IMG/VR virus record: IMGVR_UViG_3300017971_000276 | Coordinates: 1-64,000 of that record | Reading direction: 5' to 3' (one strand) | DNA length: 64,000 nucleotides | From: a virus | Shown here: positions 1-64,000 of the stretch, piece by piece | How the letters are laid out: every line of letters starts with the position of its first letter | Numbering within the stretch: the first letter of the stretch is position 1 | Translations under genes and position numbers: made by a program | The notes under the pieces: model-generated | Databases searched by the model: none | Seen by the model: the letters and a program-made list of their open reading frames with translations, nothing else | Told to the model about the DNA's origin: nothing

Positions 1-231
1 GGTGGCACCCTACCACCACTACTTAATACTAGGTCTACCAAAATATTTTTCTTTTCTACTTCTCTTATAGATTTTTGTTTTTCAAAATCTTTTCTCTAAA
101 AATATATATTTCTCAATTTATCCCCTATATAGATCTTGACAATCTATCCGAGCGTGGCTATCTATATCATTATAACTATGGACAAATTGTCCTTAAGCCA
201 AATTGGCAAACATCTAATAGGAGGTGCAGAG

Positions 232-642
232 ATGAGAAAATCTTATCTAATCAGAGACTTACCATTATTATTCGACACATTTTTTCTTAAATGGCCTGAA
301 GCGGCGAAACCACCGATGGATAATTTCCCTATCCTTGACAGCGATGCTTCAAATGGCGAACAATTAAAAGGATGGGAGATTCAATTAGCTCTTGCTGGCT
401 TTACAGAAAAGGATGTAAGGGTTTGGTATGAAGGACAGACTTTACATATTGGAGGAGATAATAGTTCTAACGAAAATATTGGTAGTAAATTCTCTTGTTC
501 TTTTCATCATACCTTAGCTATTTCTAAAGATTTAGATCTAAAGGAGTCTGAAGTTTCTTTAAAAGAAGGCATCCTTTCTATTAAGATCCCGATAAATAGT
601 TCAATAAGAAAAGAGAATCATTTATTTGGTTCTTGTAAATAG
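232..642 (+). CDS. Small heat-shock protein (Hsp20/alpha-crystallin family)
   Basis: Motifs 'WEIQLALAGFTEKDVRV' and 'VSLKEGILSIKIP' are typical of Hsp20/IbpA. Start moved to ATG 232, which follows AGGAGGT (219-225) and is in frame with track ORF 136..642. Confidence 0.85.
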   Translation: MRKSYLIRDLPLLFDTFFLKWPEAAKPPMDNFPILDSDASNGEQLKGWEIQLALAGFTEKDVRVWYEGQTLHIGGDNSSNENIGSKFSCSFHHTLAISKDLDLKESEVSLKEGILSIKIPINSSIRKENHLFGSCK

Positions 643-680
643 CTTTGTCTTCCGATCTATCTTTCCTTTCTTAATTCTTG

Positions 681-689
681 TGCTATACT
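681..689 (+). promoter_or_regulatory. Putative extended -10 promoter (TGCTATACT)
   Basis: TGnTATACT in the AT-rich gap upstream of ORF 744. No clear -35. Confidence 0.45.
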
Positions 690-743
690 TAATTTAAGCG
701 AAAACCTTTTTGGGGGAGGGCCAACAAAAGGGAGGAATATAAA

Positions 744-1073
744 TTGACTGATACGGATGATAAGATTGCTGTTGCCATTAAGAGATCTCAACCTGATTGG
801 GCGAAGTGGATTGGCTTACTTTTGACAGTACTCTCTCTTACTGTAGCTGCTGTTGTGTGGGCGAGCACAGAACATTCTGATATTCGATCCTGGACAGCAG
901 ATCAAGACTATGTTACAAAACAAGAGTTAGAAAAGTCTTTTGAGAGACAATACGTACCAAAAGAAGATTTTTCTAGAGTAGAACAGAGTATTATTGATCA
1001 AAAAGAGGATATAAAAGAAATCAAAGATAAGGTTGACAAAATCTTTGAAGTTATCCACAGAAGAAACAGGTGA
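744..1073 (+). CDS. Single-TM membrane protein with C-terminal coiled coil (holin-like, uncertain)
   Basis: Hydrophobic run WIGLLLTVLSLTVAAVVW, then a heptad-rich tail and basic C-terminus. TTG start after a GGGAGG RBS. Confidence 0.5.
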   Translation: MTDTDDKIAVAIKRSQPDWAKWIGLLLTVLSLTVAAVVWASTEHSDIRSWTADQDYVTKQELEKSFERQYVPKEDFSRVEQSIIDQKEDIKEIKDKVDKIFEVIHRRNR

Positions 1074-1076
1074 TCT

Positions 1077-1361
1077 ATGAATGATCCTCGTAACGATACC
1101 CTACTAAAGTTAGCTTCCCTTAGAGACTCCCTAATACAGTTTGCCAAGCCCGAAGTCCTTAAAAAAATTCTAGACCTTTGTGAAGCTCTTGGCACCGATA
1201 GAAACTCATTCGTTAAACAGTTTAAGTTCTGGGCAGAGAAGAATGGTGAAGATTGTCGCTACGCTGCGATGGCCAAACAATTCTTTTTACAGGATCAAGC
1301 AGAAAGTGTTGCCAAACAGATAAATTGGCTCTATCATAACTGGAGCAAATATTATGAATAA
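1077..1361 (+). CDS. Hypothetical protein
   Basis: 94-aa ORF packed in the operon. No motif recognised. Confidence 0.6.
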   Translation: MNDPRNDTLLKLASLRDSLIQFAKPEVLKKILDLCEALGTDRNSFVKQFKFWAEKNGEDCRYAAMAKQFFLQDQAESVAKQINWLYHNWSKYYE

Positions 1362-1371
1362 GGAGAACAAT

Positions 1372-1842
1372 ATGGAACTTAGAAACAAACTTTGTCGTCT
1401 TTTAGAAATCGCGCAAGAAAAACTATCTCCGCCGAAACAGGATCTCAGTTTTGAAAGGCTGATCTATACAATGGGCTCTGCCGATCCTCGTCCCTTCTCA
1501 AAGCTTACAAAAGGTTATAATTCTTTCTCAGGTTGTGACATCAAAATTATCATAGATGGTAAAACATCTGCTGCAACACAAAGCCTTTGTTGCGACGAAT
1601 ACATCGATGAAGAAGGCAAGAGACAAGTATCAGGTTCTGCTTCTTTTATTGTTTTTGATAAACCTTTTGATTATCTTGGCAAAACAGTAAGACTTATCGC
1701 CAATGGCGCAGACGAGTATGGGAATTTCGCTACATTCTTTGATGAGGAAGTTACATTCATTTCTAAAAAATATGAGTTATCTATTGAGAATGTTGTGGTT
1801 GAAGAACACTATACTTTCAAAATGAAAACCAAAGATGAATAA
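1372..1842 (+). CDS. Rearranged paralog of the tail tube protein
   Basis: Shares IYTMGSADPR, GYNSFSGxDIK, GKRxxxGSxxFIxFD, xAxEYG and SIxxxVxExxYT with the tube at 26163..26837. Start at ATG 1372 after AAGGAG (track start 1354). Confidence 0.75.
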   Translation: MELRNKLCRLLEIAQEKLSPPKQDLSFERLIYTMGSADPRPFSKLTKGYNSFSGCDIKIIIDGKTSAATQSLCCDEYIDEEGKRQVSGSASFIVFDKPFDYLGKTVRLIANGADEYGNFATFFDEEVTFISKKYELSIENVVVEEHYTFKMKTKDE

Positions 1843-1891
1843 GAGAGTAAACCTCGTCAAAAAGACAGTAATTGCTTATAAGGAGAACAAC

Positions 1892-2161
1892 ATGTTAAAA
1901 CCGACCACTGATTGGATCCTAACCAAGCCTGTAGCACAAAAAGAGAAAGTAACCGACTCTGGTATTGTCCTTGTTACTAAAGAAGAGGATTCTACTAAAC
2001 TTGTTGAGATTGTTTCTTTTGGCCCCGGCGCAAACAAAGACTCCTCCTTGAAGGCAGGAGATATCGTAATGGTTCCAACTCAAACAGGCTATAAAGTAGA
2101 ATTCGATGGTGAAGCTTTCGAGATGGCCAAAGAACAAAACTTTCTAGGAGTTATTGAATAA
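1892..2161 (+). CDS. groES: Co-chaperonin GroES/Cpn10
   Basis: MLKPTTDWIL...KVTDSGIVL...EIVSFGPG...LKAGDIV...GYKVEFDGE...EQNFLGVIE follows the GroES pattern end to end. ATG 1892 follows AAGGAG. Confidence 0.9.
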   Translation: MLKPTTDWILTKPVAQKEKVTDSGIVLVTKEEDSTKLVEIVSFGPGANKDSSLKAGDIVMVPTQTGYKVEFDGEAFEMAKEQNFLGVIE

Positions 2162-2550
2162 TGAATAGAAAAAGAATAGATCCCATGAAGTATCCTCTAA
2201 AAGAAGGAGAGTCATGGTGGATAGTACATCCTAATCAAAAGGGTGTAGAGTTCAAAGTTCCTTCAGGAGGAGTAACAGTCTGTACTTCAGACTTCCTAGA
2301 CTTCAAACAGAATACTGTTTATACAATCCTGGGTAATGATCCTCATAATGGTTGGATTACACTCCAGTCTTCTATTGAAGTTGTTGAGATGCCCTACTAT
2401 CTATTTGCAAGATACTTTGATGCAGAAGCCTTTGTTAGAGGTATTCTTAATGATCCTACAGAGCTTGAGGGAGCAGAACCGTTTAACTATAGACCGACCC
2501 TCCCAAAAAAGCCGAGCCAACAAATCGAGCTATTTGAGGATGTAAAATAA
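2161..2550 (+). CDS. Hypothetical protein
   Basis: 129-aa ORF with TAATG stop/start overlap at both ends. Confidence 0.65.
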   Translation: MNRKRIDPMKYPLKEGESWWIVHPNQKGVEFKVPSGGVTVCTSDFLDFKQNTVYTILGNDPHNGWITLQSSIEVVEMPYYLFARYFDAEAFVRGILNDPTELEGAEPFNYRPTLPKKPSQQIELFEDVK

Positions 2551-3104
2551 TGCTAGATATTATGAGATTTTTAAATCCTATTCAATTAAAATTTGTGACT
2601 TCTGAAGATACTTGTGTATCTCTTCTTGGGAAGCGTAGATCAGGAAAAACATATACAGCTTTATATACGGTACTTTATCAGATGCTTACTAAAGAAAATA
2701 TTTCTGTAGTTTATGCTGGGCCATACAAGACGCATGTCGATGTCTTCTTCTCTTCTCTCAAGTCTATATTATCTGAATTAGAAGTAGAAGTTGTCAAAGA
2801 TATTAAAGCTCCGTATTATGAGTTGCGTCTTAGTAATGGAAGTCGTATTCGTGGGTTCTCAACTGCGAGTGGAGTTGCTGCTAAAGGTCAAGATGCTGAT
2901 TTGATTCTGCTTGAAGAAGCACAAACGATAGATAAGTTATCTTTTATGGGAATCTTTCTTCCTATGTTGCATTCTAATCCAAAGATTAAGATTAGAACTA
3001 TTGGTACTTTTGATGAATCTACAATTGCAGACAATGCTCTGTTTTCTTCGTTATTTATTTACAATAACAAACAAATTGTTCTTCCTTTGGAAGGTGTGAG
3101 ATAA
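2550..3104 (+). CDS. Stand-alone terminase-ATPase-like protein (short TerL paralog, no nuclease domain)
   Basis: LNPIQ (Q motif), GKRRSGKT (Walker A), APYYELRLSNGSRIRGF, GQDADLILLEE (Walker B). Aligns with the N-terminal half of TerL 8081..10009. Confidence 0.8.
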   Translation: MLDIMRFLNPIQLKFVTSEDTCVSLLGKRRSGKTYTALYTVLYQMLTKENISVVYAGPYKTHVDVFFSSLKSILSELEVEVVKDIKAPYYELRLSNGSRIRGFSTASGVAAKGQDADLILLEEAQTIDKLSFMGIFLPMLHSNPKIKIRTIGTFDESTIADNALFSSLFIYNNKQIVLPLEGVR

Positions 3105-3105
3105 C

Positions 3106-3903
3106 ATGGGTGGATCTGGTTCAGGAAAGCCTAAAGGCGAATTACTTAGATTAGATGGCCATGAGCTTATTGATGGCAAGATTCAGAAGTCTAAATTCTT
3201 TGATTTTTTAGGGATGGATTTATCTGACTATAGTAATGTTACTATGACTCCAGAACAAGCTCTTAAATTTAAGAATACTGTTGTCAGGATGAAGTATGGA
3301 GTTGCTGCTGCGATCCCAATGATTTGTGGCGGACCAAAGTGTCCGAATAAACTTTGTGCATTTCATGATGGAGGTGGTTATCCTTTAGGAAAACAATGTC
3401 TCTATGAGGTTCGTATGATTCAAGCTCTGACACGAAGTTATATGGAAGACTTGGCAGTTGATCCAGATAGTCCTTCTGAAATGACTCTTATTAATAAATT
3501 AGTCGAATGTGATTTGATTGATTATCGCGCCAACCTTGGCCTATCAGGTGGCGTAGATGAAGAAGCAGCAACTCTTCTTTCTACGTCAGTTGTGGATAAT
3601 GGCAAAACGATGTCTGAGTCTATAGCAGTTCATCCTCTTCTAGATGCTAAAGATCGAGCTAATAGAACTCGTATGCAAATACAAGATGCTTTTGCTGCTA
3701 CACGTAGAGAGAAATATAAAAAAGCTGCAGCTCTTAAAAAGTCAGAAGATACAGATGCATCTACCTTCCTTGCCGAAATCAAGTCTGTATTTGAGGAAAC
3801 TCCTCAGCAAGCAGTCTCATCTCTTGATAAAATTAAAGAAGACGCTAAGAAAGTGTCTGAAGATCTTTCAGTCGTAGATGTAGATTGGAGTGCTGATGAA
3901 TAG
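3106..3903 (+). CDS. Cys-cluster phage protein (possible terminase small subunit)
   Basis: CxxxxCPxxxC...C cluster, helical and basic C-terminal half, HPLL motif, upstream of TerL. The TerS role is inferred from position only. Confidence 0.4.
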   Translation: MGGSGSGKPKGELLRLDGHELIDGKIQKSKFFDFLGMDLSDYSNVTMTPEQALKFKNTVVRMKYGVAAAIPMICGGPKCPNKLCAFHDGGGYPLGKQCLYEVRMIQALTRSYMEDLAVDPDSPSEMTLINKLVECDLIDYRANLGLSGGVDEEAATLLSTSVVDNGKTMSESIAVHPLLDAKDRANRTRMQIQDAFAATRREKYKKAAALKKSEDTDASTFLAEIKSVFEETPQQAVSSLDKIKEDAKKVSEDLSVVDVDWSADE

Positions 3904-6734
3904 TGCTAAATCTTTTTGGAATATCGTCTCTTGCTGGCTCTGGTTATCGAGGGCCAAATCCATGGCTTAATCCTACTTATAACCAAGCAGAAGATATTGA
4001 ACGCTATAAAATGATGCGTGCTTCTAAGCTTGGGTCTTCAGAAGCAGAACTATATAAATACTACACTCAGAAAGAAGAAGCTCCAGAGTGGCTTTCCGCA
4101 ACAGCTAGTGCAGGTAGTGCTCTTCACTTACTAGAAGAAGCAAAAGCAGTTAAAGAAGGCAGAGTGAATGCAGCAGAAGAATTTCTCTATGATCCGTCAA
4201 CAATGACAACTGGTCATATTGATATTACTTATCGTTCTGGTGCACCAGCTGATATTAAAACTGTTTCTGCTAAAAGATTTGCTCAAGTCCGGCAACAAGG
4301 TGCATTTAAGAAACATGTTCATCAGTTAAATTGGTATATGAACCAAAAGAACTCTGAAACTGGTTATCTTGAATATATTAATCGTGATGATACTTCTCAG
4401 AGACTTACTCTTGAAATTGGCTATGATCCTGCAATGTATGAGAGAGACATGGAAAAAGTCTCTAGAGTTCGTCGTCGAGTTGAAAGAGAAATTGAAGCTG
4501 GAATATTAAATGAGGATATGCTTCCTAAAACTGCATCTTTAGAAAGATTACAGGAAGCAGCAATTGAGGAAGCTGGTCAGGCTCTTGAAAATACTAAAAG
4601 GATTCCTTATTTAGAGAAGGTTTATCAAGAAGAGATGGACTATCTCAATTCGGTTTCTGCTAAACGAAATCTTCGTAGATCACAGAGAAGATATCAAGGA
4701 TCAAAAGACCAAGTAGCTCAAGGCGGTCAAAGGTGGAGTGGCAGAGATGACAACTATAATACAATTGAAGGTCTTCGTCACGGTGGTGCAGCAGAACACG
4801 TAAGAAAGTCATTAACTGCTTTTGGTTCTGGTTATCAGCGGAATGTCTCTTTGATTCATGTTGCAAAAGGTACTGATACTAGCGAAATTGAAAGAGAAGG
4901 TCTCCTTCCAAGTAAAACAGAGAAAGGTCTTGCTGGAGATGCAGTATATGCAACAACCAAAGAATGGTTCTCTCAAGCTACAGAAGAACAAAAATCTGGA
5001 TTAGGAATTCCTTATGGTTCGGCTTTTGAGTTTAAGGTAGATCCAAAAACTGTATCTGCTGGATGGTCAGAAGGTGGATTCTTTGGGTTGTTCCCGGAAT
5101 ACAAACAAGAAGCTCTTTCTTCTTTCTTGCAAAGAGAAGACAAGCCAGATATTTATGAAGTTACTGTCCCTTATAAAATTAATCCTAGTCAATTAAAGAA
5201 AATCTCTCCAAGAGAATCAAATGAGATTAGTACTGATGAATCTTCTTTCTCTGGTCTTGATGCCATTAAATATGGCGCAAGTGCAACAATGTTATATGCT
5301 GGGCTGACAGCAAAGAATATCCCTTTTAGGGACAGAATGGAAAAGATAGTTGGTAAGAAAGCAGCTCCGTTTGTAACAAAAGCGCCTGCTGCAATTTGGT
5401 TAAGTAATGAAATGCTTTCTCTTTCTACTGATCCTTCGTTAGAAAATGCTGCTCGTTTTGGATTGGGAGTAGCAGGGTGGGAATTAGGAATGAGACAAGG
5501 TACGAAATTAGGCGAGCGATTAGCAAAAGGGAAACATAAGGGTATACCAGGTGTTATTGGTCATATAATGGCTCCTATTGCGTCTAGTGCTTTGTCAAGT
5601 TTATTTAAGCCTTCTAATAGGCCAATTGAAGAGATTGAAGGTTTGCATCCTGGCTCAGAAGGCCTTGGAACTCAATCAGTTCGAGAAATTAGTGCTTTTG
5701 GTTCTGGGTTCGATGCTCTTAAGTCATATCTCCAAAATGAGACGGTAACAAAAGGCAAAAGAGCTTTCTTCTCTGGTCCACAGAAAGAATATGCTGGTTC
5801 TGAGTCTATTATCTCTAGTGCTTTTAGTGGAAGAGATGATGCATATAATACTATTGAAGGTTTACATCCAGGGTCAAATGGGATGGGAGCTTCTTCTATT
5901 AGAAGTCTTACTGATTTTGGTTCTGGTTGGGATCCTCTTAAAGCATTAGCCAGGAACATATTTAAAGATGTAGATAAAGACCAGGCTTTTAAGAAATTAG
6001 TTGGATCTTCAGAATTTCAATCTGCATTAGAACAAGCGACTCAGAAAGGTATTATTGGAGAAGGCATGTTTGGGTCTGTAAGGAAGATGGAGGGAGTTTT
6101 TAGAGGTAAGAAATTTACCTTCGCTAGAAAGACTGGAGAGATTGGGGAACAAGAAGTAGCTGCTATGCGAGCTGCAGAATCTACAGTTGCACCTTCCGTT
6201 TATTCTGCAAAGCCTGGTCAAATCGATATGGAGTTATTTTCTGGCAAGACATTAGGTGAATTAGCACCTAAAGATATTTCTGCACTTGAAGGAAAAGTTA
6301 CTTCTGCTTTTTCTAAAATTCATAGAGCGGGATACGAACATGCAGATCCTCATCTTGGAAATGTGTTTATTACTGATAAAGATCAAATTGGTATTATTGA
6401 CTTTGGTAATGCAAGAAATCTAGCAGAAGTAGGAGGGACTAATGCTGCTAGTGGAGATATTGATATTGTCTCTAGGCTTATTAAAGCTGCTTCAGAAGAG
6501 AAGTCTCAGTTGGCTGCTATTGATCCATTTGCTGCAGCTGATCCGTTTGCTGCTCAACAAGTAGGTTTGCAGGATGTAATGGCTCAACTTCCTGATCCAG
6601 CAATAGACAAAGCAAGAGCTAAAAGAATGAAGAAATTCCGACAAGTGAGTACAGATGCTGTTGGTATTGGCCATAGAGCAGCTTATAAAGCAGGTAGAAA
6701 ACATTCTGGGTTTAGATCAACAGAATCAATGTAG
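3903..6734 (+). CDS. Multi-domain polyvalent protein: PD-(D/E)xK nuclease + ART-like + membrane segment + Ser/Thr kinase, joined by repeated linkers
   Basis: Nuclease: GSALH...GHID...DIKT...HQLNWYM. ART-like: LIH...IEREGLLP...VYAT...YEV. Kinase: GEGMFGSV...K...E...HADPHLGN...DFG. Three linker repeats. Confidence 0.75.
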   Translation: MLNLFGISSLAGSGYRGPNPWLNPTYNQAEDIERYKMMRASKLGSSEAELYKYYTQKEEAPEWLSATASAGSALHLLEEAKAVKEGRVNAAEEFLYDPSTMTTGHIDITYRSGAPADIKTVSAKRFAQVRQQGAFKKHVHQLNWYMNQKNSETGYLEYINRDDTSQRLTLEIGYDPAMYERDMEKVSRVRRRVEREIEAGILNEDMLPKTASLERLQEAAIEEAGQALENTKRIPYLEKVYQEEMDYLNSVSAKRNLRRSQRRYQGSKDQVAQGGQRWSGRDDNYNTIEGLRHGGAAEHVRKSLTAFGSGYQRNVSLIHVAKGTDTSEIEREGLLPSKTEKGLAGDAVYATTKEWFSQATEEQKSGLGIPYGSAFEFKVDPKTVSAGWSEGGFFGLFPEYKQEALSSFLQREDKPDIYEVTVPYKINPSQLKKISPRESNEISTDESSFSGLDAIKYGASATMLYAGLTAKNIPFRDRMEKIVGKKAAPFVTKAPAAIWLSNEMLSLSTDPSLENAARFGLGVAGWELGMRQGTKLGERLAKGKHKGIPGVIGHIMAPIASSALSSLFKPSNRPIEEIEGLHPGSEGLGTQSVREISAFGSGFDALKSYLQNETVTKGKRAFFSGPQKEYAGSESIISSAFSGRDDAYNTIEGLHPGSNGMGASSIRSLTDFGSGWDPLKALARNIFKDVDKDQAFKKLVGSSEFQSALEQATQKGIIGEGMFGSVRKMEGVFRGKKFTFARKTGEIGEQEVAAMRAAESTVAPSVYSAKPGQIDMELFSGKTLGELAPKDISALEGKVTSAFSKIHRAGYEHADPHLGNVFITDKDQIGIIDFGNARNLAEVGGTNAASGDIDIVSRLIKAASEEKSQLAAIDPFAAADPFAAQQVGLQDVMAQLPDPAIDKARAKRMKKFRQVSTDAVGIGHRAAYKAGRKHSGFRSTESM
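4734..4835 (+). repeat. Linker repeat copy 1 (WSGRDDNYNTIEGL...FGSGY)
   Basis: Peptide and DNA similarity to 5823..5930, including an identical tttggttctggtt. Confidence 0.85.
5634..5711 (+). repeat. Linker repeat copy 2, partial (IEGLHPGS...FGSGF)
   Basis: IEGLHPGS is identical to copy 3 and the copy ends in FGSG. Confidence 0.8.
5823..5930 (+). repeat. Linker repeat copy 3 (FSGRDDAYNTIEGLHPGS...FGSGW)
   Basis: Full-length copy upstream of the kinase domain. Confidence 0.85.
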
Positions 6735-6743
6735 TGCTATAAT
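6735..6743 (+). promoter_or_regulatory. Putative extended -10 promoter (TGCTATAAT)
   Basis: Perfect TGnTATAAT in the gap before ORF 6786, followed by an AAGGAG RBS. Confidence 0.6.
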
Positions 6744-6785
6744 ATAGAAAGATATAATTTCTATTTTTAAGGAGTGTGAAAATAT

Positions 6786-7262
6786 ATGTTTGGAAAATTA
6801 CTTGCAGGAACATTAGGCGGTGCTGCTATTGGTGGTCTTTATGGAGCTTCTGGAGGAGGAGGAATGGGTGGAGCTATCGGAGGGGCAGTAATGGGAGGAG
6901 CTTTTGGTGGAGCTGGATTTCGTGCTGCTCGTAGATTTGGTGCTGCCAGAGGGATGAGTATAGCAGGAGGAATGAGAAGAGGCTTAGAGTCTGGTATTCG
7001 AGGAGCTAGATGGGGCAGAGGCAAGCTTACTGGTGTCGCAGCAAGATCTCTTGTTGGAGGTGCTGGGTATGGTGGAGTTGCTGCTGGATATGGTGCAGAT
7101 CTTACAAGAGCAGCTGGGATGGGAATGGCTACTGCTCGTGGTGCTATTGGACGTAATGCTACTGCTGTAAATAAATATGGTGGTATGGCACTTGGCGCAA
7201 TAGGCACAGCTTCTGCTGCTCATATTGGATCTTCAATTATGGCTTCTAATAGAGGGTACTAA
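6786..7262 (+). CDS. Gly/Ala/Arg-rich glycine-zipper protein (putative internal virion/ejection protein)
   Basis: Repeated GGAxxG motifs and a good RBS. Function inferred. Confidence 0.55.
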   Translation: MFGKLLAGTLGGAAIGGLYGASGGGGMGGAIGGAVMGGAFGGAGFRAARRFGAARGMSIAGGMRRGLESGIRGARWGRGKLTGVAARSLVGGAGYGGVAAGYGADLTRAAGMGMATARGAIGRNATAVNKYGGMALGAIGTASAAHIGSSIMASNRGY

Positions 7263-8029
7263 TGCAATGGTTTGATGCTAATCCTCATGGACCGAATGCT
7301 GGTATTCGTGGGGACTTAATGTGGGAAATTCATGAGGGGGCCAGAGGGATGTTTCCCTCTTCCTTCGCTCGTGGAGGTACTTTTGCAACAACTGCTTTTG
7401 CACCAACAGCTTCAGAAGCGTTTAAGTCTCCTTGGAGAAAATCTATCAAACATGGAAGTCCTCAGCATATCGAGAATCTTAGAAGAATGCAGCGTGCCGA
7501 TCCTGGTAATGAAAGAATAACAAATCAGATAAAGAAAGCGGAGACCAAAAGTGCAAAGTTTGCATTAGGTGGAAGAGTCGCTAGATTCGGTTTAGGATTA
7601 GGAATGGTAGGAATACCAGCGTTTGCAACGCCTGGTGGCATTCAAGAGAAAGGGAAGGCTGTCGCGGCTAGTCTTGTCGGTCAAGTCGGCTGGGAATTAG
7701 GATCTAAAGCAGGGATGGGGATTGGAGCAGCATTAGGGAGTGTTATTCCTGGTCTTGGTACAGCAATTGGTGCTGGGGTAGGTTTCCTTGCTGGCGGCTT
7801 CCTAGGTGCTTATGGTGCTGAAGAAGCGGCATATGGGGTTATGGGAGTTTCAGACAGGATGGTAGAAAGAGAAAGATCTCGTCGTCGTCTTAATTGGAAA
7901 GGTGACACAACTGCTTTTATGACAAGAAGCGCGCATACAATGAGACAACAATCTCTACAAGCAATGAATAGAGGTCAAATGACTGCACGTTCAATGTTAG
8001 GTAGAGAAGGAGTAATGCTCCATCAATAA
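7262..8029 (+). CDS. Glycine-zipper membrane-type protein (putative internal virion/ejection protein)
   Basis: GAALGSVIPGLGTAIGAGVGFLAGG glycine zipper of the kind seen in tape-measure and pilot proteins. TAATG coupling. Confidence 0.6.
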   Translation: MQWFDANPHGPNAGIRGDLMWEIHEGARGMFPSSFARGGTFATTAFAPTASEAFKSPWRKSIKHGSPQHIENLRRMQRADPGNERITNQIKKAETKSAKFALGGRVARFGLGLGMVGIPAFATPGGIQEKGKAVAASLVGQVGWELGSKAGMGIGAALGSVIPGLGTAIGAGVGFLAGGFLGAYGAEEAAYGVMGVSDRMVERERSRRRLNWKGDTTAFMTRSAHTMRQQSLQAMNRGQMTARSMLGREGVMLHQ

Positions 8030-8080
8030 CTTCTGTACAAATATTGAACATTCCTATAAAATCTTATCTTAGGTGATAAT

Positions 8081-10009
8081 ATGAAAGATGAATTAGCAGA
8101 TCTTAGAGAAATGGACTTGCCATTTGATGTTGACGAAGTAATTCCTCAATGTCATGAATGTGTTCGTAGTCAAATCAAAAAATACAATAAACATGTTCTT
8201 GATGGCAAGGTTGTAGGGCGTAAATTCTTAGTTCCATGTACAGGGATTAAGAAAGAGCTTATTTCTCCGATGGAGAAGGCAACTAAAACAGATGATCAGT
8301 TAGGTATTCTTCGTGCAGTTAGAGACAAAGTAGAATTTGCTAAAATGTTCGCTCGTTTACCAGGGAATCTTCCTTGGGTTGCTAGATGGTATCAAGAGCA
8401 AGTGCTTAGATGTACTTCACGTCGTAAAGTTTTAAGAATTGGGAGACGAACTGGCAAAACAGATAGTGTATGTATGGAAATTCTGTTTAAGTTGTTTACA
8501 AGTTCAGATCGTAAAATTTTTGTAACTGGCCCACAGAAAGTGCATGTCGAAGAGATCTTTACTCGTGTTCGTGGTTTTATTGCTGCGAATCCGGTTCTTA
8601 AAGATTCTGTTGTTAGAGATGTAGCTGCTCCTTATTATGAAATCAAAGTTAGGAATGGTTCTCGTGTTCGTGGCTTTGCTGGAGGGGCTAAAGGCAAGAA
8701 GGAAGGCCTTGCAGGTCGTGGGCAAGATGCTGACGATATTTATTGCGAGGAAATGGATTATATTGATGAGACTGCTCTCCGTGGCGGTATTTTCCCTATT
8801 CTCCACACCTCTCCTAATACTTCTCTTTGTGGTTTCTCTACTCCCACAGGCTTTAAGACTCCTTATTATGCTTTGTGTGAAGAAAGTCCTCATTATAAAG
8901 AATTCCACTTCACATATAAAGTTCTACCTTGGTGGAAACAAGTTGAAGGAGAAAAGAGTTCTTTTACAGAAGAAGAATGGACACATGAGTATTTAGCAGA
9001 ATGGGGAACTTCTGAGTCTGGTGTTTATAAGCCAGCATATATAGATCGAGCTTTAGCTGATTACACATATGAAGGGATTAATAGAAATCCTTCGTGGAAA
9101 TATACAATTGGGACTGACTGGAACGAAAAACATGGTACTGAGATTGTGGTTCTAGGCTTTAATCCTTTCACAAATAGATTCCAAGTTGTAGATGCTCTTC
9201 ATGTAGAAAGCTCTGAGTTTACGCAGCTGACTGGTGTGTCTAAACTGCTTGAGATGAATCGCAAGTGGAGACCACATTTTATATATATTGATGCTGGGAA
9301 TGGCAGTACTAACTATGAGCTTTTAAGGAAAACTGCATATGAAAATATGCGTAGGGATGGAGACAGAGACACTGCTAACTTATTGAATATGCTGAAGAAA
9401 TATGACGCAGGAGCTTCTATTGAGATTCGGGATCCTGTTACTTCTCAAAAGAAGAAAAGCCCTGCTAAACCATTTATGGTAAATGCTTCTGTTCGTTTAT
9501 TTGAGCAAAATAAAATTAGGCTATCGGCTCATGATCATATTCTTGAAAAACAACTAAGAAGTTACATTATTGAAAGGATTACGCCCACAAAGACTCCTGT
9601 CTATGGGCTTGAAGATCCTAAAGCAAAAGATCATAAATTAGATGCTTTAAATTTAGCAATAGTTGCATTTCAGTTAGAATTTGATAGTCTACATACTAGG
9701 AATGTTAATACTCAAGTTGCATCAGTGCCAGACCCAAGGACTTTAAAGAATCAACAATCTCAAGATGAGAAAGAAAGATTTGCGACTCCACAAGAAAGAA
9801 GACTAGATGGTGGCTTTGAAAAAACACTTGTTGAAGAACAGCTATTTGCATCGACACCTGCTAGAATAGATAATGGTCTTGATGGAATTCGTACTAATAG
9901 ACCGGGATGGTCTACAGATGAAGAGGATTTACATATCCAAAGGTTTTTACAACGTAGGCGTGGTCGACAATCTATTAGAAGAAATCGGCCAACAAGATCA
10001 AATTTCTAG
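8081..10009 (+). CDS. terL: Terminase large subunit
   Basis: Walker A GRRTGKT, NGSRV, Walker B IYCEE, coupling motif FSTP, EYLAEW linker, RNase-H nuclease residues IGTDW, YIDAG and DHKLDA. Confidence 0.93.
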   Translation: MKDELADLREMDLPFDVDEVIPQCHECVRSQIKKYNKHVLDGKVVGRKFLVPCTGIKKELISPMEKATKTDDQLGILRAVRDKVEFAKMFARLPGNLPWVARWYQEQVLRCTSRRKVLRIGRRTGKTDSVCMEILFKLFTSSDRKIFVTGPQKVHVEEIFTRVRGFIAANPVLKDSVVRDVAAPYYEIKVRNGSRVRGFAGGAKGKKEGLAGRGQDADDIYCEEMDYIDETALRGGIFPILHTSPNTSLCGFSTPTGFKTPYYALCEESPHYKEFHFTYKVLPWWKQVEGEKSSFTEEEWTHEYLAEWGTSESGVYKPAYIDRALADYTYEGINRNPSWKYTIGTDWNEKHGTEIVVLGFNPFTNRFQVVDALHVESSEFTQLTGVSKLLEMNRKWRPHFIYIDAGNGSTNYELLRKTAYENMRRDGDRDTANLLNMLKKYDAGASIEIRDPVTSQKKKSPAKPFMVNASVRLFEQNKIRLSAHDHILEKQLRSYIIERITPTKTPVYGLEDPKAKDHKLDALNLAIVAFQLEFDSLHTRNVNTQVASVPDPRTLKNQQSQDEKERFATPQERRLDGGFEKTLVEEQLFASTPARIDNGLDGIRTNRPGWSTDEEDLHIQRFLQRRRGRQSIRRNRPTRSNF

Positions 10010-10017
10010 GAGGCACA

Positions 10018-10482
10018 ATGAGCCTTGAAGTGTATTTCAGAGATTCAAATGGTTTAATGTCTTTAGCTACTGTTGGCACAGACTTAGCCAATCCAGTTAC
10101 TACTACTCATGATGGGAAAGATGGAGATGAAATTGCAATTGTTCTTTATCTTAGGAATAATGATTCCTCTAGATGGTATTCGAATATTAAAATTACTCCT
10201 GTAGATCTTATAGATGCAAACCCTTATGGTGATGTTATATATAATGAAACTGGCTGGGGAGTAAAACTAAATAAAGGTGGATCAGAACCTACAGAAGCTG
10301 AATGGGATGATATTGATTGGGGATACCATATTGATATGGACAACATTGGGTCTGATGGAATAGGAGATACAAGTACTTATTATCCATTTTGGTACCTTGT
10401 TTCTTGTCCGCCAAATACGAATGCACAAAACAAAACTGACATTGTTCTTAGAGTAGAGTCAACAGAGAACACGGTGATTTAA
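10018..10482 (+). CDS. Putative virion structural protein (beta-rich)
   Basis: Beta-strand-type composition, GGAGG RBS, located in the head module. Confidence 0.5.
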   Translation: MSLEVYFRDSNGLMSLATVGTDLANPVTTTHDGKDGDEIAIVLYLRNNDSSRWYSNIKITPVDLIDANPYGDVIYNETGWGVKLNKGGSEPTEAEWDDIDWGYHIDMDNIGSDGIGDTSTYYPFWYLVSCPPNTNAQNKTDIVLRVESTENTVI

Positions 10483-10892
10483 TGTCCGATCTTAAAAAAC
10501 TCCTAAATCCTAATGATGCGGAAGCTTTAACAGAGCAAGCAGGAGTATCTTGGGTCCCTAAAGAACCAAGAGAGATTTTATTGCCTTATATGTCAGATGT
10601 TCCAAATCAAGAAGAGAAATCTGATCTAGATGCAAGAAGAGAGAAAGCAAAACAAGTAGTCGATGGATACACAGGAGTTATTGAAGACTGTAAGAGACTA
10701 GAGGCCGAAATTGAAGATCGCTGCAAAGATGCCACAGTTCCTCTTAATAGAGCACAACATCTTTCTGTGATAAAAGCATTGGGTCGTATCTTTGGTCTCG
10801 GCGAGCAAGAAGAAATTACATTTGAAATGTATAAAATATGTATTCGTGAATTAGCAAAACTTTCTAATGATACAGGAGCTCCATCCCAATGA
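10482..10892 (+). CDS. Hypothetical protein
   Basis: Coupled ORF between TerL and portal. Confidence 0.6.
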   Translation: MSDLKKLLNPNDAEALTEQAGVSWVPKEPREILLPYMSDVPNQEEKSDLDARREKAKQVVDGYTGVIEDCKRLEAEIEDRCKDATVPLNRAQHLSVIKALGRIFGLGEQEEITFEMYKICIRELAKLSNDTGAPSQ

Positions 10893-11281
10893 TGGCATTT
10901 GAACCAATTAATGAAGAAATTTATGACGAAGCAGCAACATATATTACATATGCTAAAATTTTTCCATATATTTTAGATCATTTTGTTAGTCGTAAAGATG
11001 CAAAGCAAATGATGCTTCCTAGTAATTTGCCCGTCCAGACTTCTATTCAAGTAATACCAGGACAAGCTGTTGCTACCGCTGGAGGCCCTACTGCCCAATC
11101 TGGTACTACAGTCTCCCCTGGCTCTGGAAGCGGACAGGGAACCGTACAGGCTAGTTATAACGGCTCTTATGCGAATGCCGAAAGTCAGGTGCTTAAACAA
11201 CAAGTCAAAGCGAAGAAAGAAGCTGGAGGAGTTGCTGTTGAAGGATTAACAGAGGCTGTCTCTACTGCTACAGGTGAATAA
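10889..11281 (+). CDS. Hypothetical protein (Gly/Thr-rich central hairpin)
   Basis: Coupled ORF containing VIPGQAVATAGGPTAQSGTT. Confidence 0.6.
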   Translation: MMAFEPINEEIYDEAATYITYAKIFPYILDHFVSRKDAKQMMLPSNLPVQTSIQVIPGQAVATAGGPTAQSGTTVSPGSGSGQGTVQASYNGSYANAESQVLKQQVKAKKEAGGVAVEGLTEAVSTATGE

Positions 11282-13242
11282 TGGGTTTTACAGACGACGA
11301 AAAAATTATTCGAACTAATGAGAAGAAGGTTATTAAATCGTCAGATGGCAAAACAATTAGCCTGTCTGTAAATCCAAATAATCCTTTTGCACAACATGAC
11401 TATGCTCTTGTTGTTAACACCTTTGAATTAGAAGCAGCGAATTGGGCTGAAGAAGACTATGCTTTAGCCTATCATTATAAAGATGTATATTCTACTAGAA
11501 ACTTTTCTGAGCGTGTCAGAGAACAAATGAACTATTATCCTGGCATGCATCAAGCATCTGCTGTTCCTGCTGAAGATCCTGCATATACAAAAGCTAAAGA
11601 GATGTCTTCTGAAAGAATGTCTTTTTGGAATAATTCAATGGACCATCCAGATGCTTTTATGAATGGGCTGCGTTCTAGACAACAAGATTTTGATTATAGG
11701 GAAATTTTTGGTTCAGATACGAGTGCTAAAACAAAAGCAGAACAAGTTGGCAAAGTACTTACAGAATGTATTCCTTGTTTTGATAGGCTTCTTGATTTAG
11801 ATGGTTTGCTTCCGGATGGAGATTTATTAGAAGTTCATTTATTGAATCTTAATTTGCGAACAGACTTGCTTGGCCAGATTCGCGATTTGTTTAAGAGCCC
11901 AGGAATGTATTTAGATGTTTGTGAGCTAATTAATCTTTTGGCCCGTCTATGCCCACAAGACCTGTTGGCTATCCTTTCCTTATTGACACAATATCTTGCA
12001 AAACTTAATCTGGATATTAAATTCAATATCGATTTTATTGTTAATCTTGTTGGTACAATTCTAAGTCCGTTTCTAGATGCTTTGTCTCAATGGCTAGATA
12101 AATTCATCCAAATGTTATTGGCACCTACACTTTGTGTTGTTGATCATATTAATGAAATTATTCTTACTGCACAAACAATGAAGATTCCATTGTCTCAAGC
12201 AACGGCAAGTCTTGATGCAGATATAGGGAATGCTGCTGGCGATCAAAATATGGCAGCGAATTTTACTGCAGGAGCAAATCCCGACGACCAATGGATTTCT
12301 GGAGAGCTAGAAAGATTCAATACTCCTGATGAACAAAAATATAATCCATCAAGACCTGAGTGGCCAGAGGAAGAGACGGAGCTTGCTGCCGAGGAGATGA
12401 AGGAATCGATAAATCCTAGTCTGTCTGAAGCAGAGAGAGAAGAAAGAAATAAGAGATGGGCAGAGCTTAGAGCCAAAGAGGCAAAGAAACGTAAAAAAGT
12501 TCCTCCTCCTTTAAGAGCTGGCAATCAAAGAGATGGTACAAGATGGAGTAAAGATGATATACCTCAATCAGAGAAGTGGAGCAAAGAATTCTCTGTTGGT
12601 AATGAGAACAATCCTCCTGAGAAACAAAACAAACCTCTTGAGGCTCGTGAATATTTTGATCCAGAACCACTTGTTAATTCTGTTGTTCAATTGAGAAATA
12701 TTATGCAAGGAGCAATTAGATATGTTCAAGATTGGTTCGATTATGCTATACAAATGATCTATGATCTTTTAGGCACAGATGCAGGTTGGATGATTAAGAA
12801 AACAGATACTTCTATTGTTAAGTCTAGAATCATTCAATTGATCTCTATTATCAAAGCTATTATTGAAGCTGTTTCTCGCAATGGTTTGAAATGTGGAGTT
12901 AATAGTAACTTTGATGATGGACAACTTAAATTCATTCTTGAAGATGGACTAAATAAATTCAGTGCTACGCAATTTAAAGTGCTTGATGATGGTACTATTA
13001 ATATTATTCCTCCAGGTTCAAAAGCTCCTCCTTCAGCAGAGCAAGTTGCTTCTGCAGTAGAGGATTTATCAGAGGCAGACAGGAATCAAACTGATACTCC
13101 AAAAGCCAAAGAAGTTAAGCAAAAATCTGTAGAATCAGGTATTATAGTCAAGAATTGTCTGCGTGATGTCACTGCAGAAGAATTAACTCAAGCCAGAGAA
13201 TGGATTGCCGATTACGAGAGGAGAACTGGCGGTAATGGCTAA
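11281..13242 (+). CDS. Large helical hypothetical virion protein
   Basis: 653 aa, Leu-rich amphipathic helices around a charged low-complexity insert. Directly precedes the portal. Confidence 0.55.
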   Translation: MGFTDDEKIIRTNEKKVIKSSDGKTISLSVNPNNPFAQHDYALVVNTFELEAANWAEEDYALAYHYKDVYSTRNFSERVREQMNYYPGMHQASAVPAEDPAYTKAKEMSSERMSFWNNSMDHPDAFMNGLRSRQQDFDYREIFGSDTSAKTKAEQVGKVLTECIPCFDRLLDLDGLLPDGDLLEVHLLNLNLRTDLLGQIRDLFKSPGMYLDVCELINLLARLCPQDLLAILSLLTQYLAKLNLDIKFNIDFIVNLVGTILSPFLDALSQWLDKFIQMLLAPTLCVVDHINEIILTAQTMKIPLSQATASLDADIGNAAGDQNMAANFTAGANPDDQWISGELERFNTPDEQKYNPSRPEWPEEETELAAEEMKESINPSLSEAEREERNKRWAELRAKEAKKRKKVPPPLRAGNQRDGTRWSKDDIPQSEKWSKEFSVGNENNPPEKQNKPLEAREYFDPEPLVNSVVQLRNIMQGAIRYVQDWFDYAIQMIYDLLGTDAGWMIKKTDTSIVKSRIIQLISIIKAIIEAVSRNGLKCGVNSNFDDGQLKFILEDGLNKFSATQFKVLDDGTINIIPPGSKAPPSAEQVASAVEDLSEADRNQTDTPKAKEVKQKSVESGIIVKNCLRDVTAEELTQAREWIADYERRTGGNG

Positions 13243-15418
13243 TACTGAAAAACACCAGGACCAGATAGCTCCAGCTCCAGAAAAGAATACAGGGTTTCGT
13301 ACGCCTGAGAAGAAAAGTATTATTCCAAAACATCTTCCTTCTCCAACAAAAGTATATACCTCTAATATTGGAAGAGGTCGCGCTCCTACACTTAGATGGG
13401 AGTTCCCTGAATGGGATCTTGTTGAAACTGGAAGAATCCTTGACACAGAATCATATGTGAGACGAGCGTTTCGTGTAAAGAAAAATCTGTTTCTTAAAGA
13501 AGGATATGAGTTTACTGGTTCTAATATTGCTAGAGTTCGATATATCAAGAGACGCTTACAACAGATGGAGCAAGCAACAGGGGGGCCTTTCCCTGTTCTT
13601 CTATCTGAAACAATTGCATCTTTAATTAGAACATCAAATGCATTTTGGGTAAAAGTTCGCAAACAAGTTTCTTCTGGAGGAGGACCAAGAGTCACCCCAG
13701 AAGGCAAGAGGCTAGAGCCTGTAGCTGGTTATTTCTTACTTCCTGCTGAAACAGTTCGTATTAAACGAGATGAATTTGGCAAAATCGTTAAATACCAACA
13801 AGATATTCATGGCAAAGTTGAAAAAGAATTTCGTCCTGAAGATGTTGTGCATTTTTATTTTGATAAAAGGCCAGGATATTCTGTGGGGACTCCCTCTTTA
13901 GTCCCAGTCAAAGATGATATTCGTGCTTTGCGTCGAATCGAAGAAAATGTTGAGTTGTTAATTTATCAACATCTTTTTCCTCTGTTCCATTATCGAGTTG
14001 GAACACAAGATGCTCCAGCAGCAGTATTTCCTGATGGCTCTACTGAAATTGATGTTGTAAAGATAGAAGCAGCGAGAATGCCTTCAGATGGTTGTTGGGT
14101 TACACCTGAAAGACATGAGATTACTCCTCTACAAGCCTCTAGTTCTCCTTTGGCAGTAGATAAAGTAATTGATCATTTTAAGCAAAGAATTTTTACTGGA
14201 CTTGGTGTCTCTTCTGTAGATATGGGCGAAGGGGGTACTGCTAATCGCAGCACTGCTCAAACTATGTCTCGAAATCTTATTGACGATACTAAAGCCGATC
14301 AAAAAGAGTTTGGAGCTTTATTCTATTCTTATATTATTCAAGAGCTTCTTTTAGAATCTACTTTCCCCTCTTCTACCCTTCTAGACGAGGAGAATAGAGT
14401 CTATCTTAAATTCAAAGAAATTGATTTAGAATCTCGTCAAGCTAAAGAGAATCATTATGTGGATATGTTTCTTAAGAATGCTATTACACATGATGAGATG
14501 CGACAAAGTATTGGTCTTGAGCCGTTCCAAGGGCAAGGCTGGCCGACAGGCACAAAGAAAACTCAAATGTTTACCAAGGGCGATGGAGACTGGGGCAATA
14601 CTAATTATGGTCTTGTTGAAAGAGATAAGATTATTCTTCAATCCTTAGATGAACCTGGAACAGATGCTTCTCAAGCAGAATCTCAATCAAGAACCAAGCA
14701 AGCTAATGCTCAAACAGCTGGTGGCAATGCAGTTGCTAATAAGAATGCTCCTGCCAATCAACATGGAGCTAGGTCTTCTGCTAAAATAAATAAAGATTCT
14801 TTAGATTTTATTTACAAACAGAGTCCTCCAGTAGAAAACATCTATACTGCTCTTAAAGAAGATATTGTTGATCAAGTACGAAGAACTGGTCTGGTTGTCT
14901 CTAAATTAGAACTAGCAATTAATATGTCATTCTCAGAGGCTCGTGATAGATTAGTTCGCCAAGCCAGTCAAGCATATAGAACTGGCCTCCGTGAAACAGG
15001 AAGAATGATTTGGGAAGTGCGTGTTGACAAAATTGATGCTAAGATTCAAGATCATGTTGAAAGATATGTAAATAGACTCCGTGATAATTTATTTGATGCA
15101 ATTAAAGCACATACTTTCAAAAGAAAAGCTCTTAAAATTGAGGATGCTATTTTTGTGGAAATAATTTTTAATGCACTTGAGCACAGGACTAGGATGATTG
15201 ATAAGAGTGAAGTTATGCGTGCATACAATTATGGTTTAGCTAGTGGGCATCGTTTGAATGGGTTTAATAAAATGCATTCTGTAAGAAACGGAAGCGATCC
15301 ATGTGACACTTGTGACAACCACTCTTTGAAATACGAATCTACGGATGCTATAATTTACGAAGACTTACCTCCATTGCATCCTAATTGCACATGTACTATG
15401 CAAAAGGTAGGCCAATAA
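13235..15418 (+). CDS. Portal protein fused to a C-terminal MuF/gpF-like head morphogenesis domain
   Basis: Portal-like NAFW, LLPAETVRI, FRPEDVVHF, GTPSL, LGVS..DMG, ITHDEMRQSIGLEP. C-terminal CDTC...PPLHPNCTC is the MuF signature. Start at ATG 13235. Confidence 0.85.
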   Translation: MANTEKHQDQIAPAPEKNTGFRTPEKKSIIPKHLPSPTKVYTSNIGRGRAPTLRWEFPEWDLVETGRILDTESYVRRAFRVKKNLFLKEGYEFTGSNIARVRYIKRRLQQMEQATGGPFPVLLSETIASLIRTSNAFWVKVRKQVSSGGGPRVTPEGKRLEPVAGYFLLPAETVRIKRDEFGKIVKYQQDIHGKVEKEFRPEDVVHFYFDKRPGYSVGTPSLVPVKDDIRALRRIEENVELLIYQHLFPLFHYRVGTQDAPAAVFPDGSTEIDVVKIEAARMPSDGCWVTPERHEITPLQASSSPLAVDKVIDHFKQRIFTGLGVSSVDMGEGGTANRSTAQTMSRNLIDDTKADQKEFGALFYSYIIQELLLESTFPSSTLLDEENRVYLKFKEIDLESRQAKENHYVDMFLKNAITHDEMRQSIGLEPFQGQGWPTGTKKTQMFTKGDGDWGNTNYGLVERDKIILQSLDEPGTDASQAESQSRTKQANAQTAGGNAVANKNAPANQHGARSSAKINKDSLDFIYKQSPPVENIYTALKEDIVDQVRRTGLVVSKLELAINMSFSEARDRLVRQASQAYRTGLRETGRMIWEVRVDKIDAKIQDHVERYVNRLRDNLFDAIKAHTFKRKALKIEDAIFVEIIFNALEHRTRMIDKSEVMRAYNYGLASGHRLNGFNKMHSVRNGSDPCDTCDNHSLKYESTDAIIYEDLPPLHPNCTCTMQKVGQ
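15326..15354 (+). promoter_or_regulatory. Sigma70-type promoter TTGAAA-17bp-(TG)TATAAT
   Basis: TTGAAA 15326-15331, TG 15346-47, TATAAT 15349-15354. Lies inside the portal 3' end, upstream of the protease/capsid genes. Confidence 0.65.
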
Positions 15419-15431
15419 TAGGAGTATAAGA

Positions 15432-17576
15432 ATGTCTGATATTGCTCTGTTTAGAGATTATTATAAGATTGTGAAGCCAAAAGAAGAAGAAGTTACAAAG
15501 TGGAAAGACTCATTAGTCGCTTCGCCAGTTAATAGTTACTCTTCTGCCAGTGCGGCAACAAAAGGTCTTGAGGTTACATTTGAGGCAACCCATGCAGCTT
15601 TGTTTAATGATAATTTAAGATTCTATTTGCCCTCTCGTATGATGGATGGAGTCAGTACTTTTATCAATCGTAAAAAGCCTGCTAAGATTCTTAAGCACCA
15701 TGATTCTCAATCTGATCCTGTTGGTATTATTGTAGGGGCCGAATATATTCCTACAATACCAGAGGGACTAGAGAATGATAAGAACATCCAAATTATGATG
15801 GATAGTTCTAATAGCATTACCAAGCAAGTTGCTGCTGCTAAAAGATTTTTAAGATCTGGAATTCCTTTCTCTGATGGATGGAGAGGACTTGGCTATATCC
15901 AATTAAAGGGCGTTCTTTTAGACGAAAAGGCTATTCAACAAGTCTCTGATGGTTTGTTTGATGCTGTTTCTACTTCTTTCCGCTCTCCTGGACATGCATA
16001 TTGTTCTGAATGCCAACAAAACTGGGCAGCAGATGGTTTTTGTGAACATGAACCAGGAAAGAAATATGGGGACGACGATGATGACAAAGTAATTTGTGCT
16101 GTAGTTCCTGGAGTCCATAATTATGATGAATGTAGTCTTGTTGTTTTTGATGGAGATCCTTTAACTCAAATCTCTATTGGACATCAAGATTCCGTAAAAG
16201 AATTTTCAGTCAATACAAAAGACTGGCAAAACAACTCTGTCGAGGATTCAAATAGCTTTGCGTTCTCATTCAGAGACTATAAGGAGGAAAATACCATGGC
16301 AGACAAAGCAACAGAGGTAATTCTTTCTGATGCTGAACAAGAGGTAATGGCTGCCGTTAAGAAGCTTCGTCCTGAGCTGGATGAGATGCAAGCTACAGAC
16401 ATTGTTAAAAAGCTAGTAGCAATGAAGACTGAGGATGGTTTGTACCCTCATCAAGAGGAAGCTAATCTTAACGCAGAAACTGCTTTTGTTTATGCTCTAG
16501 AAGAGATTGAAACTGCTGATGAAAAAATTGATGCAGATGCTATCTGTGACGAGATGCAAGCAGAATTAAAAGCAATGCTTGAGGAAGAGCTTCTTCCACA
16601 AGAAGAGTATGAGGCTGCTGATGCAAAACTAAGCACAGCTCAACGGAAGAAATTATCTGAGTCTACTTTCTGTGGTCCTGATCGTTCATTCCCAGTTCCT
16701 GATTGTGCTCATGTTACTGCTGCACGTCGTCTTATTGGTCGCTATAAAGGACCAGGTAGTAAAGCTAAAATTCTTTCTTGTGTAAATCGTAAAGCAAAAG
16801 CTCTTGGTTGCGATAGCAAGAAAGATTGTAAATTGCCAGAGGTTAATGAACAGAATGACAAGTTTGAAATTCCTTCATGTGATATGATTGATACTCTCGA
16901 AGATAAAGAGGCGAAAGAATTATTTAACATGATGGAAGCAGAAATGATCAGCCGCAACTTGAAACTTGAAAGACCTTGTGCTAAGTGTGCATCTCATGAA
17001 GATGAAGCAAATAGGTCTAACAAAAAACTAGAGGATGCAGAAGTGAAAATTTCTGGACTAGAGAATACACTGGTTGTTCTGCGTGATGAACTAAGAAATC
17101 AAATCAATGATTATATGTCTTTGGTAGATCAAAATGTAGAACAAGGTGTTCGGCTAGTAGCAGCGCAGAAGGATCATTTGGCTCTTGCTGGTACTGTGTC
17201 TGGTCAGTTTGAAAGTCTTGAAAAAGCTATGGATTCTTTAAAAGAATCTGACATTAAAGAACAACAAACACTTATTCTTAAAGACTTTAATCTTGAGAAT
17301 ATTATGAACAAAATTAACGATGGTATGGCCAATGAGCCAACAGAAGGCGTAGAAGATCCAACAGTGAATAAGGATATTGACAATAACCAACTTCCTGATG
17401 GTCTTTCTCGTACTGCTATAGAGGCAATTGAAAACATGCGTGATTTCATAAAGAAAGGCGACCATGTGCAAGCAAAAAGACTTTATGGTAGTATGGTAAC
17501 GTTGAAAGTAATCGACGAAAAGCTCGTACCATTTGAAAATCTTTCAGCAAAAAACAACGCAGTTGACGCTGAATAG
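15432..17576 (+). CDS. Prohead protease fused to scaffold
   Basis: N-terminal ATH...N...Y, ILKHHD...PVG, AVSTS, CxxC...CxH, ECSLV..D pattern of phage prohead serine proteases. Acidic coiled-coil C-terminal half. Lies between portal and capsid genes. Confidence 0.8.
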   Translation: MSDIALFRDYYKIVKPKEEEVTKWKDSLVASPVNSYSSASAATKGLEVTFEATHAALFNDNLRFYLPSRMMDGVSTFINRKKPAKILKHHDSQSDPVGIIVGAEYIPTIPEGLENDKNIQIMMDSSNSITKQVAAAKRFLRSGIPFSDGWRGLGYIQLKGVLLDEKAIQQVSDGLFDAVSTSFRSPGHAYCSECQQNWAADGFCEHEPGKKYGDDDDDKVICAVVPGVHNYDECSLVVFDGDPLTQISIGHQDSVKEFSVNTKDWQNNSVEDSNSFAFSFRDYKEENTMADKATEVILSDAEQEVMAAVKKLRPELDEMQATDIVKKLVAMKTEDGLYPHQEEANLNAETAFVYALEEIETADEKIDADAICDEMQAELKAMLEEELLPQEEYEAADAKLSTAQRKKLSESTFCGPDRSFPVPDCAHVTAARRLIGRYKGPGSKAKILSCVNRKAKALGCDSKKDCKLPEVNEQNDKFEIPSCDMIDTLEDKEAKELFNMMEAEMISRNLKLERPCAKCASHEDEANRSNKKLEDAEVKISGLENTLVVLRDELRNQINDYMSLVDQNVEQGVRLVAAQKDHLALAGTVSGQFESLEKAMDSLKESDIKEQQTLILKDFNLENIMNKINDGMANEPTEGVEDPTVNKDIDNNQLPDGLSRTAIEAIENMRDFIKKGDHVQAKRLYGSMVTLKVIDEKLVPFENLSAKNNAVDAE
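16296..17576 (+). CDS. Nested in-frame scaffold protein (internal start)
   Basis: AAGGAGG at 16281-16287 followed by in-frame ATG 16296 (MADKATEV) at the protease/scaffold boundary. Confidence 0.65.
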   Translation: MADKATEVILSDAEQEVMAAVKKLRPELDEMQATDIVKKLVAMKTEDGLYPHQEEANLNAETAFVYALEEIETADEKIDADAICDEMQAELKAMLEEELLPQEEYEAADAKLSTAQRKKLSESTFCGPDRSFPVPDCAHVTAARRLIGRYKGPGSKAKILSCVNRKAKALGCDSKKDCKLPEVNEQNDKFEIPSCDMIDTLEDKEAKELFNMMEAEMISRNLKLERPCAKCASHEDEANRSNKKLEDAEVKISGLENTLVVLRDELRNQINDYMSLVDQNVEQGVRLVAAQKDHLALAGTVSGQFESLEKAMDSLKESDIKEQQTLILKDFNLENIMNKINDGMANEPTEGVEDPTVNKDIDNNQLPDGLSRTAIEAIENMRDFIKKGDHVQAKRLYGSMVTLKVIDEKLVPFENLSAKNNAVDAE

Positions 17577-17595
17577 ATAAGGGAGGTAACAAAAG

Positions 17596-19017
17596 ATGAC
17601 TATTCCAAGAGGATATGTTGCAGATCACAAGTTTTGGGACCGTATGGGCCGTATTACGCCTAATGTTGAATGGTCCGAATCTCATCGTCCGCACTTTGAA
17701 AGCATGCCAGCCCCATGGCTCCCCGTGCAACGCAAAGAAGAAGAAATCGAGTATTACATCGTAGTCTCTTCTGGTAAAGTTGTTGCTGAGTCTCGTGAGG
17801 GGCATGTTGTTCCTGCTGGCTTGCGGAAAGCCTGGAATGTAGCAGCTGGGTCTAATACTCTAGCTTATACAGCTACAGACGTAACCGAAGGCACAATTGA
17901 CTTGACAACTGGTGTTGCGGTTACTGGTGCTGTGACTTATACACAGACACAGCTTACAACTGCTCTCCGTCAGCGTGGTCTGATTCGCCACAGCGAGTTT
18001 GCAATGGACTTCATTAGCAAGCCTATTGGATTCGCCTCTTATAACTATTACAAGGCAGCCGGATCTGATCATTTCAATCCAGCCAATCTTTATCAACACA
18101 ACTTCCGTCCACAGGCCTTAGTTGCAGTAACATGTGACTATGTTTCTACATTCCCAGTGCTTCCAGCATTAGCGACTACAGAAACAATGGCCAATGACAA
18201 TACTGGTGGAGCTGCTGCTGCTATGGAGAACTTCTTCAATGGCACTACTACTCCTCGTGTTGCTGGCTGGTTTAATGCGACACAAATTCATGCAGTAGAC
18301 CGTTACGCAAGTGACGTTGCCGCTACTGACAATGTTGTTGCTTACATGTTTGTAAATTATCCAGTGGCTCATATTACAGAAGATAGTCCAATTACTGCTT
18401 CTGTTGCTGGTCTTACTCGTGAAGTTAGCGCAGTGACTGCAATTAGTGCAGCAGGCGATTACTTCATCGATTATGAGATGGGCGTCCTTTTCCTCTATGA
18501 GGCTGGCGGGAATGCTATTCCTTCTCCATGGGCTGTGGGTTCTACTATTACTTATTATCACTATGCCACAACTGGAACAGCAACGAATACAGTAAGCACA
18601 TATGCATGTGCAACTGGCAATCTAGAGTATGGCGATTTCCTAACATACGATAGTAATAGTAACCTTATCAAGGCTACTCTTGATATCGCCAATGCAGAAG
18701 GATACACATCTGCAGGTGCTGTTTATTCAGCAGATCCTGAGTATGATACCAATGCAGATAACGCAGCTGTATCTTCACAACTAGAACAAGCAATTGATAA
18801 TCATATCTTTGGTGTTGTTGGTCAGATCATCGGTACAACAGTATTTGGTGAAGGTCGTCACTCTAAAGATTATTTGGACCGTGTTGCTACTGCTTACCAA
18901 GGACAGACTGCTGCAAACATGCAGACTCCTGGTAGCGCAACTGGTGGACGTACGGACCAGCTAACTTATACAAATGCAGCTGAGCGCATGATCATTGTTA
19001 ACTTGATCTTCCGCTAA
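17596..19017 (+). CDS. Head decoration / minor capsid protein
   Basis: Ala/Thr-rich with a strong RBS, between scaffold and MCP. Contains VVPAG, GDFL..D, VGQI segments. Confidence 0.6.
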   Translation: MTIPRGYVADHKFWDRMGRITPNVEWSESHRPHFESMPAPWLPVQRKEEEIEYYIVVSSGKVVAESREGHVVPAGLRKAWNVAAGSNTLAYTATDVTEGTIDLTTGVAVTGAVTYTQTQLTTALRQRGLIRHSEFAMDFISKPIGFASYNYYKAAGSDHFNPANLYQHNFRPQALVAVTCDYVSTFPVLPALATTETMANDNTGGAAAAMENFFNGTTTPRVAGWFNATQIHAVDRYASDVAATDNVVAYMFVNYPVAHITEDSPITASVAGLTREVSAVTAISAAGDYFIDYEMGVLFLYEAGGNAIPSPWAVGSTITYYHYATTGTATNTVSTYACATGNLEYGDFLTYDSNSNLIKATLDIANAEGYTSAGAVYSADPEYDTNADNAAVSSQLEQAIDNHIFGVVGQIIGTTVFGEGRHSKDYLDRVATAYQGQTAANMQTPGSATGGRTDQLTYTNAAERMIIVNLIFR

Positions 19018-19041
19018 TGCCGAAGAAGGAGGATATTAAAA

Positions 19042-20304
19042 ATGGGTAGAAAGCAAATCGATCATGAAGTAGCCTTCGGCGACAGTTATGAGGTATTTCT
19101 TGATACATGGCTAAGCAATGGATTCAACAAGCCAACACAAACTCAGCTTGAATTCAATGATATTATGGCCACACCAAATGCCGCATATTGGATGCCGAAA
19201 GTAGTCGAAGATATCGTTCGCGAACCTGTTGAGCCTATGCTAATTGTTCCAAGTCTTTTGGATCGGATTCAGTATACCCCAGCAGCACGGATTACCTTCC
19301 CTGCAATTGGAGCCTTAGTGGCTTACGATCTGGGCGAAGGCCAATCATATCCCGAACAGCAGCTGAATGTAGCACCTGGTTCTATCACTATTAATGTGGG
19401 AAAAACTGGTGTTGCCTTCAAGATTACTGAAGAGATGAGAAAGTATTCTCAGTTTGACGTAATCAATATGCACATCCGTGCAGCTCGTCGGGCTCTTGAT
19501 CGTCATAAAGAACAAAAAGGTATGAATTACATTACCTCTATGGGTGTTACTTTGTTTGACAATCTAACTCCAACAAGTTCTGTTTATGGGACATGCACAG
19601 GTCGCTCTATTACAGGTTCTGGTAACGGTTCTTGTCGCATGGAAGATCTTCTAAAAGCATATGCACATATTATGATGCAGGGTTATACCCCTGACACCAT
19701 TCTAATGCATCCCCTCACATGGTCTATGTGGATGGCTGATCCTCTGCTTCAAACCATCGTGAAGAATACTGGTAATGGTTCTTGGTTCCAACCACACAAT
19801 ATACCGAAGTCTGGTCTGCCATGGGCAAATGCTTCGCAGAACAAGATGGGTATTAGTAGTGGATATGGACAGTTTACTCCAACTGGGAATGCAGGGTCTG
19901 AGACTCCTAGTACTGTTTCTGAAATTGATCAGAATCTAAATTCTGCCCCAGTAATTCCAAGTTACTTCCCACATCCATTACGTGTACTCGTTAGCCCCTT
20001 CGTTCCATTTAATGTGCACAATAACACTTGTGACATGATGATCTTTGATTCTCAGAATCTTGGCGCTCTCGTTGTTGATGAGGACGTTAGTATGGATCAA
20101 TGGGAAGACATGGCTACTGATATCACAAAAGTGAAGCTGAAAGAACGTTATGCATTCGCTATTTATGAAGATGGTCTGGCCATCGGTGTTCTTAAGAACA
20201 TCCCAGTTAAAGCAAATGAGATTGCTCTACCCGTTAGTGCAACTATTTCTGCTGCTGGTTCACTCGATGATATCGATACCACAACTGCTATCAGCGGACT
20301 ATAA
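19042..20304 (+). CDS. Major capsid protein (HK97 fold)
   Basis: MPKVV..IVRE, GEGQSYPE, KTG..FKITEEM, PDTILMHP, KLKERY. Strong AGGAGG RBS and a downstream terminator. Confidence 0.9.
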   Translation: MGRKQIDHEVAFGDSYEVFLDTWLSNGFNKPTQTQLEFNDIMATPNAAYWMPKVVEDIVREPVEPMLIVPSLLDRIQYTPAARITFPAIGALVAYDLGEGQSYPEQQLNVAPGSITINVGKTGVAFKITEEMRKYSQFDVINMHIRAARRALDRHKEQKGMNYITSMGVTLFDNLTPTSSVYGTCTGRSITGSGNGSCRMEDLLKAYAHIMMQGYTPDTILMHPLTWSMWMADPLLQTIVKNTGNGSWFQPHNIPKSGLPWANASQNKMGISSGYGQFTPTGNAGSETPSTVSEIDQNLNSAPVIPSYFPHPLRVLVSPFVPFNVHNNTCDMMIFDSQNLGALVVDEDVSMDQWEDMATDITKVKLKERYAFAIYEDGLAIGVLKNIPVKANEIALPVSATISAAGSLDDIDTTTAISGL

Positions 20305-20331
20305 TTCGTAGCGTCGTTATGACGTAGCATC

Positions 20332-20377
20332 GAAAGGGAGGAGGAGCGGTCGGTCTCCTTCTCCCTTTCTTCTTTCT
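20332..20377 (+). terminator. Rho-independent terminator after MCP
   Basis: Stem GAAAGGGAGGAGGAG (20332-46) pairs with CTCCTTCTCCCTTTC (20355-69), one G-U pair, followed by TTCTTTCT. Confidence 0.8.
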
Positions 20378-20394
20378 AACCAAGGAGTAGAGCT

Positions 20395-20928
20395 ATGAAG
20401 CTCGTTAAGATTAAGCTGAGTGAAAGTCCTTTCTGGTTTCTTGGGAAGGCTATAAAGCTCAATCGTTCAAAGCCATTTAGCGATCTTATTAATGTTGATT
20501 CTCTGTCTGATGAAGACAAAAAAATTATTGATAAGTCTATCTCTAGATGTGAGATTAAGCTTTTTGATTCAGAGGGGAATAGAATTCCTTCTTTGGAAGA
20601 GGCTGGCTATATTAGGGGAGAATTTTCTGTCAGTCTAGAAGATATTAAAGAAGATCAATCCGACACTGTTCCTGAAGTTTTTTCTGTTACTGTTGGTAAT
20701 GATGACGAAGACGAAGAAGATGAGATTCTAGAACCTACAGAAACAGACTATGAAAATGCAGAATTAATTCTGAGTAAGAATGGGAATACAGTAAAGAAAA
20801 TTATCAAAGAGACTTCTGACTCTGAAGAGGGTTTGTCCTTATTGCATGCATGCTTAACTATTGAAAAACAAAATAAGAATAGGATTGGGATTATTAATTC
20901 TATTGAACAAAGGATTATGGAGTTTTAA
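20395..20928 (+). CDS. Hypothetical protein
   Basis: AAGGAG RBS, acidic linker, C-terminal E..K..NRxxII helical motif often seen in genes following MCP. Confidence 0.6.
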   Translation: MKLVKIKLSESPFWFLGKAIKLNRSKPFSDLINVDSLSDEDKKIIDKSISRCEIKLFDSEGNRIPSLEEAGYIRGEFSVSLEDIKEDQSDTVPEVFSVTVGNDDEDEEDEILEPTETDYENAELILSKNGNTVKKIIKETSDSEEGLSLLHACLTIEKQNKNRIGIINSIEQRIMEF

Positions 20929-20929
20929 G

Positions 20930-21184
20930 ATGAAGGATGTTGATGTTAATAGTAGAGAATTTCGTGCGAAGTTAGAGCTTGAAGACACTGGAGAAATCAC
21001 ATTAAAAGTCACAGAAGAATTAATTTCTAAACTTCGTGCCTTGGCCAAGCAGCAAAAAGCAGAAAGTTCTGCTGAAAAATTTGCTGAGATTTTAGGCAAT
21101 GGAGGCAAGGATACTCCGGAGGCTTTTGTAGAAGAAGCAAAAATTAATTCAATTGCAGACACTCTAGAGATTGAGGAGGAGTAA
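20930..21184 (+). CDS. Hypothetical protein
   Basis: ATG 20930 directly after the previous stop, in frame with track ORF 20861..21184. Confidence 0.5.
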   Translation: MKDVDVNSREFRAKLELEDTGEITLKVTEELISKLRALAKQQKAESSAEKFAEILGNGGKDTPEAFVEEAKINSIADTLEIEEE

Positions 21185-21189
21185 TTTAG

Positions 21190-22989
21190 ATGGCCACAGT
21201 TCCAAGTGTAGTCAATGTTTATCCGGCTAATGGTGCTGTAGGCATCCCTATTGGCGACCAAATTACAGTTACATTTGACCAGGAGATGGATGAAGATTCC
21301 ATTAACACTGGTACGTTTGTTCTTACTGGTCCAGATCAAGGTGTCTTCTTTGGTGGGGAATTAAATCCATTTGAAGAGCCTGGTCTTAATGCTGATGATA
21401 TTTTAGACTCTCCGTATTTTGGAGGGTTTGTAAAATGCACTGTTTCTTTCTCAAGAGTTGATGCTTCTGGTTCTCCTGTTGCAGACACTGAAGTTGACTA
21501 TACTGGAGCGGGCAACCTTTGGCGTACGGTTGCTACTTTGACACCTGAAGCTCCTCTAGCCTCTAATAAGCAATATTCTGCTATCCTTGCTGGAGATGAA
21601 GATCCTACAAATGCTTTTGATAGTGGAGTTCGAACAAGAACAGTTTTTGATCCAAATCCAGTTTCTGTAACTGGCACTGGTGTAATTTATACTGGTGGAG
21701 GCTATACAGGAACGATTCAAAAAACCTACACTGTAGAGATAGTAACAGGAGGACAAACAGGTAATGCTACTTATCAGTGGTGGGATAATTCTGATCCTTT
21801 AACTTTATATAGTGGTATTACTGTTACGGGCCGTCGAGAGCTTGATAATGGGATGTACATTACTTGTGATCCTGATGGTACTTTTGTATCTGGAGACAGG
21901 TGGACAATTGTTTGCATCCCCTTCTTCTCTCTGTTAAATACTTACAGATGGACATTCTCTACGGGTAGTGGGGCTATTGCTACTCCTCCCTCAACATCTA
22001 GTACAAGTGGCATCCAAGAGCTTGCAGCAAGCGCTACAGCTTCAACTTTATCTATAGACTCCGTAGACCCAACAGGTGGAGAGTATGGAGTCGCTATCTC
22101 TACAGATCCTTATGTTGGAGAAAGAATTACAGTTACATTTGATGATACTTATCCTATCAATGCTTCTACTTTAGTGAATGCTGTAAGTATTGAATCTAAG
22201 CCAGCAACAGGCGTGGATGATCTTACTTCTATTACCTATACTGGGGATTTAAGTTTCACAACTTCTTTAGTTGGAGACAATGTGTTAAGAATTGATTTGG
22301 ATCCTGGTCAGCTTTATCAAAACAATATAGTTATTGTTACTCTTGATGAAACTATTGCTAATACCCAAGGTACAACTTTGGGGTCTGACTATATTACTTA
22401 TTTTGCAACAACCTATACTCCAATATACACAACTCTTAGAAGGATCCGTCTTGATCTTGGTCCTTTATTAGTTAATGTACCAGATGAGACTATTATGCTT
22501 GCAATTCTAGAAGCTTCATTAATGGTTGATGCTATCTCATTTGTATCAACAACTGATAATGCTAACTTCTTAAATATGGCCAAGCGTGAATATGCTACAT
22601 GTCTTGCAGAGCTTATGCTTGTTAACGGGATAGCATCTGATACTAATTCTTCTGATCGGATGAGTAAAACTCTTGGAGATCTTAATGTCTCTAGATCTGG
22701 TGGTGGAGGTAGTCTATCAGACGCTCAAGATAGACTGAATGGTTGTATAGAATATTGGAAAGTAGCAGTTCAAACAGGAGGAGAAATTGCTCCTGATACT
22801 TCCTTAAAACCAGGTTCTACTGTCAAAGGGGCAAATGCAGAAGATGCTATTGCTGTTGGCAGACAATGGGAGGCTACTTCAGGCCTTGGCTATTATCGGC
22901 CATCAACAAATACTTCTGTTAGAGGTAGCAGCTCTCGAAGAGCACTTAAGACATGGAGACATAAAAACTCTTGGAGGACTAACGACTAA
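21190..22989 (+). CDS. Ig-like (Big_5-type) domain virion protein with C-terminal head-tail adaptor-like region
   Basis: VVNVYPANGA..IP....ITVTFDQEMD..SI and a second ITVTFD copy are Ig-like. C-terminal helical region ends with SKTLGDLNVS. Confidence 0.65.
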   Translation: MATVPSVVNVYPANGAVGIPIGDQITVTFDQEMDEDSINTGTFVLTGPDQGVFFGGELNPFEEPGLNADDILDSPYFGGFVKCTVSFSRVDASGSPVADTEVDYTGAGNLWRTVATLTPEAPLASNKQYSAILAGDEDPTNAFDSGVRTRTVFDPNPVSVTGTGVIYTGGGYTGTIQKTYTVEIVTGGQTGNATYQWWDNSDPLTLYSGITVTGRRELDNGMYITCDPDGTFVSGDRWTIVCIPFFSLLNTYRWTFSTGSGAIATPPSTSSTSGIQELAASATASTLSIDSVDPTGGEYGVAISTDPYVGERITVTFDDTYPINASTLVNAVSIESKPATGVDDLTSITYTGDLSFTTSLVGDNVLRIDLDPGQLYQNNIVIVTLDETIANTQGTTLGSDYITYFATTYTPIYTTLRRIRLDLGPLLVNVPDETIMLAILEASLMVDAISFVSTTDNANFLNMAKREYATCLAELMLVNGIASDTNSSDRMSKTLGDLNVSRSGGGGSLSDAQDRLNGCIEYWKVAVQTGGEIAPDTSLKPGSTVKGANAEDAIAVGRQWEATSGLGYYRPSTNTSVRGSSSRRALKTWRHKNSWRTND

Positions 22990-23558
22990 TGGCTGGCACA
23001 AATCCATATACAAGTCTTTATCCAACAACTCTTTCTGGCAAAGAACTTGATTTGAGGACAGAGATGCATCGTACGCTATATGGAGCTATAGATGAAGAAC
23101 CCAAAGGACGTTTAGGACTTTTGCGACGAATGCGTAGAGATTCAAATGGAGACCTTGTTCGTTGTCCCTGTCGAGATAATATTACTGACGAACCTGACAA
23201 AGATTATTATTGCAGGTATTGTCTAGGTATGGGCTATTTTTGGGACGAAGCCAAAATAGTGTATTATAGAAATGATGATTCTTTTCGCAAACGTGAAGGG
23301 AAAAATCAAGAATTTGAAGGCGATGACTTCTTCTTGGAATATGATGTTGTTATTGCGCCGGAAGATTATATTGTTACAGTTGATTTGGATTCTGAGGGGA
23401 AGCCTACTCTTCCTGTAACAAGAAGTAAAATGTTTAAAATTTTAAGTGCTGATCCTTTTAGGTCAGATAATGGTAGAATAGAGTTCTGGAGAGTTCGCGC
23501 TGTAGAAGAACGTAAATGGAGTATTTGGTATGACGTCAAGAATAGACAACATAACTAG
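22989..23558 (+). CDS. Putative head-closure/neck protein
   Basis: CPC...CxxCxGxGY motif and neck position. Confidence 0.5.
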   Translation: MAGTNPYTSLYPTTLSGKELDLRTEMHRTLYGAIDEEPKGRLGLLRRMRRDSNGDLVRCPCRDNITDEPDKDYYCRYCLGMGYFWDEAKIVYYRNDDSFRKREGKNQEFEGDDFFLEYDVVIAPEDYIVTVDLDSEGKPTLPVTRSKMFKILSADPFRSDNGRIEFWRVRAVEERKWSIWYDVKNRQHN

Positions 23559-24243
23559 AGTCACCTCCTCAGAGGCAGTGGATATTCGAGTCAGACTTAA
23601 TGAGTCTGAAATCCAGTCTCTTGTGAATAGGTATCTAGAAAGTGTCGACACTGGCAAAAGGACTCCAGTTTCTGGTGCGGAACTATCTGATTTTTTTGAG
23701 TTGGTACAAAATTCTGTTGTCTCAAAACAAAGACAAGAAGGGGTATTAGACGATAAACTTATTTTAGTTGTTGAAGATGATCCTCCAGAGACAGTAGACA
23801 CAGAAGCAATAACATTCTATTTGAAGACTAGAGTTCCTGGTAAATTTGACCAAGGGCCTTCAGGAGCAGGTAGGATTAAAGAAGTAACTCCTCATAGGAG
23901 AGCAATTATTGACCACCCTGAAGCTCCTGGTCAAAAACTTGTGACTATGGGAAGATATTATGACAATTGGGTTACTTTTAATGTTTTCGCTCGAACCAAT
24001 AAAGTAGCAAGAGAAAGATTGCTTTGGTTTGAGAGAATGATGGATATTTATAATTGGTATTTCCGTCTCTATGGTTTCCGGGTTATTGAAGAAGGAGTTG
24101 GAAGCAGAGAGAAGGTAAAGATAGATGAACTTGTGGTAACAAAATACCCCATCACCTATATGGTGAGAACAGATGATACGTTCCATTTTAGCACTCAAGA
24201 ATTAAGACAAATTCTTATTGATCTGGAACTATCTACTAATTAG
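23530..24243 (+). CDS. Putative tail terminator/neck protein
   Basis: Directly upstream of the sheath gene. VTFNVFART..A segment. Confidence 0.5.
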   Translation: MTSRIDNITRVTSSEAVDIRVRLNESEIQSLVNRYLESVDTGKRTPVSGAELSDFFELVQNSVVSKQRQEGVLDDKLILVVEDDPPETVDTEAITFYLKTRVPGKFDQGPSGAGRIKEVTPHRRAIIDHPEAPGQKLVTMGRYYDNWVTFNVFARTNKVARERLLWFERMMDIYNWYFRLYGFRVIEEGVGSREKVKIDELVVTKYPITYMVRTDDTFHFSTQELRQILIDLELSTN

Positions 24244-24254
24244 GAGGGTTCGTA

Positions 24255-26141
24255 ATGGCATATCCAAATCTTCCAGGAGTAAAACTTTCTAAGAATGATG
24301 GGAATTTGGCTCCTACAGCAGCAGCGAGAGCGCCTCGTGTATTAATTATTGGTACTGCTGGCCAAGGTCAGGGCGATGAACTATTCTTAGTTCCTACAAC
24401 TTCTCAGGCCAAAAGTGAGTTTGGCAATGAAGGAACTTTAATTCGCGGCATGTGGGAAGCTCTTAAAACAGGAGCTGAGGAAGTCGCTCTATATCGTATT
24501 GGTTCTACTTCTGCAGTCCTAGACCATGTTGGTGATTCTGCTGGTTCAGCAGGATATAGGATTGAAACAGTAACTCAAGATGCATCTGCAGGAACAGATT
24601 ATGCTTTGTATTTTGACGATACCTCAGATCGATTGGTTGTTCGGCGCAATACTGACAATCTAGTTGTTTGGGATAACAACCCGTCTAACCCTATTGATCT
24701 ATTTGAAGTAGTAGTGAGTGGGTATAGAGCTGCAGCAGGTGGGCCAGATATTGGTTCTGCTTCCGGTTTTATTAACCTTGCTAGTGTTGATCCGTCAACA
24801 TATGCAGGCACAGAATTTACTGCAGGCACAGATGGCTTAAGTCTTTCTAGAATGGAAATGTATGAAGAGCTATATGTTGCTTACAAGAATCTAATGTCTG
24901 AAGCATTTGATGTTATTGTTCCAATGGATGTCTATTTAGATGACTATAATATAGTTAATCAAGGACACTTTAAAGGAGCAGTTTCTCCTGTAATCCCAGT
25001 CGGTCAGCAATATCCGACAGCTGGAGCATTCTCTCCTACTGTTGATGTTGACTCTCTTGGTAAAGTTTTTGTTGAAGAGTATGAAGGCGAATTTTATTTC
25101 TGGTGGGATACTGATGGAGATGGCGTTGCAGAGGTATTTCCTACTCCAGCAATTGGGTCTTCTAGCTCAACAACAAAGATTGATGGAACGACTTTAACAA
25201 CTGCTGATTTCCATGAAGTTAACTTCGGTTATCAGCTATCTCGTTTTCTGTATGACTATAGTGAAGAGATTGTTGACGCAACTGGTGTTATTGGTGTCCT
25301 TCCTCCCGACAGTAATTCTCTGCGAGATAGAGCTCGTTGGTTAGGACAAGATCCAACATGGACATTAAACACAAACACAGGAGAATATTACATTGCTGCT
25401 CCATCTGCAAATGGGACTGGCTTACTTGGTAATAAGTTTATGGTTGGCCGTTTTGATCATAGAAGCGGAGCGTTTGGTGGCGGAATGATCCTAACTGATA
25501 CTCAGTTTATGGATGGAACAGAACAAGTTGATGACAATAGTATTGCTGTTGATCTTGGTAAATACATTTCTGTTGTTTCTGAGACTGCATTCTTAAGAAA
25601 CAATTGGTATCCTGCTGGCTATCGTGCATCTATTGCATCTTCATATGCAGGATTTTATATTGGTCTTCCTCCATCAAGTGCACCAACGAATAAAAACATT
25701 TCTGGTTCTTCTATCATTTATAAAATGGCAATGGGAGCCTATGATAGTCTAACTGGTGCAGGCTATGTCTCATTACGGAATCGTCCACTTGGTGGAACCG
25801 TAGTAACAGATGCGCCAACAGCAACTCTGCCAAATTCTGACTGGAGACGTTTGTCAACAGTGCGGATTGTTAAAGAAGTTGTAGACAGAATTCGTTCTGG
25901 TCTTGATCCGTTTATTGGAGAAGGAACTGGTGCTTCTGTACGCGCAAGTATGGAAAGTGTTGTCGGAGAGATTCTCCTGCAAGCAAAACGAGATGGCTAT
26001 CTGCAAGATTATAAGGAGTTTAGTATCATTCAGACTCCTCAACAAGAAGTTCTTGGCGTCGTTGAAGTCAATCTGACATTGATTCCAGCGTTTGAGATTC
26101 GCCAGATTAATCTAACAGTTTCACTAAGCAAGTCTGGCTAA
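24255..26141 (+). CDS. Contractile tail sheath protein
   Basis: LPGV start, VLIIGTA..G, FG.EGTL, RLSTVRIV..V...IR....FIGE, V.LTLIPAFEIRQI end. Confidence 0.92.
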   Translation: MAYPNLPGVKLSKNDGNLAPTAAARAPRVLIIGTAGQGQGDELFLVPTTSQAKSEFGNEGTLIRGMWEALKTGAEEVALYRIGSTSAVLDHVGDSAGSAGYRIETVTQDASAGTDYALYFDDTSDRLVVRRNTDNLVVWDNNPSNPIDLFEVVVSGYRAAAGGPDIGSASGFINLASVDPSTYAGTEFTAGTDGLSLSRMEMYEELYVAYKNLMSEAFDVIVPMDVYLDDYNIVNQGHFKGAVSPVIPVGQQYPTAGAFSPTVDVDSLGKVFVEEYEGEFYFWWDTDGDGVAEVFPTPAIGSSSSTTKIDGTTLTTADFHEVNFGYQLSRFLYDYSEEIVDATGVIGVLPPDSNSLRDRARWLGQDPTWTLNTNTGEYYIAAPSANGTGLLGNKFMVGRFDHRSGAFGGGMILTDTQFMDGTEQVDDNSIAVDLGKYISVVSETAFLRNNWYPAGYRASIASSYAGFYIGLPPSSAPTNKNISGSSIIYKMAMGAYDSLTGAGYVSLRNRPLGGTVVTDAPTATLPNSDWRRLSTVRIVKEVVDRIRSGLDPFIGEGTGASVRASMESVVGEILLQAKRDGYLQDYKEFSIIQTPQQEVLGVVEVNLTLIPAFEIRQINLTVSLSKSG

Positions 26142-26162
26142 TTAAGGGAGGAATGATAGACA

Positions 26163-26837
26163 ATGGCACTACAATCGGCATTCACAAGAGGCTATAATAG
26201 CTTCTCAGGCGTGGACATTAAGGCTGTTATCGGTTCTAATGTAATCGGTAGCATCCAAGGTATTTCATACCAAGTGTCCCGTGAAAAAGCTCCTATTTAT
26301 ACAATGGGTAGCGCAGATCCACGAGCATTTGCTAGAGGCAAACGTGCAATTGCTGGTTCTTTGGTCTTCATTCAGTTTGATCATGAACCACTAATGTACG
26401 AACTAGCAAACCCTGATCCTAAAGAGGAGAGCAGAAGACTTTATTTCTTGTCTGATATTGATGACCTTCGTCCTGAATATCGAGCAGGAGAAAGAGTTGA
26501 AGTTGCGACAACAGGAGTAAGCCCAGTATCAGCAGAAAGCACAAATGTACCTGGTGCTAATATTGGCCAACAAGAGAGTAATATTACAACTGCAGGGTCT
26601 GATCAACAAAAGGCATTACCTTGGTACGCAGATCAGATTCCGCCATTTGATGTCGTTTTAGGCGCAGCAAATGAGTATGGCGCATTGTCTATTATGAAGA
26701 TTCTTGGTTGTGAGCTTATGAACTCTGGATATGGTGTCTCTATTGATGATATCGTTTCCGAACATAGCTATACATATATTGCTCATGGTCTATTGCCATG
26801 GGTAAGCCAAGGTGTTCATGAAGACATGTTAGGCTAA
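26163..26837 (+). CDS. Tail tube protein
   Basis: Follows the sheath. SFSGVDI, REKAPIYTMG, RGKR.IAGSL.F, DQIPPFD, ANEYG, SIDD...E..YTY. Confidence 0.85.
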   Translation: MALQSAFTRGYNSFSGVDIKAVIGSNVIGSIQGISYQVSREKAPIYTMGSADPRAFARGKRAIAGSLVFIQFDHEPLMYELANPDPKEESRRLYFLSDIDDLRPEYRAGERVEVATTGVSPVSAESTNVPGANIGQQESNITTAGSDQQKALPWYADQIPPFDVVLGAANEYGALSIMKILGCELMNSGYGVSIDDIVSEHSYTYIAHGLLPWVSQGVHEDMLG

Positions 26838-26855
26838 TTGTCAGTTTGTCTATTT

Positions 26856-26890
26856 GCAGAGCTAGGGAATTGACTCTAGCTCTGTTCTCC
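26856..26890 (+). terminator. Putative terminator hairpin after the tube gene
   Basis: GCAGAGCTAGGG / CTCTAGCTCTGT stem with a pyrimidine-rich tail (weak U-tract). Confidence 0.55.
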
Positions 26891-26909
26891 CCTCTCTATA
26901 AGGAATAAA

Positions 26910-27830
26910 ATGATCAGTTATCGCGCACCATTAGATAAAGGTCTTGTCGCATACGATGAAGGTGGAAGGGTCATAGGTCCTGTTAGCAATGCTACAGCTT
27001 CAGAATACTTAGGTTGGGGAAGCTATTCTGGTGCTGATATTAAAGTAATTGTGCATTATCCTAGAGATTTTAGCGCAATAAAACTTCTTAACGAAGACAG
27101 AAGAAAACATGAAATGGATTTATTCCAACTTGATAATCAAATAGCAGTACTTCAAAATACTGTAAATGCTTATCAAGGATCTCTTTCTGACAATCAAGTT
27201 ATTCAGTTAAATGATAGAAGAGCGGCAGTAACAAGCCAACTTGAACTAATTGACAAAGAGATTGTTAAGGCTAAAAATATTCCTACCTCAAAAGTTATTG
27301 GTGAGCTTCAAACAATGTCTTATAGTGTGTATCGTGAGAAGTCACCTGTTAGAACCCTTGGTTCTGTATATCCAAGAGCTTATGTTCGCGGCCCAAGAAC
27401 TATTGGTGGCTCAATGATTTTTACTGTGTTTAATCAACATGTCCTTCATGAGATTCTAGAAATGAATCTAAAGTTCTATAACACAGGAACTAGTGATCAT
27501 GACAAATATACTTATTCTACAAATCTTCCAGATCAGCTTCCTCCACTAGATATGAGTCTAGTGTTTGCAAATGAGTATGGTTCTATTTCACATATGGGCT
27601 TGTATGGTGTAGAATTTATGCAAGAGGGAACAACATTCTCTATCGAAGATATTTTTACTGAGAATGTAGTGCAGTATGTAGCAAGGGATATAGATCCAAT
27701 GAGACTAGTAAGCAAACGAGAAGTTGATGGTCAGGGAGTAAAAGATGAATGGAGTTCTACTGCCTCCTCTTTGTTAAAGAATAAACAGTTTAAAAACAAT
27801 CATTTAGTCAGAAGGAATCAATTTATTTAA
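26910..27830 (+). CDS. Tail-tube-fold paralog (tube initiator-like) with coiled-coil insertion
   Basis: SYSGADIK, REKSPVRTLG, RGPRTIGGS, DQLPPLD, ANEYG, SIED match the tube motifs. Confidence 0.8.
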   Translation: MISYRAPLDKGLVAYDEGGRVIGPVSNATASEYLGWGSYSGADIKVIVHYPRDFSAIKLLNEDRRKHEMDLFQLDNQIAVLQNTVNAYQGSLSDNQVIQLNDRRAAVTSQLELIDKEIVKAKNIPTSKVIGELQTMSYSVYREKSPVRTLGSVYPRAYVRGPRTIGGSMIFTVFNQHVLHEILEMNLKFYNTGTSDHDKYTYSTNLPDQLPPLDMSLVFANEYGSISHMGLYGVEFMQEGTTFSIEDIFTENVVQYVARDIDPMRLVSKREVDGQGVKDEWSSTASSLLKNKQFKNNHLVRRNQFI

Positions 27831-28744
27831 TGGCACTTAGAGATCAAAATGGCAATTATGTTACTCCTCATGGCATTGGCTCTTTTGCTTATGAATATGA
27901 CTGGTTTAGTGGCTCTCAGATTGGAGTCATGATTGGCGATGTCTTGATTGATAGTGGTGTCGCTATTAGTTTCAATGTAGAGCAGACAAAGACTCCTGTT
28001 TATGGATATGCCAACCAATATTATACTTTTGTCTCTGATGGCCATGTGCTTGTTCAAGGTGTTTTAACTATCGCCTTTAAAGAGGCAGGATACCTTTTAT
28101 GGCCAATGCAAAGATACCAAGAGAAAATTGGAAATATCAATTCTGTTAGCGATGAAGAGAATTGGCACCAAAGACATGGCGCTAATGTTTGGACGAGTCC
28201 TAGATATTCAGTTGACTCAAATGGTAATATAATCAATTCTTATAACCCAAGCGAAGTAGGAACAAGTTTAACAGCAGCCGCTAAAGCAGCCAGACGTAAA
28301 AAGGTAATGGAAGCTAATGTAGAACAAATGTTTGGCTGGCAAGAATCTTCTGTTCAGAATAGACAAAATAAAAACTTTAATCGATTCTGGCAAGAACTTG
28401 GTGCTCTTCCTGATGATGAATTTGAAGACTGGGCAGAAGTATTTGAAGATGCCATTTGGTATGGTTCTGATGCTGCTAACCCAACTGTTAGAGATAAACT
28501 CTTTTCAAAAAACTTACCTTATGATAAAGAAATAACTGATGAGAATGTTTTGCGCCATAGAAGAGCAGACCAATATCCACAAATTGATATGTGGATTGTT
28601 TATGGCGATATGTCTCGTCAACCAGCGAATCATACTGTCAAGAAAATTCTTGATCTGTCATTTACTGGCCAGTCTCAAACTATTGAGATTTCTGGTCAGC
28701 CTATATATGAGCAATATAATTTTATTGCTAGAAACCTAGTTTAA
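27830..28744 (+). CDS. Tail-tube-fold paralog (tube initiator-like)
   Basis: FSGSQI, KTPVYGY, G.V.VQG.L.I.F, DQYPQID, E.YNFIAR. Confidence 0.7.
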   Translation: MALRDQNGNYVTPHGIGSFAYEYDWFSGSQIGVMIGDVLIDSGVAISFNVEQTKTPVYGYANQYYTFVSDGHVLVQGVLTIAFKEAGYLLWPMQRYQEKIGNINSVSDEENWHQRHGANVWTSPRYSVDSNGNIINSYNPSEVGTSLTAAAKAARRKKVMEANVEQMFGWQESSVQNRQNKNFNRFWQELGALPDDEFEDWAEVFEDAIWYGSDAANPTVRDKLFSKNLPYDKEITDENVLRHRRADQYPQIDMWIVYGDMSRQPANHTVKKILDLSFTGQSQTIEISGQPIYEQYNFIARNLV

Positions 28745-28759
28745 ACAAGGAGTTAGAGA

Positions 28760-29524
28760 ATGGGAAAAGCACGTCTGAAACCGCAAGTTGCGGCGCAGTA
28801 CGGTGAAGAACTTGCAGTCGCAGAGCAAATGGCACAAGTTGGTTTTGATCCGAAAACCAAGAAACTAGATGAGAGTATTTATGGTCCAACTACTATTGCT
28901 TTTAATCCAGTTGAAGAAATGAAGGCTATGCGTGATGCTAATATTACAGATAATAGTTTTTTAGAAGCAAGCATGGAGGAGCTACAAATGAATCAACCAA
29001 ACTTAGTTAATGATGCCCTAGACGCCGTCCAGGCCGAAGATCCTTCTTTCCCTATACCAGAGCCTGCGGTTTCTGTCCAGGCGCCTCAAGAGGAGGCACA
29101 GGCCGATACAGAAGAGACTGAAGAAGCTTCTGTAGTCCCTGAGAATCCAGAGCAGCGTCTTGAATGGGTTGCAGAGCAGTTGTCTCTTTTGAATCCACAA
29201 GCACCAAATGCTGCAGCATTAAGGCAGTGGAAGCAAATGCATGGGAATGTATTTGTTCTTCAGATTGAAGATCATGTGTTTATTTATCGTTATCTAAAGC
29301 GTCAAGAATGGGCACAGCTACAAGCTAATGAAGCATTCCATAATCTTCGTCCTGACCAACAAGAAGATAGTATTGTAGAAAGATGTACTCTTTGGCCAAA
29401 ATTCAATCCTCATACTAAAGGTGGATTGCCAGCAGGAGCAGCTTCTATGTTGGCAGAACAAATTAGAATTCAATCTATGTTCTTGGATCCAGCGCAAGTA
29501 GCAAATATTACGATTAAACTGTAA
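28760..29524 (+). CDS. Putative tail assembly chaperone
   Basis: WKQ.HG.VF, FIYRYL.R.EW, C.LWP, AG..S.L.EQI...S pattern. Lies between tube genes and tape measure. Confidence 0.65.
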   Translation: MGKARLKPQVAAQYGEELAVAEQMAQVGFDPKTKKLDESIYGPTTIAFNPVEEMKAMRDANITDNSFLEASMEELQMNQPNLVNDALDAVQAEDPSFPIPEPAVSVQAPQEEAQADTEETEEASVVPENPEQRLEWVAEQLSLLNPQAPNAAALRQWKQMHGNVFVLQIEDHVFIYRYLKRQEWAQLQANEAFHNLRPDQQEDSIVERCTLWPKFNPHTKGGLPAGAASMLAEQIRIQSMFLDPAQVANITIKL

Positions 29525-30219
29525 TGAGTTTTGTATCTATACTAGAGTCGATTCGACAAGAGAGCAAAAGTCTTTATGTTGTTTCTCTTCCTGATGATAC
29601 TGAAATATCATTTCGGCTCCCGTCTACAAAACAAGCTTCTCAATATGCTCAGGTCCTTTCTGTTGCTAAAGGAAATGGTAGTTTAGAAACAATTATCTAC
29701 AATCATATTTTTGAAGAGTTTGTAACTGACAAGTATATTGCAATTCATAATGAGAATCTTAAAGCTGGTGTTCCAGAAACAATTGCAAAAGTTATCCTTT
29801 ACCTTTCTGGTGCAGATGAACACTTCAAAGAATATACACAAACATTGTGGAATCTTTACAGAGAGCAGACAAATAGTATAAGCTCTATAATGAAACGTAC
29901 AATCTGTAGTGTTTTTGGTGGATATAAGTTTTCTGATTTAGACGAGTTGACATATCAGGAGCTTGTTGAGATTTATATTGAGGCTGAGAAAGTACTTGTT
30001 AATCAAGGTATAATAGAACGAGAACTTGCTTTTGCAGATCAAGAAGAAGAGAAACCAGTTTCTGTTGAGAATATGATTTCTCAAGACACTAAAGATTATC
30101 AACAGTTTGACGCTCCTGAAGCTGGTCCGTCTATGAGAATGACAGAAGATCCTGCTTATAAAGCCAGGAAGGAAGAGCATAGGGTTATGCAAAAGTTACG
30201 TAAACGTCAAGGAGGATAA
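29524..30219 (+). CDS. Putative tail assembly chaperone 2
   Basis: FRLP, AGVPETIA..I..LSG echo the preceding gene. Directly upstream of the tape measure. Confidence 0.55.
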   Translation: MSFVSILESIRQESKSLYVVSLPDDTEISFRLPSTKQASQYAQVLSVAKGNGSLETIIYNHIFEEFVTDKYIAIHNENLKAGVPETIAKVILYLSGADEHFKEYTQTLWNLYREQTNSISSIMKRTICSVFGGYKFSDLDELTYQELVEIYIEAEKVLVNQGIIERELAFADQEEEKPVSVENMISQDTKDYQQFDAPEAGPSMRMTEDPAYKARKEEHRVMQKLRKRQGG

Positions 30220-30224
30220 TTATC

Positions 30225-33200
30225 TTGGTAAACCCTAACCTTGCATATGGGGAGCAACCAAGCATGCCTGGTCAAGGGTTAGGACAAAACCAGGGTAGTT
30301 TGGCTGGTTTAGCTCTTGGAGCTGGTGCGATTGGTGCTGCTGGCTTTATTCCAACAAAAGGCGGTCGATTGTGGGATACCTATCTAGCAGGTATTCGTGC
30401 AGTTGAAACTGGATCCCCTGGTGGGATTCTAAGAACCTTTCGTACTTCTGAATTTCTTTCCCCTTTAGAATCTTATTCTGCTGTCTCAGCAGCTCCTGCC
30501 GATATTGCTCGTGGTAAATATGGCAAATATTTAAAGTCTACATTTGGAGAAGCAAGTAGCTATACTCTAGAACGAACTGGTTTAGCTTTTGGCCAAGTCA
30601 AAGATGCTTCTGGTAAAGTTATTGGCATGGGTCTGCAAATTGAAGCTGGTACTCAAAAGGGTGCAGCTATTGCAGATTTCGCGGCAAGAATAGAAGGAAT
30701 CCAACTTGGTAAATTTCAGTCTTTAAATGATGCTATTCTTCGGAATAAATGGGAGACTTCTAAAACTCCATTGCCTTACCAAGAGTGGCTAAAGACTATA
30801 GAGCCACATCTTCGAAGACAACGTCTTATTCTTGGATCAAAACTTCGAACCAAACTTACTATTGCAGGTAAAGATTTCCAGTTGTCTCAAAGGATGGCTG
30901 GGAATGTTGCAAAAGCAGAAACTCTTGGCAAGCTGCTCAGAGCTAAAGCAGCAACTACAGCCAGTCGTTTAAATATTCTTCTAAGGGCACCTGTTGAGCT
31001 TCCAGGAATTAAAACTCTTGCTGAGAAAGTTCCAGGTCTTCGTTCTCTAGCTGTCAAGCCAGGAACAAGCCTTCAGCTTCTAGGAAGATATACAGGCAAA
31101 GGTCTTGCTGTAGGTGCAGCATGGAAAGGGCTTGAATATGTAGATTATCTAAGAGCAGAAGGTTCTCCATGGGCTCCTGTGTTGGCAACTGCAGGAGGAG
31201 CTGGACTAGGTGCTCTTTTGGCCCGCAAACCGGGGATGAAGTTCTCAAAGGCTGGTTTGATTGCAGGTGCTGCACTTGGTTTGACTGCTGGTATAGCTCC
31301 TAGATTTGAGCATGGAATTATCCATGGTATTGCTTCTATGGCTACTGATGCTAATGTCACGAGAGCTCAATTGTCTCAGACAATGGGGTTCACAGATACG
31401 ATTAGAGAACAAGAACAAATTACTCCTGGGTTTATGGATCTTAAAACAGCTCTTGGTTTCGGAGGAGTCGGAGCCTTAGCAACAGGTCTTGCTGATTACT
31501 TGTCTTTTGTCGGATCTTCTATGACTGCTCGTGTTGCAACAAAAACACCTCTCTCTCATATATTCGAATCTGCCAGAGAGAAAAGAGCAACTAGACTTGC
31601 AGATAAACTTTGGGGTTCTAAGTTTGGTACTGCAATTAAAAAAGTACCAGGACTTAGAAAGTTAACGAATATAAAAAGCCCTATGGCTCTTGGTTTCTTA
31701 GGAGGTATAACGGCATGGGGAGTTGCTGCCACAGCACTTGGAACTCTTTCTGGCAGACCTACTGCTCCTATTGCTGGCCTATTAGGAACTTCAGAAACTC
31801 CAGAAGAATTACAGGCTATCTATTCTGGCGAGAAAGAAGTAGCAATTCGCAAAGGTAGATGGTGGGAATTCGGGAGAAGTACTGCTTTTGAAGGTGGCAG
31901 GATACAATATTATAGACCTCATATGATGGCTCGTTTAAAATCTAGAGCATATCAAAAAGGCATGTATGGGTCTGAAGAAGAAAAATGGGCACATGATCCA
32001 TGGCTAAATCCTATGAAAGCTCTCTTCGGTTCTGATGAATGGAAGTATCATTATGAAGAGAAGTATCAATACGAAAGACCTGCTCCAACAACTGGTACCT
32101 ATGGCGAGAGTGTACCATTCATTGGACCACTAGTTGCTGCTACATTCGGCAAGCTATTTAAGCCTCGGAAGAAAGTCCGTGCAGAAGAGTGGGAACTTGG
32201 AGGAGGACAGTATCTACATCATCAAGATGTTAGAGGGGAAGAAGAGCCTTCTTATATGCTCGGTGGTCTTGGACCAGGAGCCCCTGTTGCTAAAGAAGAT
32301 CCTTCACAACTTCTAAACGAACTAAATTACAGACGCAGAGAAGCTGTTGGTCTTATGGGCTTTATGGAAGGGGCTATTACCAAAGCTGCAATTGGCAGAG
32401 AAGAGTTTTTAGAAAACAAACAAACTCTTGCAGCGATGGGAGGAGAAACAGGAGCAGAATACTGGCTGTGGAAACATATGAATCTTGGTGGAGGGATGGG
32501 TACTACTGAGGCTGTGAGGCGTTTCCTCCCTCGTACAAGAAGCTATCTTGATACCTATAATCCTCTACGCAATGCAATGCCTTCTTGGGTACCAGAGGAT
32601 TATTTCTTAGACTTACGTACAGGGAATCCATTTGAGAAGATTCCTGAAGCCGAGCTTAGACTCCCTGGAGAAGGATATGCTGCTTTGCATCCTGAGGTAG
32701 AAGGTCTGTCTCCTGAAGAGTATCCCCTTGCTCATAGGGTAAAGATTCTTGGCGATATTGCTATGTATAGCAAAGAGTATGGTATTGCACTATCTCAAGC
32801 CAAACGTAATTTAAATAATCTATCTCAAGAAGAAGTTGCTATGGTTCGAGAAACTGAAAGACAAGTTAAAGAGAAGAAGAAGAGAAGAGGATTCCAAGAA
32901 TATGTATTTTCTGGCGACCAGCTTGAAACAATGGACGTAACAGTATCTGAGATTATTAGTCCTCGTAGGTTCCGGACTAAAGAACTTGGGGATGTAATGA
33001 TTGATGTCCCAGGGATTGGAGCTATCAAAGATACTGCTGGTGCTTTAGAATTTGCGAAGGAGACTCTTCTTGGCCGACAGATCCAAATCCAGACTCCTTC
33101 TCTAGAGTCTAGAAGACTAACTATGAGTACTACTGGTCCTGTAATGAAAGCCGCACCAATGGTTGGGGGAACAGATTATGGACAGTTGTTATCTAGTGAA

Positions 33201-42900: not shown

Positions 42901-45900
42901 ATAGATCAACCAGATATTGACCGTCAAAATAATACGGCTAGGGAATATTCAAAAGATAAAGACAGTGCCTCTTTAGTTGCTGATAGTGTTCAAGCATCTA
43001 GAACTCGTGAGCAAAATGGCATTTATGATAAGAATGGAGGGCCAAAAACAAATAAGTTTCATAAGCAAGTTTTTGACGAATGGCTTTCTAAAATGAATCT
43101 TATTGTGAATGAGTTTAAGACTCATTTAAATGATGGAGAAATAGTTGATAAATATTTCTCTGGTGTTTTAGATAATCTGACAGCAGTGATAGCTGGAGAT
43201 ATTTCTTCTTGTTATCTAGATATCGGATTGCCTAATGTTCCAGGAGCACCAGTTCCTTTGCCTCCAGAATTTTTCTTATATGATGATTCCCATGAAGATC
43301 CATTGGTTTCAAACATGACAGACGATAGCAATATGGAAAGGTTATTGAAACGACATGTCGAAACAGAGATGGCTTCAATCAAACATTATATAGATGAAAG
43401 TTTTCTTGGTGGTTCCTATTTGTCAAAGAACCTTCCGAGAATTCTAGAGCAGAGAGCCTCAGACCATGAACGTTTTGAAGGAGAGAGGAACTTTTCTACA
43501 TACTATAACTATTTTACTCATGGAGCTAAGTCTTGGGAGCCTATATATACTCGTAGGGACGAACAAGATCCTGCTATTAAAGGTGTTCGTCAGTGGCTAG
43601 ATTCCGTTGCGAGTCATTATGGCTCAGCCGATGACAAAGAACAAAGAATCAATTACCTGAAGAATATTATAGAGCTATCCCCTTATATCGCAAGCGGTAG
43701 GCATTGGGAGACTCCTCTAACTGAGCAAGACAATTCTGCTCTTGTAAGATCATTGTATAAAGATGCTGAAGACGTATTGGCCTTCGGGCCAAATCCGATT
43801 TATGGACATGTAGACGCAACAATGAGAGGACAGCTAGAAGATCCTGCAAACGAGCGCAGAGCCCAGGCAATTGAGAATAAAAAAGCTGTTGAAGCTATGA
43901 AGAAACCAATTCCTCCTCAATACAAGGCAGGGCTATTCCTTACTGGCAAACATGGTGAAGGGCCAAGAGAATCAATGGAGCTTCCAGGACGTACAGTCCT
44001 TGCAGATGGTGCAGTTACGTTTGGTCAAACAGAAGCAGAGAAGAAAGATAGCAAACCAAGTTTCTTTGATGAGCTTGTTCAAATGGGTAAAGATTTTGCA
44101 GATGCAGATTCTTCTGGTGCAGTTGGCGGGTTTGTGTTGAATGCACTGTCTGGCGGTAGTAGCCTTGGTGGCTCCTTGTCAGGATTGTACCAAGGCTCGA
44201 AGATTGTAGAGAAGGCAGCAGGAGCTATTGATGCATATGCATTAGATGCAGGAGCTGCTAAATATGATCATGCTTTCTCAAAGATGGCACAAGAAGATGA
44301 GATAAAACAAATTGCTCAAACGGCTAGCCGAACTGCTCTTGGACGTAGGCGAAATGATCTGTCTATGAGAAGAGCCTATCCTACTTTTAAAATATATTTT
44401 ATCGAAGATGATAGTGGAGAGACTGAATTAATTGATGACGGCATCCTGAGGGCTTTTGATGACTTCTATAGTTATTCTGCCATCCAAGAAATCAAAGTTA
44501 CTCGTTCTAGACATATTGCTGCAGACATGGCTGTCATTAGGATGACAAATATTGGAGGCCTCTTATTAAGAAAACGCTTTGGAGAGAATGATAAAGACTT
44601 AACGAAGTATGGTATCAATGCAGAGAAACAAGGAATCTTTGCAGATACAGAGCGAGAACATCCTTTTGAAAAGATGATTCTACAGGACGGTATTAAAGTT
44701 CAAATCCGTTTGGGTTATGCTGCTAACCCAGAACATCTTGAGACTGTTTTCCTTGGCCAAATTGTAGAGGTAGGGCTTGCTGAGAGAGGAAAGATAATTG
44801 AGATTGCTTGCCAGGGATATGGTGCAGAATTAGAATCTGTTGAACTTGGCCCCCTAGAGAATGGAAAGTATTTCTTGTCTTCTCAACAAGTGTTGTCTGG
44901 TGCGATCATACAAGATTCTATTGCTAATTTTGGAAGACAAGATAGATTCAATCGAGACAACCCTGCTGCTATGCGTCATTCTTGGACTGGAGGCCGAGCG
45001 ACCGGATTCTTTAGTGGGTTGAGTCCTTCTAATATTCATGAAGAGTGGTCGGACAGAGGTTTAGAAACTATTTTCAATAGATACCAGTTCTTAAACTACC
45101 AACAAGATGACAATATTTATGCTCCTCCTCCTGAGACTTATTCTACTAGCTGGACTAAATTTTGGAACAATGCTTGTATCTATCGCCCGCTAAAACAAAC
45201 TCCGTGGCAAATCTTCAAAGAACACGAGCTAAGACATCCTGGCTATATTTCTCTTGCTGTTCCTTATGGGCATTCTCCAAGAATGACAATGTTCTTTGGT
45301 AGTAAAATGCAACATTATTGGAGCAAGCCTCCTTCTTCATTAGAAATTGAATTAGCACGTGGAGCCAAGAACGATATTGTTCGGATGAGGAAACAAGGTC
45401 TTGAATTGTTTGAGAAAGGCATGGTTAAAGAACTTGTAAAATTTGTTGGCAAGTCTCCTAAATTAGGGGCAGCTATCTTTAACGATGTTATGACTATTGG
45501 TACTAGATATGATACCGGTTTCGCTATTGGCGAATTATTTGGTAGATATGTCCCGTTCCGTAATTATCATTATTTTGATAGCTATCATCATATCTTAAAA
45601 AACAATATCCGATCTTCAGTTGATGGTACATTTAATGAAGTTGAGATATATTACACAGAGGATGAGAATGATATCATAGACCCAGACAGAGACGATCTGG
45701 AAGAGAATGTCGCTTCTGTCGCTAGGGGATATGAAGGTTTGCTGGCAGTTAAACTAGATGAAAATATTCCAGAATCTGCTATTCGTTCTTTCCGTGGTGA
45801 ATATCCCTCTTGTGTTACTGTTGATATGGCACGAAGATATGCTCAAGGCATCTTTGGAAGAACATTAAGAGATGCTTACAAAGGGGAACTTTGTGTTATT

Positions 45901-46452
45901 GGAGACGAGAAGCTTAAGCCATATGACGTGTGTTATCTCAATGATGCTTCAATCAACATGACTGGTCCAATTGAAGTAGAATCTGTAACACATATCTTCA
46001 ACAGAGACAATGGTTTCGTTTCTATTATTACTCCAGATCTTTGTTTAGAAGTAAATGATTATTATACTTCTAGTGTCTTTGATGTAACTGCTTCTGCTAT
46101 GAACTTTACTTTTGCAGACTGGGTTACTGGTGCGAATATATTAAAAGGCGTTGGTTTTCTTGGGTTGCTTGCTGGTGTAAAATTTATGACATGGACACAA
46201 GATGGCGCTCCTGTTGTGGCAACGCCACTTACATTAGGCGGAAAGCCCTTTATAAGCAATTCTCTTGGTCCAAATAGAGTTTCATTGTTCTTCTCTCTAA
46301 TGGGCAAGTGGAATCAATATTGGGATGATCTTGGTGATGCATGGAGAAAATTTGATGTGTCTGAAGCTTTCTTCGAAAACAGAGTTAATCTAGTTAAGGG
46401 ATTCTATGAAGCCCTTGGTTCTGGTGCACAAGGAGGATTAGAGGAGGCGTAA
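39976..46452 (+). CDS. Baseplate hub / central tail protein with internal YcbK(DUF882)/M15 peptidase domain
   Basis: SYHxxGKAID...GFYPNS.FCHMD zinc peptidase motif. Hub-like IRLGY..N...L..VF.G.I.E and IGD..LKPYD...EV..VTH.F....GF.S. Confidence 0.75.
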   Translation: MTDSDTLKQFSDYRIGTRDREDYEEGFGLYDDWALGVSDPNLPDGTNSKELLEEAINSVTPQDVFTTSSFSTFPDSFLIVNDIYFTDVPTAAISIDSQTDVFVGETLRSPAPVIDSEGRQDFVLRLSLPFPPGEAQSIKLKRLVSQISKHPFLFIYNNNIKQKLDVPENESTVFVLEAATLRSTQETVGLIVLDMQLHYFNYKPFSKHYYFNTALPGYTEEPDQVSRHEDIEIDLTEFGGYEASEHTISKLADRTRNNIRQGIKNLTRTKRENVPVNMPSESDAWMYFANHLETQSEAITGIPSDYIGFTLREYMHFNPPDSKYADGESTLADLMNSRYEEVSPLYRADKWQEALAKKHDEETKYSVEGTTAQERRYQEEIDLSLEGDITAPVKFTNPRGQKLTIQLLDENGNVPTNARYELTKFADRRKLTKDEAVFLSPDLIRKLALVAKHFSGRTIEIISTQRDPGWVKKRIPRPSNWKPSYHIQGKAIDFRVRGIPNQSLYEYIKTLPNTGAGFYPNSVFCHMDARNSSFFWVDLSGKGENSNYALKTNNVRELNKYLNDHYRLAGDSVSSEIDSDIEEIESNLGTDKDREKQAKDIAQQKGNVADLIERQKELNKHKTEADYQKAQHRKEQKTEKNKNDRMAWIESIEKQHGVHYYYDDPKVRNVFYRDMGLNISSDPTVQRSGAALKNMVCSAISVSFGHRIAPIPLLSQSFYTYQFLGSGNKSGQIVLTFAGEEGKTSAQLVKRLIWKARDNARDFTSVIKSVGSIGLEHTAFGTGEQNTIMALANIDNIVVTDIKESNSPEGADKHQLVIEFIAQEFAEEKLEERFTTTLDTKKRIIRAILQHVKSRQPKNALSGAVQHRAGRSTDPLDLNAIFVSHDLVSANTSSEGKPYRLIGDTPLWVARLLVEAANICKEANDKMPPVNWQVSKGASATWQEVYKAWGAGSIMRGKTANIDSSERNATGIQAAIDQPDIDRQNNTAREYSKDKDSASLVADSVQASRTREQNGIYDKNGGPKTNKFHKQVFDEWLSKMNLIVNEFKTHLNDGEIVDKYFSGVLDNLTAVIAGDISSCYLDIGLPNVPGAPVPLPPEFFLYDDSHEDPLVSNMTDDSNMERLLKRHVETEMASIKHYIDESFLGGSYLSKNLPRILEQRASDHERFEGERNFSTYYNYFTHGAKSWEPIYTRRDEQDPAIKGVRQWLDSVASHYGSADDKEQRINYLKNIIELSPYIASGRHWETPLTEQDNSALVRSLYKDAEDVLAFGPNPIYGHVDATMRGQLEDPANERRAQAIENKKAVEAMKKPIPPQYKAGLFLTGKHGEGPRESMELPGRTVLADGAVTFGQTEAEKKDSKPSFFDELVQMGKDFADADSSGAVGGFVLNALSGGSSLGGSLSGLYQGSKIVEKAAGAIDAYALDAGAAKYDHAFSKMAQEDEIKQIAQTASRTALGRRRNDLSMRRAYPTFKIYFIEDDSGETELIDDGILRAFDDFYSYSAIQEIKVTRSRHIAADMAVIRMTNIGGLLLRKRFGENDKDLTKYGINAEKQGIFADTEREHPFEKMILQDGIKVQIRLGYAANPEHLETVFLGQIVEVGLAERGKIIEIACQGYGAELESVELGPLENGKYFLSSQQVLSGAIIQDSIANFGRQDRFNRDNPAAMRHSWTGGRATGFFSGLSPSNIHEEWSDRGLETIFNRYQFLNYQQDDNIYAPPPETYSTSWTKFWNNACIYRPLKQTPWQIFKEHELRHPGYISLAVPYGHSPRMTMFFGSKMQHYWSKPPSSLEIELARGAKNDIVRMRKQGLELFEKGMVKELVKFVGKSPKLGAAIFNDVMTIGTRYDTGFAIGELFGRYVPFRNYHYFDSYHHILKNNIRSSVDGTFNEVEIYYTEDENDIIDPDRDDLEENVASVARGYEGLLAVKLDENIPESAIRSFRGEYPSCVTVDMARRYAQGIFGRTLRDAYKGELCVIGDEKLKPYDVCYLNDASINMTGPIEVESVTHIFNRDNGFVSIITPDLCLEVNDYYTSSVFDVTASAMNFTFADWVTGANILKGVGFLGLLAGVKFMTWTQDGAPVVATPLTLGGKPFISNSLGPNRVSLFFSLMGKWNQYWDDLGDAWRKFDVSEAFFENRVNLVKGFYEALGSGAQGGLEEA

Positions 46453-46892
46453 TGGCTGAAAAATTTGCAGGACATAGTGTTTTTGGTAGCCGTCTTAATC
46501 AAATTGTCAGCAAGACTGATCACCTTGATGTGGGCAGATTTAAAACTGCTCGTGCTATCCTTAGAGAGTCCTACAATGGACTGTATGTTTTCCGTATGGA
46601 TCTCCTTAGTCCTGATGGGGAAGTCGTAAGAAGAACAGGTCCAATTCCAGTAATTGGTACAGAGGACCAGCTCGCTGCATCATACGGAAGTCCACAGAAT
46701 ATGGTTGGCCTTGAAGATGAAGTTTGGGAGGCTATTATTTTTTATCATGGGACTACAGTCAGTAACGGCATTGCTCTAATCACAAGAAGGCTACATCAGT
46801 TAGAAGGCGGAAGATTTGAAGCTACTACCATTGCTAATGAATTAGTTGCTCGTGGAGCTGCATATGCTCCTCCTGGTTCTGGTATGATGTAA
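46452..46892 (+). CDS. Baseplate-region protein (possible spike OB-fold part)
   Basis: Position after the hub gene. TAATG coupling. Confidence 0.45.
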   Translation: MAEKFAGHSVFGSRLNQIVSKTDHLDVGRFKTARAILRESYNGLYVFRMDLLSPDGEVVRRTGPIPVIGTEDQLAASYGSPQNMVGLEDEVWEAIIFYHGTTVSNGIALITRRLHQLEGGRFEATTIANELVARGAAYAPPGSGMM

Positions 46893-46901
46893 TGGTATAA
46901 T
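46893..46901 (+). promoter_or_regulatory. Putative extended -10 promoter (TGGTATAAT)
   Basis: TGnTATAAT in a short gap before AAGGAG and ATG 46921. Confidence 0.5.
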
Positions 46902-46920
46902 AAGCAAGAAGGAGTTTCTT

Positions 46921-47268
46921 ATGGCAGATCCAAAAATATTAAAAGTGAATCCATCCTCAAAAGCAGGGATCGTTGTTTCTGAGAATACGGTTAGGTCGAC
47001 TGTAAATGAAGACAATGGTATTATGATTGACGAGAGAGGGACAACAATCACAGGCCCAATGAGCATTGCCGCAAGTCCAAATCAAATTAGAGTAGGAGGC
47101 TTGTTCACTTTTCAAAATTCAATTTCTGGGATGCTGCCATCTACTATTGCGACTCCTTCGCCTATGTATATGGTAGACCCGCCAATTAAACAAGTCCAAA
47201 ATCTTGTGCAGCAAGTTGCTATTATGGGAGCAATGATTGGCGGAACAATTGCTATAGGAGCTGCATAA
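46921..47268 (+). CDS. Baseplate-region protein (possible spike beta-rich part)
   Basis: Short beta-rich ORF between hub and wedge genes. Confidence 0.45.
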   Translation: MADPKILKVNPSSKAGIVVSENTVRSTVNEDNGIMIDERGTTITGPMSIAASPNQIRVGGLFTFQNSISGMLPSTIATPSPMYMVDPPIKQVQNLVQQVAIMGAMIGGTIAIGAA

Positions 47269-47271
47269 TAA

Positions 47272-47712
47272 ATGGCTCAAATTTATGATAGAACAGATCT
47301 TACTTGGTCTCGCAGAGGAGATTTAGCTATCGGTCATAATGGAGACATTATGGATACTTATGAAGATCCTCTTCGTTCTTTGTATCAAGAGATTAGGACT
47401 AGAACGATGTCTGTTCTTGGAGACTGGAAGAACTACCCAGACTTGGGAGCCAACCTAGAAGATTTTGTTGGCGAACCAAATTCAAAACGCACAGCAGAAG
47501 CTATTAAAATTAGGATTGTTGCCTCTATTACCCGCAATGGGCTTGTTAATAATTCTGATCTTAATGTAAAATATACACCAATTGATATCGATAAGATTAT
47601 GTTTAGGATATCTGTAAAGGTTGCTCCTACCGCACAGAATGGCGGTAGCAATTATCTCGGAATAAACTTCTTATATGACTACTCCGAAAATCATGCATAC
47701 TTTGTTAGTTAG
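47272..47712 (+). CDS. Baseplate wedge / sheath initiator (gp25-like)
   Basis: GDL.I..NGDI, R..S..GDW..YP.LGA.L..FVGEP. Directly upstream of baseplate J. Confidence 0.8.
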   Translation: MAQIYDRTDLTWSRRGDLAIGHNGDIMDTYEDPLRSLYQEIRTRTMSVLGDWKNYPDLGANLEDFVGEPNSKRTAEAIKIRIVASITRNGLVNNSDLNVKYTPIDIDKIMFRISVKVAPTAQNGGSNYLGINFLYDYSENHAYFVS

Positions 47713-47720
47713 GAGTTAAT

Positions 47721-48980
47721 ATGGCCTTTTTTGAAAGAACACAAAGAGACATTGTATCTGATGCTCTTGAGAATTTAAGCAGGACTACAAATATTACTCA
47801 GCTTGCTCCGGGGGCAAAGGCAAGATTTATTTTAGATAGTGTCGCCCAAGAGCAAGCTAACCAACATCGTATATTTGACGTTAACCTAATGCAGGCTTTT
47901 ATTAAATATTCTGATGGCAAGTTTCTTGATTTCTTTGGGGATATGATGTCTCTTCCTCGCCGAGAGCCTACACATGCTGCTGACGATGGGGAGAACTTTA
48001 TGTTCTATGTTAGCACTGGAACTTTTGGTAGTATCAATGGAGGGGCAAACTTTACCATCCCTGCTGGCACAACTGTTCAAACTGTACCGTATGAGGGATC
48101 TGTAATCACTCCAGGTATTGAGAACCAGGCTGTTATACGTTACACAACTACATCACAAGCAGTTGCAGAAGCAGGACAGTCTTTTGTCTATGTACCAGTT
48201 CGTGCCATGCTTGAAGGAAGAAATTCTGATGTCCCTCGGAATGTCTTAAACAAGCACCAATTCCAAAGTTATTTATCTTCTCAAAATGAGAGTTTAAAAT
48301 GTACGAATCGCTATGCGATTTCAAATGGAGAGGATAGAGAGACTGACGACTCTTATCGATTCCGACTTTCAGAAGTTTTTGAAGCAAAAAATTTATCTGT
48401 ATATGCTGCTATTCGTCTTGCTGCTTTGAGCGTCCCTGGTGTCGCAGATATTACAAGCGTTTTAGCAGAGCAAGGTCCAGGTACATATTCTATTTACATC
48501 AAAGGACTTACCCCAACAACAAGCCCTAAGTTATTGAGCGAAGTAACTGCAGCCTGTCAGAGTGTTTCTTCTTTTGGTGTTAGGCCATTTGTTTTAGCTC
48601 CTTCTCCTATCGGACTAGAATTGGTTGCTGCTGTTACTTGGAATCCAAGAGCAACTACAGCACAGATAGCTGCTGGCTATAGAGACATGAGAAATGCTCT
48701 TGAGAACTATTTAAACAATACAGACATTGGTCAAGTGGTTTATTTTTCTGATATTGTTGATCTTTTGCTACAGGCTTCTCCCTATGCATTTAGCATTGGA
48801 GCAACAAACTCTAACCAGTTTGAAGAGGTTTATGCCTATAGAAGTGACCCTATTAAACAAGGGACAGTAAGAAATATTGTTGTAGGAGACAAGATTGAAC
48901 CATTATATAATGAAAGAGTCATCTTAGAAACCTCTGGCCGACATAGAGGTATCCAATTCATGACTAGGAGTCGAGTATAA
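47721..48980 (+). CDS. Baseplate J-like protein
   Basis: G.FLD.FG....L.R, IPAGT.V, G.D.ETDD.YR.R, AALSVPGV. Confidence 0.9.
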   Translation: MAFFERTQRDIVSDALENLSRTTNITQLAPGAKARFILDSVAQEQANQHRIFDVNLMQAFIKYSDGKFLDFFGDMMSLPRREPTHAADDGENFMFYVSTGTFGSINGGANFTIPAGTTVQTVPYEGSVITPGIENQAVIRYTTTSQAVAEAGQSFVYVPVRAMLEGRNSDVPRNVLNKHQFQSYLSSQNESLKCTNRYAISNGEDRETDDSYRFRLSEVFEAKNLSVYAAIRLAALSVPGVADITSVLAEQGPGTYSIYIKGLTPTTSPKLLSEVTAACQSVSSFGVRPFVLAPSPIGLELVAAVTWNPRATTAQIAAGYRDMRNALENYLNNTDIGQVVYFSDIVDLLLQASPYAFSIGATNSNQFEEVYAYRSDPIKQGTVRNIVVGDKIEPLYNERVILETSGRHRGIQFMTRSRV

Positions 48981-50617
48981 TGGCACTCGGAACGTATCCC
49001 AGTAGACGTTATTCTAAATCATGGATAACTCAAAGGATTGTCAATAGAGCACCCGAATGGGCACACATAAGGAAAAGCCCTGTCTCTGTTGGTCAACAAT
49101 TATTAAATCCTTTGTCTTTATATATTCAAGATACCATCCAACAATTAACCAAAGAACGTTTTAATATGTTTGCTTCTTCTGCGGATTTAAATGAAGTCGA
49201 TATCCTTTATCGTTTAGATTTGCCAGACGAAATGGAGTTTACTTCTAGTCAAGATTCTTCTGGTGTTGCTACTTATACTCCTCCACATGTATACGCCACA
49301 ATAAGCGGATCTGAATATGAGATCACTCAAGCAGAGTATAATAATATAGAGACATTAGCATATGACTGTATAGCTTCAAGAGTTGCTGATGGAGAAGTTT
49401 CTTATTCTTATTCAGAAGTAATCCCTCGTACTACTATTGAAAACCTTGCAAGTATTTCTCCTGGAACAATTGTTGTTAATGGGCATTTATATATTACTCT
49501 TGAAGACAATGAGACATGGGAAGAAAGATCTGCTGATCGTATCTATTATGTAAAATGTTATATTACTGGTGTAACTAGAAAAGGGACTGAAGTTACAGAA
49601 GCAGTGCCATTAAGATACAATGGGACTTTCAAAACAGTGAATGAGTGGCAAAGTGTTACATCTGTAATGGTTAGCTATGCTGATGCTGAAGCATATCTTA
49701 CAATAGAAACTTTTCCGTGGAATAGAGATGGTCATTTAGATTCCCAAAATATTCTAGTCCCTCCAACTGGAGGAGAGAGACCATTGTTTGTTGATCTTAG
49801 CTCTAGGTCTTGGGGCTCTACGTTAGTAGGAAAAGGCTTTACAGTTAGTGACTTTGACATTATTCGATCTGGAATAGAAGAGAAAGAAGTCTTTTATGAG
49901 ATTGAATTGCTTGACCAAAGTGGCTCAAACATCACTCTTAATGGATTCGTTCTAAAACCTAATAGCAGATTCATGTATGCGGTTGATGATAATAATTTAT
50001 ACATCTATGATACCTCTCTTGAATTTCCTGACACAAGAGGTTTAGAAGAAGATTCTCCAGAAACAAAAATTGACTTATGGTCAGACCGCTGGATTAACAT
50101 GAGAGGAGACACAGCAAAGTTAAGAACAAGGAATAATGCAGTGTTGGATCCTCCTTCTAGATTTAGATGGCACATGTTAGACCCAGATGGCAATGAATAT
50201 TATATAGACACTAATGGCGTTCTTTGGCCAACAACAACAGATGCCTGGATTGAGAATAGCAAATGGAACGATGGTCTATTTGATGAGCAAGAAATTTCTT
50301 TGTCTTTTACTAAAAACGGTGTTTATGTAATTACATTTGAGTCTCAATATTGGGATGATAAATTTTCTGTTTCTGCAACATATAAAACAAAATATTTGTT
50401 CTTTGTTCCTTCTATCAGACCAGAAGCACAGTTCTCATTGCCAATTGGACTTGTAGAGCCAGAAGAGATTGGGATTGATTCTGATTTGCGAGTCTGGCTA
50501 AAACGATATGGTTCTGTTCATTTATTGAATGTCTTCCATGATTATTTTTTGGTTGATTATCAAAACAAAAGAATTTGGTGCAAAGAGCAATATCCATCTA
50601 TACGGGTGACAACATAA
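48980..50617 (+). CDS. Baseplate wedge-region structural protein
   Basis: Follows baseplate J. Beta-rich composition. Confidence 0.55.
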   Translation: MALGTYPSRRYSKSWITQRIVNRAPEWAHIRKSPVSVGQQLLNPLSLYIQDTIQQLTKERFNMFASSADLNEVDILYRLDLPDEMEFTSSQDSSGVATYTPPHVYATISGSEYEITQAEYNNIETLAYDCIASRVADGEVSYSYSEVIPRTTIENLASISPGTIVVNGHLYITLEDNETWEERSADRIYYVKCYITGVTRKGTEVTEAVPLRYNGTFKTVNEWQSVTSVMVSYADAEAYLTIETFPWNRDGHLDSQNILVPPTGGERPLFVDLSSRSWGSTLVGKGFTVSDFDIIRSGIEEKEVFYEIELLDQSGSNITLNGFVLKPNSRFMYAVDDNNLYIYDTSLEFPDTRGLEEDSPETKIDLWSDRWINMRGDTAKLRTRNNAVLDPPSRFRWHMLDPDGNEYYIDTNGVLWPTTTDAWIENSKWNDGLFDEQEISLSFTKNGVYVITFESQYWDDKFSVSATYKTKYLFFVPSIRPEAQFSLPIGLVEPEEIGIDSDLRVWLKRYGSVHLLNVFHDYFLVDYQNKRIWCKEQYPSIRVTT

Positions 50618-51567
50618 TGGGCAACAATGTAAAATTTCAAGGATTCTCGTTTCTTATTGAAGTTCCTTCTGAATACACTGGGACTCCAGAGGCAAAGAAT
50701 ATTGTTAATCATTTTGATTTGACTTCTGATCTTGTTTCATTGAATAGGATAGAGGGAGAATCAAATATTGATTTTAAACAAAGAATTATGGATGTTGCTG
50801 TTCATCCAGGCGGGGGAACATATGATGGTGTTATAAATGGCATTACCCGTGCCCTCGGATATGCTCGTGAGAAAGCAATCAAGATAGAGTTAGCTCTTGA
50901 TAGCTCTGGCGACCCTATTGCTAGGAATCCTAGAGTAGAAATTTTATCTAATAAAGTTATCTTGTACAGCGATCATCGTCCAGACGGGACTCAAACAATA
51001 GACAAGACTATTCGTATTTACCAACCTGAAGACGCAGGATATTTTGTCGAAGATTTAGTATCCCAAATTAATTCTTCTCAATGTTTTACAGCAAGTGCCT
51101 ATAGCGGAATTCGTCCTAACATGCACTCTACTAATCTGGTAAGAGGAAATACAGATCTTTATATTCAAGGGGATCCTCTAATAACAGACACCCGTACCAT
51201 CTTGTCGGCTCAAAACATAGTAGAAGGAAGTTTCGTTTTTGATGAAGACGATCTTTTCCAAACAGAGGTAACGACAACACCAAGCGCAGAAGGGGAGTAT
51301 ATGATCGACAGGGTCAATGGGAAGTTCTATACTTACTCTATTCCTCAAGGAGATCTTGGAGTCTCTTATCATGCTGGTGTTTTTCCATTTGAAGTAGACT
51401 ATAGTCCTATAAAGATTTATACTCTTCAAGATGATGATTTCCAATATGAGCTCTTCGATCATGAAACTCTTGACTCAGGAGAGGAAGCAAATGCTCTTCC
51501 GAATCGAGAAGGTTCTGAAATCTACCACCAGCTGTTTGACGAAACAGAAGTATTCTGGGGCGAATAA
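50617..51567 (+). CDS. Baseplate wedge protein (tail P2-I-like N-terminal motif)
   Basis: D....LV.L.R..GESN..FK.RI...GT..G....I..ALG. Start at the TAATG overlap at 50617. Confidence 0.6.
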   Translation: MGNNVKFQGFSFLIEVPSEYTGTPEAKNIVNHFDLTSDLVSLNRIEGESNIDFKQRIMDVAVHPGGGTYDGVINGITRALGYAREKAIKIELALDSSGDPIARNPRVEILSNKVILYSDHRPDGTQTIDKTIRIYQPEDAGYFVEDLVSQINSSQCFTASAYSGIRPNMHSTNLVRGNTDLYIQGDPLITDTRTILSAQNIVEGSFVFDEDDLFQTEVTTTPSAEGEYMIDRVNGKFYTYSIPQGDLGVSYHAGVFPFEVDYSPIKIYTLQDDDFQYELFDHETLDSGEEANALPNREGSEIYHQLFDETEVFWGE

Positions 51568-53850
51568 ATGACAATTTCAAGATCAACAATAAACGTGACC
51601 ACAAAACAAATTGTCACCCGTGAAATGAGCACAAAACCATATGTTGGTTTTGAACATTTGACTGAGACTCCAGATGGATGGCGCTTTGATATCAAAAGAT
51701 GGTGTAGCCCATTTGATCTAAGACTTCCCAGCCTCCCCCGTTTATCTGACCCTTCTACTCAAGGCATCTCTGCTTCTGAATACTTTAGGTCTGGAGTTGG
51801 TTCCGCTAGTTTAGGAGATTTGTTTGTTGAGGATTTTGAAGAAGTTTTAAGAGCAGGAGAAAGACATTGGTATCCAGAAGTCAGGCATGGCTCGTATTAT
51901 AGATATAACACAGACTATTTCTATTATGGAGACAATAGCCGAGTTCAATATATTGATCCAACAGAGAATAGGTCTGGAAGAAATTATATTGAGTTGGATA
52001 AAATGCCGGATGTTAGCTCTCCAGTTCTTGCTGCTACATTTAAGCGCAACCATTTAAAAGAATCTATTTACAAGACTAGGATTGCTCAAAGGTATCAGTT
52101 CACTGGCACTTATAGCGGAGGTATAGAATTAGATACTGTTTCTGATATAGGCAAAATTAATTGGTCAAATGTAGACATGACCAAGAAAGAATTTATTGTA
52201 GACCATACGATAGACAATCTTACAAGGCTTTGGTTTAACAGAGACTATACTGAAACCTTTGGTGTTGTGCCTGCAACATATCAAGATCTAGGGGCTTGTG
52301 AGTATATTGGACTATCAACTGGCACTCCCTATCAATTGTTCTATCTTCCATATTTCCCAGTTCTAGCAAATGATTCTTTCCATTTGTATGTCGCAACAAA
52401 TAATACTTGGGAGGAATGGACAAGAGTAGATTCTTGGTGGGAGCTTATTTCTACAGACTGGTCTTACCAAACAAGAAATAGGTATTTTTTAGATAAGGAT
52501 CTTGGCATAGTTTATTTTGGTTCTGCTGAAAACGGCGGGGTCCCTCCAATTGGCAGGCATCTTGTAGCGACTTTCAAAACAACTTTAAGAATTGAATATG
52601 AAGAGTTAAGTCGCGAAACAAAAATCATTGCAAAAGATGCTGATGTTAATCCTGTTACTCAGTCTGTAAATCAAGGGTTCGTTTGTATCTCTCATGCAGA
52701 TCTTGAGGCAGCAGGGATAACTCTATCTATTGATAAACAAAAAATCATTGGAACTTCAGATCCAGTAGAGTATGGCCCAGTTACTGTTGGCTCAGACTAT
52801 GCGATCTTAAAAGCTCATGTAACAACTTCTTCTGGATTGCCAGCAGCAAATATTGAAGTGGGATTTGAAATGAGTCCACAAGACATTGGCTATCTTGCAG
52901 GATCTAGTTCGTCTGTTGCAGCTACAGATTCTTCTGGAGATGCATATACTAATTATCAGCCTCCTTCCTCTGCAGACTCCTTAGGGTTTTATACAAAGAC
53001 AGTAAGGAATTCTACACACCCTTATTATCCTGGAGAGAGAGAAGTCATTCTTAAAGTCTCTGACCCTGGTCTCCAAGGTAAAGAAGATGAGATATATCTT
53101 TATCAAATCTTAAAAGATGATCCGATTATGGGATATGAGACAGTAGATGATTTCTTGTTGAATCTATACTATCAACAGACTCCTGTGTGGGTTCAAGATT
53201 CCACTGACTATGCTCGATGGAGTCAAGAGATGATTCAAGAATATGAATTAGAAGAATGGGTTAATTCGACAGAAGGCACCGAGATGAATGGCAGGAAGGT
53301 TGTTGTTTACCAAATTAGCGGAGCAGACAATACAGACTCTTATGCTATAAATCCTGTGACCGGGCTTGCTGGAGCAGTTGTTCCTGTTCGACCTTATTTG
53401 GTTGAACAAATTAATGATGCAACTGATCCTTACAATGGGTATTGGAGATTAATTTATCCTGCTGGGGCAATTTTAGACTGTGGTCCAACTTCTACTTATG
53501 ATGTTGGCGGATACTGGGTTGCTTCAAGTAGAGTGGTTTCATTTCAAGCACATTGTTGGAGTCCGTATTATAATAGATATATCTATAGTAATACTATAAC
53601 GGCTCGTGTTAGCTTGCCACAATATTTACTTGGCGAATACTTAAACGATCTCGGAAAAATTCCATTTGGATGGAAAGTACTTACTGATACAGACAATGTT
53701 GCAGCTGGTCTAGATGGTGCGACATTTATTACAATTAATCCACACGATGGCCCATATGAAGTCATTGACTTAGTTGGTGGAACTGGTGGAACCGGAGAAT
53801 GGGCAGACGCCCCATTTAGAACACTGAGCTTCGGCTTCACAATCCTATAG
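51568..53850 (+). CDS. Baseplate/tail structural protein with Ig-like segment
   Basis: Y.LD...G.VYFG....G..PP.G motif and an Ig-like LKAHV...G.P..N..V.F...TDSSG.A segment. Confidence 0.6.
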   Translation: MTISRSTINVTTKQIVTREMSTKPYVGFEHLTETPDGWRFDIKRWCSPFDLRLPSLPRLSDPSTQGISASEYFRSGVGSASLGDLFVEDFEEVLRAGERHWYPEVRHGSYYRYNTDYFYYGDNSRVQYIDPTENRSGRNYIELDKMPDVSSPVLAATFKRNHLKESIYKTRIAQRYQFTGTYSGGIELDTVSDIGKINWSNVDMTKKEFIVDHTIDNLTRLWFNRDYTETFGVVPATYQDLGACEYIGLSTGTPYQLFYLPYFPVLANDSFHLYVATNNTWEEWTRVDSWWELISTDWSYQTRNRYFLDKDLGIVYFGSAENGGVPPIGRHLVATFKTTLRIEYEELSRETKIIAKDADVNPVTQSVNQGFVCISHADLEAAGITLSIDKQKIIGTSDPVEYGPVTVGSDYAILKAHVTTSSGLPAANIEVGFEMSPQDIGYLAGSSSSVAATDSSGDAYTNYQPPSSADSLGFYTKTVRNSTHPYYPGEREVILKVSDPGLQGKEDEIYLYQILKDDPIMGYETVDDFLLNLYYQQTPVWVQDSTDYARWSQEMIQEYELEEWVNSTEGTEMNGRKVVVYQISGADNTDSYAINPVTGLAGAVVPVRPYLVEQINDATDPYNGYWRLIYPAGAILDCGPTSTYDVGGYWVASSRVVSFQAHCWSPYYNRYIYSNTITARVSLPQYLLGEYLNDLGKIPFGWKVLTDTDNVAAGLDGATFITINPHDGPYEVIDLVGGTGGTGEWADAPFRTLSFGFTIL

Positions 53851-53858
53851 GAGTTATT

Positions 53859-56800
53859 ATGAGTAGAGACCAAATGCAAGATGTTTTCCCTATTGTCTTT
53901 GATTTCAAGAAGGGCGAGCAACCAACAGCAGAAAAGCTCTCTGGGCTTGTTAAGCATGTCGATGGTGGCTTTGGCAGGATCACTCAAGGTGTTGGAGACC
54001 CTTGGGACTACCAAGCTCATACGGGCTCTGGTGGGGCTTTTGATCTAAGTCTTGAAAACCTAGGACAGTCTAGTCTGGCTAGAATTATTGGTCCTTCAGA
54101 TTGGCTTTCTCCGTCTGCAAGTGATTGGAATCAGGCAGCAATAGGAACAGTCTCACTATCTCAAGACAGGAACCAATGGACACTAGGATTCCCTCTTGTC
54201 AAGGTCACTTCTGATATTAACGAGACTAGTCAGGTGTCTGGGAGTGTAACTCCTTTGGCATGGGGCTCTGAGATCCTTGTAACTCAGGATACAGGAAGTG
54301 TTCTTAATAATAGAGTAGCTTCTCCTTATCTTGTTGTCTCTGATGGGGATTTTTATGTTGACTTTTATAAAGGAACAATTACTTCTTATAAAGTACCAAC
54401 GAATACGATTAAGCTAGCTTTTGTTGGTATTCATATGTTTGGGCCTGGTGTCCCTTGGGGTACTCACAATGTAATCCCTACCTGGGAACAAAGTGTTTTA
54501 TGCAATGTGACAAAGACACATGATGCAGGAAGCAATAGCTATTATACTCTTACCTTGCCAACATTTAGCAATCAGACAAGGTACTCTCATCTTCCGTCTT
54601 TTGGACAAAGTACTTTTGGTTCTGGTGCAGGTAGTGATACTTCTTGGACTCTGGTTCCTGGCTCCCTTTCTACTTATCGATTGCCCGCAGCATTAACAGG
54701 AGCGAGCTTGTCTGCAGGAGACACAGTCCCTGAAGGTTATTGTTTGTTATGGCAAGGAGATGCAGATGGAAGAGTAATTCCTCAGGTAGAATTCCAATAT
54801 CTAAGTGCAACAACTATGACATTGGTAACCCCAATAGACTGGTTGAACGAGGGAGATAATTATCGTCTTATTATTTCTGGAACAAGTGCTGCCGAAGCAA
54901 TTAACTATCTGTTTCAAATCTCACGAAATAATGAGCATGTAGGGCTCACTGACAACCCTACAGTCGGGTATACAATTCCTTTATCTCATGACAATCTACA
55001 AGACAGATATACCTCTAATATTAATTCTGCTCTTACTGATGTAGACAGATGGAAGTTTAGAGAGTCTGATTATGGTACTAATTGTCACCCTCAGTATATT
55101 CATCGAGGCGGTTATATGACTGATGATGCTGATGGGAATAGTGCCAATGCCATGAGAGGCGCTTTAGCAATGGCAGGAGATATTGATGCCAACTTCTATC
55201 TTGGCACTGCTTTATATATGGGAGGACTTTATAAAACAGCCGCTTTGTCTTTTGGTGGTGGCTCAGTAGACGAAAGAGATCAATATTCTAATGCAATGAT
55301 AAGGCTAGATGGTACTTTTATAACAACAACATATGATTCTTGGTCTTCAGGGATTGCTAAGCGCACACCATTTAGTTTGAATGGGACAGGAGCCGAATCA
55401 GATGTTGGATATGATTATGTAGCTCTTGGTGCTTTGTCTGTTTATCCTTCTCTATGTGCTCCATTATATTTAAGAGGTCATTATCCAGGAGGATCTTATG
55501 ATGAAACTAAAAATGGTGCAGTTCTTGGATTTGATTTAGGTCAACGAAATGAAGCCAACTATGTCCGCTTGATGGAGAGTACACGTAGTGGCCTGAATGA
55601 TGCTATCCATCAGCCTGCAAACACAGGACAGTCTTCTACTAGTGCGTTGTCTATTATGCCTGGTTTAAGTGCGGTATCAGGCTTTAAAAGAATTTCTGAC
55701 GAGCAGGTTCGTGAGTTTAGGTTTCGTGGAGTCCCTTATGTTTCAAGTGCGACTAACACAACAGATGCTCTAGGTGGTGCAACAATCAGAGGTGCTGGCT
55801 CTAATATTCCAGAATTTGAACATCACTTTACTTCTCCTAGTATTCTTGGTGCAGACTTCCTTAATGTTTATTCAAATGCAATCTTCTTCTCTGACACAGG
55901 AGATGGCAAGACAACTTCATTTACAGACAATGGAACTGGCTGGTTAAATGGCAATTCTGGTGTTGGTACAGGATATACTCATACTCCTTCTGGACTTTAT
56001 TATATCCCTGACACAGCAACAGTAAATGGTTATTTGTCTTTCTATCAATGGGACACAGCAATTGGAAACGCAACCAATTGTTTCTCTGTTGGTCATGATC
56101 ATGGGATGTATTACCAAGGAGCTAACACACAGCTTATTCAAGGGAGTACTCCTACTAATCGATTAGCACATAAAGTATTATTAGATCTTACTACTTCAAA
56201 GTGTAGCCTATGGAGTCTTGGAAGTTCTAGCTCTTCTTTGTATATTGGTACAAGCGATACTGATGATACGACTGGCTGGCTAGCTAACATGGCTAATATA
56301 GCTGCTGGCAATTCTGTAAATGTATTATCTCATGGTGGAGGGATTTCTCTAAGCGCAATGACAGAGACAGGCGGTTCTAGTAGAGACATCTATATTAGAA
56401 CCTTCCATGCTAATGCAGCTGATACTTCTGGCAATGTTAACATTAGCAGTGAGGATTCAGATGTTATTGTTAATGCTGGCGATGCGATAGCCATGACATC
56501 AACAACAACAATGGCAATTGGCGCAGGCACTACAACAAATATTTATGGCAATGGTAATATTTCTTTAACTTCTGGATCTGGAGCAGATATCTTATTTGAT
56601 TCTGGAGAAGATATTGTTTCTACTCCTGTTGGTGAATTTAGAGTTGGGGATTCTGCTTTAAGTGGCAGCAATACAACAACTAGCATTAACCTTTATGCAA
56701 GAACCGGAGCGAATATCTTAACTGGACATTCTGCTATCTCTAGTGCAGATATTACTATCTCTGGGTATGGAGACATTCTCCTATATTCTAGGCATAGCTC

Positions 56801-57242
56801 TAATGACATAGAAGCGAGAAGTTATCATGATGTTATACTCTCTCCTAGTTATACTGACGTGACTGGTGCTGGAGGAGATCTGATTTTTAATAATCTTGTC
56901 GTTGGTACTGCTTCTGCTACTTTAACAATTGCTGCAAGTGGAGAAGTAAGAAGAACTTCTTCTTCTAGAATAACAAAACAAAACATAAGTAGTTTAGAAA
57001 ATGCCGATTGGATTTATGACTTAAATCCTGTTTCTTTTGAATTTAAAAACGATCCTTCTCAGCCCCATTATGGCTTCATAGCAGATGAAGTACATCGTGC
57101 AAATCCTATTGCTGCCTATATGCCAGCAGAAGAAAAAGATCAAAATGTTTTTTATAACTCTATTTTTTCTGCTTTAGTAAAAGCAGTTCAAGATCAAAAG
57201 AAAGAAATCGAAGATCTAAAATCCCAATTAGAGAGTAAATAA
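53859..57242 (+). CDS. Tail fibre/spike with C-terminal peptidase S74 intramolecular chaperone
   Basis: HPQY motif, Gly/Ser/Thr beta-helix-like region, SS...K.NI..L...L.PV.F.F....YGFIA.EV...LVKAVQ plus coiled coil. Confidence 0.85.
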   Translation: MSRDQMQDVFPIVFDFKKGEQPTAEKLSGLVKHVDGGFGRITQGVGDPWDYQAHTGSGGAFDLSLENLGQSSLARIIGPSDWLSPSASDWNQAAIGTVSLSQDRNQWTLGFPLVKVTSDINETSQVSGSVTPLAWGSEILVTQDTGSVLNNRVASPYLVVSDGDFYVDFYKGTITSYKVPTNTIKLAFVGIHMFGPGVPWGTHNVIPTWEQSVLCNVTKTHDAGSNSYYTLTLPTFSNQTRYSHLPSFGQSTFGSGAGSDTSWTLVPGSLSTYRLPAALTGASLSAGDTVPEGYCLLWQGDADGRVIPQVEFQYLSATTMTLVTPIDWLNEGDNYRLIISGTSAAEAINYLFQISRNNEHVGLTDNPTVGYTIPLSHDNLQDRYTSNINSALTDVDRWKFRESDYGTNCHPQYIHRGGYMTDDADGNSANAMRGALAMAGDIDANFYLGTALYMGGLYKTAALSFGGGSVDERDQYSNAMIRLDGTFITTTYDSWSSGIAKRTPFSLNGTGAESDVGYDYVALGALSVYPSLCAPLYLRGHYPGGSYDETKNGAVLGFDLGQRNEANYVRLMESTRSGLNDAIHQPANTGQSSTSALSIMPGLSAVSGFKRISDEQVREFRFRGVPYVSSATNTTDALGGATIRGAGSNIPEFEHHFTSPSILGADFLNVYSNAIFFSDTGDGKTTSFTDNGTGWLNGNSGVGTGYTHTPSGLYYIPDTATVNGYLSFYQWDTAIGNATNCFSVGHDHGMYYQGANTQLIQGSTPTNRLAHKVLLDLTTSKCSLWSLGSSSSSLYIGTSDTDDTTGWLANMANIAAGNSVNVLSHGGGISLSAMTETGGSSRDIYIRTFHANAADTSGNVNISSEDSDVIVNAGDAIAMTSTTTMAIGAGTTTNIYGNGNISLTSGSGADILFDSGEDIVSTPVGEFRVGDSALSGSNTTTSINLYARTGANILTGHSAISSADITISGYGDILLYSRHSSNDIEARSYHDVILSPSYTDVTGAGGDLIFNNLVVGTASATLTIAASGEVRRTSSSRITKQNISSLENADWIYDLNPVSFEFKNDPSQPHYGFIADEVHRANPIAAYMPAEEKDQNVFYNSIFSALVKAVQDQKKEIEDLKSQLESK

Positions 57243-59800
57243 TGACTACAGTTACAGCTAGTTTTCAGTTCCGTTTAACAGGAGTCACCAGTGATCCTTT
57301 TGATACGCGAACTAGACAAAATGTAAAAAAGCAATACGCAAAGATTGTATATCTAGAGGAACCTCCTTCAGATGCAGTCAGGTTATCTTATGTTGGCTCG
57401 AAGGAGATAACTCCTAAAGATAATTTGTTTATTGGAGATAGATCTGATGCTTTGTATGCAAATTCAAAAACAAGCACTACAGAAGAATTTATTTCTACTT
57501 CTGATAGCGGGACAGAAGATGTTGCTAGTATAAACTTTCTAGTCACACAAGAATTCGTAGAAGCAGCATCTGGATATATACCATTATATTACAAGCACAA
57601 CATAACTTCTGTCGTAATTCCAGAATCTATTAAAGTATTTGATCAAAACTACAATCTGGTTAAAACTGACAAGTGGAAACTAGTTGCAGAACATGATTAT
57701 GACGAGGATACTGGAGTAAAGCTTACAACGATAAGTCAATATAATTTATTTAACTCTTTAGAAAACTCTTTTAATTCTTCTAATGGTAGTTATGTCGTGT
57801 ATTTTGTTCAGTATACATATGTGTCTGGTTCCTCTGAAATCACAGTCACAGAGATTCTGAATAATGAGAAAGCATATAAGCCAGCAGTAGCAGAAGACTT
57901 TTGGCATCTTACTCCTGGCCAATTAAAACCTTGGGTCTATGCTTATTATCGTGATGACTATTCTGTTACCTTTCCTACAATTAGTAAATTTGCAATTAGG
58001 TATTTAGAGTCAGAAAGAGTATCTGTTAAGCATCCTGTTGACCTGACGGACACAGAGCCTTGGTTCCCAAGGATTACAAATGGTTCTTTTACTCATGGTT
58101 ATGCAGGAGATGTTTCTACCTACAGCATCCCAGAATTTGAGAATCAAGCTTTTAGTCCATTGGAGCCATATAAAATTGCTGCTCGTAAGCTTTGTCAGAA
58201 GATTGACAAACGTCTTTTAAAGCTGCCCCATGAAGAGATTCAGACTGGTTCTACTTTTAATAGTATTTCAATTGTCTTTGAGAAAGATGATACTGCTGAA
58301 TACGCTATAACAACGGACTCTACTTTAGATGGGACTCCGTATTTTGACTTTGATGGTCATAGAGTTCTAGATTCTGATGGAGAAGAAATTACTTGGTCCA
58401 CTAGCAATCTGCTTAGTTTTGATCGTCGCTCAGGAATAGTATATGTAGGATTTGATATCTCTGACTCTCATGATATCTATGCTACTTATCCTTATGAAGA
58501 AAAATATTATACTTTTACTAGTATGATGATGAATCCTATCTTTGATAGTAATGTTCATAAAGAGACAAGAATTATCTATCTTGTTCCTAAGAACAGTGCG
58601 AATGAGAATTCTGCTACACAAACAGCATCCATCATGTGGTTAAAAGCTTCCCGTGCAGATGTCATATTGAGCACTAATCAAGATGGGACATACGGTAATG
58701 AAAATGTAAACTTTGATGCTCGATTAAACAATACTGATGGATATGTTATCAATGGTATTTTGGGAATGCATTATTCTTGGGAGGCATCAACTATTGCCCA
58801 AGCACAATCTCCAGCTACTGTCGTTGAAATTCTTCCAGGACAACCTGTATATGTTCAATCAACAGAAACATTTCCTAAAGAAGGCTGGCTTCGAGCACAA
58901 GATGTCGCAGGTCATTATAGATATTTTAAATATTCTAGCAAATCAGACACCTACTTTACTTTGTCTACAAGCTCTACAGAAGTACCTACAAATGGTCTAA
59001 TTAATATTCCTGACGGGAATACTATTGAGCTTGTAAACTTTGTGCAGGAGCGCTCTACCCTCTCTGAGAGGACTTCTGCTAGTGAGGTTGCTGCGTATGG
59101 TGGAACTGGAGTTCCTTCTGTTTATTCTCAGTATTTTGTTTTAGCGGAGATGTCTGTAAATCCTCCTCACAGTAAAGAAGGATTAACAGTTATTGATGTA
59201 AGAGAAGATGGTGGGGGAATTGATGAAGATAAATATGACGAGGCTAAAGCTATAAATCCACAAGTACAATGGATGAATGACTATGAATCTTTTGATGGTC
59301 AAGTTTATCCATCTAATGCCGTTATTGTAGTTAAGCTTCCTAAGACTACGTTAGATGATTTTAGTCTTGATAACTTAAGAGAAATAATCAGCGAGAAAGT
59401 TCCTTATGGAATTTATCCATTGATTAGATTTTATGGCTATGAACCAAGGGTTATCAGTATCCTTCCTACTTCAACTGTTGGCGCAATTGAGGTAAAATGG
59501 GAGAAGGAAGGTTCTGAGTTTGTTTATGATATCTGGTATGCTCATAATGAAAGCGGCCCATGGACAAAAGCAAATAGTTATTTGCTAACTGATGGCACAG
59601 GTTCATATAATAGTTTTACAATAGAGGGACTCACTGACGAATCCCCATATCTTGTTAAGATAACAATGCAAGATAGATACTACTCATGGTGGTATGGTTA
59701 TAATGGCTACAATAGTATTGCAGGTGGCCTTGGTCTTGATGAGACTGCTCCAACACCATCATTTGGAAATGTTGCTAATTTCCAGTTTAGAGTTCTGTAG
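57242..59800 (+). CDS. Tail/baseplate structural protein with C-terminal FN3-like domain
   Basis: DVR..GGG motif. I.V.W.....Y.I.Y.....GPW.K.N...TI.GL....Y is FN3-like. Confidence 0.6.
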   Translation: MTTVTASFQFRLTGVTSDPFDTRTRQNVKKQYAKIVYLEEPPSDAVRLSYVGSKEITPKDNLFIGDRSDALYANSKTSTTEEFISTSDSGTEDVASINFLVTQEFVEAASGYIPLYYKHNITSVVIPESIKVFDQNYNLVKTDKWKLVAEHDYDEDTGVKLTTISQYNLFNSLENSFNSSNGSYVVYFVQYTYVSGSSEITVTEILNNEKAYKPAVAEDFWHLTPGQLKPWVYAYYRDDYSVTFPTISKFAIRYLESERVSVKHPVDLTDTEPWFPRITNGSFTHGYAGDVSTYSIPEFENQAFSPLEPYKIAARKLCQKIDKRLLKLPHEEIQTGSTFNSISIVFEKDDTAEYAITTDSTLDGTPYFDFDGHRVLDSDGEEITWSTSNLLSFDRRSGIVYVGFDISDSHDIYATYPYEEKYYTFTSMMMNPIFDSNVHKETRIIYLVPKNSANENSATQTASIMWLKASRADVILSTNQDGTYGNENVNFDARLNNTDGYVINGILGMHYSWEASTIAQAQSPATVVEILPGQPVYVQSTETFPKEGWLRAQDVAGHYRYFKYSSKSDTYFTLSTSSTEVPTNGLINIPDGNTIELVNFVQERSTLSERTSASEVAAYGGTGVPSVYSQYFVLAEMSVNPPHSKEGLTVIDVREDGGGIDEDKYDEAKAINPQVQWMNDYESFDGQVYPSNAVIVVKLPKTTLDDFSLDNLREIISEKVPYGIYPLIRFYGYEPRVISILPTSTVGAIEVKWEKEGSEFVYDIWYAHNESGPWTKANSYLLTDGTGSYNSFTIEGLTDESPYLVKITMQDRYYSWWYGYNGYNSIAGGLGLDETAPTPSFGNVANFQFRVL

Positions 59801-59808
59801 GAGGAACA

Positions 59809-60333
59809 ATGACTGTCAACCTAACATTATCAGAAACTTCAGGTGGCTATTCTTTGGCAGATACTACAGATTTAGGATCTGTTACTCCTGGGAATGCAGT
59901 AGGTCATCAAGATGTTTTTATTTCTCATGATGCAGAAGTTAATCCAATTACAACTTGCACTCTTTATCTTGTTAGGTATGCAGGGAGTAATTATCTTGGC
60001 ACTGATGCTGATGCTGATTTTACTCAAATTATGGGATGGGGAGATGCTGCAACTGGAGGAGTGGAGCTAAGCATGACTCCTGATTCACCCTGGACTACAG
60101 GCAATAAGTTTGCTGCTGGATGGAGCTATTTTAAAAATGGTGCAGGAGATATTAATAGCCAAATTCCATTAGACAAAGACTCTATTGTTGTTGGTACAGT
60201 GCCTGTAAGTGATGGAGAAATTCCTGTTGCAGGAGAGGCTCATATCCAAATTGATATTGATGTTCCCGCTTCTCCTGGGTCTTCTGGTTATAAGGCTTTT
60301 TCATTAGTCTTTGCATATTCGGCGACATCATAA
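59809..60333 (+). CDS. Putative virion structural protein
   Basis: AGGAGG RBS, beta-rich, acidic and Gly-rich. Confidence 0.55.
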   Translation: MTVNLTLSETSGGYSLADTTDLGSVTPGNAVGHQDVFISHDAEVNPITTCTLYLVRYAGSNYLGTDADADFTQIMGWGDAATGGVELSMTPDSPWTTGNKFAAGWSYFKNGAGDINSQIPLDKDSIVVGTVPVSDGEIPVAGEAHIQIDIDVPASPGSSGYKAFSLVFAYSATS

Positions 60334-60429
60334 TGGCTACTAATACTAAAAACAAAAAGTCTCCAGGAACACTTCCGTCTCCAAGCCATGAAGTTTTGCC
60401 TACTCAGTCTTAAAAATATCTTATAACAC

Positions 60430-60457
60430 TTGCGCTTTTTGGCTTCATGTGTAATAT
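60430..60457 (+). promoter_or_regulatory. Possible sigma70-type promoter TTGCGC-16bp-TAATAT
   Basis: In the largest intergenic gap of the tail module, upstream of AGGAG and ATG 60502. Confidence 0.35.
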
Positions 60458-60501
60458 TTAAGTTTGAAATTATCACGTTAAATCAACAACAGGAGTAACT
60501 A

Positions 60502-60987
60502 ATGAAATTTACAAGAGAAAATCTAATCAAAGTTTGGCATGCTCTTACAGTTCTCTCTACCGAAAAAACATCTGCTAAGGGAGCCTATGCTATTGCAAAG
60601 AACAAACGTCTTGCTGAGACAGAGGTTAAGTCAATTGAGGATGCTCAGAAGAATCAAAAAGAGCCAGAAGGTCTTATCGATTTTGAGAATGCTCGAATCA
60701 ATCTTTGTAACGAACTTTGTGATAAGGACGAAGAGACTGGGGCTCCGGTCCTGAATGGGAAAAACTTCTCCATGAGCGAGAATGCAGAAGAATTTAACAA
60801 GCGTCTTACGGAACTTAGATTTGAACACAAAGAAGCTCTAGATGCTCAAGAGAAAATCATTAAAGATTTTGAAGACTTTGTAAAAGAGGAAGTTGAAATC
60901 GCATTCCACGAAATTAAAGTAGATCAGCTTCCCGATAGTGTAACTGCTGAACAAATTGGAGCTCTCGGCGATATTGTCGTCGAATAA
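60502..60987 (+). CDS. Hypothetical helical protein (type often found next to tail-fibre genes)
   Basis: AGGAG RBS, YAIAKN motif, acidic helical protein. Confidence 0.6.
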   Translation: MKFTRENLIKVWHALTVLSTEKTSAKGAYAIAKNKRLAETEVKSIEDAQKNQKEPEGLIDFENARINLCNELCDKDEETGAPVLNGKNFSMSENAEEFNKRLTELRFEHKEALDAQEKIIKDFEDFVKEEVEIAFHEIKVDQLPDSVTAEQIGALGDIVVE

Positions 60988-61000
60988 GGAGTGAGAAAAA

Positions 61001-61315
61001 ATGAAATTGGAAGTAACTCGTATCTATAAGAATTCAGCAACTGATATTATTAGAGTAGATACAATTTACATGCAACCGACAACAAACCAATTAACTTCTG
61101 GTGTTAACGCAAGGACTTTCTATAGAGATTTGTCTACATCAAAATTGCATGAGCCAGCAGATAGGGTCGTTGCTTCTATTCAACTTATTACTTCTGCAGA
61201 TACTGTTGAGACTGCGACTGGTAATTATCTTACTGCCACATGGACAGGAAGAAATGCGGGGGTCCCTATTCTCTGTGACATGTCTGATCTACCTCGTGTT
61301 GGCAACACCGTTTAG
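61001..61315 (+). CDS. Hypothetical protein
   Basis: AAGGAG RBS, 104 aa. Confidence 0.6.
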   Translation: MKLEVTRIYKNSATDIIRVDTIYMQPTTNQLTSGVNARTFYRDLSTSKLHEPADRVVASIQLITSADTVETATGNYLTATWTGRNAGVPILCDMSDLPRVGNTV

Positions 61316-61326
61316 GATATTCTAAT

Positions 61327-61791
61327 ATGGGAGCCTGGATAAAATTCTTCAAGGACGGACCGTCCGAACATGGCTCTGATATCGATATCGCTAAAGGCAG
61401 AGCTTCTTGGTCACGCGGACGTCTAGATAGCATTACAGCTGTCCAATTGTTTGACAATACAGTTTGTCTAGATGTTCGTGTGCCAAATACATCTTGGCAC
61501 CAGTATGATAGGTATTTAGCTTTCCTTGGTGATTTTGGCGAGAATGCTTCTTCTCGTTCTGCTCGTGTTGTCCAAGCAGAAATAAAGCATCATCATGTCG
61601 GCCAGTCAGTTCGTTATATGAGAGTCAATAACACATCCTTTATAAACATGGACAACTCTCAAACAGGGAAAATAATTTCTTCAGAAGATGTTGGATTGTG
61701 GATTACTGGATATATCCTTAGCAATGGGAAAACAGGGCTAGAGTTTTGTAGGAGAGGAGCCTTTAATGGCGACAAGCAAATACTTAAATAG
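61327..61791 (+). CDS. Hypothetical protein
   Basis: 154-aa ORF starting with W...F.DG. Confidence 0.55.
   Translation: MGAWIKFFKDGPSEHGSDIDIAKGRASWSRGRLDSITAVQLFDNTVCLDVRVPNTSWHQYDRYLAFLGDFGENASSRSARVVQAEIKHHHVGQSVRYMRVNNTSFINMDNSQTGKIISSEDVGLWITGYILSNGKTGLEFCRRGAFNGDKQILK

Positions 61792-64000: not shown

Follow-up and report, generated by a model that had tools for sequence, protein, structure and literature searches.

A tail-tube paralog encoded beside GroES in a marine jumbo phage carries the tube's hairpin-tip motif on its N-terminal arm

Tail tube proteins are well-studied phage building blocks, and their extended hairpin stacks one ring onto the next to form the tube. A gene near the start of a marine jumbo phage sequence raises the question of what a tube protein becomes when this hairpin is trimmed away and its tip is placed elsewhere in the chain. 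The sequence analyzed (the window) comprises 64,000 nucleotides, the first 64 kb of a 72.9-kb IMG/VR record that is estimated to be 38% complete, and carries all of its large genes on the + strand. The gene lies at 1372..1842 (+) and encodes a short, 156-residue protein with a tail-tube fold, P0001, delineated from the ORF list, the ribosome-binding site, BLASTP, AlphaFold, and Foldseek. We tentatively regard ORF 1372-1842, at a little less than an even chance, as a functional, diverged duplicate of the tail tube protein that has been cut down to the β-sandwich core. Because related phages have the same layout, P0001 is probably a tube mimic incapable of extending a tube.

The reference for this comparison is the canonical tail tube of the window, a 224-residue protein encoded at 26163..26837 (+; phrog_9206, E 2.5e-43) directly after the tail sheath (24255-26141, +; phrog_16991, E 7.5e-67). 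Upstream lie the genes of the terminase large subunit (8081-10009, +), the portal (13205-15418, +), and the major head protein (19042-20304, +; phrog_3922, E 4.5e-24). PHROGs labels phrog_9206 'major head protein', and several of the GenBank records of Bacillus phage 0305phi8-36, Acinetobacter phage ME3, and Moorella phage MTATph1 label the tube family 'major head protein' or 'major structural protein'. The position after the sheath, together with the tube fold, indicates that the phrog_9206 protein is the tail tube despite the label, and one cultured homolog, from Bacillus phage vB_BauM_KLEB27-3, is annotated as a tail tube protein. The tube shares 28-40% identity with its counterparts in the lineage of 0305phi8-36, MTATph1, and ME3, and the phage that carries the short paralog belongs among marine relatives of 0305phi8-36. 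Two further tube paralogs follow the tube (26910-27830 and 27830-28744, both +). The first has a probably helical insert of ∼75 residues between strand 1 and strand 2; the insert of this type of paralog reaches several hundred residues in related loci, one example being the 709-aa ORF of locus L009.

The ORF of the short paralog spans 1354..1842 (+), and an alternative upstream ATG at 1354 would give a protein of 162 residues. The ATG at 1372 is the likely start: AAGGAG lies six bases ahead of it (1360-1365), and the database copy of P0001 begins there too. In BLASTP, the ORF gave two collinear matches to the tube at 26163-26837, pairing paralog residues 49-107 with tube residues 5-79 (E 9e-10) and paralog residues 104-155 with tube residues 161-205 (E 1e-4). 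The first match establishes significant similarity to the phrog_9206-type tube family; P0001 itself has no Pfam match and no PHROG match at E ≤ 0.01. A gap of 15 residues coincides with the hairpin tip of the tube. The strand-1 motif GYNSFSGCDIK (1513..1545, +), with which the canonical tube fold begins, is evident in the alignments and corresponds to strand 57-61 of the model. A short turn, DEYIDEEGK (1594..1620, +), stands in place of the extended hairpin tip, and in the model the strands on either side of it (69-78 and 84-94) make up a tight hairpin. The internal hairpin is ∼14 residues shorter than that of the tube, and the alignment lacks both the central insert and the DQIPPFD motif. The earlier note had described the gene as a tail-tube paralog with a short DEYIDEE turn replacing the loop and with the insert and DQIPPFD missing, a description with which the alignments, both BLASTP matches, AlphaFold, and Foldseek agree.

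The P0001 chain begins with an N-terminal helix (residues 2-18; 1375..1425, +), assigned by DSSP with block pLDDT values of 90 and 88 and supported by the family alignment. The canonical tube N-terminus has no equivalent of this helix; a similar one is present in many family members, several of which have K-x-K-P at its end. No similarity of the N-terminal part ahead of the motif was detectable outside the family (phmmer, 2671-ORF set). An origin of the helix from the coiled-coil insert of paralog 26910, hinted at by an alignment, was dropped for lack of similarity.

Between the helix and strand 1 lies the decapeptide IYTMGSADPR (residues 31-40; 1462..1491, +), identical to the hairpin-tip motif that occupies its canonical place in the tube (residues 45-54; 26295..26324, +). 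A six-frame comparison of the window finds the peptide at these two places only. The tube gene has GYNSFSG from 26190 and the tip motif after it, from 26295, whereas in the paralog the tip motif (1462-1491) comes first and GYNSFSG starts at 1513. The canonical order is strand 1, strand 2, tip motif, strand 4; in P0001 the motif precedes strand 1. The parental arrangement A-B-C has become B-A-C (tip, strand 1, strand 4), which is not a cyclic rotation, and the rearrangement is therefore a non-circular segment transposition rather than a circular permutation. It is the best-conserved part of the tip, P-I-Y-x-x-G-S-x-D-P-R, that now sits on the N-terminal arm, immediately ahead of strand 1.

The two copies of the motif agree at 10/10 residues and only 22/30 nucleotides, and all eight nucleotide differences are synonymous, including a serine encoded by TCT in one copy and by AGC in the other. 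The identity has thus been held at the protein level, and the paralog's copy is neither recent nor the product of a chimeric assembly. Misassembly is also excluded directly: contigs from two sequencing runs of two studies reproduce positions 1000-2400 with 0 differences. The runs, one labeled sediment metagenome (2018) and the other seawater metagenome (2021), each contribute one contig of ∼9 kb over this interval, and either of the two runs, never both, may be the origin of the window sequence. Y32, G35, S36, and P39 are invariant among ten close family members (alignment A4), and the tip motif on the N-arm is kept under purifying selection. The reversed order, the full peptide identity with differing codons, and the correctness of the assembly, which the earlier note had wished to see checked, are all borne out.

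A phmmer search of 1.84 billion representative proteins (E ≤ 1e-3) returned 49 proteins, from which two long repeat proteins, P0019 (of the Ig-like repeat type) and P0027 (no Pfam match), were set aside. The remaining 47 are short (104-231 aa), share 22-40% identity with P0001, and keep the core motifs; 23 of them match phrog_9206 (best E 7e-14), which P0001 itself does not match at E ≤ 0.001. The tip motif, as Y-x-x-G-S-x-x-P, is present in 27 of the 47 and is N-terminal of strand 1 in 27/27, the order in three of these having been read by eye from the sequence after the strand-1 regular expression failed; the canonical order occurs in 0/47. The permuted order for which the earlier note had proposed a homolog search recurs in these relatives, and the similarity goes beyond chance. 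As judged from sequence, the N-terminal arrangement of the motif is a conserved family trait and not a one-off. In a set of 2671 ORFs, phmmer (E ≤ 0.01) gave 515 pairwise hits in which N-terminal pieces of the relatives aligned with canonical-tube hairpins over 16-24 residues, indicating that the transposed segment is slightly longer than the decapeptide.

The remaining 20 relatives lack the motif by regular expression. Some of them (104-112 aa) may be truncated gene calls, and they also include the complete, syntenic gene of contigs G004 and G008, so the motif is dispensable in some lineages. The canonical tube of G004 still has PIYTMGTADPR although its early paralog lacks the motif. In a tree of the family, a branch with an SH-aLRT of 91, short of the star threshold of 95, had the 36 canonical tubes all to one side. 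Short proteins with and without the motif were interspersed in it, with 12 changes each and many long branches; three rows without a strand-1 regex match (P0037, P0045, and P0047) were left out. The topology suggests that the motif was lost repeatedly after a single ancient split, in a tree too weak to date or count events. No core column was robustly conserved in motif-bearing members only (lowest p 0.006 among 48 columns listed, uncorrected).

A viral search with a ten-sequence alignment (A4) as the query returned 74 viral loci. Among the profile-matching ORFs of these loci and the window, 50 have the canonical order and two are permuted (the window ORF and one in L007), while 61 contain the strand-1 motif only, nine the tip motif only, and 24 neither; L007 is the sole one of the 74 loci to hold a permuted gene. 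Degenerate DNA patterns for the junction of motif and strand 1, which cover one spacing and hence undercount, gave 0 matches in viral contigs and two metagenome contigs, both of the P0041 type. Among cultured phages (INPHARED, tblastn), nothing was found for P0001 or P0008, and P0004 retrieved the canonical tube of Moorella phage MTATph1 only. No family member was present in 185,579 genomes, one per prokaryotic species, where the sole locus was a canonical tube in a metagenome-assembled genome. The short-paralog family is known from metagenomes only.

The AlphaFold model of P0001, computed from the 47-sequence family alignment, has a pLDDT of 86.9 and a pTM of 0.63. Apart from the helix at residues 2-18, it features a well-defined seven-strand core (57-151) that contains the tight hairpin. 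The stretch from 20 to 55, with the motif, is less certain, with block means of 65, 78 (residues 31-40), and 58 (residues 41-50). The top ten Foldseek matches in the PDB are all tail, tube, or neck entries (probability 1.00, TM 0.31-0.53), at modest E-values of 1.5e-3 and weaker. The best of them (TM 0.40-0.53) are SPP1 (6yeg), phage 812 (8r5g and 8q01), and monocin (8qhs and 9j1j); further matches include phiCD508, PVC, and lambda gpV. In the BFVD, tubes of the same phage lineage rank first, among them an Acinetobacter phage ME3 entry named 'major structural protein', which the window's tube had matched as well. The ESM Atlas gave feature matches below 0.9 and structure neighbors that are phage tube families, which serve as leads only. 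P0001 is thus predicted to adopt the tail tube fold.

The monomer model of the window's tube is less well defined (pLDDT 66.9), falling below 50 at residues 34-40 and 43-59, as expected in such a model for a hairpin arm that is ordered only in the assembly. The relocated motif is predicted with higher pLDDT than the tube's own hairpin, which gives an indirect hint of docking in cis. A profile of 37 canonical tubes found 0 sequences in the PDB at E ≤ 1, and there is accordingly no solved homolog on which the hairpin socket could be mapped. When the tube (alignment A5) was predicted in complex with P0001 (alignment A3), the ipSAE values were 0.02 and 0.16 against a mark of 0.32, which speaks neither for nor against binding.

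Unlike the tube, which is encoded directly after the sheath within 24255-26837, the paralog gene starts at 1372, upstream of the terminase, in a block with the order Hsp20, membrane coiled-coil protein, 94-aa protein, paralog, GroES, and 129-aa protein. The Hsp20-like small heat-shock protein (136..642, +; phrog_432, E 9.8e-10) has a homolog in the block of G004. It is followed by a 109-aa membrane protein with a coiled coil (744-1073, +), which weakly matches an Rz-like spanin (phrog_7686, E 3.1e-5) and lipoprotein families and is conserved in the Hsp20/GroES blocks of G004 and L116, and by the ORF of the 94-aa protein (1077-1361). Downstream of the paralog is a GroES-like co-chaperonin (1835..2161, +; Pfam Cpn10, E 1.5e-11; phrog_3188, E 8.4e-13) with a likely ATG at 1892 after AAGGAG. 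The 129-aa gene (2161..2550, +) is a conserved downstream neighbor of the paralog and GroES, with homologs of 48-59% identity at the same relative position in L111, L112, and L116; its only Pfam match is a weak one to SH3_1 (E 0.026), below the cut-off. Promoter and terminator counts over 1-4000 matched those of shuffled sequence.

The association with GroES recurs in other phages. The paralog adjoins GroES in the window, G004/G008, G001, and L116/L117, on a side that varies: in G004 and G008, Hsp20, the same small genes, and GroES precede a motif-less 177-aa paralog, 26 kb upstream of the tube of these contigs; G001 has a 223-aa permuted paralog beside GroES; and in the metagenome contigs L116 and L117 GroES is followed by a 177-aa permuted paralog. 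A diverged 207-aa member in G002 adjoins a homolog of gene 3106 of the window, and the synteny extends over five contig types. The paralog gene keeps company with GroES and not with the tail module, an adjacency that amounts to guilt by association.

Further tube-like and neighboring genes were seen in and around these loci. In L116, two genes downstream of the permuted paralog, lie two tube-derived ORFs of canonical order: one at 2924-3472 (182 aa; 44.6% identity to the window's tube, DQIPPFD kept) and one at 3457-3897 (146 aa) that looks degenerate. The GroES block thus seems to gather tube duplicates. Short tube-fold paralogs are not limited to this block, as L115 has one of 137 residues (7053-7466; G012), tube-like and devoid of the tip motif, inside its tail module, between homologs of window genes 28760 and 29524. 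A 184-aa ORF of the window (2550-3104, +) shows similarity to the N-terminal ATPase region of the large terminase subunit (phrog_2, E 3.7e-9); the complete terminase of 642 residues (8081-10009, +) follows 5 kb downstream. A single 647-aa terminase in G001 matches both, and the match between the 1461-aa terminase ORF of L116 and the window's terminase is split into three, perhaps by inteins or other inserts. At 3903-6734 (+) is a 943-aa protein with an N-terminal Cas4-like nuclease match (phrog_1706, E 3.7e-8; phrog_1990), repeats of the form S-G-R-D-D-x-Y-N-T-I-E-G-L ... F-G-S-G, and a C-terminal kinase-like stretch (phrog_3297, E 1.2e-4); its homolog in G004 has 1446 residues.

Compared with known systems, P0001 belongs to the tube fold and is distantly related to the phrog_9206 family, from which it departs in segment order, in the extended hairpin and insert, and in gene position. 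With the 0305phi8-36-lineage tube (phrog_9206; ORF140; KLEB27-3) it shares the GYNSFSG-D-K strand 1, the F-I-V-F-D strand, the A-N-E-Y-G and S-I-D-D-I-V-x-E motifs, and the hairpin-tip decapeptide. It differs in carrying ahead of strand 1 the tip that the tube has between strands 2 and 3, in its ∼14-residue shorter hairpin and added N-terminal helix, in lacking the ∼80-residue central insert and DQIPPFD, and in being encoded beside GroES, 25 kb from the sheath and tube. The tubes of siphophages, YSD1_22, SPP1 gp17.1 (6yeg), and lambda gpV (7t2e), have the same β-sandwich fold as P0001 by Foldseek; they belong to non-contractile tails, show no sequence similarity to it, and do not have the tip moved to the N-arm. 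In the full-text articles searched, no tail tube protein was described whose hairpin had moved elsewhere in the chain.

A functional model of hairpin loss comes from YSD1, in which the hairpin provides 93% of the inter-ring contacts, and interface analysis predicts that subunits without it would form rings with no axial assembly (PMC7385642). The same report describes an N-arm that faces the head and a hairpin that faces the tail tip (PMC7385642). YSD1 has a non-contractile tail and a tube family other than that of P0001. By this analogy, the trimming of the extended β2-β3 hairpin to a tight turn and the loss of the large outer insert would leave P0001 without an outgoing hairpin, and since the hairpin supplies the inter-ring contacts in that other tube family, we infer that P0001 could not extend a tube. 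The arm with the motif would emerge from the face that would otherwise receive an incoming hairpin, and the tip motif on it may occupy a hairpin-tip socket, either its own, in a self-capping manner, or one on a tube ring or subunit. P0001 could then control assembly or act as a cap, and would be produced together with the phage chaperones. A non-polymerizing tube mimic acting in assembly control is the reading that we favor, with a probability that we put somewhat below one half.

Where the arm docks separates several versions of this picture. Across the family, 4 to 78 residues (mode 8) separate the motif from S-F-S-G; the linker has 4 residues in two members and 11 in P0001. Linkers of 4 to 11 residues require the motif of those members to stay near the point where strand 1 begins in the same chain. 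A short linker, down to 4 residues, would fit self-capping, as the earlier note had proposed, and would equally fit an arm reaching a neighboring subunit or the tube end. The head-proximal placement of the YSD1 N-arm (PMC7385642) would by analogy fit docking in cis.

The most serious alternative, which we consider unlikely but worth keeping in sight, casts P0001 as a structural virion protein (a tube terminator, an initiator, or an adaptor near the neck, for example) that forms a single hexameric ring whose motif plugs the sockets of the last tube ring in trans. The tube fold does recur in terminators, initiators, and hub domains. Among the Foldseek matches are entries for the neck-tail junction of phage 812 (8r5g) and the monocin cap (9j1j), whose chains may include accessory rings of contractile systems, short tube-fold proteins that end or start a tube and do not extend it; P0001 has no sequence relation to such rings. 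A conserved motif on a variable arm of 4-78 residues would suit reaching another subunit, and no PHROG-named terminator was found among the ten proteins of 10482-23555 scanned. However, the gene lies 25 kb from the tail module, and that module carries extra tube paralogs of its own (26910 and 27830) that could be the initiator or terminator. In addition, motif-less relatives fill the same syntenic slot.

Self-complemented pilins of the chaperone-usher pathway show that fusing a donated segment to the same chain yields a subunit that no longer polymerizes. These pilins are engineered and of an unrelated fold, whereas P0001 is natural and its docking in cis putative. A natural self-capped subunit, that is, a soluble mimic of the tube monomer made together with chaperones that would restrain assembly or decoy Avs16-like or DSR2-like sensors, is in our judgment improbable; if true, it would be the first phage-encoded decoy of the phage's own structural protein. 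Slightly less probable still is a dedicated anti-defense decoy, a soluble tube mimic that displays the hairpin epitope to block or absorb host sensors of the tail-tube hairpin. This idea draws on the sensor Avs16, which according to a 2026 report contacts the conserved tail-tube hairpin (PMC13581612), and on DSR2, which according to another report is activated by a tail tube protein (PMC11850899). The gene does sit among accessory genes outside the structural module, and the two additional tube-derived ORFs in the L116 block suggest an arms-race-like turnover. A displayed epitope could equally trigger the sensors, though, and the family is highly diverged and syntenic with chaperone genes, not with known anti-defense genes.

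That the gene is a functionless, decaying tube duplicate or an assembly chimera, as its lack of a Pfam or PHROG match and the degenerate-looking tube copies in the L116 block might suggest, is very improbable and largely refuted by its intact frame and good ribosome-binding site, the motif kept through eight synonymous changes, the core motifs kept in 47 diverged relatives (22-40% identity to P0001), the synteny over five contig types, and the identical sequence in runs of two studies.

P0001 belongs to a natural, conserved family in which the ring-stacking element has been excised and its tip re-attached to the N-terminal arm. The family is a ready-made test of how the hairpin and its socket control polymerization. 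For annotation, it bears on a parent family, phrog_9206, that is labeled 'major head protein' and on a short family that is without a Pfam or PHROG model of its own. More broadly, it points to an unrecognized accessory role of the tube fold outside the tail module, beside phage chaperone genes. If P0001 is a cap, an assembly governor, or an immune decoy, this would be a new function for the tube fold.

Follow-up and report, generated by a model that had tools for sequence, protein, structure and literature searches.

A contig of 72,927 bases from an uncultured giant phage, of which a 64-kb stretch (hereafter the window) was analysed here, carries two small genes that encode reduced versions of the phage's own assembly proteins, one related to the tail-tube protein (mini-tube) and the other to the ATPase core of the large terminase, TerL (mini-TerL). 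Both genes lie in the region of the Hsp20- and GroES-type chaperone genes, inside a conserved block of co-directional genes with the order Hsp20, o744, o1077, GroES, o2161, o3106 (Table 1).

Table 1. Features of the mini-gene locus and the parent genes in the window (L and G numbers designate relatives of the phage).
Feature	Coordinates	Strand	Basis or remark
Small heat-shock protein of the Hsp20 type; opens the conserved block	136..642	+	Pfam HSP20, E 2.9e-8
Conserved small protein with a single hydrophobic stretch (o744)	744..1073	+	83% identity in L004; 44-50% in L002 and L023
Conserved 94-aa core gene o1077	1077..1361	+	82% identity in L004; 53% in complete genome G001
17-bp direct repeat ATAAGGAGAACAAYATG, left copy (ribosome-binding site and start codon)	1358..1374	+	borders the mini-tube insertion
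Mini-tube, 156-aa rearranged and shortened tail-tube paralog	1372..1842	+	BLASTP, rearrangement map
17-bp direct repeat, right copy, directly before the GroES start	1878..1894	+	borders the mini-tube insertion
GroES/Cpn10-type co-chaperonin	1892..2161	+	Pfam Cpn10, E 1.5e-11; ORF open from 1835
Conserved 129-aa core gene o2161	2161..2550	+	56-70% identity in L002, L004, L018 and L023
Mini-TerL, 184-aa stand-alone TerL ATPase core	2550..3104	+	BLASTP, profiles, Atlas model
Conserved 265-aa core gene o3106, downstream of the mini-TerL slot	3106..3903	+	64-84% identity in L018, L019, L021, L023 and L004
Full-length large terminase (TerL), parent type of mini-TerL	8081..10009	+	phrog_2, E 1e-31
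Tail sheath	24255..26141	+	phrog_16991, E 7.5e-67
Tail-tube protein, 224 aa, parent type of mini-tube	26163..26837	+	directly after the sheath; paralogy

The gene block and the parent genes

An earlier note on this DNA had claimed that shortened self-copies of the tube and the terminase sit here beside chaperone genes, and both parts of the claim hold. Two of the eight ORFs between positions 136 and 3903 have a second match (BLASTP of the 47 plus-strand ORFs; tblastn of the 72,927-base contig), and both chaperone ORFs score above the Pfam gathering cut-offs, with 34.2 bits against 20.8 for Hsp20 (also phrog_432, E 1e-9) and 44.6 bits against 21.1 for GroES/Cpn10 (also phrog_3188, E 8e-13). The further suggestion that the ORFs at 1077 and 2161 are additional mimics has to be abandoned: each has a single match in the complete relative genome, namely its syntenic ortholog, and no second match in the contig (o1077 gives one match per relative record, and o2161 one per record in G001 and G002).

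Homologs of Hsp20 are present in L004, L023 (two copies) and L025, and the start of the GroES gene is probably ATG 1892, judging from the L004 homolog, which begins with MLKPT. Matches of the o744 product are weak both in Pfam, where they stay below the cut-offs, and in PHROGs, and Pfam and PHROGs searches assigned no family to o3106, which in the relative L022 contains an in-frame, intein-like insert. Scans of the block for promoters and terminators gave no signal above shuffles, and positions 1-8000 of the window had no DNA match among GenBank phages.

With respect to the parent genes, tblastn matches the TerL gene to the annotated TerLs of Moorella MTATph1, Acinetobacter ME3 and Bacillus 0305phi8-36. 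The sheath ORF scores 26.6 bits with Pfam Phage_sheath_1C, just below the cut-off of 26.9, and the gene that follows is identified as the tail tube by its position right after the sheath. The PHROG label of this gene, 'major head protein', is read as a mislabel because the ORF at 19042-20304 matches capsid PHROGs. The tube protein is 74-92% identical in relatives, has more than 100 relatives of approximately 200-235 aa, and is followed by two more tube-like paralogs (26910-27830 and 27830-28744).

Architecture of mini-TerL and mini-tube

Mini-TerL shares 37% identity over 124 aa with the TerL of the same phage (E 3e-27 to 5e-27) and aligns only to TerL residues ~100-290, the equivalent of residues 161-334 of T4 gp17, which the mini-TerL family profile matches at E 8e-9, as befits the ASCE ATPase core of a TerL. 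The Q motif, Walker A, Walker B and the C-motif region are all kept (including GKRRSGKT and DLILLEE), and the lid, the nuclease and the first ~100 residues of TerL are lacking; the match ends 10 residues short of the C-terminus of mini-TerL, and TerLs run for ~350 residues further. Thus, mini-TerL has neither the RNase H-like nuclease nor the length of ~450-700 aa that characterize TerLs, and its Pfam scores stay just under the gathering thresholds (23.0 against 23.2 and 21.8 against 22.0 bits; Terminase_3 / Terminase_6N). Its structure was taken from an Atlas model (pTM 0.82), which matches the ATPase region of full-length TerL clusters with a TM score of 0.88; a single-sequence AF2 model reached a pLDDT of only 34 and was not used.

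The mini-TerL family comprises ~20 members, and the family represented in the window shows the motifs that mark its own jumbo-phage TerL lineage. Both Walker A GK[ST] and Walker B [DE]E survive in only 9 of the 20 mini-TerLs, whereas Walker B is present in 84 of 84 full-length TerLs; the loss of Walker A or B residues in 11 of the 20 is easier to reconcile with binding than with catalysis. Among GenBank phages mini-TerL matches full TerLs only (9 records). An IMG/VR scan with the mini-TerL of the window found no relative, a degenerate motif pattern gave 0 matches, and nothing was found in a GTDB genome scan with the family member P0013. Mini-TerL resembles the TerL of its own phage (37%) no more than it resembles the TerLs of relatives (33-39%); a recent self-duplication is thus not favoured as its origin, although the AU test does not reject it ('mini plus own-TerL subclade', p 0.449).

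The mini-tube gene starts at ATG 1372, just after AAGGAG, within a frame that is open from 1354, and the ORF matches the tube gene at E 8e-7 to 9e-8 (BLASTP of window ORFs; tblastn of the contig). Residues 37-50 (IYTMGSADPRPFSK) correspond to tube residues 45-58 (11 of 14 identical) yet stand ahead of the block that matches tube residues 5-73, and in that block a 15-aa gap falls exactly at the tube position of the moved piece. Moreover, tube residues 74-160, the central insert, are deleted, and the N-terminus carries a new helix. Two contact motifs are retained, GYNSFSGxDIK and IYTMGSADP, the latter in the moved strand; identity to the tube amounts to 11/14 and 13/19 in the two motif regions, against ~22-27% for the remainder. 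The order, with the hairpin strand preceding the N-terminal motif, is not that of canonical tail tubes, and neither are the conservation and the location of the gene, 24 kb from the sheath and not beside tail genes.

Four other proteins have the shortened layout (P0003, P0157, P0158 and P0159), three of them with the moved strand, which is accordingly kept in four of the five family members; the relatives are known from contigs of 877-5,202 bases. The AF2 model of mini-tube (pLDDT 71) has a disordered stretch at residues 21-55 and a confident beta-sandwich at residues 58-151. In fold searches it comes closest to tail tubes and Hcp, but all matches are weak (E 6e-3 at best, TM 0.36-0.46); the best in the PDB is the SPP1 tube (E 6e-3, TM 0.36), and none reaches E <= 1e-3 in PDB or BFVD. 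At the sequence level, mini-tube has no match in the PDB, Pfam, PHROGs or GenBank phages, and an IMG/VR scan with P0003 found no relative. A complex prediction for tube and mini-tube, made without control runs, scored 0.26 against a mark of 0.32.

The description of the two copies in the earlier note, as a 'rearranged' tube paralog and a 'nuclease-less' TerL paralog that are intact ORFs, is borne out by these architectures, as is the idea that they lack parts required for the parental job: the terminase copy is devoid of the nuclease and the lid, and the tube copy of the in-place hairpin and the central insert. The 'synonymous divergence' from the parents stated there is wrong, given that the protein identity between parent and copy is ~35-37% and blastn detects no remaining DNA similarity to the parent genes.

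Mini-TerL has the ATPase core in common with T4 gp17-type TerLs (Pfam Terminase_6N; PDB 3ezk, 2o0h) but, unlike them, is dispensable in relatives. Mini-tube, as modelled, may have a beta-sandwich core like that of tail-tube/Hcp proteins (SPP1 gp17.1, 6yeg; phage 812, 8q01; Hcp1, 5xhh), with weak fold scores, and differs from them in the N-terminal hairpin strand, the absence of the central insert and the new N-terminal helix. The closest counterpart of mini-TerL is T4 vs.8 (NP_049732, 219 aa, phrog_1488), which is likewise a short stand-alone protein related to the ATPase domain of terminases, has Walker A and B motifs and, according to the available part of PMC13601566, is likewise encoded in a non-structural accessory region. 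Nevertheless, the two belong to different families: vs.8 matches phrog_1488 at E 1e-78, whereas mini-TerL and four relatives (P0006, P0012, P0013 and P0020) never do, matching phrog_7579, phrog_2, phrog_675 or phrog_5989 instead; hhalign of vs.8 with the mini-TerL family gives 90.7% probability with 15% identity over 84 columns.

Insertion sites, mobility and selection

Both genes are optional cassettes inserted in the conserved co-directional block and, as the earlier note had supposed, accessory and not universal. Neither occurs in the syntenic block of the complete 197.7-kb genome L002 or in that of L004, and L018 also lacks mini-TerL, at variance with the single essential copy expected of a TerL. 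The block genes that flank the two insertions abut in L004 (3951|3958 and 4698|4701) and in L002, and o2161 and o3106 are directly adjacent in L018. In whole-record searches, the mini-TerL query found nothing but TerL in G001-G004, which include the complete 197.7-kb genome. The mini-tube query against G001-G007 found no ortholog: five of the seven records gave matches to tube-type genes alone, and G004 and G006 gave none. Close relatives that have neither gene possess a tube that is 92% and a TerL that is 85% identical to those of the window.

The mini-tube insertion is bordered by a 17-bp direct repeat that occurs twice in the 64 kb even when two mismatches are allowed, against an expectation of 0.08, and 0 of 100 shuffles reached two occurrences. 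Mini-TerL occupies the same slot in L023 (where P0006 is the positional counterpart) and L024; in L025 and L026 it lies directly upstream of TerL, overlapping the TerL start in L025. In L019 the slot is taken by an HNH endonuclease gene, extra ORFs are found in L023, and intein-like inserts are present in TerL and o3106 of relatives. The mini genes thus resemble free-standing homing endonucleases, inteins and moron-type cassettes of hypervariable phage islands in lying between conserved genes, in their patchy distribution among close relatives, in the HNH gene found at the same slot in L019 and in the direct repeat flanking mini-tube, but their cargo consists of reduced copies of the phage's own assembly proteins, with no nuclease. 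A link between mini-TerL and inteins was considered and dropped: the TerLs of L004 and L025 both contain an in-frame intein-like insert and only L025 has mini-TerL, and in the window and L023 mini-TerL is present with no insert in TerL.

Several observations bear on selection. The chance that the frames would have stayed open without selection is ~1e-5 and 8e-7 for the two genes, the codon usage of both is like that of the rest of the phage, and their ribosome-binding sites are intact. Two DNA data sets that may represent the source, available as assembled contigs, show no variants within either gene and so do not inform on selection within the population. At the same time, mini-TerL changes fast, with dN of 0.86 compared to 0.21 for TerL and 0.26-0.44 for the flanking genes, and the amino-acid change among mini-TerLs is ~4 times that of TerL. 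Between the mini-TerL copies of the window and L023, pN (0.51) is lower than pS (0.71); dS is saturated, so that these values do not translate into a true dN/dS.

Candidate functions of the reduced copies

Given that the copies are patchy, mobile, fast-changing and often catalytically dead, competitive occupancy in conflict appears to be a plausible role, and we tentatively favour, at somewhat less than an even chance, the view that both are selectively maintained, non-assembling binding mimics, namely mimics of two abundant late proteins. Under this view, mini-TerL would be a bare nucleotide-binding core that could be recognized by whatever recognizes the TerL ATPase core, and would be unable to cut DNA or complete the motor. 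Mini-tube would keep the beta-sandwich and the two most conserved contact motifs, with the hairpin strand carried on a flexible N-terminal arm; because this strand is moved and the central insert deleted, mini-tube should bind the partners of the tube without extending it. The partners could be either host sensors of monomeric TerL or tube, or assembly proteins of co-infecting relatives, and we do not rank these two possibilities. The mimic hypothesis of the earlier note is supported in part: the accessory distribution, the fast change and the loss of Walker residues speak for it, and its extension to the ORFs at 1077 and 2161 does not stand. A point against binding mimicry is that the mini-TerL of the window has all catalytic motifs and may be an active ATPase. 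Furthermore, since the tube is so similar among relatives, a poison directed at tubes would hit the phage's own tails too.

A narrower version of the mimic hypothesis, which we consider rather unlikely, is that the copies are anti-defence decoys that occupy TerL sensors (Avs1-3, Upx-like) and tube sensors (DSR2, Avs16-like) without activating them. The statements of the earlier note that DSR2 senses the tail tube, that Avs1-3 sense TerL and that the phage inhibitor DSAD1 competes with the tube for DSR2 agree with the literature in the portions available. [quoted passage not shown] It also has a mechanistic precedent in DSAD1 of SPbeta-like phages, a small accessory protein that inhibits DSR2 by occupying the site of the tube (PMC11087589), as proposed here for mini-tube; the likeness is by description only, and the accessible part of that paper does not describe DSAD1 as a tube homolog. 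However, the TerL ATPase domain alone is reported to strongly activate EcAvs2, and the TerL-ATPase-like vs.8 of T4 is toxic with EcAvs2 and is reported as an activator (PMC13601566, in part), so that an ATPase-only copy is no less likely to trigger the sensor than to act as a decoy. Similarly, the form of the tube that activates DSR2 is the monomer (PMC11087589, in part), and a mimic of either kind might therefore expose the phage instead of protecting it. No matches to anti-defence families in Pfam and PHROGs were found for either gene.

Comparably unlikely is the possibility that the two proteins modulate the phage's own assembly and are co-expressed with the Hsp20/GroES proteostasis block, in which case mini-tube would hold tube subunits (or their chaperone) in check until baseplates are ready, and mini-TerL would tune the oligomerization of TerL. 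The placement in a co-directional block that contains chaperone genes and shows no promoter or terminator signal above shuffles, the overlap of mini-TerL with the TerL start in L025, and the retention of the tube contact motifs in mini-tube are all compatible with such a function. On the other hand, both genes are missing in close relatives with nearly identical tube and TerL, and divergence as fast as that of mini-TerL would be uncommon in a protein whose partner evolves slowly.

It seems very unlikely that the copies are domain-reduced paralogs with new, unrelated jobs, such as a small active DNA or RNA ATPase and a phage-specific minor tail or baseplate protein. The complete set of ATPase motifs in the mini-TerL of the window would suit such an enzyme, and the tube fold has often been put to new use in terminators, initiators and hub domains, parts that are represented among the fold matches of mini-tube; nevertheless, the catalytic residues are gone in more than half of the mini-TerL family, and mini-tube is far from the tail genes and missing in relatives that share the tail module. 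Finally, the idea that the copies are functionless hitch-hikers, that is, terminase and tube fragments of other phages that were captured by recombination at a site where inteins and homing endonucleases abound and have so far escaped decay, draws on the HNH gene, intein-like inserts and extra ORFs at or around the slot and on the direct repeat, which suggests a recombination event, but is highly improbable because an unconstrained frame at ~35% identity should be broken, the same odd architectures recur in independent contigs, pN is below pS and the ribosome-binding sites are intact.

Within the favoured mimic hypothesis, the most far-reaching scenario, which we regard as distinctly unlikely, is that the terminase-core mimic and the permuted tube mimic form a matched pair of self-mimics that antagonizes bacterial pattern-recognition receptors. 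In this scenario, each protein would fill the ligand pocket of a TerL or tube sensor and block the oligomerization that fires the sensor, with the permuted tube mimic presenting the sensed hairpin strand on its flexible arm. Bacterial sensors that read conserved folds in terminase, portal, capsid and tube proteins are considered difficult to evade, since their targets can change little. Additional, reduced versions of these targets would offer a means of circumventing such sensing or else a weapon against related phages, and the matched pair, if real, would represent the first natural example in which a virus answers structure-based sensing of its core proteome by making reduced versions of the very proteins that are sensed.

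The present analysis turns a single odd locus into two definable families, ~20 mini-TerLs and five shortened mini-tubes, four of the latter with the moved strand, for which clear architectures, insertion sites and natural pairs of relatives with and without the genes are now available. Furthermore, it connects vs.8 of T4 with a counterpart that evolved independently in giant phages.

Two self-copies within a conserved gene block

The window takes in positions 1-64,000 of a viral contig of 72,927 bases in which no terminal repeat was found, and all its large ORFs lie on the plus strand. The annotated large terminases (TerLs) closest to its own are those of Moorella phage MTATph1, Acinetobacter phage ME3 and Bacillus phage 0305phi8-36 (25-32% identity), and a TerL-based scan of IMG/VR yielded 8 related loci, L001-L008 (best-segment identity 54-77%), whose contigs reach 197,730 bases. 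Given this kinship and these contig sizes, the window is part of the genome of a giant myovirus that has not been brought into culture.

When 47 ORFs were compared with one another by BLASTP, and the 8 ORFs of region 136-3903 with the whole contig by tblastn, the results were concordant: exactly two of the eight have a second match. This self-comparison, recommended in the earlier note, recovered one copy of the TerL type and one of the tube type, next to the Hsp20 and GroES genes that the note had recognized. ORF 2550-3104 (mini-TerL) matches TerL residues 122-245 (37% identity over 124 aa, E 3e-27), and ORF 1354-1842 (mini-tube) matches the gene that follows the sheath (E 9e-8). The latter copy is indeed rearranged: mini-tube residues 37-50 (IYTMGSADPRPFSK) correspond to tube residues 45-58, with 11 of 14 identical, yet lie ahead of the block matching tube 5-73, which has a 15-residue gap exactly at the normal site of the displaced piece; the copy has nothing of tube 74-160 and continues with the C-terminal third (tube 161-205). 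Two other claims of the note fail. The supposed synonymous divergence from the parent genes is contradicted by protein identities of only ~35-37% and by blastn, which finds no DNA similarity between either copy and its parent (the conserved 14-residue piece is identical to the tube gene at 27 of 42 DNA positions). ORFs 1077 and 2161, which the note thought might be mimics too, each match once, at the syntenic place, in the relative records G001 and G002 and have no second match elsewhere in those records or in the window contig.

Features of the window and corresponding junctions in related loci
Feature	Position	Strand	Remarks
Hsp20	136-642	+	above Pfam cut-off
o744	744-1073		conserved gene
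o1077	1077-1361		conserved gene
17-bp repeat, copy 1	1358-1374
Mini-tube	1372-1842		156 aa; open from 1354
17-bp repeat, copy 2	1878-1894
Cpn10/GroES	ORF 1835-2161	+	above Pfam cut-off
o2161	2161-2550		conserved gene
Mini-TerL	2550-3104		184 aa
o3106	3106-3903		conserved gene
943-aa protein	3903-6734
Two small glycine-zipper-rich proteins	6786-8029		directly upstream of TerL
TerL	8081-10009	+	phrog_2, E 1e-31
Capsid	19042-20304	+
Tail sheath	24255-26141	+	position context for tube gene
Tail tube	26163-26837	+	follows sheath
Three tandem tube-like paralogs	26163-28744		224, 306 and 304 aa; pairwise E 1e-24 and 5e-4
L004, mini-tube junction	o1077 end 3951, GroES start 3958		contiguous; ~80% protein identity, 140-kb contig
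L004, mini-TerL junction	o2161 end 4698, o3106 start 4701		contiguous
L002, both junctions			contiguous as in L004; complete 197.7-kb genome with terminal repeats
L018	o2161 adjoins o3106

The assignment of gene 26163 as the tail tube rests on four points, namely its position after the sheath, its size, its strong conservation and the weak fold matches of its mini-tube paralog. The label 'major head protein' (PHROG 9206) on the three tandem tube-like paralogs looks like a mislabel. The position directly upstream of TerL, where the two glycine-zipper-rich proteins are encoded, is the usual place of the small terminase gene, and no small terminase was recognized anywhere in the window. In the 943-aa protein the N-terminal part has a match to a Cas4-like nuclease (phrog_1706, E 4e-8) and the C-terminal part one of kinase-like type; its homologs in relatives differ widely in size (455, 741, 1,289 and 1,518 aa) and have short repeated segments in common.

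Two families of reduced proteins

The analysis confirms the locus, reveals more structure in it than could be seen from the sequence alone, and extends it to two small families. A 221-aa protein, P0003 (30% identity to the mini-tube), shows the same transposed order, and a profile built from the two retrieved P0157, P0158 and P0159 at E 7e-41 to 6e-23, with ordinary tubes mostly at ~1e-10. In their alignment (A6), all five members lack the hairpin at its normal place as well as the central insert, and share an N-terminal stretch aligning with the predicted N-terminal helix of the window mini-tube; four of the five carry (P)IY(T/K)xGS(A/P)DP ahead of FTKGYNSFSG. The four relatives all come from contigs of 877-5,202 bases. 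In P0003 and P0157 the moved strand is preceded by an additional, degenerate copy of the first motif, which suggests that part of the N-terminus was duplicated in tandem and that the second hairpin was then lost. No Pfam or PHROG family was found for the permuted mini-tube, and a PDB sequence search gave no match. Its AF2 model (23-row alignment, pLDDT 71.4) comprises a helix (2-17), a low-confidence stretch (21-55) that holds both conserved motifs, and a confident sandwich (58-151). The top Foldseek matches of this model are to tail tubes and related proteins (SPP1 6yeg, E 6e-3; phage 812 8q01, TM 0.42; Hcp; VgrG; the monocin tube), a weak predicted resemblance throughout, with none at E 1e-3 or better.

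For the mini-TerL, a word-index search returned only the query itself, and an exhaustive search of representatives returned 219 proteins at E <= 1e-3. The best matches are TerLs of this lineage (P0004, 40%, E 5e-17) and short proteins such as P0006 (194 aa, E 5e-16, aligned to mini-TerL residues 7-171); among the 149 matches listed, self left out, 38 have <=300 aa, and several of the short ones are not contig-end fragments because they lie within contigs of 58-128 kb. The short proteins share the lineage TerL signature (RDVxAPYYE, NGSRxRGF, GQDAD and I(L/F)PxLHxxP; alignment A1), begin ~100 residues later than TerL and end 4-45 residues past the ATPase core. The family profile matches T4 gp17 at 161-334 (E 8e-9), and the Atlas model of the mini-TerL (pTM 0.82) can be superposed with TM 0.88 on full-length TerL clusters, in their ATPase part, and with TM 0.82/0.78 on a cluster of 189 aa. 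Whereas all 84 full-length TerLs keep Walker B, GK[ST] is kept in 13 of 20 mini-TerLs and both GK[ST] and [DE]E in 9, including that of the window. Walker A is seemingly missing in 11 of the 84 full-length TerLs, including several rows whose aligned stretch ends HN|T, which we read as an intein inside the P-loop.

Genomic context was obtained for two family members. P0012 (261 aa; L025/L026) lies directly upstream of TerL and overlaps its start, and P0006 (L023/L024) occupies the same slot as the window mini-TerL, between homologs of o2161 and o3106. P0006 is 32% identical to the mini-TerL, as against 56% and 68% for the flanks and 73% for TerL. Compared with L023, the window genes have a Nei-Gojobori dN of 0.86 (mini-TerL), 0.21 (TerL), 0.26 (o3106) and 0.44 (o2161). 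The dN/dS test proposed in the earlier note gives no meaningful ratio in this comparison, since synonymous sites are saturated in every gene (pS 0.58-0.76); what stands is that mini-TerL pN (0.51) is below pS (0.71).

In an IQ-TREE analysis (LG+C20; 60 core segments, 147 columns), 20 short proteins, picked after viewing a FastTree of 117 rows, with 7 others nested among full-length TerLs left out as probable fragments, fall on one side of a branch with SH-aLRT 95, a grouping to be read with caution given their long branches. The nearest full-length rows are lineage TerLs, and a tree that joins the window mini-TerL to the subclade of its own TerL is not rejected by the AU test (p 0.449). The family may have arisen once, long ago, and changed fast, or it may have arisen repeatedly or spread by transfer between phages.

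Insertion and mobility

Searches of related loci with the window proteins (tblastn) and ORF maps delineate a conserved block consisting of Hsp20, o744, o1077, GroES, o2161 and o3106, into which the mini-TerL and mini-tube genes are, on this comparative evidence, insertions. The patchiness across related phages that the note had asked about was found: flanking genes are contiguous in L004 and L002, and o2161 and o3106 are adjacent in L018. The mini-TerL query recovered only the full TerL from whole records G001-G004, and the mini-tube query recovered only tube-type genes from five of the seven records G001-G007 and nothing from G004 and G006. The mini-tube insertion (1372-1891) is bordered by a 17-bp repeat, ATAAGGAGAACAAYATG, with no third copy in 64 kb at 2 mismatches allowed (expectation 0.08; 0/100 shuffles reach two); the two copies fix the mini-tube start at ATG 1372 and probably place that of GroES at ATG 1892. 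No comparable repeat surrounds the mini-TerL. A 2,921-base contig of a related strain from the same samples (runs X1, X2) matches 939-1059 and resumes from 2191; judged by these two matches, it may lack o1077, mini-tube and GroES. L023:2690-3706 encodes two tandem Hsp20-like genes versus one in the window.

The slot is an insertion hot spot. In L019 the place taken by the mini-TerL in the window is filled by an HNH homing-endonuclease gene (L019:1-324; phrog_3377, E 3e-31), whose end directly precedes the o3106 homolog. L023 has a different 133-aa ORF at the place of the mini-tube and two extra ORFs before o2161, for none of which a family was found. The o3106 homolog L022:808-1710 contains an in-frame insert of ~300 residues that starts with C and ends with HN then C, which we read as an intein, although it matches neither Pfam nor PHROGs, and which suggests that the unannotated o3106 is important to the phage. 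Similar in-frame inserts, likewise read as inteins, are frequent in TerLs of this lineage: the L004 TerL (8195-11383), 1,062 residues in one frame, contains at residue 222 an insert of 416 residues that has weak, below-cut-off Pfam matches to Intein_splicing and LAGLIDADG, the L025 TerL (10767-13976; 1,069 residues) has an insert at residue ~222, and the L006 TerL (246-3311) is interrupted near residue ~128. Many of the 149 listed representative matches (P0004-P0152) have 1,000-1,900 aa.

Possible roles in conflict

Among the papers listed by literature searches on this subject, none describes, by its title and the opening of its abstract, a terminase or tube paralog as a decoy; in the Nature paper, 'decoy' refers to mass-spectrometry databases. 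With respect to the mini proteins as shields, the published record cuts both ways. The bacterial sensor DSR2 senses monomeric tube and is blocked by the phage inhibitor DSAD1, which occupies the tube's site (PMC11087589), and the tube hairpin is reportedly gripped by Avs16 (PMC13581612). The TerL ATPase domain alone strongly activates EcAvs2, and T4 vs.8, a TerL-ATPase-like protein, is toxic together with EcAvs2 (PMC13601566); hence a bare ATPase core is no less likely to be sensed than to act as a shield. The 219-aa vs.8 is the nearest described counterpart of the mini-TerL, an analogue rather than a member of its family.

Both mini proteins are reduced copies of abundant late proteins, each with relatives of like reduced design, and their genes are optional, mobile, open and codon-adapted. 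Given that the mini-TerL family tolerates loss of catalytic residues, and that the mini-tube is still 68-79% identical to the tube in the contact motifs but has diverged to ~25% in its body, we infer that they act by binding rather than by doing the parent's job. Their patchiness, mobility and speed of change point to a role in conflict rather than housekeeping. Under this hypothesis for the function of the locus, the partner of the mini proteins could be either a host sensor or the assembly line of a rival phage.
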